Assembly (NCBI RefSeq): GCF_030144855.1 | Contig: NC_082710.1 | Span: 170,748,001-170,812,000, forward strand | Source of the DNA: Hypanus sabinus | Lineage: Eukaryota | Length of the DNA: 64,000 nucleotides | Reading direction: 5' to 3' | Shown: positions 1-64,000 of the stretch, one piece after another | Layout: every line of letters starts with the position of its first letter | Numbering within the stretch: position 1 is the stretch's first letter | Notes under the pieces: generated by a model | What the model was told of the DNA's origin: nothing | Seen by the model: only the letters and a program-made list of their open reading frames with translations | Database searches by the model: none | Position numbers and translations under genes: made by a program

Positions 1-3000
1 AATTAAATAACAAGGGACTTAATGGACATCCTCATCTCGTACCCCATGAAAGCCAAAAAAAGGAGACCTGCAATTATTAGTAATAACAGTAGCAATAGGG
101 ATTTTATATATCATTCTGATCCACTTATTAAAATTAATACCAAAGCTGAATTTCTCCAAAACATTAAATAAGTCTTTCCATTCAACTCTGTCAAATGCCT
201 TTTCAGCATCGAGAGCACATTGGGGTGCCTTAGAAAAGGATGAATGTATAACATTTAACAGTCTCCAAAGAGAGAAAGAATAACGGCCCTTTACAAAACC
301 TGTTTGGTCTTGGGAGATAATTTTGGCTAGAATATTTTCCATCCGATTAGCTACTATTTTTGAAAGAATTTTAGCATCCACATTTAATAATGCATAGGTC
401 TCTGTGAAGCACATTCAGTAGGGTCTTTATCTTTCTTAAGAATTAAAGAAATAGAAGCTTCATAAAATGTGGGCAGTAAATCTCCTATCAAAAAAGAATC
501 TTTAAACATTTCCAACGTATATGGAGAAAGCAATTTTTCAAATATCTTATAAAATCCTACAGAATAACCATCCAATCCAGGAGCTTAACCAGATTGCATT
601 GAAAAAATGGCTTTCTGAATTTCGTTTTCAGTACAAGGAACATCAAGAGTTTGTTGATCTTCAGCAGAAATTAGAGGAAAATCGATCTTTTGTAAAAAAG
701 TATTCATTTTAGATGAATCAACCGGAAACTGAGATTTGTAAAGTTCAAAGTAAAAGTCTTGAAAAATTTTATTAATGTCTTCATAATTACATGCTAAATT
801 ACAATCTCTAGCTGCTTTTATTTGAGGTGCTAATAGCTTATTATTTTTATCTCCAAACACATAAAATTGGCTTCAATTTAAGCAAATTTCTTTCAATAGA
901 ATAAGTTAATAATAAATAATATTGTGATTGGAGTTCAACTCTTTGTTTGAATAAATCAATGTTAGGAGAGATTGCATAAATATTATCCAAGTCTTTAATT
1001 TGTTTTGAAATCTTATCTGACTCTGTTTTTGTCTGTTTCTTAAGCTTAGCTAGATAGGAGATTATCTGACCGCGCAAATATACTTTCAATGTATCCCATA
1101 AAATCAATTTCGACGTATCTCCCGTATTATTAAACGGAAAAAAAATCTTTTATGTGAGTCTCAATAAATTTGACAAAATCCAAACTTTTCTGGAAAATTT
1201 TCTGGAAAATGCCAAGGCAAATTTGCAATAACAACATCATTCAATGCAAAAGCTAAACTTAAAGGTGCATGATCCGATAGTATCATATTCACATTTCTTG
1301 ACTTTGGACAGAAATTGGGGATCAGCTACGACTCTCGAATATTTTTTGTGAACATGTGAAAAAAAAGAATAATCTCTATCATTCGGATGTAAATGTATCC
1401 AAGTTTCAACCAGACCAAAATCAATTTTTTTCAACCAGACCAATTTCAACCAGACTAAAAGATTTTTAAAATCTTTTTTGTTAATTCTTATTAAAGAGCA
1501 ACAAAAATACATTAAGGTAATCAAGTCAATATGGCATTATGCACAATGAAGAATTAAATTAGCAAATAATTGATTAACAAAGCTAATCAATATAGCAATA
1601 ATAAGAAGCAGAAATAAAGTGCTAAGAATATTTTTTTTTAATAAATGGAACCCCTACTAACTAAAAGAAAAAAACCTACTAACTAAAAAATGGGAAAAAA
1701 AACCCCAATGGTAGCACAACCCCGGAGCTATACATCATACAAGCTTCCATAGAAGAAAAACATCAGTCCGCCAACTGAAATCCATTTAAACAAAACTCAG
1801 AAGGAAACCATATTAATTAACTCAAATCAGATGATAGTAGCAGGCAAATAAACCCCACCTTTTCTCAAAATCAAATCAAGGATCAAAAGTTCGACTTCTG
1901 ATTTTCTCCAAACTAAGACAGAGCATCACTTGAGAGAACCATTGTATCAAAGTAGGGGCAGAAGCATCTTTCCATTTTGACAAAATAGCCATTCTGAACA
2001 ATAATGCTACAAATGCAATTACATATTGGTCTGATAGAATGTAAATGTCTCCAAATTTCAAACAAGCCAAAATCAATTAAAAAAGAGTTAATAAGTGATG
2101 CAGAACAACTCAGAAGCCACTGATTGGTTGATCTCATATCAATCAAAGGATTTAAACAATCTTCAAAGCTTGTTTCCTTTCTGAAATAATAATTATTCAG
2201 CAGACCTAAAACCATTCAAACCTTGGCTGCAACCAAAAGAGAGTTAACATAGTCCAATGCATCTTTGGGGTCCAGAAAAACACCTGGAGTCGAATCTTTG
2301 GAAAATAATGTTAATAATGTTAATCAGGGTGGATAGTGAAGTGATGGGTATAATCCCTTATCATAAGCTATCTTCATGGTTGGAGCAAATTGAGACTGCA
2401 GGTCCATAACATCCTATGGATAATCTTCATAAAAATGAATCTTGAAACCCTTGAATTTAAAAACTCTGTGTTACTTTGCATATTTCATGATTTGGTCTTT
2501 AACTTTGAAACAAAGAAAGCAGACCAAAACTGACCTTCGTTTATTCAGATCCTGAGATTTCGAAGTGAAAATTCTATGTGCTCTTTCGATATCGGGAGGT
2601 TGAGGTAAAATATCCAGAAACACAGATTGAAACAGGTTAGCAAAATAGCCCAATAAATCCCCACTCTCAAATCCTTCCTTCAGTCCAACAATTCGAATAT
2701 TATTCTGATGAGATCTTGCTTCCAAATCAATAATCTTATGTTGAGACTTTTCCAAGTGGGCTGAAATATTAGCTATCTGACGCTTCGTCTCTTTAAGTTC
2801 AGAATTCAAGGAAATAATATTTTCCTGCACAAATTGAGAACTTTGTCGTAACTACTTCAGCTCAGAAGAGGTAGCATCAAGTTTTACCGTGTTGTTGTCT
2901 ATTTTTCTGTCAAGAACCATCAGTGAATGTTCTAAATGCTCATCCCAAAAAGACATATCCTCTGATTTTCTTTCAAAGTTTTCCCCTTTCCATTGCTGGA

Positions 3001-3110
3001 CCACTTCTTAAAGCTTGTGACATAATAACAACTATTTCCCTCTAAGATCTGACAAATAAAAGTTAAAAATTCAAATTTTAAACTGGAGAAAAGGAAGAAT
3101 TAATCGCTGC
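1..3110 (-). mobile_element. Degenerate L1-clade LINE (ORF1, ORF2 endonuclease and RT fragments)
   Basis: ORF1-like LEARSHQNNIRIVGLKEG..IERAHR (2471-2830), EN-like HPNDRDYSFFS, RT-like LLNVDAKILSKIVANR..DQTGFVKGR..LDAEKAFDRVEW; frameshifted. Confidence 0.9.
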
Positions 3111-3119
3111 CACACAAAA

Positions 3120-6100
3120 TGTGTGTCACTCCATTGGGCAGTAGGCAGAGACCCCCTGACTATCCACACTATCAATGCATCATCTTATCATCTCATCATC
3201 TTATACATCTCTATCAGATCACCTCTCATCCTCCGTCACTCCAAGGAGAAAAGGTCACATTCACTCAATCCATTTGTATCAGGTACACTCTCCAATACAG
3301 GCAACATCCTTCTAAATATCTTCTGCACTCTCTCTATAGTATCCACATCCTTCCCGTAGTGAGGGGACCAGATCTGAGCACAGTACTCCAAGTGGGGTCT
3401 GAACAATGTTTTTTATAGCTGTAAAATTACCTCATGGCTCTTGAACTCAATCCCACAGTTGATGAAGGAAATCACACCATACACCTTCTGAAGTACCTCG
3501 TCAATGTAGAAGGTAGAGGGGGGACTTGATAGAGGTATTTAAAATTATGAGGGGGATAGATAGAGTTGATATGGATAGGCTTTTTCCATTGAGAGTAGGG
3601 GAGACTCAAACAAGAGGACATGAGAGTTAAGTTTAGGGGTAACTCAAGGGAGAATTTCTTTACTCAGAGAGTGGTAGCTATGGAACGAGCTTCCAGTAGA
3701 AGTGGTAGAGGCAGGTTCGATATTGTCATTAAAAAAAATTGGATTGGTATATGGATGGGAAAGGAATGGAGGGTTATGGGCTGAGTGCAGGTCGGTGGGT
3801 CTAGGTGAGAGTAAGCGTTCGGCACTGAATAGAAGGGCTGAGATGGCCTGTTTCCATGCTGTAATTGTTATATGTTATATGGTTATAACCTGCACAGCAG
3901 TTTTGAGTGTCCTTTGGACCTCTGTGATCCAACACACTGCCAAGAGTCTTACCACTAATTTTATATTCTGTCTTCAAATTCGACCTGCCAAAATGAACCA
4001 CTTCACACTTATCTGGGTTGAAATCCATCTGCCCATTTCTCAGCCAGTTCTGTATCCTATCAATGTCCTGCTGTAGCCTCTGACAATCCTCCAGACTATC
4101 CACAATGAAGCCAACTTTTGTGTCATCATCAAACTTATTAACCCACATTTCTACTTCCTCATTCAGGTCATTTATAAAAATCTCAAAGAGGAGGAGGTCC
4201 CAGAACAGATCCCTGCAGAACACAACATCATTGACCTCCATGCAGAATACAAAACATCTACAGCCTTTACCTTCTATTGGCAAGCTAATTCTGAATCCAC
4301 AATGCAAAGTCTCCTTGGGTCCCATGTCTTACTTTCTGAATGAGCCTTGTATGGGGAACCTTATCAAATGCCTTACTGAAATTCATATACAGTACATCCA
4401 CTACTCTACCTTCATCAATCTATTTTGTTACATCCACAAAGAATTCAATCAGTCTTGTAAGACATGACCTGCCCTTGACAAAGTCATGCTGACTATCCCT
4501 AATCAGATTGTCTCTCCAAATGCTTATAAATCCTCCCTCTCGGAATCTTCTCCAACAACTTGCCCACCACGGAAGGAAGTCTCACTGGTCTATAACTTCC
4601 TGTGTTATCTCTACTCCCTTTCTTGAACAGGGGAACAACATTTGCAACCCTCTAATCCTCCAGTGCTTCTCCCATCCCTATTAGTGATGCGAAGATCATC
4701 ACCAGAGGCTCAGCAATCTCCTCCCTTACTGTCCACAGTGGCCTGCAGGATATTTCATCTGGTCCCGGCGACTTATCTAACCTAATATTTTTCAAAAGCT
4801 CCAGCACATCCTCTTTCTTAATGTCCTAATCCACAAGCGGTTCAGTGTGTTGTAAGTCATCCCCACAATTGCCAAGATTCTTTTCCCCTGGTGAATACTG
4901 AAGCAAAGTTTTCATTAAGTACCTTCGATTCCATCTCTGACTCCATGCACATGTTTCCACTATTGCACCTGATCAGTCCTATTCTCACATGGCTCGTACT
5001 CTTGCTCTTCACATACTTGTAGAACGCCTTGGGGTTTTCCTTAATCCTTCTCGCTAAGGCCTTTTCATGACTCCTTCTAACTCTCCTAATTTCATTCTTA
5101 AGCTCCTTCCTAGCAACCTTGTAATTTTCCAGCGCTCTACTAGTACTTAGTTTCTTGAACCTTTCGTAAATTTTTCTTAACTAGATTTTCTACATCCTTT
5201 GTACACCATGGTTCTTTAGCCCCACCATCCTTTCCCAGCCTCAATGGAACATACCTATGCAGAACACCTTGCAAATTTTCCCTGAACATTTGCCACATTT
5301 CTGCCATGCACTTCCCTGAAAACATCTGCTCCCAATTAATGCTCCCAAGCTCCAGCCTAATAGCATCATATCTCCCATTACCCCAGTTCAGTGGTTCCCC
5401 AAATTGTATGCTCCTATCCTTCTCCAGTACTATAGTAAAGGAGATAGAGTTGCAATCACTACTGCCAAAATACTCTCGCACCGAGAGATCTGACACTTGA
5501 CCAGGTACATTTCCCAATACCAGATCAAGTACAGCCTCTCCTCTAGTATGTGCATCTGCATATTGCATCAGGAAACCTTCCTGAACTCACCTAACAAACT
5601 CTACCCCATCCAAACCCCTTGCTCTAAGAAGATGCCAGTCAATGTTAGGAAAGTTAAAACCACCCATCACAGCAACCCTATTATTATCACACCGTTCCAG
5701 AATCTGCCTCCCTATCTACCCTGCAATGTCTCTGTTACTATCGGGGTCTATAGAAACAATTAGTAGAGTTATTACCCTCTTTCTGTTTCTGACTTCCCCC
5801 ACACTGACTCAGTAGAGAATCCCTCCTTTCTTGCAGTTGTGACACCATCCCTGATTAGTAATGCCACACCCCCACCTCCTTTGCCTCCATCCGTGTTCTT
5901 TTTGAATCATCTAAAGCCCGATTCTCTCAGCAACCATTCCTGCCCCTGAGACAGACAAGTCTCTGTAATGGTCACAATGTCATAGTTTCATGTATTGATC
6001 CACTCCCTAAGTTCATCCACCTTGTTTATGATACTCCTTGCATTAAAATAGATGCATCTCAAACCATCTGGCTGAGTGCATCTTTACTCTATCATCTGCC

Positions 6101-7430
6101 TGTCCTTCCTCACAAACTCCCTACAACTGTCCTTACTTATGCACCAACTGCCCCATCCCCAGCCTTTTCACTTTGGATCCCAACCCCCTGAAAATCTTGT
6201 TTAAACCCACCCCAACAGCACTAGCAAACGGTTCCTCTCCAGTTCAGGTGCAAACATCCCACTTGTACAGGTCACCACTTCCCCAGAAAGAATCCAATGA
6301 TCTAAGAACTTGAAATATTGCCCCTTGTACCATCTCCTCAGCCATTCATTCTTCTGCACTATCTTCCTGGCCTTGCCTAGCTCATGGCACAGGGAGTAAA
6401 CCAGAGGATATTGGAAGCCCTACTCATCAGCCTCCTTCCCAACTTCCTAATCTTACTGTACAGGACCTCTACCACTCTCCTGCCTATGTCATTGCTCCAA
6501 CATGTACCATTACCTCCAGATGCTCACCCTCCACTTCAAGAACCCAGAGACATCCTGGCCCCAAGCACCCGGGACACAACACACTATCCTGGTGTCTCTA
6601 TCTCCCATCTGTCACCCTAACTATCGAGTCCCCTATGACTATAGTTCCACCTAACTTCACCCTACTCTTCTGAGGCTTTTGGTCTGGCTGCTGCTGTCTT
6701 GCCCATTTAGGTCATTTCCCCCCCCCCCCAGCAGTATCCAAAGGGGTATAGCTGTTGCTGAGAGGAATAGCCTGCACTGATTTCTTTCTCTCTTTATCTT
6801 TTTCTGTATTCACCCATCTACTCTCTGAATTCTGCACTCTGGGTGTAACTCAATAGTCTTATCTATCAGCTTGCCTCCCTCCCGGATGATTGTTAGTTCA
6901 TCCAACTCCAGCTCCAGCTCCAGCTCTTTAATGTGGTCCTTCATGAGCGGGAGTTGGCTGTACTTCCTACGGGTATAGTCATCAGGGAGACTATCAGGTA
7001 CCATGAATTCCCACATTCTACAGGAGCAGCATTCCACAGCCATATCTGCCATCCTGCCTGCACCGTACAATGGGCAGCCAAGACCAAATCAGCCACAACC
7101 AAAGGAAAAAACCTGCCCTTCCTACCTGTTTCTTTGGCCTCAGCCTCTTCTCGTCCCACTCTGACAATGGCCACTCCACTGGACCCTATCTCTCTTATCT
7201 GGTTTAAAAAAAAGAAAGATCCCCACACAAGGAGAAGGAACTCATCACATTTGGTGCTGTGCCTGCCTTCCACTGGTGACAGTGCCTCCGACACGTCCCG
7301 CTCCTGTGAACTGGCTACGGTTTTTAAGAAAAATCCTCACACAAGGAGAAGGAACTCATCGGATTTGGTGCTCCGCCTGCCTTATGCTGCCGCTGATGCC
7401 TCTGAACTGATAGAGGTTTATCACTAATTA
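3120..7430 (-). mobile_element. Near full-length degenerate CR1 LINE with a nested + strand CR1 3' fragment at about 3506-3887
   Basis: ORF1-like (6810-7070), EN-like TRGEAVLDLVLGN..G.SD.NSISF, RT C-terminus KF.DDTKVG..LQQDIDR..FNPDKCEVVHFGRSN. The host sequence resumes on both sides of the nested piece. Confidence 0.9.
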
Positions 7431-7439
7431 GAGACACAG

Positions 7440-7760
7440 CCAATTGATATCATTGTCACAGGGGATCATGTCTAATTCCAGAGGGCATGAATTTAAAGTG
7501 GGAGGGTATGTTCAAAGGAGAAGTGTAGGCAAGTGTTTTCACAGACAGGTACAGTAGGGCATTGAACAGGCTCTTAAACAGGCACATGGGTGTGCCGGAA
7601 ATGAGGGATACGGACGCTATGTTGGGAAGGGTTAGTCTAATTGGACATCTGGTCACCAATTGGTTCGGCGCAACATTGTTTACTGAAGGGCCCATTACTG
7701 TACGGTACTGTCTAATGTATTTAAAATAGTAACTACTGAACCGTCCAGTCCATAGCCCAA
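7440..7760 (+). mobile_element. CR1 3' fragment
   Basis: agagggcatgaatttaaagtg...gggcccattactgtacggtactgt resembles CR1 3' ends. Confidence 0.6.
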
Positions 7761-8241
7761 TCACACTCTTTGTTAAAACATTTCTGCTAACGATTTACCA
7801 CCATATTCTTTCAAAGTTTCTACCCCCAATGCCAACTCCAAATGATGGCAGGTTCAGAACCAGAAACAGGTTTAATATCACCAGCATATGTCATGAAATT
7901 TGTCCACTTAAGCAGAAATACTATGCAATACATGATAATATAGAAAAGATAATAGGTAAATAGATCAATTTCAGTAAGTATGAATGTGTGTGAGTTTGTG
8001 TGTGTGTTTATTTATATATATATATATGTATATTAAATAGTTGAATTTAAAGATTGTGCAAAAACAGAACTAATAAAAAATGAAACAATGATTTCATCCT
8101 CCTTTAAACTGTGGTACTGACGATTGACAGCAAACAATCTCGAATGTTAAATGTGTCCGGTCTTTAACACTGGACCTTAATTCTCAGCCCAATGGCCAAC
8201 TTCTAAATGGGAAGCATTGACTCTCTCCTTTCCCACTGCAG

Positions 8242-8571
8242 GAAAAAGCAGGAGCTTCACGGTTACGCAAGGCCAGTCCAGTATATTTGTGGCTGAGGGT
8301 GAAACGGTCCTCATGGTCTGTAGCCATAATGCCAATCACTCCGGAGACACCCGGCTCTACAGCTGGTACAGGAACACATCTGAAGTCTCCAACGGGACGG
8401 CAGAGTATGCAGGGCGTGTCCTTGGGCCTGACCAGGAGGATTCCTTCAAAGCTTCCATTAAGCTGGTGGATGTGAGGGAGAGCGATTCCGGAATGTACTA
8501 CTGCAAAGTACGGATAGACGGGATTGGCGAGAAAATCGGAGATGGCGTTCAGTTGACCGTTAGTCACACAC
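8242..8571 (+). CDS. NCR3-like: Gene 1 exon: VJ-type Ig V-set domain, NKp30/NCR3-like (probably the second, membrane-proximal domain)
   Basis: Acceptor ctcctttcccactgcag and donor c|gtgagt; 330 nt, phase 1 to 1. Translation KSRSFTVTQ..VC..WYR..EVSNGTAEYAGRV..DSGMYYCKVRIDGIGEKIGDGVQLTV has the canonical Cys, Trp, DxGxYxC and an in-exon J-like GxG-x-x-LTV. It closely resembles my recollection of NKp30 (EVRNGTPEFRGRL...YVCRVEVLGLGVGTGNGTRLVV). Confidence 0.9.
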
Positions 8572-9414
8572 GTGAGTGATTCCCCAGACCGAGACAACAC
8601 CGAGCTTATTACCACCCACAATCACCCACACTCCCCCATCAACTTTCTATTGTTTGAGCCCTGTCAGGTTTCCTGCCTTCACTTCCAATGTGATCACCAA
8701 CGGGACTGACTGACCACTGCTGAATGTAGATGGGAGACTACAGATAACAAGAGTTACATTGGGGTGACTGGCTGGAGATGACACACTTATCAACACATGA
8801 ACAATGATTGGCTCAAAGTCCAGATTATAGACCAGTGGCAGTGGGTCACACACAATCCTTTGCCCTCCACTTGGTCGAGGTGGAGCAGTCAGTCACACAC
8901 TACCCTCTTGCCCCTCTGGGACCAGGTGGGGCAGTGGGTCACACACTGTCCGATCCTATTCTCAATGATTGGCCAACCCGCATCTCTGGTTGCTCTGCAT
9001 TTCTCCCACATCCCAAGGACATATGGGTTGGTGGTTTAATTGATTGCTGTAAATTGCCCCCGTGTTGGGAAGTGATAGAACTTCAGGGAATTTGAAAGGA
9101 AGGTGGGGGAGGATCAGATAATGGGAAAATAAATGGGATTAGTGTAGGACATGTACACTAATGTTAGTCGAAGATCAGCATTGAATGTGACTTTATCACC
9201 TGTAGGTCATCCTATACAATTATTGGAAAAGCAACTTCCCCGTGCTTTCTGCACTAGAATTGGGAAAAGAGGGTGTGGCAGAGGCAGGAATAATTTCACC
9301 AGTGGGGTTAAACACTTTCAGGTCAGCTGCCATGTCATTGTGTGCCTCACCATTCTCAAAGGGCCAAATGGCCTATTTGTGCTGATGTGTTCTGTGTTGT
9401 TTTCTCCCCCACAG

Positions 9415-9528
9415 GCAAACTAAAACCTGTCACGATTCTCCTGGTGATCCTGTTAGCAGCCTTTGGGATACAAGGGAGCATCCTGCTCGTCAGCATCCTG
9501 TTTCGTAGAAAAATCTGCAGTGCAGAAA
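9415..9528 (+). CDS. NCR3-like: Gene 1 transmembrane exon
   Basis: Acceptor ttttctcccccacag, donor a|gtaagg; 114 nt, phase 1 to 1. KLKPVTILLVILLAAFGIQGSILLVSILFRRKICSAE: hydrophobic stretch followed by a basic stop-transfer motif, with no charged residue inside the TM. Confidence 0.9.
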
Positions 9529-9559
9529 GTAAGGGGACTGAATCCTTTACCTCTATAAC

Positions 9560-10110
9560 CAGTTTAAGATCGTCAGATAGAGGGATTAGGCCATTCAGCC
9601 CATCAAGTTTGCTCCACCATTCCATATTGAGACTTTTTCCCCCTTGTAACCCTGTTCTTCTGCCTTTCCTCCATAACTTTAGAAACCAATACCCATCAGG
9701 AACCTATTAACTTCTGCTTTAAATATACCCAATGACTTGGCCTCCACATTTGTCTGGAGCAATAAACTCCACAGATTCACCACCTGGCCAAAGTAACTTT
9801 CCTTTATTTCCTGTTCTGAGTGGTGCTGTCTGGTCCTAGACGCTCTCAATATTGGAAATATCCTCGCCACATACACTCTATTTAGGCCTTTTAGTATTTC
9901 ATAAATGTCAGTAAGATCCATTCTCACCATTCTTCTAAACTCCAGCCTGTACAGGCCCAGGGCCAGCCATCGTTCCCCGTACATTAACTCTTTCATTCCC
10001 AGATCAGTTTTGTCATTCTCCTCTGGATCCTCTCCAATGCCAGCACATTGTTTCTTAGATATTGAGCCCCAAACAGCTCACAACACTGCCAATCTTGTTT
10101 GACCAATGCC
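9560..10110 (-). mobile_element. CR1 3' fragment
   Basis: ORF 9679-9996, ERWLALGLYRLEFRRM..DL..IYEILKGL.RV. Confidence 0.75.
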
Positions 10111-10944
10111 TTATATCCCTAAAGGTGAGGAACATTTGGAAAGCCCAAGGGGTTCCTCAGCATGTGTAGATAAGCAGGGCAATTGAGGTAGTAGAGCTGT
10201 GACTCAGCAACAGAGACACAGGCCCTTCAGCCCAACTCATCTCTGCTGACTGAGATGTCTGGTGCCATTAACCAGTGATTGGCCCATAAACCTTTGGTCA
10301 TGATGGTGCAAGCTGTGGTCTCTCTGGAGATCATGGCCCAGACTTAGTTGTACTTTTAAGTTTGAAGGGGTGGTTTTCAGGACAGAGAGTGGAGTCAGGG
10401 GTCAGATTAGGGTTTGTGGACAGGGATGTGAAGGAGGTAGAGGTCAGGACTCCACTCTGCGCCCAGTGATTTGGACGATTCACAAGGTGCACTCCGAGTC
10501 TGGGACTCTGCTCCGCACAATGATTCCAGCGATGCTGTCATGGCGATGAAATACATTCAGAGTTTAGGCCTCTGCTCTGTGCACAAAGGTTAGTCATGTG
10601 GGAGGGAATCTCCACGAAGGACACCATGAATGCTGGGCTGTCTCGGGTTGATGGGTCCCAGTATTGAACATCTGTGTGTCCAAAAGGCACAAGGCCCAGT
10701 CAGATGGCATCTGATTGTAATTGTGTCCAATTCAGCAGCTTTCTCTGATGACTAGGCTGGATTAACTTATTGTCAAATGCTCCGAGATGTGATGAAATCC
10801 CTTCCCTGTCTGAAGCTCACTGGTGTATGTGGTAATACTAAATAAAACAGCAAATACAGCGATGAGGACAAGACAACAGACTGGTGTAAGGAGAGTTGTG
10901 CAATGTAAAAGAAACGCTCGTCAGTGACAGGGAGGGCAGAATAG

Positions 10945-11210
10945 TGGGGCGGCGTGGTGACATTGTGGTTTCTGTAACACTGTTACAGTGCCAGCAAAGG
11001 GGTGGCTCAGTTCCTGCCACTGTCTGTAAGGAGTTTGTGTGTTCTCCCTGTGACTGCATCGGTTTCCAATGGGTGCAGTGGTTCCCTCCACATCCTAAAG
11101 ACATACAAGTTGTCTGGTTAATTGGGACATGGGTGTAACTGCAGGGAGCTGTCACGTCGGGCTGGAAGGACCTGTTACTGCCCTGTGTCCCTAAATAAAA
11201 ATAAAATAAA
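10945..11210 (+). mobile_element. tRNA-derived SINE (V-SINE-like); paralogous copy at about 57915-58180
   Basis: A-box-like and B-box-like head, central gtctgtaaggagtttgtgtgttctccctgtgac domain, A-rich tail taaataaaaataaaataaa. Confidence 0.7.
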
Positions 11211-11509
11211 CAAGAACGAAGAGACCAAGTACAACTATCTCTAAGTGAGTGGCAGTGGGTCACACCCTCATAAATCATCTTTGCGCCCTCTCCAGTGCAA
11301 TCACATCCTTCCTTCAGTGTGGCACCTGAACTGTGCACAGTCCTCCAGCTGTGACCTGACCAATGCATTATAAAGCCGTATCATCATCTTTTGTACTCCC
11401 TGTGCTGCCCAATGGAAGCAAGTATCCATGTGCTTTGTCCATACAACTGACTCGGTTTTGAGGGCTAAGTGGGAAACCAGTGCATTCTGAAACCACCTGG
11501 GTGGAGCTG

Positions 11510-12125
11510 CCAACAAGCAGACTCCTGGTGGGCACTCATTTCAGTTCTATTCCCTACTCCCATTCTGACACGTCTGTCCACAATGAGGCCAAACAGGGTG
11601 GAGAAGCAACACCTCATATTCCAGCTAAGGCGCCTCTAACCTGGTGGCATGAACATTGACTTCTCTAACTTCTGAAAATTCCTCTTGCCCCCCCCCCTCT
11701 CTTTTTCCATTCCTCATTCTGGTTACCTTCTCAGCCCTTTCCTTCTCCTTACCAAACCATCACCCTCTTCAGATGCCCCTCGTCCTTCCCTTCAATTGCC
11801 CTCTGTCCTCTCCTATCAGATTCTTTCATCTTCAGCCTTTCACCTCTTCTACTTATCACCCTCCCCCCAGCTTCTTACTTCATGTGCTCTCCGTCACCTG
11901 CCCACCTTGCCCCTCACCTGGTCTCACCTATCACTTGACAGTTTGTACTCCATTCCCCTCCCCTCACATTATCTTCTGGCTTCTACCCTCTTCATTCCCA
12001 GTCCTGTTGAAGGCTCTTGATCAGAAGAATCGACTGGTTATTGCTCTCCATAAATGCTGCCTGACCTGCTGAGTTCATCCAGCATTTTGTGATTGGTTCT
12101 CTGGACTTCCAGCATCTGCAGAATC
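11510..12125 (+). mobile_element. Penelope-like element 3' fragment
   Basis: ggagaagcaacacctcatattcc..ggcatgaacattgacttctc and the tgctgcctgacctgctgagtt tail, shared with other copies in the window (about 20590-21050 and 62760-63500). Confidence 0.6.
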
Positions 12126-12176
12126 ACTTGTGTTTGTTGACTAATCAGCATCTTTCTTCTCTCCTTCCCTTCACAG

Positions 12177-12195
12177 ATTCTGTTCTGGTTCAAAG
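12177..12195 (+). CDS. Gene 1 cytoplasmic micro-exon c1 (19 nt, (N)SVLVQ)
   Basis: Long pyrimidine tract ending tcacag and donor aag|gtgagt; phase 1 to 2; identical in the paralog at 59143-59161. Confidence 0.75.
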
Positions 12196-12292
12196 GTGAG
12201 TGTTTGTTACACTCTCAAGTTTCACAGAATCTGTGCCATTACCATGTAAAGGGACACACATGGAGTAAACCTTTTCCACTTTCTCTTCTCAG

Positions 12293-12330
12293 ACAGGAGC
12301 TATTTATTCTGAACAACAGCACCAGAGCGG
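12293..12330 (+). CDS. Gene 1 cytoplasmic exon c2 (38 nt, (R)QELFILNNSTRA)
   Basis: Acceptor cttttccactttctcttctcag, donor cgg|gtaagt; phase 2 to 1; splice sites retained in the paralog. Confidence 0.7.
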
Positions 12331-12629
12331 GTAAGTAAAAGCCCCCAGAGCCAATCTGTGTGATTGTATTAGGCAGACTTGTCTGTGATGTTAGAGTGTC
12401 ATACAGCATAGAGCTTGGCAATTCAGCCCTTCCTGTCCATGCTGACCCATCAAAATTACCCTCGCCTTCCACCACTTAACCTCGTGCCCTTGGCAATTCG
12501 AATGTCAATTTAGAATTGCCTTTCCCACAGAGGGGATTCAGAATTTGCTTGCCTGTAGAAGGCAGAAGGTGGTTGTAGATGGAGCCTGGAGGACGCTGAG
12601 CTCTGGTGCTCTATAGTGATCTCTTTTGG

Positions 12630-13500
12630 GACCACTGCTCTGTGTGATTTTTATAAATGATTCGGATGAAGAAGTGGGAGGGTGTATCAGTAAACTTGTA
12701 GATAACATAAAGGTTGTGGAGTTGTGAGTAGTGAGGAATGGTGTCAAGGATTACAACAGGACATTGATCGGATGCAGAGCTGGGCTGAGAATGGCACGTG
12801 GAATTCTATCCTGAAAATTGCGAAGTGATTCACTTAGGAAGGCTTAATTTGAAGGCAGAATACAGGGTGAATGGTAGAATTTCTAGCCGTGTAGAGGAAC
12901 AGAGGGATCTTGGAGTCCATGTCCACAGATCCCTGAAAGTTGCCGTGCAAGCTGATTGAGACATGACAAATGCGTATAATGTGTTGGCTTTCATTAGCTG
13001 GGAGAGTGAGTTCAAGAATCATGAAGTAATGTTGCAGCTCTACAAAACCCTTTGTGTTGAGTTGTGTGGAGATGTCAGGGGTAAGTTTTTTTTATGCAGA
13101 GACTGGTGAGTGCGTGGAATGGGCTGCCGGTGACAGTGGTGGAGGTGGACTTGATAGGGTCTTTTAAGAGACTCCTGGATAGGTACATGAAGCTTAGAAA
13201 AATACAGGGCTATGGGTAAACCTAGGTTTTTTCTAAAGTAAGTACATGTTCGGCACAGCATTGTGGGTTGAAGTGCCTGTATTATGCGATAGGTTTTCTA
13301 TGTTTCTTCTGAGTTCTCATCACGTCATTATTTACCACAGTGCTGCCTGGATGGGAGAGGATAGGCTGAGTGAGCCAGGGCTTTCCTCTTTAGAGCAAAG
13401 GAGGATAAAGGTGAATTGATAGAGGAGTACAGAATGATAAGAGGCAGAGATCAAGTGGACTTTTTCCCAAGGCTAATATGAGGAGCCATAATTTTATGGT
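12630..13500 (+). mobile_element. CR1 RT/3' fragments
   Basis: RT C-terminal motifs (agtaaacttgtagataacataaagg..caggacattgatcggatgcag..tgaagtgattcactt). Confidence 0.7.
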
Positions 13501-13631
13501 GTTTGGAGGAAAGTATAGGGGAATATCAGAAGTAAATTCTTTACACAGTGAGGGTAGGTGCCTGTAGAAAGCAGAGAATAGTTGTAGATCTGCCAGTGTT
13601 TGCATTAATATGCACATAATTAATTTTACAG

Positions 13632-13672
13632 CTGATCTAACTTCACCCCAGTTGGATGAAGGACCTGGGATG
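13632..13672 (+). CDS. Gene 1 cytoplasmic exon c3 (41 nt, (A)DLTSPQLDEGPGM)
   Basis: Acceptor taattttacag, donor atg|gtaagt. Open only in the phase-1 frame, which is the frame the upstream exon chain delivers. Confidence 0.7.
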
Positions 13673-15769
13673 GTAAGTCGGAAAGAAAAATAAAAACCCG
13701 CAGATGCTGGAAATCTGAAATAAAATCCGAGAATTCAGCAGGTTAAACAGTATCTTCAGAATATCAAACAGAGTTAAGGTTCTGGTATAGTGGGTTTTGA
13801 ACAGAACTGGGCAAAATTGAAAATATAGTTTAGATTGGATTGCTGTGAGGAGGGGATGGTAAAGAGAATAAAAGAGTGGAGAGCGAGAGAGACTGGATGA
13901 CATAAGTGGGGATTGCTCGCAATGAGGGAGGACGTGGATAACTGGTTCATTTTGCTTAGAAAAGTTTCAAGTGCTCATCTCTGTGTTTTTTGAATTTTGT
14001 GAAAGTCTGACTTCACCAGCTCATTTACAAGGAGCATCCACCATCCAGACCATGCTGTCTTCTCACTACTGCCATCAAGCATGAAGTACCAGAGCCTTGG
14101 GTCCCACACTACCAGTTCAGGAACAGTTATTTGCATACAACACGGGTTCCCAATCTTCTGATATGCCATGGACCAATACCATTAGGCAAGGATCCCACAT
14201 TCAAAACCCTGCCCTACAACCACCTGAACCAGTGTGAATAATCTCACTCACCTCAGCACTAAACTGACTCCACAACCAATAGACTAGCTTTCAAGAACTT
14301 TACAACCCAGTATTATTTATTTATTTATTTTTATTCTTTGTCTTCTTTTGCACACTGGTAGTTTGTCAGTCTTTGTTCATCATAGTTTGTCATAAAGTGT
14401 ATTGTACTTCTTTACTTTCCTGTAAATCCTTGCAAGAAAATTATTCTCAAGGGGGGGATAGAGTATATGTTCTTCAATAATAAATGTATTTGAATTCTGA
14501 AGTGATGAGAAAGGAATAAGAGTTCGGGAAGTGGCAGCACCACCGGGACAGGGATGTTATAGAGGCAAGTTGTTCAAAACTCTGACAGCAATGGGGAAGA
14601 AGCTGTTCTAGGAAAATAGAGCATAGAATGTCAAACAGTAGACGACAGGAACCACAAAGTTGTGCTGGACTAATTAAACTAATGGTGTCTAATTATGCTC
14701 CACCCGTACATGGTCACTTCCCTCCATCCTGTCCATTGTGAGTATCTACGATTCTCTTAAACATCTCTGTTGTATCTGTCTTCTCCACCACTACCCCCGG
14801 CAGCACATTCCCAGCACCATCACTCCGTGTGGAAAGAAAAGCTTGCTCTATACACCTCCTATAAACTTTCCCCGTCTCAGCTTAAACATTGAGTCTGGAC
14901 ACCCCGGCTCTCGAGCTGCTGTAGACCATCAGAAATGCTCATTGTAATATCTTATTTCACAACAGGCTCAAGATGGGAATGCCCCTCCATGCCCGGTAAG
15001 ATGCTGTCTTTTTCACTCGGAGTGTTCATAAGAAAACTGATTTGTAATAAAATGTCACTAGTTTCATGTTCTCTACTTCCCGGTTCAAGGTCCGTCCTTG
15101 ATCCAGTCTACACAACCCTATTCACCAACCCATTATGGCAACAGTTTGCAACTATAATGAAGTTTTTCTGGTCTAATTTTGTACTTTCTTGCAAAATTTG
15201 TGTATAATTGATACTTCCTTGATGTTTTCCTTGTGAATGTTATTTATCTGATGTTGTGTGCCTGTGATGCTTCTGCAAGTCCATTTTTCATTGCATTTGT
15301 GCCTATATATGATGATGTTATTGACCCAGTAGAGCTCCTGATCACCGTTATTGACCTGAAATGACCTCTGCCACCTCTATTGACCTAGGGAGGTCTCACT
15401 AACTCCACACAAGGTCCCAGATTATACAATCCATGGATATTATTCCATATCTGATCACTAAACATTCGGTGCTTGAACCAACCTGCACAACCCTAATCAC
15501 CACCTCAGTAAAGCAACGTTGCATTATGATGGACTTTGTATTTGTTCTAATTGGGTTTCTTCTTAAATAATTGGTGCCATCGAGCACTGTAACACAAAAA
15601 ACAGGTTCTTCTAATAATGACAATGGTCTTTGAGTGGTATGGGCTATCAAAGTTTCTGCAAGTAAGTTTTTCATTGCACCTGTACATACTGTACTTGTAC
15701 ATCAAGCAATAAACTTGACTTTGAAATTTTTAAAAACTCTTGATGTCATAGAATCAAACAAGCATTGGG

Positions 15770-16600
15770 CATGATAATGATAATGCATTTTGGTAAAAGC
15801 AACAATAATTCAGACTATTATCTAAATGGGGAGAAATTTCAAACCTCGGAGGTGCAGAGGGACCTAGGGATCCTCATGCAAGACTCCCAGAAGGTTAAAT
15901 TAAAGGTTGTGTCTGTGGTAAAGAAGTTAAATGCAATGTTGGCATTCATTTCAAGGGGAATAAAATATAAAAGCAAGGAGATAATGCTGAGGCTTTAGTC
16001 AGGCCACACTTGGAGTATTGTCAACAGTTGTCAACAGTTTTCAGCCCCTTACCTCAGAAAGGATGTGTTGTCATCGGAGAGGTTCCAGAGGAGTTTCTCA
16101 AGTATTATTCCAGGAATGAAGGGGTTCACATATGCAGAGCATTTGGCGGCTTTGGGCCTGTACTCACTGGAATTTAGAAGCATGCGGGGGTGGGAGGATC
16201 TCACTGAAACCTACCAAATGTTGGAAAGACTAGATAGGGTTTATGTGGAGAGCATGTTTCCTTGGGTGTGTGATTCCGGAACGAGAGGGCACAGCCTCAA
16301 AATTGAGGGGCAACCCTTTAGAACAGAGTAAGGAGAAATTTTTTTTAGGCAGAGAGTAGTGAGTCTGTGGAATGCTCTGGCACAGACTGTGGTGGAGGCC
16401 AAGTCTCTGGGCATATTTAAGGCAGAAGTTGATCATTTCCTGATCAGTCAGGGCATCAAAGGATGTTGCGAGAAGGCTGGTGTGTTGGGTTGAATGAGAT
16501 CCGAAATCAGCCAAGAAGCAATGACACAGCAGACTCGATGGGCTGAATGGCCCAATACCATTTCTATATTTATGGTATTATACTCCTATGACTTATGGTC
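15770..16600 (+). mobile_element. CR1 3' fragment
   Basis: ORFs 15765-15998 (HFGK.N...QRDLGIL..DSQKV..KK.NAMLAFISRGI.YK) and 16065-16331. Confidence 0.8.
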
Positions 16601-16646
16601 TTATGACTTGTGACATGGCTTAATTTTCATTCTTTATGAGTTCCAG

Positions 16647-16681
16647 CCGGAAGTCGAATCGATCCACGAACCAATGCAAAA
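16647..16681 (+). CDS. Gene 1 cytoplasmic exon c4 (35 nt, PEVESIHEPMQ)
   Basis: Acceptor ttccag (an in-frame alternative AG 6 nt upstream adds FQ), donor aaa|gtgagt; phase 0 to 2 bridges c3 and c5. Confidence 0.6.
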
Positions 16682-17789
16682 GTGAGTATGGATCCAGCCA
16701 ATGCTGGATTAGTTGGCTTGCCCCATATGAAGTGTTACCCAGGGTCCAGTGTCACACGCTGTGTGCACGCTTTATTCAGCAGTGAGATGTATCGCCATCC
16801 CAAACTGGCCCACTGCTGAGGAGAGTTCAATACAGTTTGTGGGCTGTCCAGGGAGCAGACTGGAGCAGCAGGATGGAGCAGTGAAGCCTGGTGTCCTGAC
16901 ATCATGGGAGCAGTAGTTGCTATTCAAGTTGATGCATTGTGTAGTGAGATTATGCAGATGGTAGAGCAAAATTGTAGTCAGTGGGATGGGTTGCAGTGTA
17001 ACATGGGGTCAAAGTCAAGAAGGGTAATGAATACAGGACTGAGATGTTATATTTCAGTAGGTTCAATGGGTACATTTGATGTCAGAGAAATGTATACAAT
17101 ATACATCATGAAAAGCCTTTTCTTCGCAAACATCCACGAAAACAGAGGAGTTTCTCAAAAGAATGAATGACAGTTAAACGTTAGAACCCCAGAGTCCGCC
17201 CAGCTCCCCCTCCCACACACAGTCAGCAGCAAGACAATGATTCCTCCCTCCCCCCCAGTAAAAATCATCAGCACTCAAGCATACAGCAAAGCAACAATAA
17301 AGACACCGACTCCAAAGACTACTCATTCACCCGGTAATCCAACATACCTCAGGCTCTCTCTTGCCCTAATAAGGGAAAAAAGGTGTGCCTGTTTCACAAT
17401 GAGAGGGGAGTTGTAACAAACAACTCACTGATAATTGGGTTTTAAAAGTCTGTTGTGTCCGTTTTTTACTGAGCTCTCTGCCCAAAGAACTCAGGTCTTG
17501 GGCACACAGTCAGCAGCTAGCCCGCTGCTCCCGATGTTCCCTGTTCTCCTGCAACGCCTCAGGGTCAGGGACACTGACCTTGAATCAACCCATCTCCAGA
17601 GCCAGGAAAATCCGGCACCCTGAAGAAGCACTAGTCTTCCAGGCTGCGTCCTTGGGATATCAAAAAGCAGCCGGTCGTGAGGCCCTGAGAGAGGGTCCCA
17701 TCCCCATAAAGAACCAAAGTCAGTGTGTAACTCCCAGTCAGGGTCTTCAAAAGAACTTTTAAAGCAAAAAAGATGGAAATAGAGCCATC

Positions 17790-18900
17790 AGAATTTATGG
17801 GGTTGTGGCCAAGTCTGCAGATGATACAATGACAGATGGAGGGACAGGTAGTGTTGAGGAAGCAAGGGCTCTGACAGATTGGGAAAATGGATAAAGGAGC
17901 AGGTGGAATATGGTGTAATGAAGTGTATGCTCATGAACTTTGGTAGAAGAAATAAAGGCATAGTCTATTTTCTAAATGGGGATAAAATTCAAAAATTAGA
18001 GGTGCAACTTGTGCAGGATTCCCAAAGATGGACTTACAGATTGAGTCAATGAAGGCAAGTGCAATGTTAGCATTCATTTTAAGAGGATTTGAATAAAAAA
18101 GCAAGGTTGTGATGCTGAGGCTTTATAAGGCATTGGTCAGACTGCACTGGAGTATTGGGAGCAGTTCTGGGCCCCATGTCTAAGAAAAGATGTTTTGGCA
18201 CTGGATAGAGTCCAGAGGAGGTTCAAGAGAATGATCCAAAATGAAAAGCTTATGGTTTGAGGAGCATTTGATAGCCCTGAGCCTGTACTCCCTGGAACTT
18301 AGAACAATGAAGGGGAATCTCATTGAACCCTTTAGAATTGTGAGGGATAGCGATAGGATGATTGTAAGCAGGCTTTGCTCCATTGAGGTTGGGTGGGATT
18401 ATAACCATTTGTCATGGCTTAAGGGTCAAAGGTGAGAAGTTTAAGGGGAACATTGGGATAAAACTTCTTCACTCAGAGGGTCATGAGAGTGTGGAATGAG
18501 CTGCCAGTGCAAGTGCTCCACACAAGGTCGATTTCAAGGTTTAAGAGAAGTTTGGACATGAATAGTAGGAATCTGGAGGACTATAGTCCCAGTGCAGGTT
18601 GATGGGAATCGGCAGTTTAAATGGTTTTGGGCATGGACTAGATGGCCGAAGGGTCACTGTCTGTGCTGTACATCCCTATAGCTCTTTGAATATTGAAAGG
18701 CCTAGCCAGAGAGGATTGTTCCCACAGTGGTGGAATCTGGGACCAGAGCACACAGCCTCAGAATAGAGGGACGTATATTTAGAACAGAGTTGATTAGAAA
18801 TTTCTTGAGCCAGGGGATGATGAATCTGCTGAATTCATTGCCACGGGCGGCTGCAGAGGCCAACTCATTGGGTATATTTAAAGCGGAGTTTGATAGTCTT
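17790..18900 (+). mobile_element. CR1 fragments
   Basis: gtttgcagatgatacaa-like RT motif and ORF 18241 (LIALSLYSLELR.M.GNLIE). Confidence 0.7.
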
Positions 18901-19169
18901 TTGGTTAGTCAGGCTGTGAAACACCTGACCCAAGGCTGCTGCAGACAGATTACACTGGGCCTGTGTACATTTCTGACTCCAGGCCCCTCTCTTCTCCCTG
19001 ATACATTACCCCATTGTCCTTTGGAAATTTGTCTACTCCTCTCTGGGGCATCTCCTGCCCCAGTACTGCTCACAGCAACACAGGTTTATGAAGCAGCACA
19101 TGAACAGGACCACCCTTCCCCTTGCACCTTATCAATGAGTGAACTCCTTCCCCCTCTTTCTCTCCACAG

Positions 19170-19207
19170 CCTGAAGACATTCGGTATCTCAACAGACAAT
19201 GGCATGG
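19170..19207 (+). CDS. Gene 1 cytoplasmic exon c5 (38 nt, (N)LKTFGISTDNGM)
   Basis: Acceptor cccctctttctctccacag, donor tgg|gtaagt; phase 2 to 1. Confidence 0.7.
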
Positions 19208-19309
19208 GTAAGTAACTCCCCTTGAGCGTGGCTGACGCAAAAACGGCTGCAACCTCTGAACTCCCTGACACCCCACTCTCTCCTCACCTCAGCAGGCCAG
19301 CTGCCCCAT

Positions 19310-19690
19310 CAGTCCTAGCTGTCAGCATCACCAACAGCCTGTCCTGGTCCGTCCACATTGATGCCACGGCCAGGAAAGTTCACCAACACCTCTACTGCCC
19401 CAGGAAGTATCACGGCTTGGTAGGCAACTGCTCTGCCCAAGACCACAATGAAATGCACAGCTCAGCACATCATGGGAACCGGCCTCACCTCCACACACTC
19501 TGCATTTCTCGCTGACCTGGCAAAGACCCCCGTCCACCCCGGTCACTGGCACTTGTTGCCCATCCCATTGGGCAGAAGGTACAAACTTCTCAAAGACCGT
19601 ACCACCAGGATTCAGGACAGCTTCTACCCCGCTGTTATCAGAGTATTGAACCATTCACTTGTACGATCAGATGGAGTCTTGACCTCACAG
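19310..19690 (+). mobile_element. Rex1/Babar-type LINE 3' fragment
   Basis: SITNSLSWSVHIDATARKVHQHLY and HPGH..L.P.GRRY.LL..RTTR.QDSFYPAVIR.LN motifs. Confidence 0.7.
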
Positions 19691-20012
19691 TCCACCTCCT
19701 CATGTCTCACAATCCACCTCCTCATGTCTCACAATCCACCTCCTCATCTCTCACAATCCACCTCCTCATCTCTCACAATCCACCTCCTCATGTCTCACAG
19801 TCCACCTCCTCATGTCTCACAATCCACCTCCTCATCTCTCACAATCCACCTCCTCATCTCTCACAATCCACCTCCTCATGTCTCACAGTCCACCTCCTCA
19901 TCTCTCACAATCCACCTCCTCATGTCTCACAGTCCACCTCCTCATGTCTCACAGTCCACCTCCTCATCTCTCACAGTCCACCTCCTCATGTCTCACAATC
20001 CACCTCCTCATG
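19686..20012 (+). repeat. 22-bp minisatellite, about 15 copies, (tctcacaatccacctcctcatg)n
   Basis: Directly visible tandem units with a/g and c/g variants. Confidence 0.95.
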
Positions 20013-20402
20013 TCCTTGCACCGCACTTTCCCTGTAAATACAACACTACATTCGGTGCTTTTCCCTTGTGCTATATCGATGCACTGACTTGATGAAATGG
20101 TCTGTGTGATGTCTGTACTTCAGTGCAGTAATAAATAACTTACCAATCTAATAAGCAGACCAGGGTTCAGAATTGTCCTCATACAAGCGGGCACTTTCAA
20201 CTAATGAAATCCGCAATTTATTCACAATGCAGAAACCCATTTCGGCACAGGAATAACACACAAGGGGGTAACAAAAGGAATTAGGAGCAGGAATCGTGTC
20301 CAGTGGCACCTTTCACTCCTCCTTCCCGTGCTCTCCATGTTCCTGCCTGTTGCTTTCAACTGTGGTAAAGGTTCACTGATATTCTCGTATTTGCTCTCAC
20401 AG

Positions 20403-20452
20403 ATGTGAGCACCCAGTGCAGACCAGACAACTCGCCGGTCCCTGATGGAGAG
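20403..20452 (+). CDS. Gene 1 cytoplasmic exon c6 (50 nt, (D)VSTQCRPDNSPVPDGE)
   Basis: Acceptor ttgctctcacag, donor gag|gtaagt; open only in phase 1; ends in phase 0. Confidence 0.75.
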
Positions 20453-22123
20453 GTAAGTACATATATATATTGTTATGTAGTTCATATCCTTGACAAATAG
20501 GAGACTATTCAGCCTTTTCATGTCTGTGCATTCATTTTTCTTGTAAATCTTCACAAAACAATTGTAGCTACCAACTTTTATGCCTCATTCTTGCTTTTCA
20601 AAGAACCTCGAGTCTAAATCTGCAGATGCTGGAAATTCGAGCAACACACCCAAAAGGTTGGAGGAACAATACTTTATATTCCGTTTGGGTTGCCTCCAAC
20701 CTGAAGGCTTCAACATCAATTTCTTGAACTTCCAGTAATGCCTCCCACACCCATCTCCTTCACCATTCCCCTTTCCCATTTCCCTCTCTCACCTTATCTC
20801 CTTGCCTGCCTCCCCCTTTTCTTTCTTCCATGACCTTCTGTCCCTTTCAACAATTTACCTCCCAGCTCTTTACTTCATCCCCTGCCCATTCAGGTTTCAC
20901 CCATCACCTGGTGTTTCTCTCTCCTCTCCCCCCACCTCTTCAATCTACTCCTCAGCTTTCTTTCTCCAGTCCTGCTGAAGGATCTCGGCTCAAATCATCG
21001 ACTGTACTCTTTTCCTAGATGCTGCCTGACCTGCTGAGTTCCTCCAGTGTTTTGTGTGTGAGACCCAACGCCCTGTACCAATAGTAGAGATTGATGTAAT
21101 TTGTTGGGGATTGGAAGAATGTTGTGGAAAATTTGCGGCTGGAACTGAGAGCTGTTGTCACAAAGCTCCTGAACCCAGGGTCAATATGACTTCTTCCCTC
21201 AGAGTGTCATGTGCTTGTGGAACGAGCTGCCAGCGCAAGTGGTGCATGACAGCTCAGTTTCAATGCTTAAGAGAAGTTTGGATAGGTACGTGGAGAGCGG
21301 TGGCATGGATGGCTTTGGTCCAGGTGATGGTCGATGGGACTCGGCAGTTTAAATGGCCAACTAGAATTGGCCCCCTTTATTCCAACCTTAAGCCCTCTTG
21401 CCAATCAGCCAATCTTCAATCCATGTTAGTATCTCTCCGTTATACCATCGGATTTTATCTTGTTAATCAGCCTCACGTGCTGTACTTTTCATCCCACATC
21501 CCAAAACTGAGCAGCTTGATACCTCGATAGGCCGCTGTAAGTTGCCAAGGTGGGCCGTGGAATCCGGGTCTAGGAATGTTGGAGAGAGAATACTGCAGGC
21601 TAGCATTGATCTGGTGGGCTGAACTTCCTTTTGTGACATGATGTGGGTGAACCGTCTGTAAATAACTAACTGGAGACACAAGAGAAGGCAAATGCTGGAA
21701 TCTGGAGTGTCAAACATTCTGCTGGAGGACTCATCGAGTCGAGCAGCCTCTGTGGTGGGGGTGGGGTGTTGGGGGGACATTTCCGGTCCGAACCCTAAAC
21801 ACTGCGCCACAGATCGGAAGTGGAGATGGCTTGTAAAAGAGATGAGGTGTGACAGGGGTAACTGGTAATGGCTGCTGGATAACAGGCAGATAATGCTGGG
21901 CAGCTATGGGAAGGATGGGATATTTGATCGGCGAGCTTGGCAAGATGTTTCAGCTACGATCATGTGGGATATGATTGGTTGTCATATCTCTTGGATCTGG
22001 ATCTGGCAATTAGGGGAGCATCAGGGCAGACGTGGACCCGTTCTAATCTAATCCTTCACTGTATTGCCGTTTTCCATGCTGATTGTGCTCAGATCATTCT
22101 AATCTAATCCTTTTCTCCACAAG

Positions 22124-22221
22124 GTACCCGCTGTACAGAGCATCCAGTACACAGTGATATATCCAAGTTACTCCAAAAACCAAGCTCCTGCCAAGACATC
22201 GGTGGAAGATGGCGATCTGGA
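22124..22221 (+). CDS. Gene 1 cytoplasmic exon c7 carrying the ITIM (VPAVQSIQYTVIYPSYSKNQAPAKTSVEDGDL)
   Basis: Acceptor ctaatccttttctccacaag, donor gga|gtgagt; 98 nt, phase 0 to 2. IQYTVI fits the ITIM consensus (I/V/L/S)xYxx(I/L/V). Confidence 0.8.
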
Positions 22222-22497
22222 GTGAGTTACTTACTTATCTCAGCCTAATTGTGGCTGGATACAGGGTCACTGAGCTATGGGGAATCACAGCACAGAAACA
22301 TGCCCTTCAGCCCAGTATAATACGTGGACTGTGTTGTTTGTGGACGCAGACAACTCATTTCACTGTACAGGGTTCGATGTGCATGTGTCAGGTAAAGATA
22401 ATCTTCAAATCATAGGTGGAAGGATTGGAGAGAAGATTGGGAACAACATTTTCACAGGAGTCCAGAACTCCCTTTGTGAAAGGGCAGGAGACACAGA

Positions 22498-23156
22498 NNN
22501 NNNNNNNNNNNNNNNNNNNNNNNNNNNNNNNNNNNNNNNNNNNNNNNNNNNNNNNNNNNNNNNNNNNNNNNNNNNNNNNNNNNNNNNNNNNNNNNNNNNN
22601 NNNNNNNNNNNNNNNNNNNNNNNNNNNNNNNNNNNNNNNNNNNNNNNNNNNNNNNNNNNNNNNNNNNNNNNNNNNNNNNNNNNNNNNNNNNNNNNNNNNN
22701 NNNNNNNNNNNNNNNNNNNNNNNNNNNNNNNNNNNNNNNNNNNNNNNNNNNNNNNNNNNNNNNNNNNNNNNNNNNNNNNNNNNNNNNNNNNNNNNNNNNN
22801 NNNNNNNNNNNNNNNNNNNNNNNNNNNNNNNNNNNNNNNNNNNNNNNNNNNNNNNNNNNNNNNNNNNNNNNNNNNNNNNNNNNNNNNNNNNNNNNNNNNN
22901 NNNNNNNNNNNNNNNNNNNNNNNNNNNNNNNNNNNNNNNNNNNNNNNNNNNNNNNNNNNNNNNNNNNNNNNNNNNNNNNNNNNNNNNNNNNNNNNNNNNN
23001 NNNNNNNNNNNNNNNNNNNNNNNNNNNNNNNNNNNNNNNNNNNNNNNNNNNNNNNNNNNNNNNNNNNNNNNNNNNNNNNNNNNNNNNNNNNNNNNNNNNN
23101 NNNNNNNNNNNNNNNNNNNNNNNNNNNNNNNNNNNNNNNNNNNNNNNNNNNNNNNN
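22498..23156. other. Assembly gap (659 N) in the gene 1 c7-c8 intron
   Basis: Run of N. Confidence 1.
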
Positions 23157-24308
23157 AATGTACTTCTATATCAACTTGCACCATTCCAGTCCGCTACCAC
23201 TCTGTGTGTTTAAAAAAAACACTTACTCCACAATCTCCTCTGAACTTTCTCTTTCTCACCATAAGTGCATTTCCTCTAATATTTGATGTCTATAATAATC
23301 ATTCAATTATAATATTAATGAAATAATTAAATGATTAAAATAATGATAAAAGATGGATTAATATATAACCAAAAAGAACACCAAATGGTCACTTTGACGT
23401 GGTTGAATTCTGTGAGTGAAAGTCACCCTGGAGTTTATTGTCATGTGCATGGATGCAGTGAAACACTTACTTGCAGCAGCATCGCGTAAACAGAGTAACA
23501 CACAAAATGCTGGAGGAACTCAGCTGGTCAGGCAGCATCTATGGAGGGGAATAAACACTCACTGTTTCAGGCTGAGACCCAACATCGTGTCTGAAAAGGA
23601 AGTTGGGTGGGGTGGGGGGAGAAAGAGAGAAGGAAGAATGAGAAGGTAAAGGTGGTGGGGGTAAGGAATACAAGCTGGCAGGTGATAGGTGAGACCAGGT
23701 GAGAGGGAAGGTGGGTGGCATCTGTCTGTGTTGTGTTGGATTTCCAGCATCTGCAGAATCTCTTGTGTTTATTGTACTAACAGTATTCTCAAGCAAAGCA
23801 TAAATTTTACATATTTTTCATGACTTCACTCGCCTCTTGAATGAGTCTAGTTTTGTTCCTTTCCGTGCAGAACATTGGGGCAGAAACACAGTACTGGGGC
23901 GACAGCACTGCGTGGGTGCCTGTAACAAAATATACCTGAGGTCTGGCTCCAGTGCAGCCAGTGTCACTGTGCGCCGGGTGCAGCATGTAATGGTGGGAGT
24001 AGGGAGATATTGTGGGGCTGCCCCAATGCACCCACTACGAGGTGAATCCTTACAGCCACCACATCCATCTCCGAATAGTGAGGGTTTTCAACAGGAGGAA
24101 GTCGTGTCACGGCGTGTCAGAGTCTCCCCGGGGCATTAAACGGCAGGGCAGGCAAGAGCACTGGCATTGTATAGCTTGGCCTTCTCAGAGCAAAGATGCT
24201 GAGTTTCGTCAAGTAAAAATCTGACGCCAGTCACCACAGGAAGGTAAAATGCCAGCAGCACAGAGTCCTGATCTCATTAACCCCATCTTCCCCCACTTCC
24301 TTTGGCAG

Positions 24309-24343
24309 GAAGGACTACGGCTACAACGAGCTGAACGTGACAG
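24309..24343 (+). CDS. Gene 1 cytoplasmic exon c8 with YxxL motif ((E)KDYGYNELNVT)
   Basis: Acceptor cccccacttcctttggcag, donor cag|gtgagc; 35 nt, phase 2 to 1. Confidence 0.8.
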
Positions 24344-24384
24344 GTGAGCATCAAGAGAAGCAAACCAAAGGGACTCGGGGGGTA

Positions 24385-25100
24385 CAGGGGAACTGGAGTA
24401 AAATAGTGGAGTTAAAATGGGGAATGGGGTAAAATAGTCAGTGAGGTTAAAATGGGGACTGGGATAAAATAGTGGGGATAAAGTGGTGACTGAGGGGTTA
24501 AAATGGATACAGTCATTAAAGTGGAGACTCAGAGGTAAAATGTGAATGGGGGTTCATGGGAACGGGTAAAATAGTGGGATTAAAATGGGAACTGGGGTAA
24601 AATAGTGGGGTTAAATGGGAAATGGGGTAAAATAATCAATGGGGTTTAAATAGGAATGGGTAAAATAATGGGGTTAAATAGTAATGGGGTAAACTAGTCA
24701 GTGGGGTTAAAATGGCAATAGATTTAAAATGGGGACTGAAATCAAATGGGGATAGGAGTAAATATATCAGTGGGGTTAAAATAAGGATGGAGTGGTTAAA
24801 ATGGATACAGTAATTAGAGTGGGGATGGAGGAGTAAAATGAGAATAGAGGTTTTATGGGATCTGGTTAAAATAGGCAGAGGTGTTAAAATGGTGGTTGGA
24901 TTTAGGCTCAATAGTGACTGAGGAGATTATACAAGAATGGGACTAAATGGGTACAGAGGGGGTTAAACAGGAACGGGGCTAAATGGGGACTGATGGGGTT
25001 AAACAGGAACGAGGCTAAACAGAGACTGAGGGGTTTAAAAGGAATGGAGTAAATAGGAACTCGGGGTTAAACAGGAATGGGATAAATGGGCAGTGGGGAT
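24385..25100 (+). repeat. Degenerate G-rich/A-rich tandem repeat (ggggtaaaatagt / ggggttaaaatgg-like) in the c8-c9 intron
   Basis: Dozens of GGG(G)-TAAAAT units; strongly C-depleted on the + strand. Confidence 0.85.
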
Positions 25101-25221
25101 AAAACATCAAAGGATCATCCTCAATCATCTTACTGATCTAGCAAGTGTCCCTCCCTGACATCTGTCAATAAAGTTTACTGATGCTTTAGGTGCCTCATTC
25201 GCTTCTTTCTCTATTTCACAG

Positions 25222-25259
25222 CAAAACGTAGCCTTCAGGCTGAAGGAGACACAAACCAG
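25222..25259 (+). CDS. Gene 1 cytoplasmic exon c9 ((A)KRSLQAEGDTNQ)
   Basis: Acceptor ttctttctctatttcacag, donor cag|gtaaga; 38 nt, phase 1 to 0. Confidence 0.8.
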
Positions 25260-25396
25260 GTAAGAAAGCAAGCATTTGCTGAGGCCAGGGGAAGTGCGGA
25301 GATCCTGGAGAACTTGAGGATCCTGGAGATCCTTGGTTCTTTCCTCCCAGCAGTCAGGCCGCACCACTTAACAGAATTAATTTGTGTTTTCATTAG

Positions 25397-25525
25397 GAAG
25401 ATGGGACTGTGAACCAACTGATCGTGAAGAAGATAGGGGAAGAAGCAGATCCTCAACCGTGCTCTCAGCAGTCGGGTCAGGAATATGACGAGGATTCCAG
25501 TTCTGTTCCTCTGATTGAACCTTGA
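25397..25525 (+). CDS. Gene 1 terminal coding exon c10 (EDGTVNQLIVKKIGEEADPQPCSQQSGQEYDEDSSSVPLIEP*)
   Basis: Acceptor tttgtgttttcattag; phase-0 frame open for 42 codons to TGA at 25523-25525. Confidence 0.75.
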   Translation, partial: EDGTVNQLIVKKIGEEADPQPCSQQSGQEYDEDSSSVPLIEP

Positions 25526-25691
25526 ACCCCCGATGGCAACAGATTGTTCACAACTGCTCCGTGTCGTCGAAAGAAATCTGTCAATGGCTTGAGTTTGTGC
25601 CTCTGTGCTTGCTTCAGCTTCCACCTCGGTTACTCTCCCCGAATTAACAGATCAAACCAAACTCTCTCCTCGAGTGTGGGATTGCTGGTGT

Positions 25692-25697
25692 AATAAA
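25692..25697 (+). terminator. Candidate polyadenylation signal of gene 1
   Basis: AATAAA about 170 nt downstream of the predicted stop. Confidence 0.4.
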
Positions 25698-25964
25698 CCT
25701 GGAGGGGAATCACACTATTTATCACCACCGCAGAGTCACAAGAGGCTGCCGATTCTGGAATCCGGAGCAGCACACTCAACGCTGGAGGAACTCCGTGTGT
25801 CCGGCGTTATCTGTGGAGGGAAATGGAGAGTCAGAGTCTCTGCTCTGGAAACTAGAGGGGAGACAGCCAAATGTATAAAGATGGAGAAGTGCTGGCAGGT
25901 GAGGGGGGTGATAGGCAGATGGGGGGGGTGTAGTGTGGAAGCAGGTTCATGGGTTTGGTGAGTC

Positions 25965-26383
25965 AGACACTAACTACAAATAAGCATATTAATCATTTAT
26001 TTACAAACAGTAAAAGATTCGACCAAACATCTAAGTCCCTAAGTTGAACAAATTACAAAACTAAATATTCAACAAACAGAAACCTAATGTGCAGGGGCCT
26101 TCTAAGTCTGGAGCAAACTTTCCCAATGGTTCTTTAGCACTAGTCACAACCTCAATGTGACGAGCCCCTGGAGACAAAAGCAAAGCTGCCAAGCCTCCAA
26201 CATGAGCTATTCTCATACCCGAGGTGCCTGACACAGACCACCGGTGCCATGGCACACAAGGCAACCCTTGGGAAAGACCTCAAATGGGACATTTGATGAC
26301 CAGCATGATGGAAGAGGCTTTCGACCGACAGGTTAACTATTCCCCAAAAACGGGGAGTGGGGCAGAGAGTGGGAATAGTGTCA
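25965..26383. mobile_element. Possible old solo LTR (about 420 bp)
   Basis: Imperfect terminal inverted repeat agacact...agtgtca with 4/5 matching flanks gagtc/gagac; interrupts a SINE-like sequence. Confidence 0.35.
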
Positions 26384-26639
26384 GAGACTGAAAGATGGAA
26401 AGGAGGAAGTAACCACATCCCCTCTCCCTTTGACCTTTCAGATCTTGTGAATGGTCTTGACCAGAAACGTTAATAGTCCATCTCTCCATAGGTGAACTTT
26501 GAATCAGGATCCTAGAACCTACTAGGGCCTGGCACTGTTCTGTAGTCCACTATGACTCATTGAACCTAAATCACCATGTTGTGCTAATTGGATGAGCGCC
26601 TGCGGTGTTTTGTATATTAAAGCCACTTTTCTACTTCCT

Positions 26640-28090
26640 TGTCTGCCTATCTGCCCTGTCCCAGGTTCCAAGATGTTACTGGTGAGGCAAGACTACATTT
26701 TGCAAGCTGCAAACTTCCACCAACTCCATCAGAATCCTACCACTAAACAAATCCATCATCTTCAACGCGATCCCAGCACCGAACATATCCGCCATTTCCA
26801 ACGGGATCCTACCACTACACAAATCCACCATCTTCAACGCGATCCCAGCACCGAACATATCCGCCATTTCCAACGGGATCCTACCACTACACAAATCCAT
26901 CATCTTCAACGCGATCCCAGCACCGAACAAATCCGCCATTTCCAACGGGATCCTACCACTACACAAATTCACCATCTTCAATGCGATCCCAGCACCGAAC
27001 ATATCCGCCATTTCCAACGGGATCCTACCACTACACAAATCCACCATCTTCAACGAGATCCCAGCACCGAACATATCCGCCATTTCCAACGGGATCCTAC
27101 CACTACACAAATCCACCATCTTCAACGAGATCCCAGCACCGAACATATCCGCCATTTCCAACGGGATCCTACCACTACACAAATCCACCATTCTCAACGA
27201 GATCACAGCAATGAACTGCCATCTCCAACAGGACCCGACCTCTAAGCAGATCGGCCACCTCCATCAGAATCCTGTCACTGAACATATCTTTATCCCCACA
27301 GGGATCACTCCGTCTGCAATTCCTTTGTCCATTCATTCCTCACCACTAATCTCCCTCCAGACACTTATCCCTGTTACCAGCTAAAGTGCCACACCTGCCT
27401 ATTCGCCTCCTCCTTCATCTCTATTCAGGGCCCCAAACTGTCTTTCCAGGTGAGGAAGACTTCGCCTTCAAATCTGTTGGGGTTGTCTATTATGTCCACT
27501 TCTTCTGATGTGGCCTCCTCTACATTGGTGAGATCCATCGTAAATTCAGGGAGGAGGGTGCCACTTCATCAAGCACCCCCACTCCATCCACCAAAAGTGG
27601 AGCTTTCCAGTGGCCAAATATTTTAATTCCCACTCCCAGTCCCATTCCTACACGTTGGTGCATGGCCACTTGTGCCTAGATGACACCACGCTCCGACTGT
27701 AGTTGGTACCCTCCAGCCAAATGGCATGAGTACTGATTGCTCCTTCCAATTAAAAAAACTCCTCCACCTCCCCTCTTCTACTCCCCACTCTGTCCTACTA
27801 CCTCTTCTCACCTGCCTGTCACTTCCCCCAGCTTCCCTCTTCTTCCCTTTCTCCAATGGTCCACCGTCCTCTCCTTCTCCTCCAGCCCTCTATCTCTCCA
27901 ACCCACCTGCCTTCACCTATCACCTTCTAGCTAGCTTCCTTCCCTTACCCCACCTTTTTATTCTGGCGTCCTCCCCTTCTTTCCCGATCCTGAAGAAGAG
28001 TTTTGGACTGAAACATCAACAGTTTATTCATCTCCATAGATGCTGTCTCACTTGCTGAGTTCCTCCAGCTTTCTGTGTGTGTTACTTTGG
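26640..28090 (+). mobile_element. Penelope-like element fragment (RT-to-GIY-YIG linker and endonuclease remnant)
   Basis: LQRDPTT linker, YPC...KC.TC zinc-knuckle-like remnant (about 27365-27400), tacattggtgagat (YIGE) and the typical 3' tail. Confidence 0.7.
26750..27200 (+). repeat. 72-bp higher-order tandem repeat (two related 36-bp monomers), about 6 copies
   Basis: Translates as (QIHHLQRDPSTEHIRHFQRDPTTT)6. Confidence 0.95.
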
Positions 28091-28324
28091 AGTTGCATCA
28101 TCTGCAGATGTTTGCATGTAAACAAAACTATTCTATTAAATATACATTTTCTGGACTACAATCACTGCAGTCGGCAGCCTGTAAGTTCCTTTTGGGAGCT
28201 GTGTGTTTGAATCAGAATCAGCTTTATTATCACTGGCATGTGTCATGAAATTTGATATCTTAGCAGCAGTAGCTCAATGTAATCATGGAAAAATAAGTAA
28301 ATAAATAAATTAATGTAGCATAAA

Positions 28325-29210
28325 TAAAATGCTGTTCTGTGACTCCAGTTCAGCATTCAACACCGTAATTCCCTCCAGGCTCGACAAGAAGGTCAGAGAG
28401 CTCAACATTCACGCTGCCTTGTGTAGCTGGATCCTGGACTTCCTGTCAGATTGCCGGATGGTGGTACGAGTGGGCTCCCTCACTTCTGCCCCTCTGACCC
28501 TCAAAACAGGTGACAGTCATAGCTGTGTACAAAGCCCCCTCCTTCACTCTCTGTATACTCATGACCGTGTCGTTACCCACAGCTCCGACCTGCCAATTAA
28601 ATTTGCAGATGATACTACTTTGATTGGCCTTATCTCAAATAACAGTGAGCCGACAGTGAAGAATTCATCACCCTGACAGAGTGGTGACAAGAACACAACC
28701 TCTCCCTCAATGTCGCAAAAACAAAGGAGCAGGTTGTGGACTACAGGTGGAATAGAGACAGGCTAACCCCTATTGACATCAATGGATCTGGGGTTGAGAG
28801 AGTGAACAGCTTTAAATCCCTCGGCATACACATCACCAAGGATCTCACGTGGTCTGTACATACCAGCTAAGTGGTGAAAAAGGCACAACAGTGCCTCTTT
28901 CACCTCAGATGTCTGAAGAAGTTTGGTATGGGCCCTCAAATCCTAAGAACTTTCTACAGGGGCACAATTGAGAGCATCCTGACTGGCTGCATCACTGCCT
29001 GGTATGGAAACTGTACCTCCGTCAATCGCAGGACTCTGCAGAGAGTGGTGTGGACAGCCCAGCGCATCTGTAGATGCGAACACCCACTACTCGGGACATT
29101 TACCAAGACAGGTGTGTAAAAAAGGCCCGAAGGATCATTGGGGACCTAAATCACCCTAACCACAAACTGTTCCAGCTGCTATCATCCAGGAAATGGCACT
29201 AAAGCACAAA
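28325..29210 (+). mobile_element. Rex1/Babar-type LINE RT fragment
   Basis: DSSSAFNTVIP..LCSWILDFL..KFADDTTLIGLI; VKKAQQCLFHLRCLKKFG. Confidence 0.85.
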
Positions 29211-29329
29211 ATTGAATTGAATTGACTTTATTTCTTACATTCTTCACATGCATGAGGAGTAAAAATCTTTACGTTACTTCTCCATCTAAATGTACAATGT
29301 ACAATGGTAGTAATTTATAATAAATAGAA

Positions 29330-30860
29330 CAGTCAATGCAAGATAGAGTACACTCAAGTCAGCGTGAGTTCATCAGTCTGATGGAAGAAGCTGTCCCAGA
29401 GCCTGTTGGTCCTGGCTTTTATGCTGCGGTACCGCTTCCCAGATGGTAACAGCTGGAATCGATTGTAGTTGGGGTGACTCGGGTCCCCAATGATCCCACG
29501 GGCCCTTTTTACGCATCTGACCTTGTAGATGTCCTGAATCATGAAAATTTCACAACTACAGATGCACTGGGCTGTCCGCACCACTCTCTGCAGTGTCCTG
29601 CGATTAAGGGAGGTACAGTTCCCATACCAGGAGGTGATGCAGCCAGTCAGGATGCTCTCAATTGTGCCCCTGTAGAAAGTTCTTAGGATTTAGAGGCCCA
29701 TACCAAACTTCCTCAACCCTCTGAGGTGAAAAAGGAACTGTTGTGCCTTTTTCACCACACAGCTGGTGTGCACAGACCATGTGAGATCCTCGGAGAAGCC
29801 AGGACCAACAGGCTTTGGGACATCTGCTTCTACCAGGCCTTCAAATTGATTATGTCAAACTGATACAATTGAATTTCTGTGTTATATTGACTGTCCAGTT
29901 GTGCATATTTTTATTATAAATTACCATAAATTGTGCACTGCACATTTAGACAGAGACATAACATAAAGAGTTTTACTCCTCCTGTAAGTAATAAAGTCAA
30001 GTCAATTAAATTCCAATACAGTAAATTTGTGTGTATTTATGTATGTATTTATGTATGACTAGATTAAAATAATACAAAACCAAAAGAATCATATATATTT
30101 TTAAAGAGTGAGGTAGTGTTCATGAGTTCAATGCCCATTTAGGAATCAGACGGCAGAGGGAAGAAGCTGTTCCTGAATTGCTGAGTGTGTCTCTTTAGGC
30201 TTCGGGACCTCCTTCCTGACAGGAACAATGAGATAGAGGGCATGTCCCGGGTGATGGGGGTCCTGAGTAATGGACGTTGTCTTTCTGAGGCACCACGTCT
30301 TGAAGATGTCTTGGGTGCAATGGAAGCTTGTGCCCTGGATAGAGCTGACTAATTTTACAACTTTGTGGAGCTTATTTCGGTCCTGTGCAGTAGCCCCCCT
30401 CCCCACCTCCTCCCCCATACCTGACAGTGATGCAGCCTGCCAGGATGCTTTCCACCGTACATCCACAGAAGTTTTTCAATCTCTTCAAACTCCTAATGAA
30501 ATATAACCTCTGTCTTGCCTTCTTTATAGCTGCATCGGTATGTCGGGACCAGGTTAGATCTTCTGACAGCTTCACACCTAGGAACTTGAAATTGCTCACT
30601 CTGTCCACTTACGATCCCTCTATGAGGTTTGGTTTGTGATCCCTCACTTTACCCTTCCTGTAGTGCACAATCAGCTCTTTGGTCTTACTGACGTTTGAGT
30701 GCCGGGTTGTTGCTATGACGCCCCTCAGCTGGCTGCTATATCCGTCTCCGGTACACTGTACACCTGTCGCATTTTCCGGTATCCTGAAGGATTCTGCAAA
30801 CTGGACTCTTAGGAACGCAGGTCCGACTGCAGCAGCCATGGCTGGAGCAAGCTTCAGGCC
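29330..30860 (-). mobile_element. Rex1/Babar-type LINE fragments (several pieces)
   Basis: HPNYNRFQLLPSGKRYRSIKARTNRL.DSFF; FKFLGV.LSEDLTWSRHTDAAIKKARQRLYF; TRHSNVSKTKELIV. Confidence 0.8.
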
Positions 30861-31509
30861 CAAGAGCGAAAAACAATACTTAGCCGATTAAAGAGCCGAA
30901 CCTGATTAAAAAGAGTTGAGGCCGAGGACAAAGAACAAATCAGTGTCCCGCTCACTACTCTGTGAGGTTCTCAGCACTAAACTGGCTCTGTGGCTGTGGA
31001 CTCTGCGGTTCATGTTGTACCAGAAACTTGTTTACTTTTAATTGTTTGCACAATTTGTTCTTTTTTCGCACATTGGAAGTTTGAATGTCTTGGTTGTGTG
31101 GAGATTTTTTTATCGTGTATTCTGCTGTGCTTTTTTATGTTTTGTGTCTGCCTGCAATAATTTGCATCTTAGGGTTGCATACAGTATATATACTGTGGTA
31201 ATAATAAAGTACTTTGGACTGTTAAACCTTGAAAAGAGACAAAGTGAGATGTGCTTTTCTTCGCTCTGGTCCAGCAGTGTCTGCATTCCCGTCAGTAGAG
31301 GACGGAGTTGCAGTGAAAGGGTGCCGGACAGCAGGGGGCAGTGTTGCGCTACGCTCGGGAAAACCCAACACCACACAAAGGAGCTGAAGGACCTCACTGG
31401 GTCAGCTAGTACCTGTGGACGGAAATGGACAGTTAGCGTCTCAGGTGGAGACACTTCCTCGGCTCTGAAGTGCCCATTTGACCATCTGCATGAGAGGAAA
31501 GCTGCCCCT

Positions 31510-31985
31510 CTGCATCACCCTTTGGGATGGACTTTGAGTTGAGTTGAGGCCTCCGTCGGACAGAGTTGACCATGGATATTGCATCCTAGCTGTCTAGATA
31601 AGCAAGCCAGGGCAGTACGATATAGAGAGCAAGCTGATGTTCGTGCAGTAAGCTCCCCCTCTCCATGCATCTGGTGAACCCAAAGAAACGGCAGAAACCG
31701 ATACCAGAAGCGTCGCAAGAGCTGCCAGTCAGGATTGAACTCATTTTGGTACAAAGAATGTGTCAGCTCAATGGAGGACTGCCCGGGGGACTCCAGCTCT
31801 GGATTTCCCTCTGGTTTTATTCTCAAAGCCCTCCCCATGAGTGGGTATAGCTGCAAGGCAGCGGAGATTTGAGATCAGAGTTTTCCTTTTTCCTGAATGA
31901 GCTGCCAATCCTGACTGGCGAGCCCCATCTGCCCGAAGCAACAGGTTTACAGGTGCCACTGACCCGCTTTTATCCTTCTCCTATC
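31510..31985 (+). mobile_element. Interspersed repeat, probably a non-autonomous RTE/SINE-like element
   Basis: gagccccatctgcccgaagc..acccgcttt resembles a recurrent chondrichthyan repeat as I recall it; no ORF support. Confidence 0.35.
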
Positions 31986-32163
31986 GAAACGGTGCAAATA
32001 ACATATATGATAGTATTATATGCACATATTATTCTTATATGCATTAACATTATATGTCGATAGAATACTGCATTATATTATGTGTGTATGTGCACATGTC
32101 TGTGTGCTTGTATTTGTGAGCGTGTGTGCGGGAGCGCGTTTCTCGGTGATGGTGGTGGTAATG

Positions 32164-32165
32164 GT

Positions 32166-32226
<61 letters not shown>
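32164..32226 (+). repeat. Compound microsatellite (GT)n(GA)n; a GA-rich tract also at about 32598-32710
   Basis: Directly visible. Confidence 0.95.
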
Positions 32227-32229
<3 letters not shown>

Positions 32230-32789
32230 CTCTGTCACCCGGTTCTCTGTGGCTCCACCTGCAAGGCTTTATATCGCGCGAGTGGCTCAGCAGACTCTAT
32301 AACAAAGCGGCAGGTATTTTTGGCAGCGTGAGTGTATCTATATTAATAGCACCACGTATCGTACGTGCGAAGCCTGTCTGTGAACATTAATATTTATGTG
32401 ATTATTTTCGGAGAAGGGAGAGAGGGGACCATGTATCTGTCTGCCAATACCTATATACCCCTGTTCACAAACACGCGCCCACTTACTCACATCAGGCGCA
32501 TCCTAAACCATCCATGAAAGAGTGAGCGTTTCGCATTTTGGGCTCATTGTCCAATACAGAACCGGAAAACCTGACGTGGAAGCAAATCATCCGCGGAGGG
32601 AGAGTGGGAGGGGAGAGCGAGCGAGGGAGGGGAAAGAGAGATAGAGGGGAGGGGAGAGAAGAGAGAGGTGGGGAGAGAGGGGGAAGAGAGAGGGGAGAGA
32701 GAGAGAGAGAAACTTTTTCACTCATGGTCCCTGTAAACTTTTTACATTTCACCCCCAATCCATGACCTGTATTTGTAGTTCCACCCAAC

Positions 32790-35700
32790 CTCAGTGGAGA
32801 AACACTGCTTCCATTTACCTTTTCTATACCCCTTAAAATGTTGTCTACCTCGATCAAATCTTCTAAATACCAAGTACTAACTTATCTAATCCTTCCTTCT
32901 AACTCTTGGTGCATTTTCTCTGTACTGTTTCAACTTTTTTTACATTTTTCCTGTAGGTAGGTGAGCAGAACTGCAGAGAATATTCTAAATTAGGCCTCTC
33001 CAATGTCTTATACAAATTAAACACAACATCCCATCTCCTATATTCAAAACGTTCATTTATGAAGGCCAATGTGCAGAAAACTTTCTTTATGACCCTGTCT
33101 ACCTGTGACATGACTTTCAATGAATGATGAACCTGCATTCCAGATCCCTTTGTACTACCACACTACTCAGTGTCCTGCTGCTCAATGAGCAAGACCTACC
33201 CTGGTTAGTCCTACCAAAGTGCAACACTTTGCACTTATCTGCATTAAATTCCTTCTGACATTTTCAGCCATTTTTTTCCACTGGTCCAGAACCCAGGACC
33301 ATGATAGCTTTCCTCCCTGTGCCCTACACTCACAATTTTGGTGTAATCAGGAAATTTATTGTTCCAGTTAAATGCATTGTCATCTAGATCATTGATGTAG
33401 ATGACAAATAACAATGGTCCCAGCACCATTCCCTGCAGCGCTCCGCTAGTCCCAGGCCTCCTGTCAGAGAGACAACCATCTACTACCACACTCTGGCTTC
33501 TCACACAAAACTAATGTCAAATATGATTTACTACTTCATCTTGATTGCCAAGTCACTGAACATCTCTGACCATTGTCCCATGCAGGACATTGTCAAATGC
33601 CTGGCTGACGTCCATATAGCCAACATCCACTGTCTTGCCTTCATCAGCTTTTCTGGTAACATCCTCAAAAACCTATATAGGATTTGTTTGACATCGCCTA
33701 CCGCACATTAAGCCACACTGACTATTATATCAGTCCACATATATCCAAATACTCATATAATTTCCTTAGAATACCTTCCAATAAATTTTCCACTACTGAT
33801 GTCTGCGTATCTGTGCTGTAATTTCCTAGTTCATCTTTAGCGCCTCCCTAGAACAGCAGAACAATATTGGCTATCCTTCAATCTTCTGCTACCTCTCCTG
33901 TCAATAAGGATGATTTTTACTATGTACTGTACCAGCAGTTATGGTTGAAATGACAATAAAAGTGACTTGACTTGACTTGACTTGACATGACTTGATTTAA
34001 ATATCTCTGCTAGGGCCTGGGCATTTTCTACACTTGGTCCCAAAGGGTCTGAGATAACACCTTGTCAGGCCTTGGGGATTTGACTGCCCTGATTTGTCTC
34101 AGATCAGCAAACAGCTCCTCCTTTTGTGAGCAAGGGCTGCTTTGTCTCACTTCTATAGACTCCTGAGTAAATAGATGCAAAAAAAAAATTATTTAAGGTC
34201 TTCACCAACTGTTTTGGCTGCACACATGGATTACCATTCTGATTATTCAGAGGACCAGTTTTGTCCTTTGTAATGCTCTTGCTCTTAGCGTATCTGTAGA
34301 AACCGCAGGGATTCTCTTTCACTTTGCCTGCTTTGGCAACTTCATGACCGCTTTTATCCCTCCTGATTTCATCCTTTAGTGTTCTCTTGCATTTTGTATA
34401 CTCCATGAGCACCTCATTTCTTCCTGACTGCCTATACCTGCTTTGCACCTGCTTTTTCTCTTAAGCAGGGACTCTATAGCTTTTGAGAATAAAGGTTCCC
34501 TACACTTGTTTTCTTTACCTTTTATCCTGACAGGCACACACAAGCCTTGTACTCCCAAAGTTTAACTGGTGAAGAACTTCCACTATAATAACTTTATGTA
34601 TCTTGCAACAGTTTGCAATCTCTATACAAATTTGTTCCTCTAAATGCATCAGACTGTTGGGTGGCCCATTCGTGGTAGCTTCATTAAAATAGCCACACCT
34701 TTCTTATTTCTTGGTTCCACCCATAACGCTTCACTGGCTGGGTTCTCCAGTCTGTCTTGACAGGGAACTGCCATGACATTGTCCCTGACTAGTAAGTGGA
34801 GCCTGCTCCTTTAATCCCTCTGTCACCACAAAAATAACACAACCCCAGAATATTGAGATGCCAGTCCTGCCCCTCCAAAACACAATCATGGCTACAATAT
34901 CATAATTCCAGGTGTTAATCCCTGCCCCTGGCTTATCCACCTTTCCCGATACTTGCAATAAAATATCCGCAACTGAGGACATTGGTCACACCATGATCAA
35001 ACTGTTGTCCTGATGTCTTCTGTCTCCACAACCACTCCACTATCTGTTCTTGTACTCTGATTCCCATCCCCCTGCAACTCTAGTTTAAACACCACCATGC
35101 AGCATTAACAAACCTTCCCACTAGGATATTAGTCCCCTTCCCGTTCTAGTTCTAATCTCTTTCTAGTTCATAGAACCTCCTTTCTGTTTCCACTGACTAA
35201 AAAAAAAAGATCACCTATCACCACAGCTCACTTCTTCTCCTACTTCCCTTCCCAGAGCCAAACTCAGTACCAGAAACCCTACCTTTCCTGTACTAGGTCA
35301 TCCCCCCCAACAGTATCCAAAATGACAGACCTGTTGTTGAGGGGAATCGCCACAAGATTACTCTCGACTGGCTCTTCATCGTATTTTCCTTTCCTCACTG
35401 TCACCCTGTTTCCTGTGTCCTGCACATTGGGTGTAACTGTCTCTCTATATGTCCTGTCTATCACCCCCTCAGCCTCTTGAATGATCCGGAGTTAATCTAG
35501 TTCCAGCTCCAACTCCTTAACGCAGGTTGTTAGAAGCTGCAGCTGGATGCATTTCTTGCAGGTGTTGTCGTCACGCCAAAGGCTCCCTATCTTCCCATCT
35601 GGCATCTCTACTGTTCTAACTGAACAATATAAGGAAGGATGAACAATAAACTGTGTGGCGGGGGCGGGGTGGGGGGCGCAACCTTCTCTCACTGAAGTCT
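32790..35700 (-). mobile_element. CR1 LINE fragments (3' end, RT, EN, ORF1) with a (gactt)n LINE tail at about 33960-33995
   Basis: GMVLGPLLFVIYINDLD..KF.DYTKI; KVKENP.GFYRY.KSK; ORF1-like KKCIQLQLLTTCVKELELELD. Confidence 0.85.
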
Positions 35701-36069
35701 CTCCTCGCCGAAGCCTCGAAGATCTAAAGCCTCAAAACCCTCACCCTGACTCAGTCCACTCCAACCTGCCTGTGCTGACCACCATCCACGCTGCAGATTC
35801 GGACTGCAAGCTGTCATCTCGGACTCGTGTGAGATTTCAGATAAATTAACTGATAAAAGATGAAGACAGAGTTAGAATTACACATTTATTAATTGATAAC
35901 TGTTCTGGCTGGGATCCAGGGAGAATCTGTTTCGGGCTATTGGAAATTTCTGTAATCCCTTCACTTACAGATTGAGCTCTGCAATGAATTGGACTTAACT
36001 CCTAATCAAAACAGAAAGCACTGGAAAACTTGCAGTAGGCAATAGAGTTAACGTTTACAAGCACCACAC

Positions 36070-38140
36070 TGATTCCCCCCCCCCCCCGCCCATACCAGAC
36101 GGTGAGGCTGCCAGTCAGAATACTCTCCGCGGTACACCTATATAATGTCTCAAGTGTTTTAGGTAACACAAACCAAATCTGCTCAAAGTCTAAATGAGAC
36201 GTAGCTGCTGTCCTGCCTTCTTTATAGCTGCATCACCACGTTGCAACCAGGTTAGATCCTCAGAGACATTGACACCCTGGAAATTGAAGTTGCTAACTTT
36301 CTCCACTTCTGATCCTTCTATAAGGGTTGGTTCGTGTTTCCTTGTCTTACCTATTTTGAGAGTCCACAATCAGCTCTTCGGTTTTGCTAACGTTGAGTGC
36401 AAGGTTGTTGCTACGAAGCCACTCAAGTTGCTGGTGTATCTCACTCCTGTACGCGCTTTCGTCACCATCTGAGATTCTGCCAACAATGGTAATAACATCA
36501 GCAAATTAATAGATGGCATGTGCGCTATGGAATGGGTGAAGGGAGAGTGGAGCAGTGGGCTAAGCACACATCCCTGTGGTGCGCCAGTGTTGATTGTCAG
36601 CGAGGTGGAGGTGTTGTTTCCAATCCGCTCAGACTGTAGTCCCCTGGACAGGAAGTCGAGGATCCAGTTACAGAGGGAGGTACAGAGGCCGAGGTTCTGA
36701 AACTTTTCTAACTGGACTGTAGGAATGATGGCATTAAATGTTGAACTATCGTCAATGAACAGCATCCTGACGTAGGATGAAAGTTTTCGGTTCGAAACAT
36801 CGTCACTACCTCCTCCCATAGATGCTGTTTGGACTGCTGAGTTCTGGCAGCATTTTGTCTTTTTATTTTTGTTATCCTGACATGGGTATGTGTATTGTTC
36901 AGGTGAACCAAGGCCGCGTGGAGAGCCATTGAGATCGTGTTTGCCCTAGACCTATTGTGGCGACAGGCAAACTGCAGTGGGTCCAGAGACAGGAGTTGGT
37001 CCGAGCATTGACCAACTTCTCAAAGTATTTCATTAACGTGGATATCAGTGAAACGGTGGTCGTGAAGGCGGCTCACGCTGCTCTTCTTGGCCACTAATAG
37101 AATTGTTGCCCTTTTGAAGCTGGTGGGGACTTCGGTCCGTAGCAATGAGAGACCGGAAACGTCTTCGAATACACCCTCCAGTTGGGTGGCACAGGTCGTC
37201 ACAGCCTTTCCAGGTATTCCATTGTGGCCGGCCGCCTTGCGATGGTTCACCCTCTTGACGGACAGCCTGACGGAGGTCACAGGGTCACGGGTGCTGCAGG
37301 GATCTGCATAGCTGTGGCTTTATTCTCCCTTTCAAAGCGACCATTAAAGGTGTTGAGCTCGTCTGGTCGTCAAGCATCGCTGCCATTCATGGTACGAGGT
37401 TTCGCTTTGCCGGAAGTAATGTACTGCAAACCCTGCCTGAGTTGACGCGCATCCGATGACGCCTCCAACCTCGCTCGGAATAGTTTCTTCACTATTAAAA
37501 TAACTGTCCGCGAGTCAATACCTGCTTTGCTTGTTTCCTTGTGCGACCTGGGTCGCCAGACTTGGAAGTCACGGCTCCAGCCCTCAGCAGACTACAAACC
37601 TCCTGATTCAACCCCGGCTTTTGGTTTAGAAATGTACAGTAAGTTTTGGTAGACAAACACTCATCTACACAAGTTTTACTGAAGTCGGTGACAGCTGTGC
37701 CACACTCATCTAGGTTCGAAGGTGAATCCTTGAATACAGTCCAGACCATTGATTCAAACCAGACCTGTAGGCGCTGCTGTATTTCCTTGGGGAAGGCATC
37801 AGGATGAGTGATTTCGTGTCTATTGATTGCATCGCTCAGTTCTGCCAGAGCCTCTTTGACACTGGCCCGAAGTGGAATGTACACCGCGGTGAGGGGTTTG
37901 AACGTGTAACTCCGTGCTCGGAGTCAGTCAGTCCAGAAGGGCGATCTGACCAAGAAGAGGCCGTGGCTCATCGCTCATCGACCCTGATGGCAATGAAACG
38001 CTTACTGTCACCGTCCCCCCCGCGGAGCCTAGTCACGGTTCCCCCGCTTCTAATCTCTTTGTGACTCTCCTGGTGGTGTATCCAGCTCGTTCCAATCATT
38101 CGGAAATCAATTGGAAAAATCCAGTGGACAGTACTTAATC
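36070..38140 (-). mobile_element. Rex1/Babar-type LINE (EN to RT), ending about 100 bp upstream of the gene 2 start codon
   Basis: [39 protein letters not shown]; V..RKAAG.NGIPG; VYIP..A..KEALAELSDAI. Confidence 0.85.
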
Positions 38141-38237
38141 CCTCCGAATTTTCCAACAGGTGGCACGAGGAGGCTCGGCTGTCGGAAGGGAGAAGGAGGG
38201 AACTCTGAAGTACCTCCTCTGCTTTAGTGGAGAAGCG

Positions 38238-38280
38238 ATGGAGGTGGGCCCCATTCTGTGGCTCCTGACCGTCTCCTCCG
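38238..38280 (+). CDS. NCR3-like: Gene 2 leader (signal peptide) exon, MEVGPILWLLTVSS(G)
   Basis: ATG in strong Kozak context (gcgATGG), hydrophobic core, donor ccg|gtgagt in phase 1. Joins the V exon to give MEVGPILWLLTVSSGIGA|EKFVVIQ, a typical signal peptide. Confidence 0.85.
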
Positions 38281-39625
38281 GTGAGTAACTTTCTGTTCCT
38301 TTACGGCTACAGCTTGGGGGAGAAAGCAATGGGCAGCGCGGGAAAAGCGGGAAGGTTCGTCCGCTTCACTTGCGTTAACATCCAACACACCTACGGATAC
38401 ACTGTGGGCAGCCCGCGAGTGTCGCCACACATTCCGGCGCCAACGTTAATGTCCACAATGTCGACAGAACAACACCGAACACAACAAAACAAGCCCCTTC
38501 CCTCTCCCACGCGCACACACGGACAGTCCTCCAACTCCAAGAACAAAGTCCGGGCTTCTAGTCTCCAGGCTTCCGACATCGGCCCCCTGACCAGCCGAAC
38601 GGGGGAAAGGGGGACCCTGAATTCCTGGTCGAACACTGAGCACGCCGACTTCGCGCTTCTCCCTCCGTCCGTTCCAATCCTGATGAAGGGTCTCAGCCCG
38701 TATCATTGACCGTTTATTCCCCTCCTGTTACTCTGGTTTTCCCGCATGTGCAGAATCTCAGGCTTGGGAGTTGGAAAGTTTTGTTACAGATGTACCAGTG
38801 ACCGAGAGGCCGCACTTGGAATATTGTGTACAATTTCAGCTTCAGTGACTATAGACTCCTCTCAAGGAAACAGGCGCTTCGGCCCGACTCGTCCGTATTG
38901 ATCGTGTTATCCAACGAACTCGTCCCACAGCCCATAGCCGCCTAAACCTCTCCTGCTCATGTACTTATCTCGAAGGCTTCAAAATGTTTGTAATTTCTGT
39001 CAGCTCATTTCTTCACAATTTGTGTGAAGAAATTGCCTAATATCCCTTTCAAAATTCTCCGCTCTGATCTTAAATCCATGCCCTCTTGTTTGTAGCACCC
39101 CCACTCCCGGTGAAAAATGCAGTTTTCAGACTATCTGTGCCCCTTATTGTGTTAAATCAGGTCACTCCTCTAACTCCTACTTTTCAGAGAATAAGGTCCT
39201 GGTCTGATCCAGTTAAATCTTATCCGCGCGCTTTCTGATTAACATCATCTATAACAATTCTGTGCAGAATATTCCAAGTGCAGCTTCACCAACGACTTGT
39301 ACGACAGAAACATAACTTCGAGACTCCTATCCTCGAAGCTCTGACTGAAGATCAGCGTACTAAACATTGTCTTCACCGCCTGTCTGCCGCTTACATTGAG
39401 CTATGCGCGCGTAGTCCTTTTCCAGGTCCGATCCGCACATTCTCTGTAACTGTCACACTTTATTCCGCATTCTGCTATTGTCCCTCCTTTACACTAACTC
39501 ATTGAATCGATGTGATGAAATGATCCGTATGGATGACAGACAAAATGTAGCTTTTCACTGTATCTCAGTACATGTGACCATAATAAACCAGTTTACCCAT
39601 TTTAAAGTTTGCTCCCTGCTTTCAG

Positions 39626-39964
39626 GCATTGGTGCTGAGAAGTTTGTGGTCATTCAGGACAAGTCCAGCATTGTTGCCACAGAAGGGGAGACGGTGGATA
39701 TTCCATGCAGACACAATGTCACAAATAAGATATGGTCGTACCACTGGGTCAAGGGTGCCCGAAGTGGAATAAAGCTGACCAATGAAACAGCAGAGTACAG
39801 GGACCGCTTCCTGAGTTCACCAGGGGGTGATCTCTCCACTAACAGCACAGACGTTTCTATGCGACTGATGTACCTGCGGCCAAGTGATTCTGGAATGTAC
39901 TTCTGCAAGCTGGAGGCAGTAGGATGGGAAATGTATGGGGCAGGGACGAATCTCACAGTGAGAG
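39626..39964 (+). CDS. NCR3-like: Gene 2 VJ-type Ig V-set exon, copy A (N-terminal domain type)
   Basis: Acceptor ctccctgctttcag, donor gag|gtaaga; 339 nt, phase 1 to 1. IGAEKFVVIQ..PC..W.K..KLTNETAEYRDRF..DSGMYFCKLEAVGWEMYGAGTNLTVR includes an in-exon J-like GAGTNLTV. Confidence 0.9.
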
Positions 39965-42053
39965 GTAAGACAATCATCAAGTATCTCCTTGTCTACGCAA
40001 ATCAGACCCACCACCCGAACAGCATTTGGTCAAGGCTGGAAAATGCTGGAGTCACTTAGCAGGTCAGTCAGCAACTGTGGGGAGAGAAGCAGTTAAATGT
40101 TCAGATCGCAACCAATCCTCAGGGCAGAGAAGGAGGTAAACAGGAAGAAACAAGAATCTTGTATCTTCAACTTCAAACATTAACTTTGTTTCACTTCCCA
40201 CAGATGCTGCCTGACCTGCTGAGCGTTTCCAGCGTATCCAGTTTTTTTTTTACCTCAGATTTCCAGCATCCGCAGGCTTTTGATTTTCATTGTTAGAATT
40301 TCACTAAGTGGGTAATGACAAAATCGTTCCAGCACAAAAAAAGTGTGTGGGGGGGCGGAGTGAGTGGTCACAAAGCAAACCTCCCCTAGAAGGACTCTGT
40401 CTGCTGACTTCTTGCCTCAGTAAAGCTGCCAACATAATCAAAGACCCTACCCTACCAGAACATTCTCTCCCCTCCCCTCTCTCAATGGGCAGAAGATACA
40501 AAAGCCTGAAAGCACGAACCACCAGGCATAAGGGCAGCTTCTATCCCACTGTTATAAGATTATTAAATGGTTCCCTGATGCGATCTTGACCTCACAATTT
40601 GCCTTGTCATGGCATTGCATCTTATAGTCTTCCTGCACTGCCTTGTCTCTGTAGCTGGTGCACTTAATTCTGCTATTGCTTTACCCAGTGCTGCCTCATT
40701 GTGCCATGTAATGACTTGATCTCAATGAACAGTATGCAAGACAAGCTTTTCACTGTACCTCAGATTATGGGACAATAAAAACCAATACCAATTCCAGTGT
40801 CTGCAGATGCTGGAACCTGGAGTGAAAGAAACACAATGCTGGAGGAACTTGTAAGTCAGGCAGAATCTATGGAGGGAGATTGAGACTTGAGCTTTCAAAA
40901 GAGGGCACTCGTCTCATTCTGTCTGTTCTGAGTCCATGCAACAGCAAATCCACTCTCCAGCTTTTCTGCAGAGCCTCAAACTCTTCCCAGTCAAATTCTC
41001 CCCAGTTCCCTTTTGAACACTGAAGTTATTCAGATGCATACACATGGTACGCTGTTAGTGGCAAGACCCCTAACAGTGTGAAGAGCAGAAGGATCTTGGG
41101 GTTCCAAGTCCAAAGCTCTCTGGTAGCGGCCATATTGGTTGATAAGGAGGAAAACAGGACACATGACAAATTTGTTTTTATTATTCAAAAAAGTGAGTTC
41201 AAGAGTTTGGAAGTTACAGTGTAGCTTTATATAATGATTTAGTTTGAATCTGGTACATTTTCAAGCAGCTCTCATCACTCCATTATTGGAAGGATAATGA
41301 GATTTTGGAGAAGGTGCAGAAGGGGTCTACCTGAATTCTGTCTAAATTAGACGGCAGGTGCTATAAGGAAAGTTTGGACGAACTTGTGTTGTTTTCTATG
41401 GAGAGGCAGAAGCTGAACAGAGACCTGGGACATAGTACATAGATCCCTACAGTGCTTTACAGGCCCTTCAGATCATAATGTTGTGCCAACCATGTAACCT
41501 ATTCTAGAAACTACCTAGAATTTCCCTACCACATAGCCCTTTCTTTTCCTTAGGTCCCTGTATCTATCTAAGTAGCCCTTAAAAGACTATTCTATCTGCC
41601 TTTACCACTATCACTGGCTGTGCATTCCACACTCAGAGTAAATAGTAACGATGTACAATTTTAAATTAAATTAAAGAGTGACTGACACAGATCGAAGAAA
41701 AGTTAACCAACTTCAAAATCCGCAACCAATCCTCTAATCAAGGTCACATTAAGCTCTCTCTCCCAATCTTGCTTAATCTTAAGTGAAGGCTAACTGTGCT
41801 GTTGTAACAATAAATTATAAATTTTCCCAATAAAACCTTTCACTAAATAATCAAATAATATCTAACAGGTCAGAATCCTGTATATATGAAAAATTACTTA
41901 AATATTCTTGTAAGAAATGTCTGACCTGAAGATATTGCAGGGAATGTGAGAGAGTATTTAGTTACTAATTTCGCAAAAGACATCAATTCGACATCTTGGA
42001 ACAGATCCATGAAGGAATAAACTCCTTTATTACTCCAAAGAATAATGGTAGGA

Positions 42054-42322
42054 NNNNNNNNNNNNNNNNNNNNNNNNNNNNNNNNNNNNNNNNNNNNNNN
42101 NNNNNNNNNNNNNNNNNNNNNNNNNNNNNNNNNNNNNNNNNNNNNNNNNNNNNNNNNNNNNNNNNNNNNNNNNNNNNNNNNNNNNNNNNNNNNNNNNNNN
42201 NNNNNNNNNNNNNNNNNNNNNNNNNNNNNNNNNNNNNNNNNNNNNNNNNNNNNNNNNNNNNNNNNNNNNNNNNNNNNNNNNNNNNNNNNNNNNNNNNNNN
42301 NNNNNNNNNNNNNNNNNNNNNN
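42054..42322. other. Assembly gap (269 N) between the tandem copies
   Basis: Run of N. Confidence 1.
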
Positions 42323-43688
42323 AGTAACTTTCTGTTCCTTTACGGCTACAGCTTGGGGGAGAAGGCAATGGGCAGCGCGGGTAAAGCGGGAAGGTCCGTC
42401 CGCTTCATTTGCGTTAACATCCAACATACCTACGGATACACCGTGGGCAGCCCGCGAGTGTCGCCACACATTCCGGCGCCAGCACTAATGTCCACAATGT
42501 TGACAGAACAACACCGAGCACAACAAAACAAGCCCCTTCCCTCTCCCACGCGCACACACGGACAGTCCTCCAACTCCAAGAACAAAGTCCGGGCTTCTAG
42601 TCTCCAGGCTTCCGACATCGGCCCCCTGACCAGCCGAACGGGGGAAAGGGGGACCCTGAATTCCTGGTCGAACACTGAGCACGCCGACTTCGCGCTTCTC
42701 CCTCCGTCCGTTCCAATCCTGATGAAGGGTCTCAGCCCGTATCATTGACCGTTTATTCCCCTCCTGTTACTCTGGTTTTCCCGCATGTGCAGAATCTCAG
42801 GCTTGGGAGTTGGAAAGTTTTGTTACAGATGTACCAGTGACCGAGAGGCCGCACTTGGAATATTGTGTACAATTTCAGCTTCAGTGACTATAGACTCCTC
42901 TCAAGGAAACAGGCGCTTCGGCCCGACTCGTCCGTATTGATCGTCGCACAGCCCACAGCCGCCTAAACCTCTCCTGCTCATCTACCTATCTCGAAGGCTT
43001 CAAAATGTTTGTAATTTCTGACAGCTCATTTCTTCACAATTTGTGTGACGAAATTGTCTAATATCCCTTTCAAAATTCACCGCTCTGATCTTAAATCCAT
43101 GCTCTCTTGTTTGTAGCACCCCCACTCCCGGTGAAAAATGCAGTTTTCAGACTATCTGTGCCCCTTATTGTGTTAAATCAGGTCACTCCTCAAACTCCTA
43201 CGTTTCAGAGAATAAGGTCCTGGTCTGTGCAAAAAAAACTCCGTGTAACTCACACCTCCAAATTCAGACGACATCCAGTTAAATCTTATCCGCGCGCTTT
43301 CTGATTAACATCATCTATAACAATTCTGTGCAGAATATTCCAAGTGCAGCTTCACCAACGACTTGTACGACAGAAACATAACTTCGAGACTCCTATCCTC
43401 AAAGCTCTGACTGAAGGTCAGCGTACTAAACATTGTCTTCACCGCCTGTATGCCGCTTTCAATGAGCTATGCGCGCGTAATCCTTTTCCAGGTCCGATCC
43501 GCACATTCCCTGTTGTAACACTTTATTCCGCATTCTGCTATTGTTCCTCCTTTACACTAACTCATTGAATCGATGTGATGAAATGATCCGTATGGATGAC
43601 AGACAAAATGTAGCTTTTCACTGTATCTCAGTACATGTGACCATAATAAACCAGTTTACCCATTTTAAAGTTTGCTCCCTGCTTTCAG

Positions 43689-44027
43689 GCATTGGTGCTG
43701 AGAAGTTTGTGGTCATTCAGGACAAGTCCAGCATTGTTGCCACAGAAGGGGAGACGGTGGATATTCCATGCAGACACAATGTCACAAATAAGATATGGTC
43801 GTACCACTGGTTCAAGGGTGCCCGAAGTGGAATAAAGCTGACCAATGAAACAGCAGAGTACAGGGACCGCTTCTTGAGTTCACCAGGGGGTGATCTCTCC
43901 ACTAACAGCACAGACGTTTCTATGCGACTGATGTACGTGCGGCCAAGTGATTCTGGAATGTACTTCTGCAAGCTGGAGGCAGTAGGATGGGAAATGTATG
44001 GGGCAGGGACGAACCTCACAGTGAGAG
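43689..44027 (+). CDS. NCR3-like: Gene 2 VJ-type Ig V-set exon, copy B (duplicate or alternative haplotype of 39626-39964)
   Basis: Same splice sites; 4 substitutions in 339 nt versus copy A (WVK to WFK, YLRP to YVRP, two synonymous). Confidence 0.8.
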
Positions 44028-45639
44028 GTAAGCCAATCATCAAGTATCTCCTTGTCTAAGCAAATCAGACCCACCACCCGAACAGCATTTGGTCAAGGCT
44101 GGAAAATGCTGGAGTCACTTAGCAGGTCAGTCAGCTACTGTGGGGAGAGAAGCAGTTAAATGTTCAGATCGCAACCAATCCTCAGGGCAGAGAAGGAGGT
44201 AAACAGGAAGAAACAAGAATCTTGTATCTTCAACTTCAAACAGTAACTTGTTTCACTTCCCACAGATGCTGCCTGACCTGCTGAGCGTTTCCAGCGTATC
44301 CAGTTTTTTTTTACCTCAGATTTCCAGCATCCGCAGGCTTTTGATTTTCATTGTTAGAATTTCACTAAGTGGGTAATGACAAAATCGTTCCAGCACAAAA
44401 AAAGTGTGTGGGGGGGGGGAGTGAGTGGTCACAAAGCAAACCTCCCCTAGAAGGACTCTGTCTGCTGACTTCTTGCCTCAGTAAAGCTGCCAACATAATC
44501 AAAGACCCTACCCTACCAGAACATTCTCTCCCCTCCCCTCTCTCAATGGGCAGAAGATACAAAAGCCTGAAAGCACGAACCACCAGGCATAAGGGCAGCT
44601 TCTATCCCACTGTTATAAGATTATTAAATGGTTCCCTGATGCGATCTTGACCTCACAATTTGCCTTGTCATGGCATTGCATCTTATAGTCTTCCTGCACT
44701 GCCTTGTCTCTGTAGCTGGTGCACTTAATTCTGCTATTGCTTTACCCAGTGCTGCCTCATTCTGCCATGTAATGACTTGATCTCAATGAACAGTATGCAA
44801 GACAAGCTTTTCACTGTACCTCAGATTATGGGACAATAAAAACCAATACCAATTCCAGTGTCTGCAGATGCTGGAACCTGGAGTGAAAGAAACACAATGC
44901 TGGAGGAACTTGTAAGTCAGGCAGAATCTATGGAGGGAGATTGAGACTTGAGCTTTCAAAAGAGGGCACTCGTCTCATTCTGTCTGTTCTGAGTCCATGC
45001 AACAGCAAATCCACTCTCCAGCTTTTCTGCAGAGCCTCAAACTCTTCCCAGTCAAATTCTCCCCAGTTCCCTTTTGAACACTGAAGTTATTCAGATGCAT
45101 ACACATGGTACGCTGTTAGTGGCAAGACCCCTAACAGTGTGAAGAGCAGAAGGATCTTGGGGTTCCAAGTCCAAAGCTCTCTGGTAGCGGCCATATTGGT
45201 TGATAAGGAGGAAAACAGGACACATGACAAATTTGTTTTTATTATTCAAAAAAGTGAGTTCAAGAGTTTGGAAGTTACAGTGTAGCTTTATATAATGATT
45301 TAGTTTGAATCTGGTACATTTTCAAGCAGCTCTCATCACTCCATTATTGGAAGGATAATGAGATTTTGGAGAAGGTGCAGAAGGGGTCTACCTGAATTCT
45401 GTCTAAATTAGACGGCAGGTGCTATAAGGAAAGTTTGGACGAACTTGTGTTGTTTTCTATGGAGAGGCAGAAGCTGAACAGAGACCTGGGACATAGTACA
45501 TAGATCCCTACAGTGCTTTACAGGCCCTTCAGATCATAATGTTGTGCCAACCATGTAACCTATTCTAGAAACTACCTAGAATTTCCCTACCACATAGCCC
45601 TTTCTTTTCCTTAGGTCCCTGTATCTATCTAAGTAGCCC

Positions 45640-48600
45640 TTAAAAGACTATTCTATCTGCCTTTACCACTATCACTGGCTGTGCATTCCACACTCAGAGT
45701 AAATAGTAACGATGTACAATTTTAAATTAAATTAAAGAGTGACTGACACAGATCGAAGAAAAGTTAACCAACTTCAAAATCCGCAACCAATCCTCTAATC
45801 AAGGTCAAATTAAGCTTTCTCTCCCAATCTTGCTTAATCTTAAGTGAAGGCTAACTGTGCTGTTGTAACAATAAATTATAACTTTTCCCAATAAAACCTT
45901 TCACTAAATAATCAAATAATATCTAACAGGTCAGAATCCTGTATATATGAAAAATTACTTAAATATTCTTGTAAGAAATGTCTGACCTGAAGATATTGCA
46001 GGGAATGTGAGAGAGTATTTAGTTACTAATTTCACAAAAGACATCAATTTGACATCTTGGAACAGATCCATGAAGGAATAAACTCCTTTATTCCTCCAAA
46101 GAATAAAGGTAGGATCACTTAGTGAAGGTTTAAATAAATAAATGATGAAAGTTCAAATTTTTTTAGATTAAAAATTTACGAAACTGGAACCAAATTCATA
46201 ATGACTGCTTAATCACATGGTATCAAATTAAATTAGTAATTTTGGCCAGTTGTACAGGTAGAGAAACTCCTAATAATGAGTTTAAGTGAAACAGTTTCAC
46301 AGCATTCAATTCTAATTCAGCCCAAGGTGGTCGTTCATTTTTATCAGCCCAATATAACATATATTAACAGCCCAAAAATACATTCTTAAATTAGGCAAAG
46401 CAAGACCTCCATCCTTTTTCAATTTTTGTAAATGATATTTTCCAATTCTTGGTCTTTTATTATTCCAAACAAAAGATGAAATATAGAGTCAACTTGATCA
46501 AAAAACTTCTTAGTTAAAAAAAGGAATATTTTGAAATACATATAAAAGTTTTGGTAAAATAATCATTTTAACTGCATGAATTTGGCCAGCTAACGAAAGT
46601 GTAAGTGGATTCCATCTACCAAATAATTGCTTCATAAAATCCACTAAAGGAACCAAATTGTCATAAGGGGGGTGTTGGGAACAGACCCAAATGCAAGACA
46701 TAGACACTGAAGTACTAGGGAAAGGTCTAGTTGTGTGAAGAAAGCAAGGGAAGTGAGGGAGAAATGACGCTGAACAAGACACAGGCCCTGAATGAGACTA
46801 GACCAGGAAAGCGGGACCTGGATGAGGAACTAGGAACTGGGAACTAGGAACTTGGAACTTGGAACCTGGACAAGGACTCCAAGCCAGAGACTGGACAGGG
46901 ATCCGGAACCTGGGTCTTCACTTGGGTTCGGACTCCAGATCTAGGCGAGGTCAAGACCAAGCAGGGCAACATGACTGGATGTGGGGGCAGGAAGCAGGAC
47001 TCCTGGGCTGGACGCTGGACATGAAACTCAGTCTTGGATGAGGACATGAAGCTCAGACTTGGTCTCAGTCAAGGGAGAAAAGGAACGCTGAAAATAGAGC
47101 TGGGACCCCAACTTGGGAACAGGATGTAGAGTTGGGACTCATACACAGAAAGCTGCACACGTAGAGACAGTTCCCAAGGCTAGGTAGCGGCAAACAGCCA
47201 GACCTACCTAGCAAAGGCATGGACACAAAGAGACAGTTCCAAACAACGAAAGACAGTTCCTAATCCTACTTGCTTCTGTCTTAGAACTTGATGGCAAGAA
47301 AAGGCGAGAATGCAGTCGAGGCTCCCGACGCAGGTTGCAGGGCGAGGCTCCAAACACAGGTTGCAGGACAAGGCTTCAGCCAAGGGCTACAGAAAGAAGG
47401 GGAAGGGAAGGGAACAGTCCAGCCTCAGGGTAATGGCAAAGATGGTCTGCCTTACCCAACAAATGCAAGGACAGGGAGGGACAGATCCAACCGCAGGGTA
47501 ATGGCAAAGACAGCCTGGCTTACCCAACAGAGGTGAGGATGGGAAACTGACAAGACAAACCAGCACCCTCACTCAAACCCAGGGCCACTTATATTCCCAG
47601 CTCAAGATGAGAATCAGGTGTCTGTGATTAAGCCCAACTGAAACAAGAGACAGCTGGACGATCCAGAATCCGGAGTCCACGGACCGGACCATGAAGTGGA
47701 ACATGGACTTCACAGACCAGACCATGACACAAATTAGCTTTATAAAGGCCTCTATGATTTTTAGTAATAATAATACCTAAATATTTAAAAGAGTCTGTAA
47801 CTCTAAAAGGAATGTCATCATATATAGAAGCAAAATCATTTATGGGAAATAATTCACTTTTATGAAGGTTTAGTATATATCCTGAAAACTTTCCAAAATT
47901 GTTTAATAGTTTCAATAAGCTAGGAATGGATTCTTCAGGATTCGAAATATAAACTAAGAGATCATCAGCATAAAGGGAGATCTTATGAATAGTCCCATTT
48001 ATGAAAATTCCATGGATATCTTCAGCTTCACAAAGTGCAATAGCCAAGGGCTCTATCACCAAATTAAATAACAAGGGACTTAACGGACATCCTTGTCTCG
48101 TACCCCATGAAAGCCAAAAAAAAGGAGATCTGCAATTATTAGTAATAACAGTAGCAATTGGGATTTTATATATCATTCTGATCCACTTATTAAAATTAAT
48201 ACTAAAGCTGAATTTCTCCAAAACATTAAATAAGTATTTCCATTCAACTCTGTCGAATGCCTTTTCAGCATCGAGAGCACATTGGGGAGACCTAGAAAAG
48301 GATGAATGTATAACATTTAACAGTCTCCAAACAAAGAAGGAATAACGGCCCTTTACAAAACCTGTTTGGTCTTGAGAGATAATTTTGGCTAGAATATTTT
48401 CCATCCGATTAGCTACTATTTTTGAAAGAATTTTAGCATCCACATTTAATAATGCATAGGTCTCTGTGAAGCACATTCAGTAGGGTCTTTATCTTTCTTA
48501 AGAATTAAAGAAATAGAGGCTTCATAAAATGTGGGCAGTAACTCTCCTATCAAAAAAGAATCTTTAAACATTTCCAACGTATATGGAGAAAGCAATTTTT

Positions 48601-51120
48601 CAAATTTCTTATAAAGTCCTACAGAATAACCATCCAATCCAGGAGCTTAACCAGATTGCATTGAAAAAAATGGCTTTCTGAATTTCGTTTTCAGTACAAG
48701 GAACATCAAGAGTTTGTTGATCTGCAGCAGAAATTAGAGGAAAATCGATCTTTTGTAAAAAAAGTATTCTTTTTAGATGAATCAACCAGAAACTGAGATT
48801 TGTAAAGTTCAATGTAAAAGTCTTGAAAAAATTTATTAATGTCTTCATAATTACATGCTAAATTACAATCTCTAGCTGCTTTTAATTGAGATGCTAATAG
48901 CTTATTATTTTTATCTCCAAACACATAAAATTGGCTTCAATTTAAGCAAATTTCTTTCAATAGGATAAGTTAATAATAAATAATATTGTGATTGGAGTTC
49001 AACTCTTTGTTTGAGTAAATCAATGTTAGGAGAGATTGCATAAATATTATTCAAGTCTTTAATTTGTTTTGAAATCTTATCTAACTCTGTTTTTGTCTGT
49101 TTCTTAAACTTAGCTGGATAGGAGATTATCTGACTGCGCAAATATACTTTAAATGTATCCCATAAAGTCAATTTCGACAGATCTCCCGTATTATTAAATG
49201 GAAAAAAATCTTTTATCTGAGTCTCAATAAATTTGACAAAGTCCAAACTTTTCTGGAAAATTTTCTGGAAAATACCAAGGCAAATTTGCAATAACAACAT
49301 CATTCAATGCAAAAGCTAAACTTAAAGGTGCATGTTCCAATAGTATCATATTCACATTTCTTGACTTTGGACAGAAATTGGGGATCAGCTATAAAATAAT
49401 CGACTCTCGAATATTTTTTGTGAACATGTGAAAAAAAGAATAATCGCTATCATTCGGATGTAAATGTATCCAAATTTCAACCAGACCAAAATCAATTTTT
49501 TTCAACTAGACCAAAAGATTTTTAAAATCTTTTTTACTAATTATTATTAAAGAGCAACAAAAAATACATTAAGGTAATCAAGTCAATATATCATTATGTA
49601 CAATGAAGAATTAAATTAGCAAATAACTGATTAACAAAGCTAATCAATATATCAATAATAAGAAGCAAAAATAAAGTGTTAAGAATATTTTTTGAATAAA
49701 AAGGAACCCCTACTAACTAAGAGAAAAAAACCCTACTAACTAAAAAAATGGAAAAAAACCCCCAATGGTAGCACAACCCCGGAGCTATACATCATACAAG
49801 CATCCATAGAAGAAAAACATCAGTCCGCCAACTGAAATCCATTTAAACAAAACTCAGAAGGAAACCATATTAATTCACTCAAATCAGATGATAGTAGCAG
49901 GCAAATAAACCCCACCTTTTCTCAAAATCAAATCAAGGATCCAAAGTTCGACTTCTGATTTTCTCCAAACTAAGACAAAGCATCACTTGAGAGAACCATT
50001 GTATCAAAGTAGGGGCAGAAGCATCTTTCCGTTTTGACAAAATAGCCATTCTGAACAATAATGCTACAAATGCAATTACATGTTGGTCTGATAGAATGTA
50101 AATGTCTCCAAATTTCAAGCAAGCCAAAATCAATTAAAAAAGAGTTAATAAGTGATGCAGAACAACTCAGAAGCCACTGATTGGTTGAACTCACGTCAAT
50201 CAAAGGATTTAAACAATCTTCAAAGCTTGTTTCCTTTCTGAAATAACAATTATTCAACAAACCTAAAACCATTCAAACCTTGGCTGCAACCAAAAGAGAG
50301 GTAACATAGTCCAATGCATCTTTGGGGTCCAGAAAAACACCTGGAGTCGAATCTTTGGGAAATAATGTTAACTGGCATGAAGTGAGGGAATAATCCCTTA
50401 TCATAGGCTATCTTCATGGTTGGAGCAAATTGAGACTGCAGGTCCATAACATCCTATGGATAATCCTCATAAAAATGAATCTTGGAACCCTTGAATTTAA
50501 AAACTCTGTGTTACCTTGCATATTTCATGATTTGGTCTTTAACTTTAAAACAAAGAAAGCAGACCAAAACTGACCTTGGTTTATTCGGATACTGAGATTT
50601 CAAAGTGAAAATTCTATGCGCTCTTTCGATATCGGGAGGTTGAGGTAAAATATCCAGAAACAGAGATTGAAACAAGTTAGCAAAATAGCCCAATTAATCC
50701 CCACTCTCAGATCCTTCCTTCAATCCAACAATTTGAATATTATTCTGATGAGATCTTGCTTCCAAATCAATAATCTTATTATTGAGACTTTTCCGTGGGC
50801 TGAAATATTAGCTATCTGACGCTTCGTCTCTTTAAGTTCAGAATTCAAGGAAATAATATTTTCCTGCACAAATTGAGAACTTTCTCATAACTACTTCAGC
50901 TCAGAAGAGGTAGCATCAAGTTTTACCGTGTTGTTGTCTATTTTTCTGTCAAGAACCATCAGTGAATGTTCTAAATGCTCAGCCCAAAAAGGCATATCCT
51001 CTGATTTTCTTTCGAAGTTTTCCCCTTTCCATTGCTGGACCACTTCTTAAAGCTTGTGACATAATAACAACTATTCCCCTCTAAGATCTGACAAACAAAA
51101 GTTAAAAATTCAAATTTTAA
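45640..51120 (-). mobile_element. Degenerate L1-clade LINE, paralog of 1-3110 plus its 3' part, interrupted by a solo LTR
   Basis: ORF 47628-48476 with RT motifs GTRQGCPLSPLLF..SLYADDLL..FKYLGI; ORF2 C-terminus at 46510-46660; partial 3' copy at about 41640-42053. Confidence 0.9.
46659..47729 (-). mobile_element. Solo LTR (1071 bp, probably Gypsy-type) inserted in L1 ORF2
   Basis: TGTCA...TGACA termini and an exact 5-bp target-site duplication CAAAT (46654-46658 and 47730-47734). Removing it restores LYKANLVPLVDFMK in the L1 frame. Confidence 0.85.
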
Positions 51121-51149
51121 ACTGGAGAAAAGGAAGAATTAATTGCAGC

Positions 51150-54100
51150 CACACAAAATGTGTGTCACTCCATTGGGCAGTAGGCGGCGACCCCCTGACT
51201 ATTATCACTATCAATGCATCATCTTATCATCTCATCATTTTATACATCTCTATCAGATCACCTCTCATCCTCCGTCACTCCAAGGAGAAAAGGCCACATT
51301 CACTCAATCCATTCGTATAAGGTACACTCTCCAATACAGGCAACATCCTTCTAAATATCTTCTGCACTCTCTCTATAGTATCCACATCCTTCCCGTAGTG
51401 AGGGGACCAGATCTGAGCACAGTACTCCAAGTGGGGTCTGAACAATGTTTTTTATAGCTGTAAAATTATCTCATGGCTCTTGAACTCAATCCCACAGTTG
51501 ATGAAGGCAATCACACCATACACCTTCTTAAGTACATCGTCAATGTAGAAGGTAGAGGGGGGACTTGATAGAGGTATTTAAAATTATGAGGGGGATAGAT
51601 AGAGTTGATATGGATAGGCTTTTTCCATTGAGAGTAGGGGAGACTCAAACAAGAGGACATGAGAGTTAAGTTTAGGGGTAACTCAAGGGAGAATTTCTTT
51701 ACTCAGAGAGTGGTAGCTATGGAACGAGCTTCCAGTAGAAGTGGTAGAGGCAGGTTCGATATTGTCATTAAAAAAAATTGGATTGGTATATGGATGGGAA
51801 AGGAATGGAGGGTTATGGGCTGAGTGCAGGTCGGTGGGTCTAGGTACGGAATCTCGGCACGGAATAGAAGGGCCGAGATGGCCTGTTTCCATGCTGTAAT
51901 TGTTATATGTTATATGGTTATAACCTGCACAGCAGTTTTGAGTGTCCTTTGGATCTCTGTGATCCAACACACTGCCAAGAGTCTTACCATTAATTTTATA
52001 TTCTGTCTTCAAATTTGACCTGCCAAAATGAACCACTTCACACTTATCTGGGTTGAAATCCATCTGCCCATTTTGCAGGCAGTTCTGTATCCTATCAATG
52101 TCCTGCTGTAACCTCTGACAATCTTCCAGACTATCCACAATGAAGCCAACTTTTGTGTCATCAGCAAACTTATTAACCCACATTTTTCCTTCCTCATTCA
52201 GGTCATTTATAAAAATCTCAAAGAAAAGGAGGTCCAAGAACAGATCCCTGCAGAACACCACATCATTGACCCCCATGCAGAATGCAAACCATCTACAGCC
52301 TTTACCTTCTATTGGCAAGCCAATTCTGAATCCACAATGCAAAGTCTCCTTGGGTCCCATGTCTTACTTTCTGAATGAGCCTTGTATGGGGAACCTTATC
52401 AAATGCCTTACTGAAATTCATATACAGTACATCCACTACTCTACCTTCATGAATCTATTTTGTTACATCCACAAAGAATTCAATCAGGCTTGTAAGACAT
52501 GACCTGCCCTTGACAAAGTCATGCTGACTATCCCTAATCAGATTGTCTCTCCAAATGCTCATAAATCCTGCCTCTCGAAATCTTCTCCAACAACTTGCCC
52601 ACCACAGAAGGAAGTCTCACTGGTCTATAATTCCCTGTGTTATCTCTACTCCCTTTCTTGAACAGGGGAACAACATTTGCAACCCTCTAATCCTCCAGTG
52701 CTTCTCCCATCCCTATTAGTGATGCGAAGATCATCACCAGAGGCTCAGCAATCTCCTCCCTTACTGTCCACAGTGGCCTGCAGGATATTTCATCTGGTCC
52801 CGGCGACTTATCTAACCTAATATTTTTCAAAAGCTCCAGCACATCCTCTTTCTTAATGTCCTAATCCACAAGCGGTTCAGTGTGTTGTAAGTCATCCCCA
52901 CAATTGCCAAGATTCTTTTCCCCTGGTGAATACTGAAGCAAAGTTTTCATTAAGTACCTCCGATTCCATCTCTGACTCCATGCACATGTTTCCACTATTG
53001 CACCTGATCAGTCCTATTCTCACATGGCTCGTACTCTTGCTCTTCACATACTTGTAGAACGCCTTGGGGTTTTCCTTAATCCTTCTCGCTAAGGCCTTTT
53101 CATGACTCCTTCTAACTCTCCTAATTTCATTCTTAAGCTCCTTCCTAGCAACCTTGTAATTTTCCAGCGCTCTACTAGTACTTAGTTTCTTGAACCTTTC
53201 GTAAATTTTTCTTAACTAGATTTTCTACATCCTTTGTACACCATGGGTCTTTAACCCCACCATCCTTTCCCAGCCTCAATGGAACATACCTATGCAGAAC
53301 ATCTTGCAAATTTTCCCTGAACATTTGCCACATTTCTGCCATGCACTTCTCTGAAAATATCTGCTCCCAATTAATGCTCCCAAGCTCCAGCCTAATAGCA
53401 TCATATCTCCCATTACCCCAGTTCAGTGTTTCCCCAAATTGTATGCTCCTATCCTTCTCCAGTACTATAGTAAAGGAGATAGAGTTGCAATCACTACCGC
53501 CAAAATACTCTCACACCAAGAGATCTGACACCTGACCAGGTACATTTCCCAATACCAGATCAAGTACAGCCTCTCCTCTAGTTGGTGCATCTGCATATTG
53601 CATCAGGAAACCTTCCTGAACACACCTAACAAACTCTACCCCATCCAAACCCCTTGCTCTAAGAAGATGCCAGTCAATGTTAGGAAAGTTAAAACCACCC
53701 ATCACAGCAACCCTATTATTATCACACCATTCCAGAATCTGCCACCCTATCTACCCTGCAATGTCTCTGTTACTATCGGGGTCTATAGAAACAATTAGTA
53801 GAGTTATTACCCTCTTTCTGTTTCTGACTTCCCCCACACTGACTCAGTAGAGAATCCCTCCAAGACTTCCTCCTTTCCTGCAGTTGTGACACCATCCCTG
53901 ATTAGTAATGCCACACCCCGACCTCTTTTGCCTCCGTCCGTGTTCTTTTTGAGTCATCTAAAGCCGGATGCTCTCAGCAACCATTCCTGCCCCTGAGACA
54001 GTCAAGTCTCTGTAATGGTCAGAATGTCATAGTTTCATGTATTGATCCACTCCCTAAGTTCATCCACCTTGTTTATGATACTCCTTGCATTAAAATAGAC

Positions 54101-55480
54101 ACATCTCAAACTATCTGGCTGAACGCATCTTTGCTCTATCATCTGCCTGTCCTTCCTCACAAACTCCCTACAACTGTCCTTACTTATGCACCAACTGCCC
54201 CATCCCCAGCCTTTTCACTTTGGATCCCAACCCCCTGAAAATCTTGTTTAAACCCACCCCAACAGCACTAGCAAACGGTTCCTCTCCAGTTCAGGTGCAA
54301 ACATCCCACTTGTACAGGTCACCACTTCCCCAGAAAGAATCCAATGATCTAAGAACTTGAAATATTGCCCCTTGTACCATCTCCTCAGCCATTCATTCTT
54401 CTGCACTATCTTCCTGGCCTTGCCTAGCTCATGGCACAGGGAGTAAACCAGAGGATATTGGAAGCCCTACTCATCAGCCTCCTTCCCAACTTCCTAATCT
54501 TACTGTACAGGACCTCTACCACTCTCCTGCCTATGTCATTGCTCCAACATGTACCATTACCTCCAGATGCTCACCCTCCACTTCAAGAACCCAGAGACAT
54601 CCTGGCCCCAAGCACCCGGGACACAACACACTATCCTGGTGTCTCTATCTCCCATCTGTCACCCTAACTATCGAGTCCCCTATGACTATAGTTCCACCTA
54701 ACTTCACCCTACTCTTCTGAGGCTTTTGGTCTGGCTGCTGCTGTCTTGCCCATTTAGGTCATTTCCCCCCCCCCCCCCAGCAGTATCCAAAGGGGTATAG
54801 CTGTTGCTGAGAGGAATAGCCTGCACTGATTTCTTTCTCTCTTTATCTTTTTCTGTATTCACCCATCTACTCTCTGAATTCTGCACTCTGGGTGTAACTC
54901 AATAGTCTTATCTATCAGCTTGCCTCCCTCCCGGATGATTGTTAGTTCATCCAACTCCAGCTCCAGCTCCAGCTCTTTAATGTGGTCCTTCATGAGCGGG
55001 AGTTGGCTGTACTTCCTACAGGTATAGTCATCAGGGAGACTATGTTCCATGAATTCCCACATTCTACAGGAGCAGCATTCCACAGCCATATCTGCCATCC
55101 TGCCTGCACCGTACAATGGGCAGCCAAGACCAAATCAGCCACAACCAAAGGAAAAAACCTGCCCTTCCTACCTGTTTCTTTGGCCTCAGCCTCTTCTCGT
55201 CCCACTCTGACAATGGCCACTCCACTGGACCCTATCTCTCTTATCTGGTTTAAAAAAAAGAAAGATCCCCACACAAGGAGAAGGAACTCATCACATTTGG
55301 TGCTGTGCCTGCCTTCCACTGGTGACGGTGCCTCCGACACGTCCCGCTCCTGTGAACTGGCTACGGTTTTTAAGAAAAATCCTCACACAAGGAGAAGGAA
55401 CTCATCGGATTTGGTGCTCCGCCTGCCTTATGCTGCCGCTGATGCCTCTGAACTGATAGAGGTTTATCACTAATTAGAGA
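51150..55480 (-). mobile_element. CR1 LINE, paralog of 3120-7430
   Basis: Same ORF fragments (51683-52360, 53511-53705, 54859-55116). Confidence 0.9.
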
Positions 55481-56372
55481 CACAGCCAATTGATATCATT
55501 GTCACAGGGGATCATGTCTAATTCCAGAGGGCATGAATTTAAAGTGGGAGGGTATGTTCAAAGGAGAAGTGTAGGCAAGTGTTTTCACAGACAGGTACAG
55601 TAGGGCATTGAACAGGCTCTTAAACAGGCACATGGGTGTGCCGGAAATGAGGGATACGGACGCTATGTTGGGAAGGGTTAGTCTAATTGGACATCTGGTC
55701 ACCAATTGGTTTGGCGCAACATTGTTTACTGAAGGGCCCATTACTGTACGGTACTGTCTAATGTATTTAAAATAGTAACTACTGAACCGTCCAGTCCATA
55801 GCCCAATCACACTCTTTGTTAAAACATTTCTGCTCACGATTTACCACCTCATTCTTTCAAAGTTTCTACCCCCAATGCCAACTCCAAATGATGGCAGGAT
55901 CAGAACCAGAAACAGGTTTAATATCACCGGCATATGTCGTGAAGTTTAGATAGATAGATAGATAGATAGATACTTTATTTATCCCCAAGGGGAAATACAA
56001 CATTTTTCCAGAGTCCCATACACTTATTGTAGCAAAACTAATTACATACAGTATTTAACTCAGTATAAATATGATATGCATATTCACTTAAGCAGAAATA
56101 CTATGCAATACATGATAATATAGAAAAGATAATAAGTAAACAGATCAATTTCAGTAAGTATGAATGTGTGTGAGTGTGTGTATGTGTTTATTTATTTATA
56201 TGTATATTAAATAGTTGAATTTAAAAATTGTGCAAAAACAGAACTAATAAAAAATGAAACAATTATTCCATGCTTTCAGGTCAGCTGCCATGTCATTGTG
56301 TGCCTCACCATTCTTGAAGGGCCAAATGGCCTATTTGTGCTGATGTGTTCTGTGTTGTTTTCTCCCCCACAG

Positions 56373-56486
56373 GCAAACTAAAACCTGTCACGATTCTCCT
56401 GGTGATCCTGTTAGCAGCCTTTGGGATACAGGGGAGCATCCTGCTCGTCAGCATCCTGTTTCATAGAAAAATCTGCAGTGCAGAAA
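56373..56486 (+). CDS. NCR3-like: Gene 2 transmembrane exon
   Basis: Paralog of 9415-9528 with intact AG/GT; two substitutions (one synonymous, one FRRK to FHRK). Phase 1 is compatible with direct splicing from the V exon. Confidence 0.85.
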
Positions 56487-59142
56487 GTAAGGGGACTGAA
56501 TCCTTTACCTCTATAACCAGTTTAAGATCATCAGATAGAGGGATTAGGCCATTCAGCCCATCAAGTTTGCTCCACCATTCCATATTGAGACATTTTCCCC
56601 CTTGTAACCCTGTTCTTCTGCCTTTCCTCCATAACTTTAGAAACCAATACCCATCAGGAACCTATTAACTTCTGCTTTAAATATACCCAATGACTTGGCC
56701 TCCACATTTGTCTGGAGCAATAAACTCCACAGATTCACCACCTGGCTAAAGTAACTTTCCTTTATTTCCTGTTCTGAGTGGTGCTGTCTGGTCCTAGATG
56801 CTCTCAATATTGGAAATATCCTCGCCACATACACTCTATTTAGGCCTTTTAGCATTTCATAAATGTCAGTAAGATCCATTCTCACCATTCTTCTAAACTC
56901 CAGCCAGTACAGGCCCAGGGCCAGCAATCGTTCCCTGTACATTAACTCTTTCATTCCCAGATCAATTTTGTCATTCTCCTCTGGATCCTCTCCAATGCCA
57001 GCACATTGTCTCTTAGATATTGAGCCCCAAACTGCTCACAACACTGCCAATCTTGTTTGACCAATGCCTTATACCCCTAAAGGTGAGGAACATTTGGAAA
57101 GCCCAAGGGGTTCCTCAGCATGTGTAGATAAGCAGGGCAATTGAGGTAGTAGAGCTGTGACTCAGCAACAGAGACACAGGCCCTTCAGCCCAACTCATCT
57201 CTGCTGACTGAGATGTCTGGTGCCATTAACCAGTGATTGGCCCATAAATCTTTGGTCATGATGGTGCAAGCTGTGGTCTCTCTGGAGATCATGGCCCAGA
57301 CTTAGTTGTACTTTTAAGTTTGAAGGGGTGGTTTTAGGGACAGAGAGTGGAGTCAGGGGTCAGATTAGGGTTTGTGGACAGGGATGTGAAGGAGGTAGAG
57401 GTCAGGACTCCACTCTGCGCCCAGTGATGTGGACGATTCACAAGGTGTACTCCGAGTCTGGGACTCTGCTCTGCACAATGATTCCAGCGATGCTGTCATG
57501 GCGATGAAATACATTCAGAGATTAGGCCTCTGCTCTGTGCACAAAAGTTAGTCATGTGGGCGGGAATCTCCACGAAGGACACAGTGAATGCCAGGCTGTC
57601 TCGGGTTGATGGGTCCCAGTATTGAACATCTGTGTGTCCAAAAGGCACAAGGCCCAGTCAGATGGCATCTGATTGTAATTGTGTCCAATTTTGCAGCTTT
57701 CTCTGATGACTAGGCTGGATTAATTTATTGTGAAACGCTCCGAGATGCGATGAAATCCCTTCCCTGTCTGAAGCTCACTGGTGTATGTGGTAATACTAAA
57801 TAAAACAACAAATACAGCGATGAGGACAAGACAACAGTCTGGTGTAGGGAGAGTAGTGCAATGTAACATACGGCAAAAAGAAACGCTCGTCAGTGACAGG
57901 GAGGGCAGACTAGTGGGACGGCGTGGTGACATTGTGGTTTCTGTAACACTGTTACAGTGCCAGCAAAGGGGTGGCTCAGTTCCTGCCACTGTCTGTAAGG
58001 AGTTTGTGTGTTCTCCCTGTGACTGCGTCGGTTTCCAATGGGTGCAGTGGTTCCCTCCACATCCTAAAGACATACAAGTTGTCAGGTTAATTGGGACATT
58101 GGTGTAACTGCAGGGAGCTGTCACGTCGGGCTGGAAGGACCTGTTACTGCCCTGTGTCCCTAAATAAAAATAAAATAAACAAGAACGAAGAGACCAAGTA
58201 CAACTATCTCTAAGTAAGTGGCAGTGGGTCACACCCTCATAAATCATCTTTGCGCCCTCTCCAGTGCAGTCATGTCCTTCCTTCAGTGTGGCACCTGAAC
58301 TGTGCACAGTCCTCCAGCTGTGACCTGACCAATGCATTATAAAGCCGTATCATCATCTTTTGTACTCCCTGTGCTGCCCAATGGAAGCAAGTATCCATGT
58401 GCTTTGTCCATACAACTGACTCGGTTTTGAGGGCTAAGTGGGAAACCAGTGCATTCTGAAACCACCTGGGTGGAGCTGCCAACAAGCAGACTCCTGGTGG
58501 GGACTCATTTCAGTTCCATTCCCTACTCCCATTCTGACACGTCTGTCCACAATGAGGCCAAACAAGGTGGAGAAGCAACACCTCATATTCCAGCTAAGGT
58601 GCCTCTAACCTGGTGGCATGAACATTGACTTCTCTAACTTCTGAAAATTCCTCTTGCCCCCCCTCTCTTTTTCCATTCCTCATTCTGGTTACCTTCTCAG
58701 CCCTTTCCTTCTCCTTACCGAACCATCACCCTTTTCAGATGCCCCTCGTCCTTCCCTTCAATTGCCCTCTGTCCTCTCCTATCAGATTCTTTCATCTTCA
58801 GCCTTTCACCTCTTCTACTTATCACCCTCCCCCCAGCTTCTTACTTCATGTGCTCTCCGTCACCTGCCCACCTTGCCCCTCACCTGGTCTCACCTATCAC
58901 TTGGCAGTTTGTACTCCATTCCCCTCCCCTCACATTATCTTCTGGCTTCTACCCTCTTCCTTCCCAGTCCTGTTGAAGGCTCTTGATCAGAAGAATCGAC
59001 TGGTTATTGCTCTCCATAAATGCTGCCTGACCTGCTGAGTTCATCCAGCATTTTGTGATTGGTTCTCTGGACTTCCAGCATCTGCAGAATCACTTGTGTT
59101 TGTTGACTAATCAGCATCTTTCTTCTCTCCTTCCCTTCACAG

Positions 59143-59161
59143 ATTCTGTTCTGGTTCAAAG
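59143..59161 (+). CDS. Gene 2 cytoplasmic exon c1
   Basis: Identical to 12177-12195 with intact splice sites. Confidence 0.7.
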
Positions 59162-59258
59162 GTGAGTGTTTGTTACACTCTCAAGTTTCACAGAATCTGT
59201 GCCATTACCATGTAAAGGGACACACATGGAGTAAACCTTTTCCACTTTCTCTTTTCAG

Positions 59259-59296
59259 TCAGGAGCTGTCTACTCTGAACAACAGCACCATAGCGG
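59259..59296 (+). CDS. Gene 2 cytoplasmic exon c2 ((S)QELSTLNNSTIA)
   Basis: Paralog of 12293-12330; acceptor cttttcag, donor cgg|gtaagt. Confidence 0.65.
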
Positions 59297-60601
59297 GTAA
59301 GTAAAAGTCCCCAAAGCCAATCTGTATGAGTGTATTAGGCAGACTTGTCTGTGATGTTAGAGTGTCATACAGCACAGAGCTTGGCAATTCAGTCCTTCTT
59401 GTCCATGCTGACCCATCAGAATTACCCTCGCCTTCCACCACTTAGCCTCGTGCCCTTGGCAATTCGAATGTCAATTTAGAATTGCCTTTCCCACAGAGGG
59501 GATTCAGAATTTGCTTGCCTGTAGAAGGCAGAAGGTGGTTGTAGATGGAGCCTGGAGGACGCTGAGCTCTGGTGCTGTATAGTGATCTGTTTTGGGACCA
59601 CTTCTCTGTGTGATTTTTATAAATGATTCGGATGAAGAAGTGGGAGGGTGTATCAGTAAACTTGTAGATAACGTGAAGGTTGTGGAGTTGTGAGTAGTGT
59701 GGAATGGTGTCAAGGATTACAACCGGACATTGATCGGATGCAGAGCTGGGCTGCGAATGGCACATGGAATTCTAGCCTAAAAAGTGGGAAGTGATTCACT
59801 TAGGAAGGCTTAATTTGAAAGCAGAATACAGGGTGAATGGCAGAATTTCTAGCCGTGTAGAGGAACAGAGGGATCTTGGAGTCCATGTCCACAGATCCTT
59901 GAAAGTTGCCGTGCAAGTTGATTAAGACATGACAAATGTGTATGGTGTGTTGGCCTTCAGTAGCTGGGAGAGTGAGTTCAAGAACCATGAAGTAATGTTG
60001 CAGCTCTACAAAACACTTTGTATATGGTGTTGAGTTGTGTAGAAATGTCAGGGGTAAGTTTTTTATGCAGAGACTGGTGAGTGCGTGGAATGGGCTGCCG
60101 GTGACAGTGGTGGAGGTGGAATTGATAGGGTCTCTTAAGAGACTCCTGGATAGGTACATGGTGCTTAAAAAAATAGAGAGCTATGGGAAACCTTGGTTTT
60201 CTCTCAAGTAAGTACATGTTCGGCACAGCATTGTGGGTTGAAGTGCCTGTATTATGCGATAGGTTTTCTATGTTTCTTCTGAGTTCTCGTCACGTCATTA
60301 TTTACCATAGTGCTGCCTGGATTGGAGAGGATAGGCTGAGTGAGCCAGGGCTTTCCTCTTTAGAGCAAAGGAGGATAGAGGTGAATTGATAGAGGAGTAC
60401 AGAATGATAAGGGGCAAAGATCAAGTGGACTTTTTCCCTAAGCTAATATGAGGGGCCATAATTTTATGGTGTTTGGAGGAAAGTATACGGGAATGTCAGA
60501 AGTAAATTCTTTACACAGTGAGGGTAGGTGCCTGCAGAAAGCAGAGAATAGTTGTTCATCTGCCAGTGTTTGCATTAATATGCACATAATTAATTTTACA
60601 G

Positions 60602-60642
60602 CTGATCTAACTTCACCCCAGTTGGATGAAGGACCTGGGACG
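60602..60642 (+). CDS. Gene 2 cytoplasmic exon c3 ((A)DLTSPQLDEGPGT); gene presumably continues beyond the window
   Basis: Paralog of 13632-13672 with one substitution; donor acg|gtaagt. Confidence 0.65.
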
Positions 60643-63600
60643 GTAAGTCGTAAAGAAAAATAAAAACCCACAGATGCTGGAAATCTGAAATAAAATCAGA
60701 GAATTCAGCAGGTTAAACAGTATCTTCAGAATATCAAACAGAGTTAAGGTTCTGGTATAGTGGGTTTTGAACAGAACTGGGCAAAATCGAGAATATAGTT
60801 TAGATTGGATTGCTGTGAGGAGGGGATGGTAAAGAGAATAAAAGAGTGGAGAGCGAGAGAGACTGGATGTCATAAGTGGGGATTGCTCGCAATGAGGGAG
60901 GACGTGGATAACTGGTTCATTTTGCTTAGAAAAGTTTCAAGTGCTCGTCTCTATGTTTTTTGAATTTTGTGAAAGTCTGTCTTCACCAGCTCATTTACAA
61001 GGAGCATCCATCATCAAGGATTCCACCATCCAGGCCATACTGTCTTATCACTACTGCCATCAAGCATGAAGTACCAGAGCCTTGGGTCCCACACTACCAG
61101 TTCAGGAACAGTTATTTGCGTACAACACGGGTTCCCAATCTTCTGATATGCCATGGACCAATACCGTTAGGCAAGGATCCCACATTCAAAACCCTGCCCT
61201 ACAACCACCTGAACCAGTGTGAATAATCTCACTCACCTCAGCACTAAACTGACTCCACAACCAATAGACTAGCTTTCAAGAACTTTACACCTCAGTATTA
61301 TTTATTTATTTTTATTTATTCTTTGTCTTCTTTTGCACGCTGGTAGTTTGTCAGACTTTGTTCAACATAGTTTGTCATAAATTGTATTGTGCTTCTTTAC
61401 TTTCCTGTAAATCCTTGCAAGAAAATTATTCTCAAGGGGGGATACAGTATATGTTCTTCAATAATAAATGTATTTGAACTCTGAAGTGATGAGAAAGGAA
61501 TAAGAGTTCGGGAAGTGGCAGCACCACCGGGACAGGGATGTTATAGAGGCAAGTCGTTCAAAACTCTGACAGCAATGGGGAAGAAGCTGTTCTAGGAACA
61601 AAGGACATAGAGCATAGAATGTCAAACAGTACACGACAGGAACCACAATGTTGTGCTGGACTAATTAAACTAATGGTGTCTAATTATGCTCCACCCGTAC
61701 ATGGTCACTTCCCTCCATCCTGTCCATTGTGAGTATCTACGATTCTCTTAAACATCTCTGTTGTATCTGTCTTCTCCACCACTACCCCCGGCAGCACATT
61801 CCCAGCACCATCACTCCGTGTGGAAAGAAAAGCTTGCTCTATACACCTCCTATAAACTTTCCCCGTCTCAGCTTAAACGTTGAGTCTGGACGCCCCGGCT
61901 CTCGAGCTGCTGTAGACCATCAGAAATGCTCATTGTAATATCTTATTTCACAACAGGCTCAAGATGGGAATGCCCCTCCATGCCCGGTAAGATGGTGTCT
62001 TTTTCATTCGGAGTGTTCATAAGAAAACTGATTTGTAGCAAAATGTCACTAGTTTCATGTTCTCTACTTCCCGGTTCAAGGTCCGTCCTTGATCCAATCA
62101 ACACAACCCTATTCACCAACCCATTATGGCAACAGTTTGCAACTATAATGAAGTTTTTCTGGTCTAATTGCATTCTTTCTTGCAAAAATTCTGTATAATT
62201 GATGCTTCCTTGATGTTTTCCTTGTGAATGTTATTTATCTGATGTTGTGTGCCTGTGATGCTTCTGCAAGTCCATTTTTCATTGCATTTGTGCCTATATA
62301 TGATGATGTTATTGACCCAGGAGAGCTCCTGATCACTGTTATTGACCTGAAATGACCTCTGCCACCTCTATTGACCCAGGAAGATCTCACTAACTACACT
62401 AACTACAGATTATGCAATCCATGGATATTATTCCATATCTGATCACTAAACATTCGGTGCTTGAACCAACCTGCACAACCCTAATCACCACCTCAGTAAA
62501 GCAACGTTGCATTATGATGGAGTTTGTATTTGTTCTAATTGGGTTTCTTCTTAAGTAATTGGAGCCATCGAGCACTGTAACACAAAAAACAGGTTCTTCT
62601 AAAAATGACAATGGTCTTTGAGTGGTATGGGCTATCAAAGTCACTTGCTGCATGTAAATATTGTTTTCTTTTAATTAAGCCGTACCACATGCATTGTAAA
62701 TAGCTGTTTTTCATGGTCTGGAGTAACACCACAATCTCGTTGTCTTGAGCAACAACAATAAAGTTCTATTCCATTCTATTCTTCGACTAATCTAGTCTGT
62801 GACAACCCATCTCCTGTCCTTACACCTCCTCCCTCACCTCCATTTAGATCCCCAAACGGTCCTTCCAGGTGATGCAGCACTTCATGTGCAAGTCTGCTGG
62901 GGTCACCTATTGTGTCTGGCTCCCCATATGGCCTCCTCTGCATTGGTGAGATCTGTTGTAAACTGGGGGACTGTTTCGTCAAGCACCTCCTCACCATCCG
63001 CAAGAAGTGGGACTCCCTGCTAGCCAGACAAGTTAGTTCCAATATCCTATTCCTATTCTGATGTGTCAATCTGTGGCCACCTCTTGGGCCAAGGTGAGGC
63101 CACCCTCAGGGTGGAGGAGTAACTCCATCTGGGTACCCTTGAATCTGATAGCATGAATATTGATTTCTCCTTCTGGGAAGCAAATTTTCACTCCCCATTC
63201 TGACCTTTCACTTCTTCTCACCTGCCTATACCTTCTCTCTGGGTTCCTTTCCTCCTATGGTACTCTCTTCTCTCTTATCTGTTTCTTTCTTCTCCACTCC
63301 CTGACATTTCCCATCCACCTGGCTTCACCTAACACCTTCCAACTAGACTCTTTCTCTCTCCCACCTCACCTTTTGATTCTGGCATCTTCCCCCTTCCTTC
63401 TCAGCCCTGAAGAAGGGCCTCTGAAACGTCGACAGTTTATTCTTCTCCGCAGATGCTGCCTGACCTGCTGAGTTCCTCCAGTACTTTGTGTGTGTCACTT
63501 TGGATTTCCATCATCTGCAGAATTTATCAGGTTTGCATGTTGTGTATGCTTTATGTTTAACACATATATTTCTGTGACTGTTGTGTACCTGATGCAGAAT

Positions 63601-63735
63601 GCCTGTGATGTTGTTGCAAGTAAGTTTTTCATTGCACCTGTACATGTGCATACTGTACTTGTGCATCAAACAATAAACTTGACTTTGAAATTTTTAAAAA
63701 CTCTTGATGTCATAGAATCAAACATGCATTGGGCA

Positions 63736-64000
63736 TGTTCCTTCAAGAATCACCGATTCTGGCATGATCGCAGAGGACTAGAAGATTGTAAATGTCACTC
63801 CACTCTTTAAGAAGAGAGGAAGGCAAAGGAAAGGAAATTGTAGGCCAGTTAGCCTAACTCCAGTGGTTGGGAAACTGTTGGAGTTCATTGTTAAGGATGA
63901 GGTTAGTGATAAAGTAAGTCAAAGTCAGCATGGTTTCTGTGAAGGGAAATCTTGCCTGAGAAATCTGTTAGAGTTCTTTGAGGAAGTTGCAAGCAGGGTG
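63736..64000 (+). mobile_element. CR1 RT N-terminal fragment
   Basis: Encodes D.KI.NVTPLFKK.GR...N.RPVSLT.VVGKLLE..Q.GF..GKSCL.NL.EFFE-like motifs. Confidence 0.8.

Follow-up and report, generated by a model that had tools for sequence, protein, structure and literature searches.

The window, a 64,000-nucleotide stretch of ray DNA (Hypanus sabinus, NC_082710.1), was found to contain two receptor genes and retroelement fragments, and nothing else. The exon chain of the first gene, at 8242-25525 on the + strand, is genuine. It is composed of a V exon, a transmembrane (TM) exon and ten micro-exons, and their places and sizes agree with the initial annotation save for small boundary corrections. 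As had been proposed, the joined exons share a single stop-free frame, which starts in phase 1 at the V acceptor and ends with TGA at 25523-25525.

One in-frame tail exon had been overlooked. This 30-nt exon, cx, was revealed by alignment to a Mobula hypostoma protein (XP_062903900.1, hereafter P0002). The ten tail micro-exons counted earlier are all present, but with cx added the tail has eleven cytoplasmic micro-exons and grows from 181 to about 191 aa. Exon cx is probably a cassette exon; of the Heterodontus isoforms, P0153 has an equivalent and P0041 does not, and the paralogue has a copy near 61957-61986. The window's 13 exons of this gene all stay open, keep phase and have AG/GT at their flanks, giving about 330 codons without a stop.

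Splice sites were scored with a crude position weight matrix. Under a strict cut-off (acceptor at least 6 and donor at least 4), region 9600-25700 (~16 kb) yields six exon candidates on the + strand, all six being chain exons, and one on the - strand as a control. By the same matrix, acceptors are weaker in c3, c4, c7 and c10. The strong exons stay open only if the lengths of these four exons, modulo 3, intervene, and thus the chain stands above chance. Exons c3, whose frames were inspected by hand on the sequence, and c6 have one open frame each, and it is the frame delivered by the chain, as noticed before. Homologous proteins contain a collinear equivalent of every chain exon. The weak acceptors of c3, c4 and c10 are points against the explanation that we prefer below.

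Table 1 Features of the receptor genes in the window (positions are those of the window; acceptor and donor values are matrix scores).
Feature	Position	Strand	Evidence and remarks
V2 exon, VJ-type Ig V domain, phase 1-1	8242..8571	+	single exon, J-like GDGVQLTV; Pfam V-set E 1.9e-13; acceptor 11.2; 81% identity to P0002 domain 2
Stalk/transmembrane/juxtamembrane exon	9415..9528	+	82% identity to P0002 residues 235-273; kept in paralogue 56373-56486
Tail exon c1, 19 nt	12177..12195	+	acceptor 12.2, donor 8.3; matches P0002 NSLLFQ; identical in paralogue
Tail exon c2, 38 nt	12293..12330	+	acceptor 10.2, donor 6.4; matches P0002 RQELSTLNDSTTA
Tail exon c3, 41 nt	13632..13672	+	tblastn to P0002 ADLPSPQLEEGP; acceptor -2.8 (weak), donor 6.4 (good)
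Tail exon cx, 30 nt, AQDGNAPPCP	14966..14995	+	tblastn to P0002 AEDGNAPPCP; flanks ...cacaacag / gtaaga
Tail exon c4, 35 nt, IHEPM	16647..16681	+	tblastn to P0002 EIQPEDELIYTPMQ; acceptor -1.8, donor 5.2
Tail exon c5, 38 nt, LKTFGISTDNGM	19170..19207	+	matches P0002 LKTFSNSMDNGM; acceptor 11.2, donor 4.8
Tail exon c6, 50 nt	20403..20452	+	one open frame (2); tblastn to P0002 E 4e-4
Tail exon c7, 98 nt, SIQYTVI	22124..22221	+	tblastn to P0002 79% identity, E 2.5e-12
IQYTVI codons (c7)	22142-22159		
Assembly gap (N)	22498..23156	.	within c7-c8 intron
Tail exon c8, 35 nt, KDYGYNELNVT	24309..24343	+	acceptor 9.2, donor 6.9; DYGYDELNxT kept in rays and sharks
YNEL codons (c8)	24322-24333		
Tail exon c9, 38 nt, AKRSLQAEGDTNQ	25222..25259	+	acceptor 9.2, donor 7.0; 77% identity to P0002 C-terminus
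Terminal coding exon c10, 129 nt	25397..25525	+	42 codons and TGA; acceptor 2.0; weak similarity to shark C-termini E(E/G)NG(E/T)N...C; P0002 stops before c10
AATAAA, candidate polyadenylation signal	25692..25697	+	167 nt past stop
Second gene, leader	38238-38282		
Second gene, V1	39626-39964		
Second gene, TM exon	56373-56486		same TM and tail exons from here on

The gene model is 5′-incomplete, with a leader and a V1 exon expected upstream of the window. Because the Mobula homologue and the second gene of the window show the order leader-V1-V2-TM-tail, the exon at 8242 is assigned as the membrane-proximal V2. In the second gene, the leader, V1 and the TM and tail exons make up a layout of L-V1-...-TM-tail; this duplicate copy lies 47-48 kb downstream, is ~96.5% identical and has lost its V2 exon entirely. 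We consider it likely that the 3′ two-thirds of a gene lies at 8242-25525 and that this segment codes for the membrane-proximal half of the receptor. As initially proposed, the V domain belongs to the NKp30 family; it is not the lone V of an NKp30-like molecule, however, but V2 in a receptor that has at least two V domains.

The family assignment of the V domain was borne out, as human NKp30 is its best PDB match by sequence and by fold. When the V domain alone was searched against PDB with phmmer, human NKp30 chains came first (E 1e-8). NKp30 was also the best single-domain match in a family-profile search (70 bits, E 1e-18), and Foldseek ranks 1-4 were all NKp30. The domain is germline-joined and VJ-type; it is non-rearranging, encoded by one exon, and has the J-like GxGxxLxV G strand. 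Human NKp30 (NCR3; PDB 3NOI, 3PV6, 6YJP) is the closest solved structure at ~30% identity, sharing NGT(A/P)E(Y/F)xGR and the J-like G strand with the ray V domain.

In a V-domain tree that left out mammalian NKp30, CD28-family, SIRP, TIGIT and NITR sequences, the ray domain was placed within a weakly supported chondrichthyan group (86/63), together with the nurse shark NCR3 entries QTT61904.1 (P0146) and P0164. Frog NCR3-named sequences are sister to the group, and the V domains of the window and of shark long-tail NCR3-like proteins form one clade with 93/91 support. There is good reason to take the receptor as a type I membrane protein of the cartilaginous-fish NCR3 (NKp30) family, in a long-tail subfamily common to rays and sharks.

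Every homologue compared here is either a computational gene model or an uncharacterized protein. Exon-ordered tblastn matches at ~80% identity were obtained with P0002 (LOC134346462, 419 aa), whose micro-exon tail follows the same exon order and carries the ITIM NIQYAVI, DGYDELNV and an AKRSLQ... end. P0002 differs in that its model includes the leader and V1, its YxxM tyrosine is retained (LIYTPM), its c4 begins three codons earlier, and its coding sequence stops at the end of c9, lacking the 42-codon c10 extension. Shark long-tail proteins from Scyliorhinus (XP_038671255.1, P0005), Chiloscyllium (XP_072406317.1, P0154), Stegostoma (LOC132206215, P0161) and Heterodontus (XP_067865377.1, P0153) have NKp30-like VJ domains and an uncharged TM, except P0005, whose model shows no TM stretch. 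Their tails keep one module order, IYxPM...SxK(T/E)F, (I/V)xYxx(I/L) and D(Y/F)(G/E)Y(D/E)ELNxT, whereas V identity is 40-50%, the V domains number one to three, and some tails have additional repeated exons.

The nurse shark NCR3 proteins share the non-rearranging single-exon VJ-type V, and P0164 also has an uncharged TM with a tyrosine motif. On the other hand, neither P0146 nor P0164 has the long three-module tail, V identity is ~36%, and P0146 has a TM Lys and almost no tail. These two entries presumably come from Kinlein et al. 2021 (Immunogenetics 73:333).

At the level of databases, an NKp30-family receptor with an ITIM is no novelty in cartilaginous fish. ITIM-bearing, uncharged-TM shark NCR3-like proteins are already deposited, some named NCR3 or NCR3-like (e.g., P0141 and P0087), and long-tail precedents exist uncharacterized (P0002, P0005, P0154 and P0153). 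Near-identical unnamed gene models are in public ray and shark annotations, and the architecture is not new.

The TM segment, VTILLVILLAAFGIQGSILLVSILF, is uncharged as first described, containing no K, R, D or E. Human NKp30 is an activating receptor with one V domain, a short ITIM-less tail and a TM Arg that pairs with CD3zeta/FcRgamma. A charged residue for such ITAM-adaptor pairing, a trait of mammalian NKp30, is absent from the ray TM, and both window genes carry the same uncharged TM exon. Because nurse shark P0164 lacks one as well, a charged TM is not family-defining in sharks. Within the window, no paired activating partner with a related ectodomain, charged TM and short tail was found, the nearest charged-TM relative seen being the distant nurse shark P0146; the paired-receptor system suggested earlier is thus left without its partner here.

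Each tyrosine module of the tail has an exon of its own, with the YxxM position in c4, the ITIM SIQYTVI in c7 and DYGYNEL in c8. The cytoplasmic pattern (S/I/V/L)xYxx(I/V/L) is matched by S-IQYTVI. Across six elasmobranch species the ITIM pattern [IV]xYxx[IL] is invariant, and the YxEL motif is kept in the same six. IQYTVI is followed by YNEL at a Tyr-to-Tyr distance of 29 residues, as reported, but the two are not tandem ITIMs of the KIR kind because the -2 position of YNEL is Tyr. YNEL was also considered as an ITSM and rejected, since TxYxx(V/I) is not matched and it is merely YxxL.

At c4, relatives have IYxPM (YxxM), and the ray gene has IHEPM with the Tyr replaced by His. Since relatives carry this added YxxM module, lost here, the family tail is, judged by its motifs, mixed-signal and not purely inhibitory. 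The non-canonical YNEL and the YxxM of relatives, from which the ancestral tail may have been co-stimulatory or mixed, are points against our preferred explanation.

That explanation is a receptor whose motifs predict inhibitory signaling. Its V domains would bind a ligand, B7H6-like by analogy only, and ligand binding would lead to phosphorylation of the tail by Src-family kinases. The phospho-ITIM is predicted to recruit SHP-1/SHP-2 or SHIP so that activation is damped, and the downstream YNEL may act in sorting or offer SH2 domains another place to dock. With its uncharged TM, the receptor would not pair with CD3zeta/FcRgamma through a charged residue, unlike mammalian NKp30. An uncharged TM is likewise found in KIR2DL/3DL, LILRB, SIRPalpha, PECAM-1, PD-1 and BTLA, whose long tails pair an ITIM with another tyrosine motif at a distance of 20-30 residues. 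This likeness is a functional analogy; their ectodomain families are unrelated or distant, and the second motif of the ray gene is neither ITIM nor ITSM. Of the inhibitory wiring initially proposed, the uncharged TM, the micro-exon tail and the conserved ITIM stand, while YNEL as an ITIM does not and the family YxxM complicates the picture.

Alternatively, the receptor could be mixed-signal or co-stimulatory instead of inhibitory, with its output set by cell type or isoform. We regard this as a real but lesser possibility. Three kinds of motif occur together in the family tail, namely a PI3K-type YxxM, an ITIM and an acidic D-Y-G-Y-D-E-L reminiscent of a hemITAM or of an endocytic YxxPhi signal. 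The YxxM reads IY(T/I/L)PM in the homologues from Mobula, Scyliorhinus, Heterodontus, Chiloscyllium and Stegostoma. At -2, YNEL does not have the hydrophobic residue that an ITIM has, and dependence on cell type or isoform has parallels in BTLA, PECAM-1 and the human NKp30 a/b/c isoforms. Isoforms could arise by exon choice, as the cx-equivalent is alternatively included in Heterodontus (P0153 versus P0041), a c5-c7 skip (186 nt) is frame-neutral and deletes the ITIM, and Heterodontus P0151 passes from a c4-like directly to a c8-like segment. In the ray gene, however, His in place of the YxxM tyrosine makes the ITIM the sole canonical motif, and no other tail element is as strictly conserved.

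The pairing of ITIM and YNEL would be artefactual if the assembly were a chimera that joined exons through c7 with c8-c10 of another paralogue. In favor of this, the gap falls precisely between c7 and c8, near-identical paralogues are numerous in the cluster, and a second window gap (42054-42322) parts two 98.9% identical segments. Yet the phase is unbroken over the gap, as c7 leaves 2 bases and c8 adds 1, and identity to P0002 is alike on either side (79% and 77%). In five homologues, moreover, the c7-encoded ...D(L/S)E runs straight into the c8-encoded xD(Y/F/D)(G/E)Y(D/E)EL with zero residues between, and the gap should therefore be free of coding exons. Because c7 is followed by c8 in every homologue, even a mis-join would give the normal family architecture, and we judge a chimera very improbable, though a mis-join of paralogues could hide in the gap and counts as a point against our explanation. 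Decay is hardly more credible; here the gene would be a non-functional paralogue in a young segmental duplication of a fast-turnover receptor cluster, intact by chance and unexpressed. The duplicate without V2, the missing YxxM tyrosine and the retroelement fragments that fill the introns favor it, but neither the exons nor the ITIM and YxEL modules are damaged, there is a candidate polyadenylation signal past the stop, and so long an open frame is unlikely for a dead gene ~20% diverged from its Mobula counterpart. The cluster is nevertheless recently duplicated and fast-changing, with copies losing exons, and the gene could be decaying.

The NKp30-type binding domain is known in mammals only from an activating receptor, and occurs in cartilaginous fish on receptors with an ITIM tail conserved between sharks and rays. 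From this conservation, it is probable that some early jawed-vertebrate members of the NKp30 family were inhibitory or mixed-signal. More tentatively, the long-tail branch of chondrichthyan NCR3 might be an undescribed ancient shark and ray lineage with one signaling module per micro-exon (YxxM, ITIM, acidic YxEL), in which exon skipping switches between inhibitory, co-stimulatory and motif-less isoforms. Such switching, if true, would represent an early equivalent of the a/b/c isoform switch in human NKp30. Current views are not overturned, since shark NCR3 was already established as a multigenic and divergent family. One gene of a large, rapidly evolving NKp30-like cluster in a ray now has a carefully supported model; this model aids annotation of RefSeq genes named ‘uncharacterized’, ‘pIgR-like’, ‘SIRP-beta-like’ or ‘turtle homolog’, and guides the choice of constructs for ligand and signaling work.

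The part of the NKp30/NCR3-family receptor gene that lies in the window, at 8242-25525 on the plus strand, consists of a V2 exon for the membrane-proximal V domain, a transmembrane (TM) exon, and the cytoplasmic tail exons c1 to c10. Read in phase 1, the V2 exon gives a V-set domain of 109 residues (Pfam E 1.9e-13), the C-terminal end of which is a J-like GDGVQLTV. The tail exons proposed in the initial annotation (19, 38, 41, 35, 38, 50, 98, 35, and 38 nt, and a terminal one of 129 nt) were all found at the predicted places. They join into the single stop-free frame that had been claimed, open up to a TGA at 25523-25525, and for both c3 and c6 the frame that the chain delivers is the sole open one.

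Because short AG...GT intervals are abundant (67 of 19 nt alone), splice sites were scored without regard to frame, using a crude position weight matrix (acceptor at least 6, donor at least 4) over 16 kb from the TM exon to 25700. Six plus-strand candidates reached both thresholds, and all of them belong to the chain (c1, c2, c5, c6, c8, and c9). The minus strand of the same region gave one exon candidate at these thresholds. The weak exons are constrained by the strong ones, as c5 is closed in the frame that results without c3 and c4 (76 nt together, 1 mod 3), and c9 is closed unless a length of 2 mod 3, for example c7, intervenes between c6 and c8.

When the V domain was used as query in an exhaustive HMMER search, the best full-length relative was P0002 (XP_062903900.1), a Mobula hypostoma protein of 419 aa that is uncharacterized. 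When P0002 was compared with the window by tblastn, the chain was recovered in exon order, with identities of 81% for V2, 82% for TM, 79% for c7 (E 2.5e-12), and 77% for c9; c6 was matched at E 4e-4, and c3, c4, and c5 were aligned. The remaining c1, c2, and c8 were matched to P0002 in a MAFFT alignment. Terminal c10 is matched only weakly, by E(E/G)NG(E/T)N...C, and P0002 stops before it. Predicted tails of Scyliorhinus (P0005), Heterodontus (P0153), Chiloscyllium (P0154), and Stegostoma (P0161) align with their modules in the same order as in the window gene, and the homologues carry IY(T/I/L)PM.S(L/V)K(T/E)F, (I/V)(Q/H)Y(A/T)x(I/L), and D(Y/F)(G/E)Y(D/E)ELNxT(A/V)(K/R) as modules 1, 2, and 3.

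The comparison also uncovered an exon missing from the initial annotation, cx, which lies between c3 and c4 and, being 30 nt long, leaves the downstream frame unchanged. Its equivalent is present in one Heterodontus isoform (P0153) and absent from another (P0041), so tails of 181 aa, as originally annotated, and of 191 aa may both exist.

Features of the window; positions are those of the whole stretch
Feature	Position	Strand	Description
V2 exon	8242-8571	+	acceptor ttcccactgcag/GA, strong; donor gtgagt; phase 1-1
TM exon	9415-9528	+	RKLKP-VTILLVILLAAFGIQGSILLVSILF-RRKICSAE; no charged residue in transmembrane segment
Exon cx	14966-14995	+	AQDGNAPPCP (Mobula AEDGNAPPCP); acceptor cacaacag/, donor /gtaaga
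AATAAA	25692	+	3′ of the TGA
Leader exon, second gene	38238-38282		MEVGPILWLLTVSSG; phase 1-1 splice sites
V1 exons, second gene	39626-39964, 43689-44027		97% identical to each other; phase 1-1 splice sites
TM, downstream copy	56373-56486		splice sites intact
c1, downstream copy	59143-59161		splice sites intact
c2, downstream copy	59259-59296		splice sites intact
c3, downstream copy	60602-60642		splice sites intact
cx, downstream copy	~61957-61986		splice sites intact
N gaps	22498-23156, 42054-42322		sequence gaps
RVT_1 fragments	22-414, 3804-4325, 47631-48476, 51686-52360	-	LINE-like; reverse transcriptase
Tandem repeat arrays	19684-20014, 26716-27288		periods ~22 nt and ~72 nt

The first N gap is intronic, between the end of c7 at 22221 and the start of c8 at 24309. 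The frame is continuous across it, as c7 leaves GA and c8 gives G, making ...DGDLE-KDYGYNELNVT. In the alignment, all five homologues pass from c7 to c8 without added residues, and therefore no coding exon is expected in the gap. Its two sides may belong to one physical gene copy.

At the N-terminus of P0002 are a leader and its first V domain (V1), which differs in sequence type from V2. In 1-8241, tblastn searches with V domains of either type and a listing of ORFs returned only retroelement fragments, with no leader or further V exon. Homology points to the other V exon of this gene lying upstream of the window, and by analogy with the second gene (38238-44027 relative to 48062) the leader and V1 of this gene would lie at least 4 kb beyond the 5′ edge of the window. 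In its phase (x+GA), the V2 acceptor suits a junction ...TVRG/KSRSF, exactly as in Mobula ...AVRG/KSKNF.

Assignment to the NKp30 family was examined at several levels. Against all PDB sequences, the top matches of the V domain were four NKp30 chains (E ~1e-8). A search of PDB with a profile built from 13 V domains of the family gave NKp30 a single-domain score of 70 bits (E 1e-18). The entries ranked above it were all proteins of two to five V domains, whose scores are sums, and the next-best single-V-domain chain was an antibody light chain at ~49 bits. An AlphaFold model (pLDDT 78) likewise gave NKp30 as the top four Foldseek matches (E 3.5e-10 to 7e-9), with SIRPalpha next. Some nearby relatives are named natural cytotoxicity triggering receptor 3 (nurse shark QTT61904.1, P0164) or NCR3-like (several sharks).

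A maximum-likelihood tree of 63 V domains puts the window V2 and Mobula V2-type domains in one clade (100/100) inside a long-tail clade (93/91), which is itself inside a chondrichthyan group with both nurse shark NCR3 sequences (86/63). Sister to this group are sequences from amphibians, gecko, and the teleost Astyanax, among them frog ones named NCR3, and FCRL-like and syg-2-like domains fall outside. Because mammalian NKp30, CD28, SIRP, and NITR families were left out, the tree is supportive but incomplete as a test.

The architecture of the window gene is not new at the database level: RefSeq already has ray and shark gene models with it, whose names are uninformative. Other shark NCR3 or NCR3-like proteins also combine an uncharged TM with ITIM or ITSM tails; in P0141 the motifs are VQYAEI and TMVYAKV, and in P0087 two NVQYxxL. 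The TM of nurse shark P0164 is uncharged as in the window gene. No description of the long-tail NCR3 subfamily was found in the literature searched, which did not extend to key shark NCR3 papers; a CD28-family survey deals with other genes (PMC11599192).

The tail contains a canonical ITIM, S-I-Q-Y-T-V-I, and [IV]xYxx[IL] is kept in six elasmobranch species. From general knowledge of ITIM receptors, Src-family kinases would phosphorylate this motif, which would then recruit SHP-1/2 or SHIP. YNEL follows 29 residues C-terminally inside a conserved acidic D-Y-G-Y-(D/N)-E-L. The proposed analogy to tandem ITIMs does not hold, as Tyr occupies position −2 of YNEL, which fits neither the ITIM nor the ITSM pattern. 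The two motifs do not make an ITAM either, their spacing being 29 residues versus 6-8, and Grb2 binding through YxN is ruled out by the absence of Asn at +2. The YxxM module of the family is lost in the window gene (IHEPM). Given this family YxxM and the non-ITIM YNEL, the ancestral tail looks mixed-signal, with a logic that by analogy would be BTLA- or PECAM-like, not KIR-like.

Each tail motif is on its own micro-exon, and c5-c7 amount to 186 nt, so that their skipping keeps the frame; Heterodontus P0151 has exactly such a layout. Regulated isoforms of the window gene may thus exist.

The window also contains a second gene and segmental duplicates of ~96.5% identity (1-7901 versus 48062-55947, and 9315-15653 versus 56273-62641). 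The downstream copy has a clean ~1.2-kb deletion, equivalent to ~8136-9314, by which the whole V2 exon is gone. Between the ~97% identical paralogues the exon comparison was uninformative, as 8 of 212 exon bases differ versus 3.1% overall. In c2 (12293-12330 versus 59259-59296), 5 of 38 bases differ versus ~3% overall, all of them frame-preserving (RQELFILNNSTRA versus SQELSTLNNSTIA), a pattern that relaxed or diversifying change in the membrane-proximal part of the tail may explain. The two V1 exons of the second gene, which are NKp30-like, flank the second N gap within 98.9% identical 3.8-kb segments, a doubling that is either real, as a tandem duplication of a V exon, or a product of the assembly.

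Mobula hypostoma P0001 (XP_062903898.1, 602 aa), annotated as polymeric immunoglobulin receptor-like, has one V1 and four V2-type NKp30-like domains, the latter 80-89% identical to the window V2. V2 exons therefore readily multiply and vanish in the family, and pIgR-like, SIRP-beta-like, and turtle homolog are misleading automatic names for its members.

The window is vertebrate genomic DNA with many retroelement fragments. Its RVT_1 matches include a duplicated pair, found where each segmental copy starts. One tandem array is in the c5-c6 intron, where it produces a long spurious ORF (19448-20092), and the other is just downstream of the gene.
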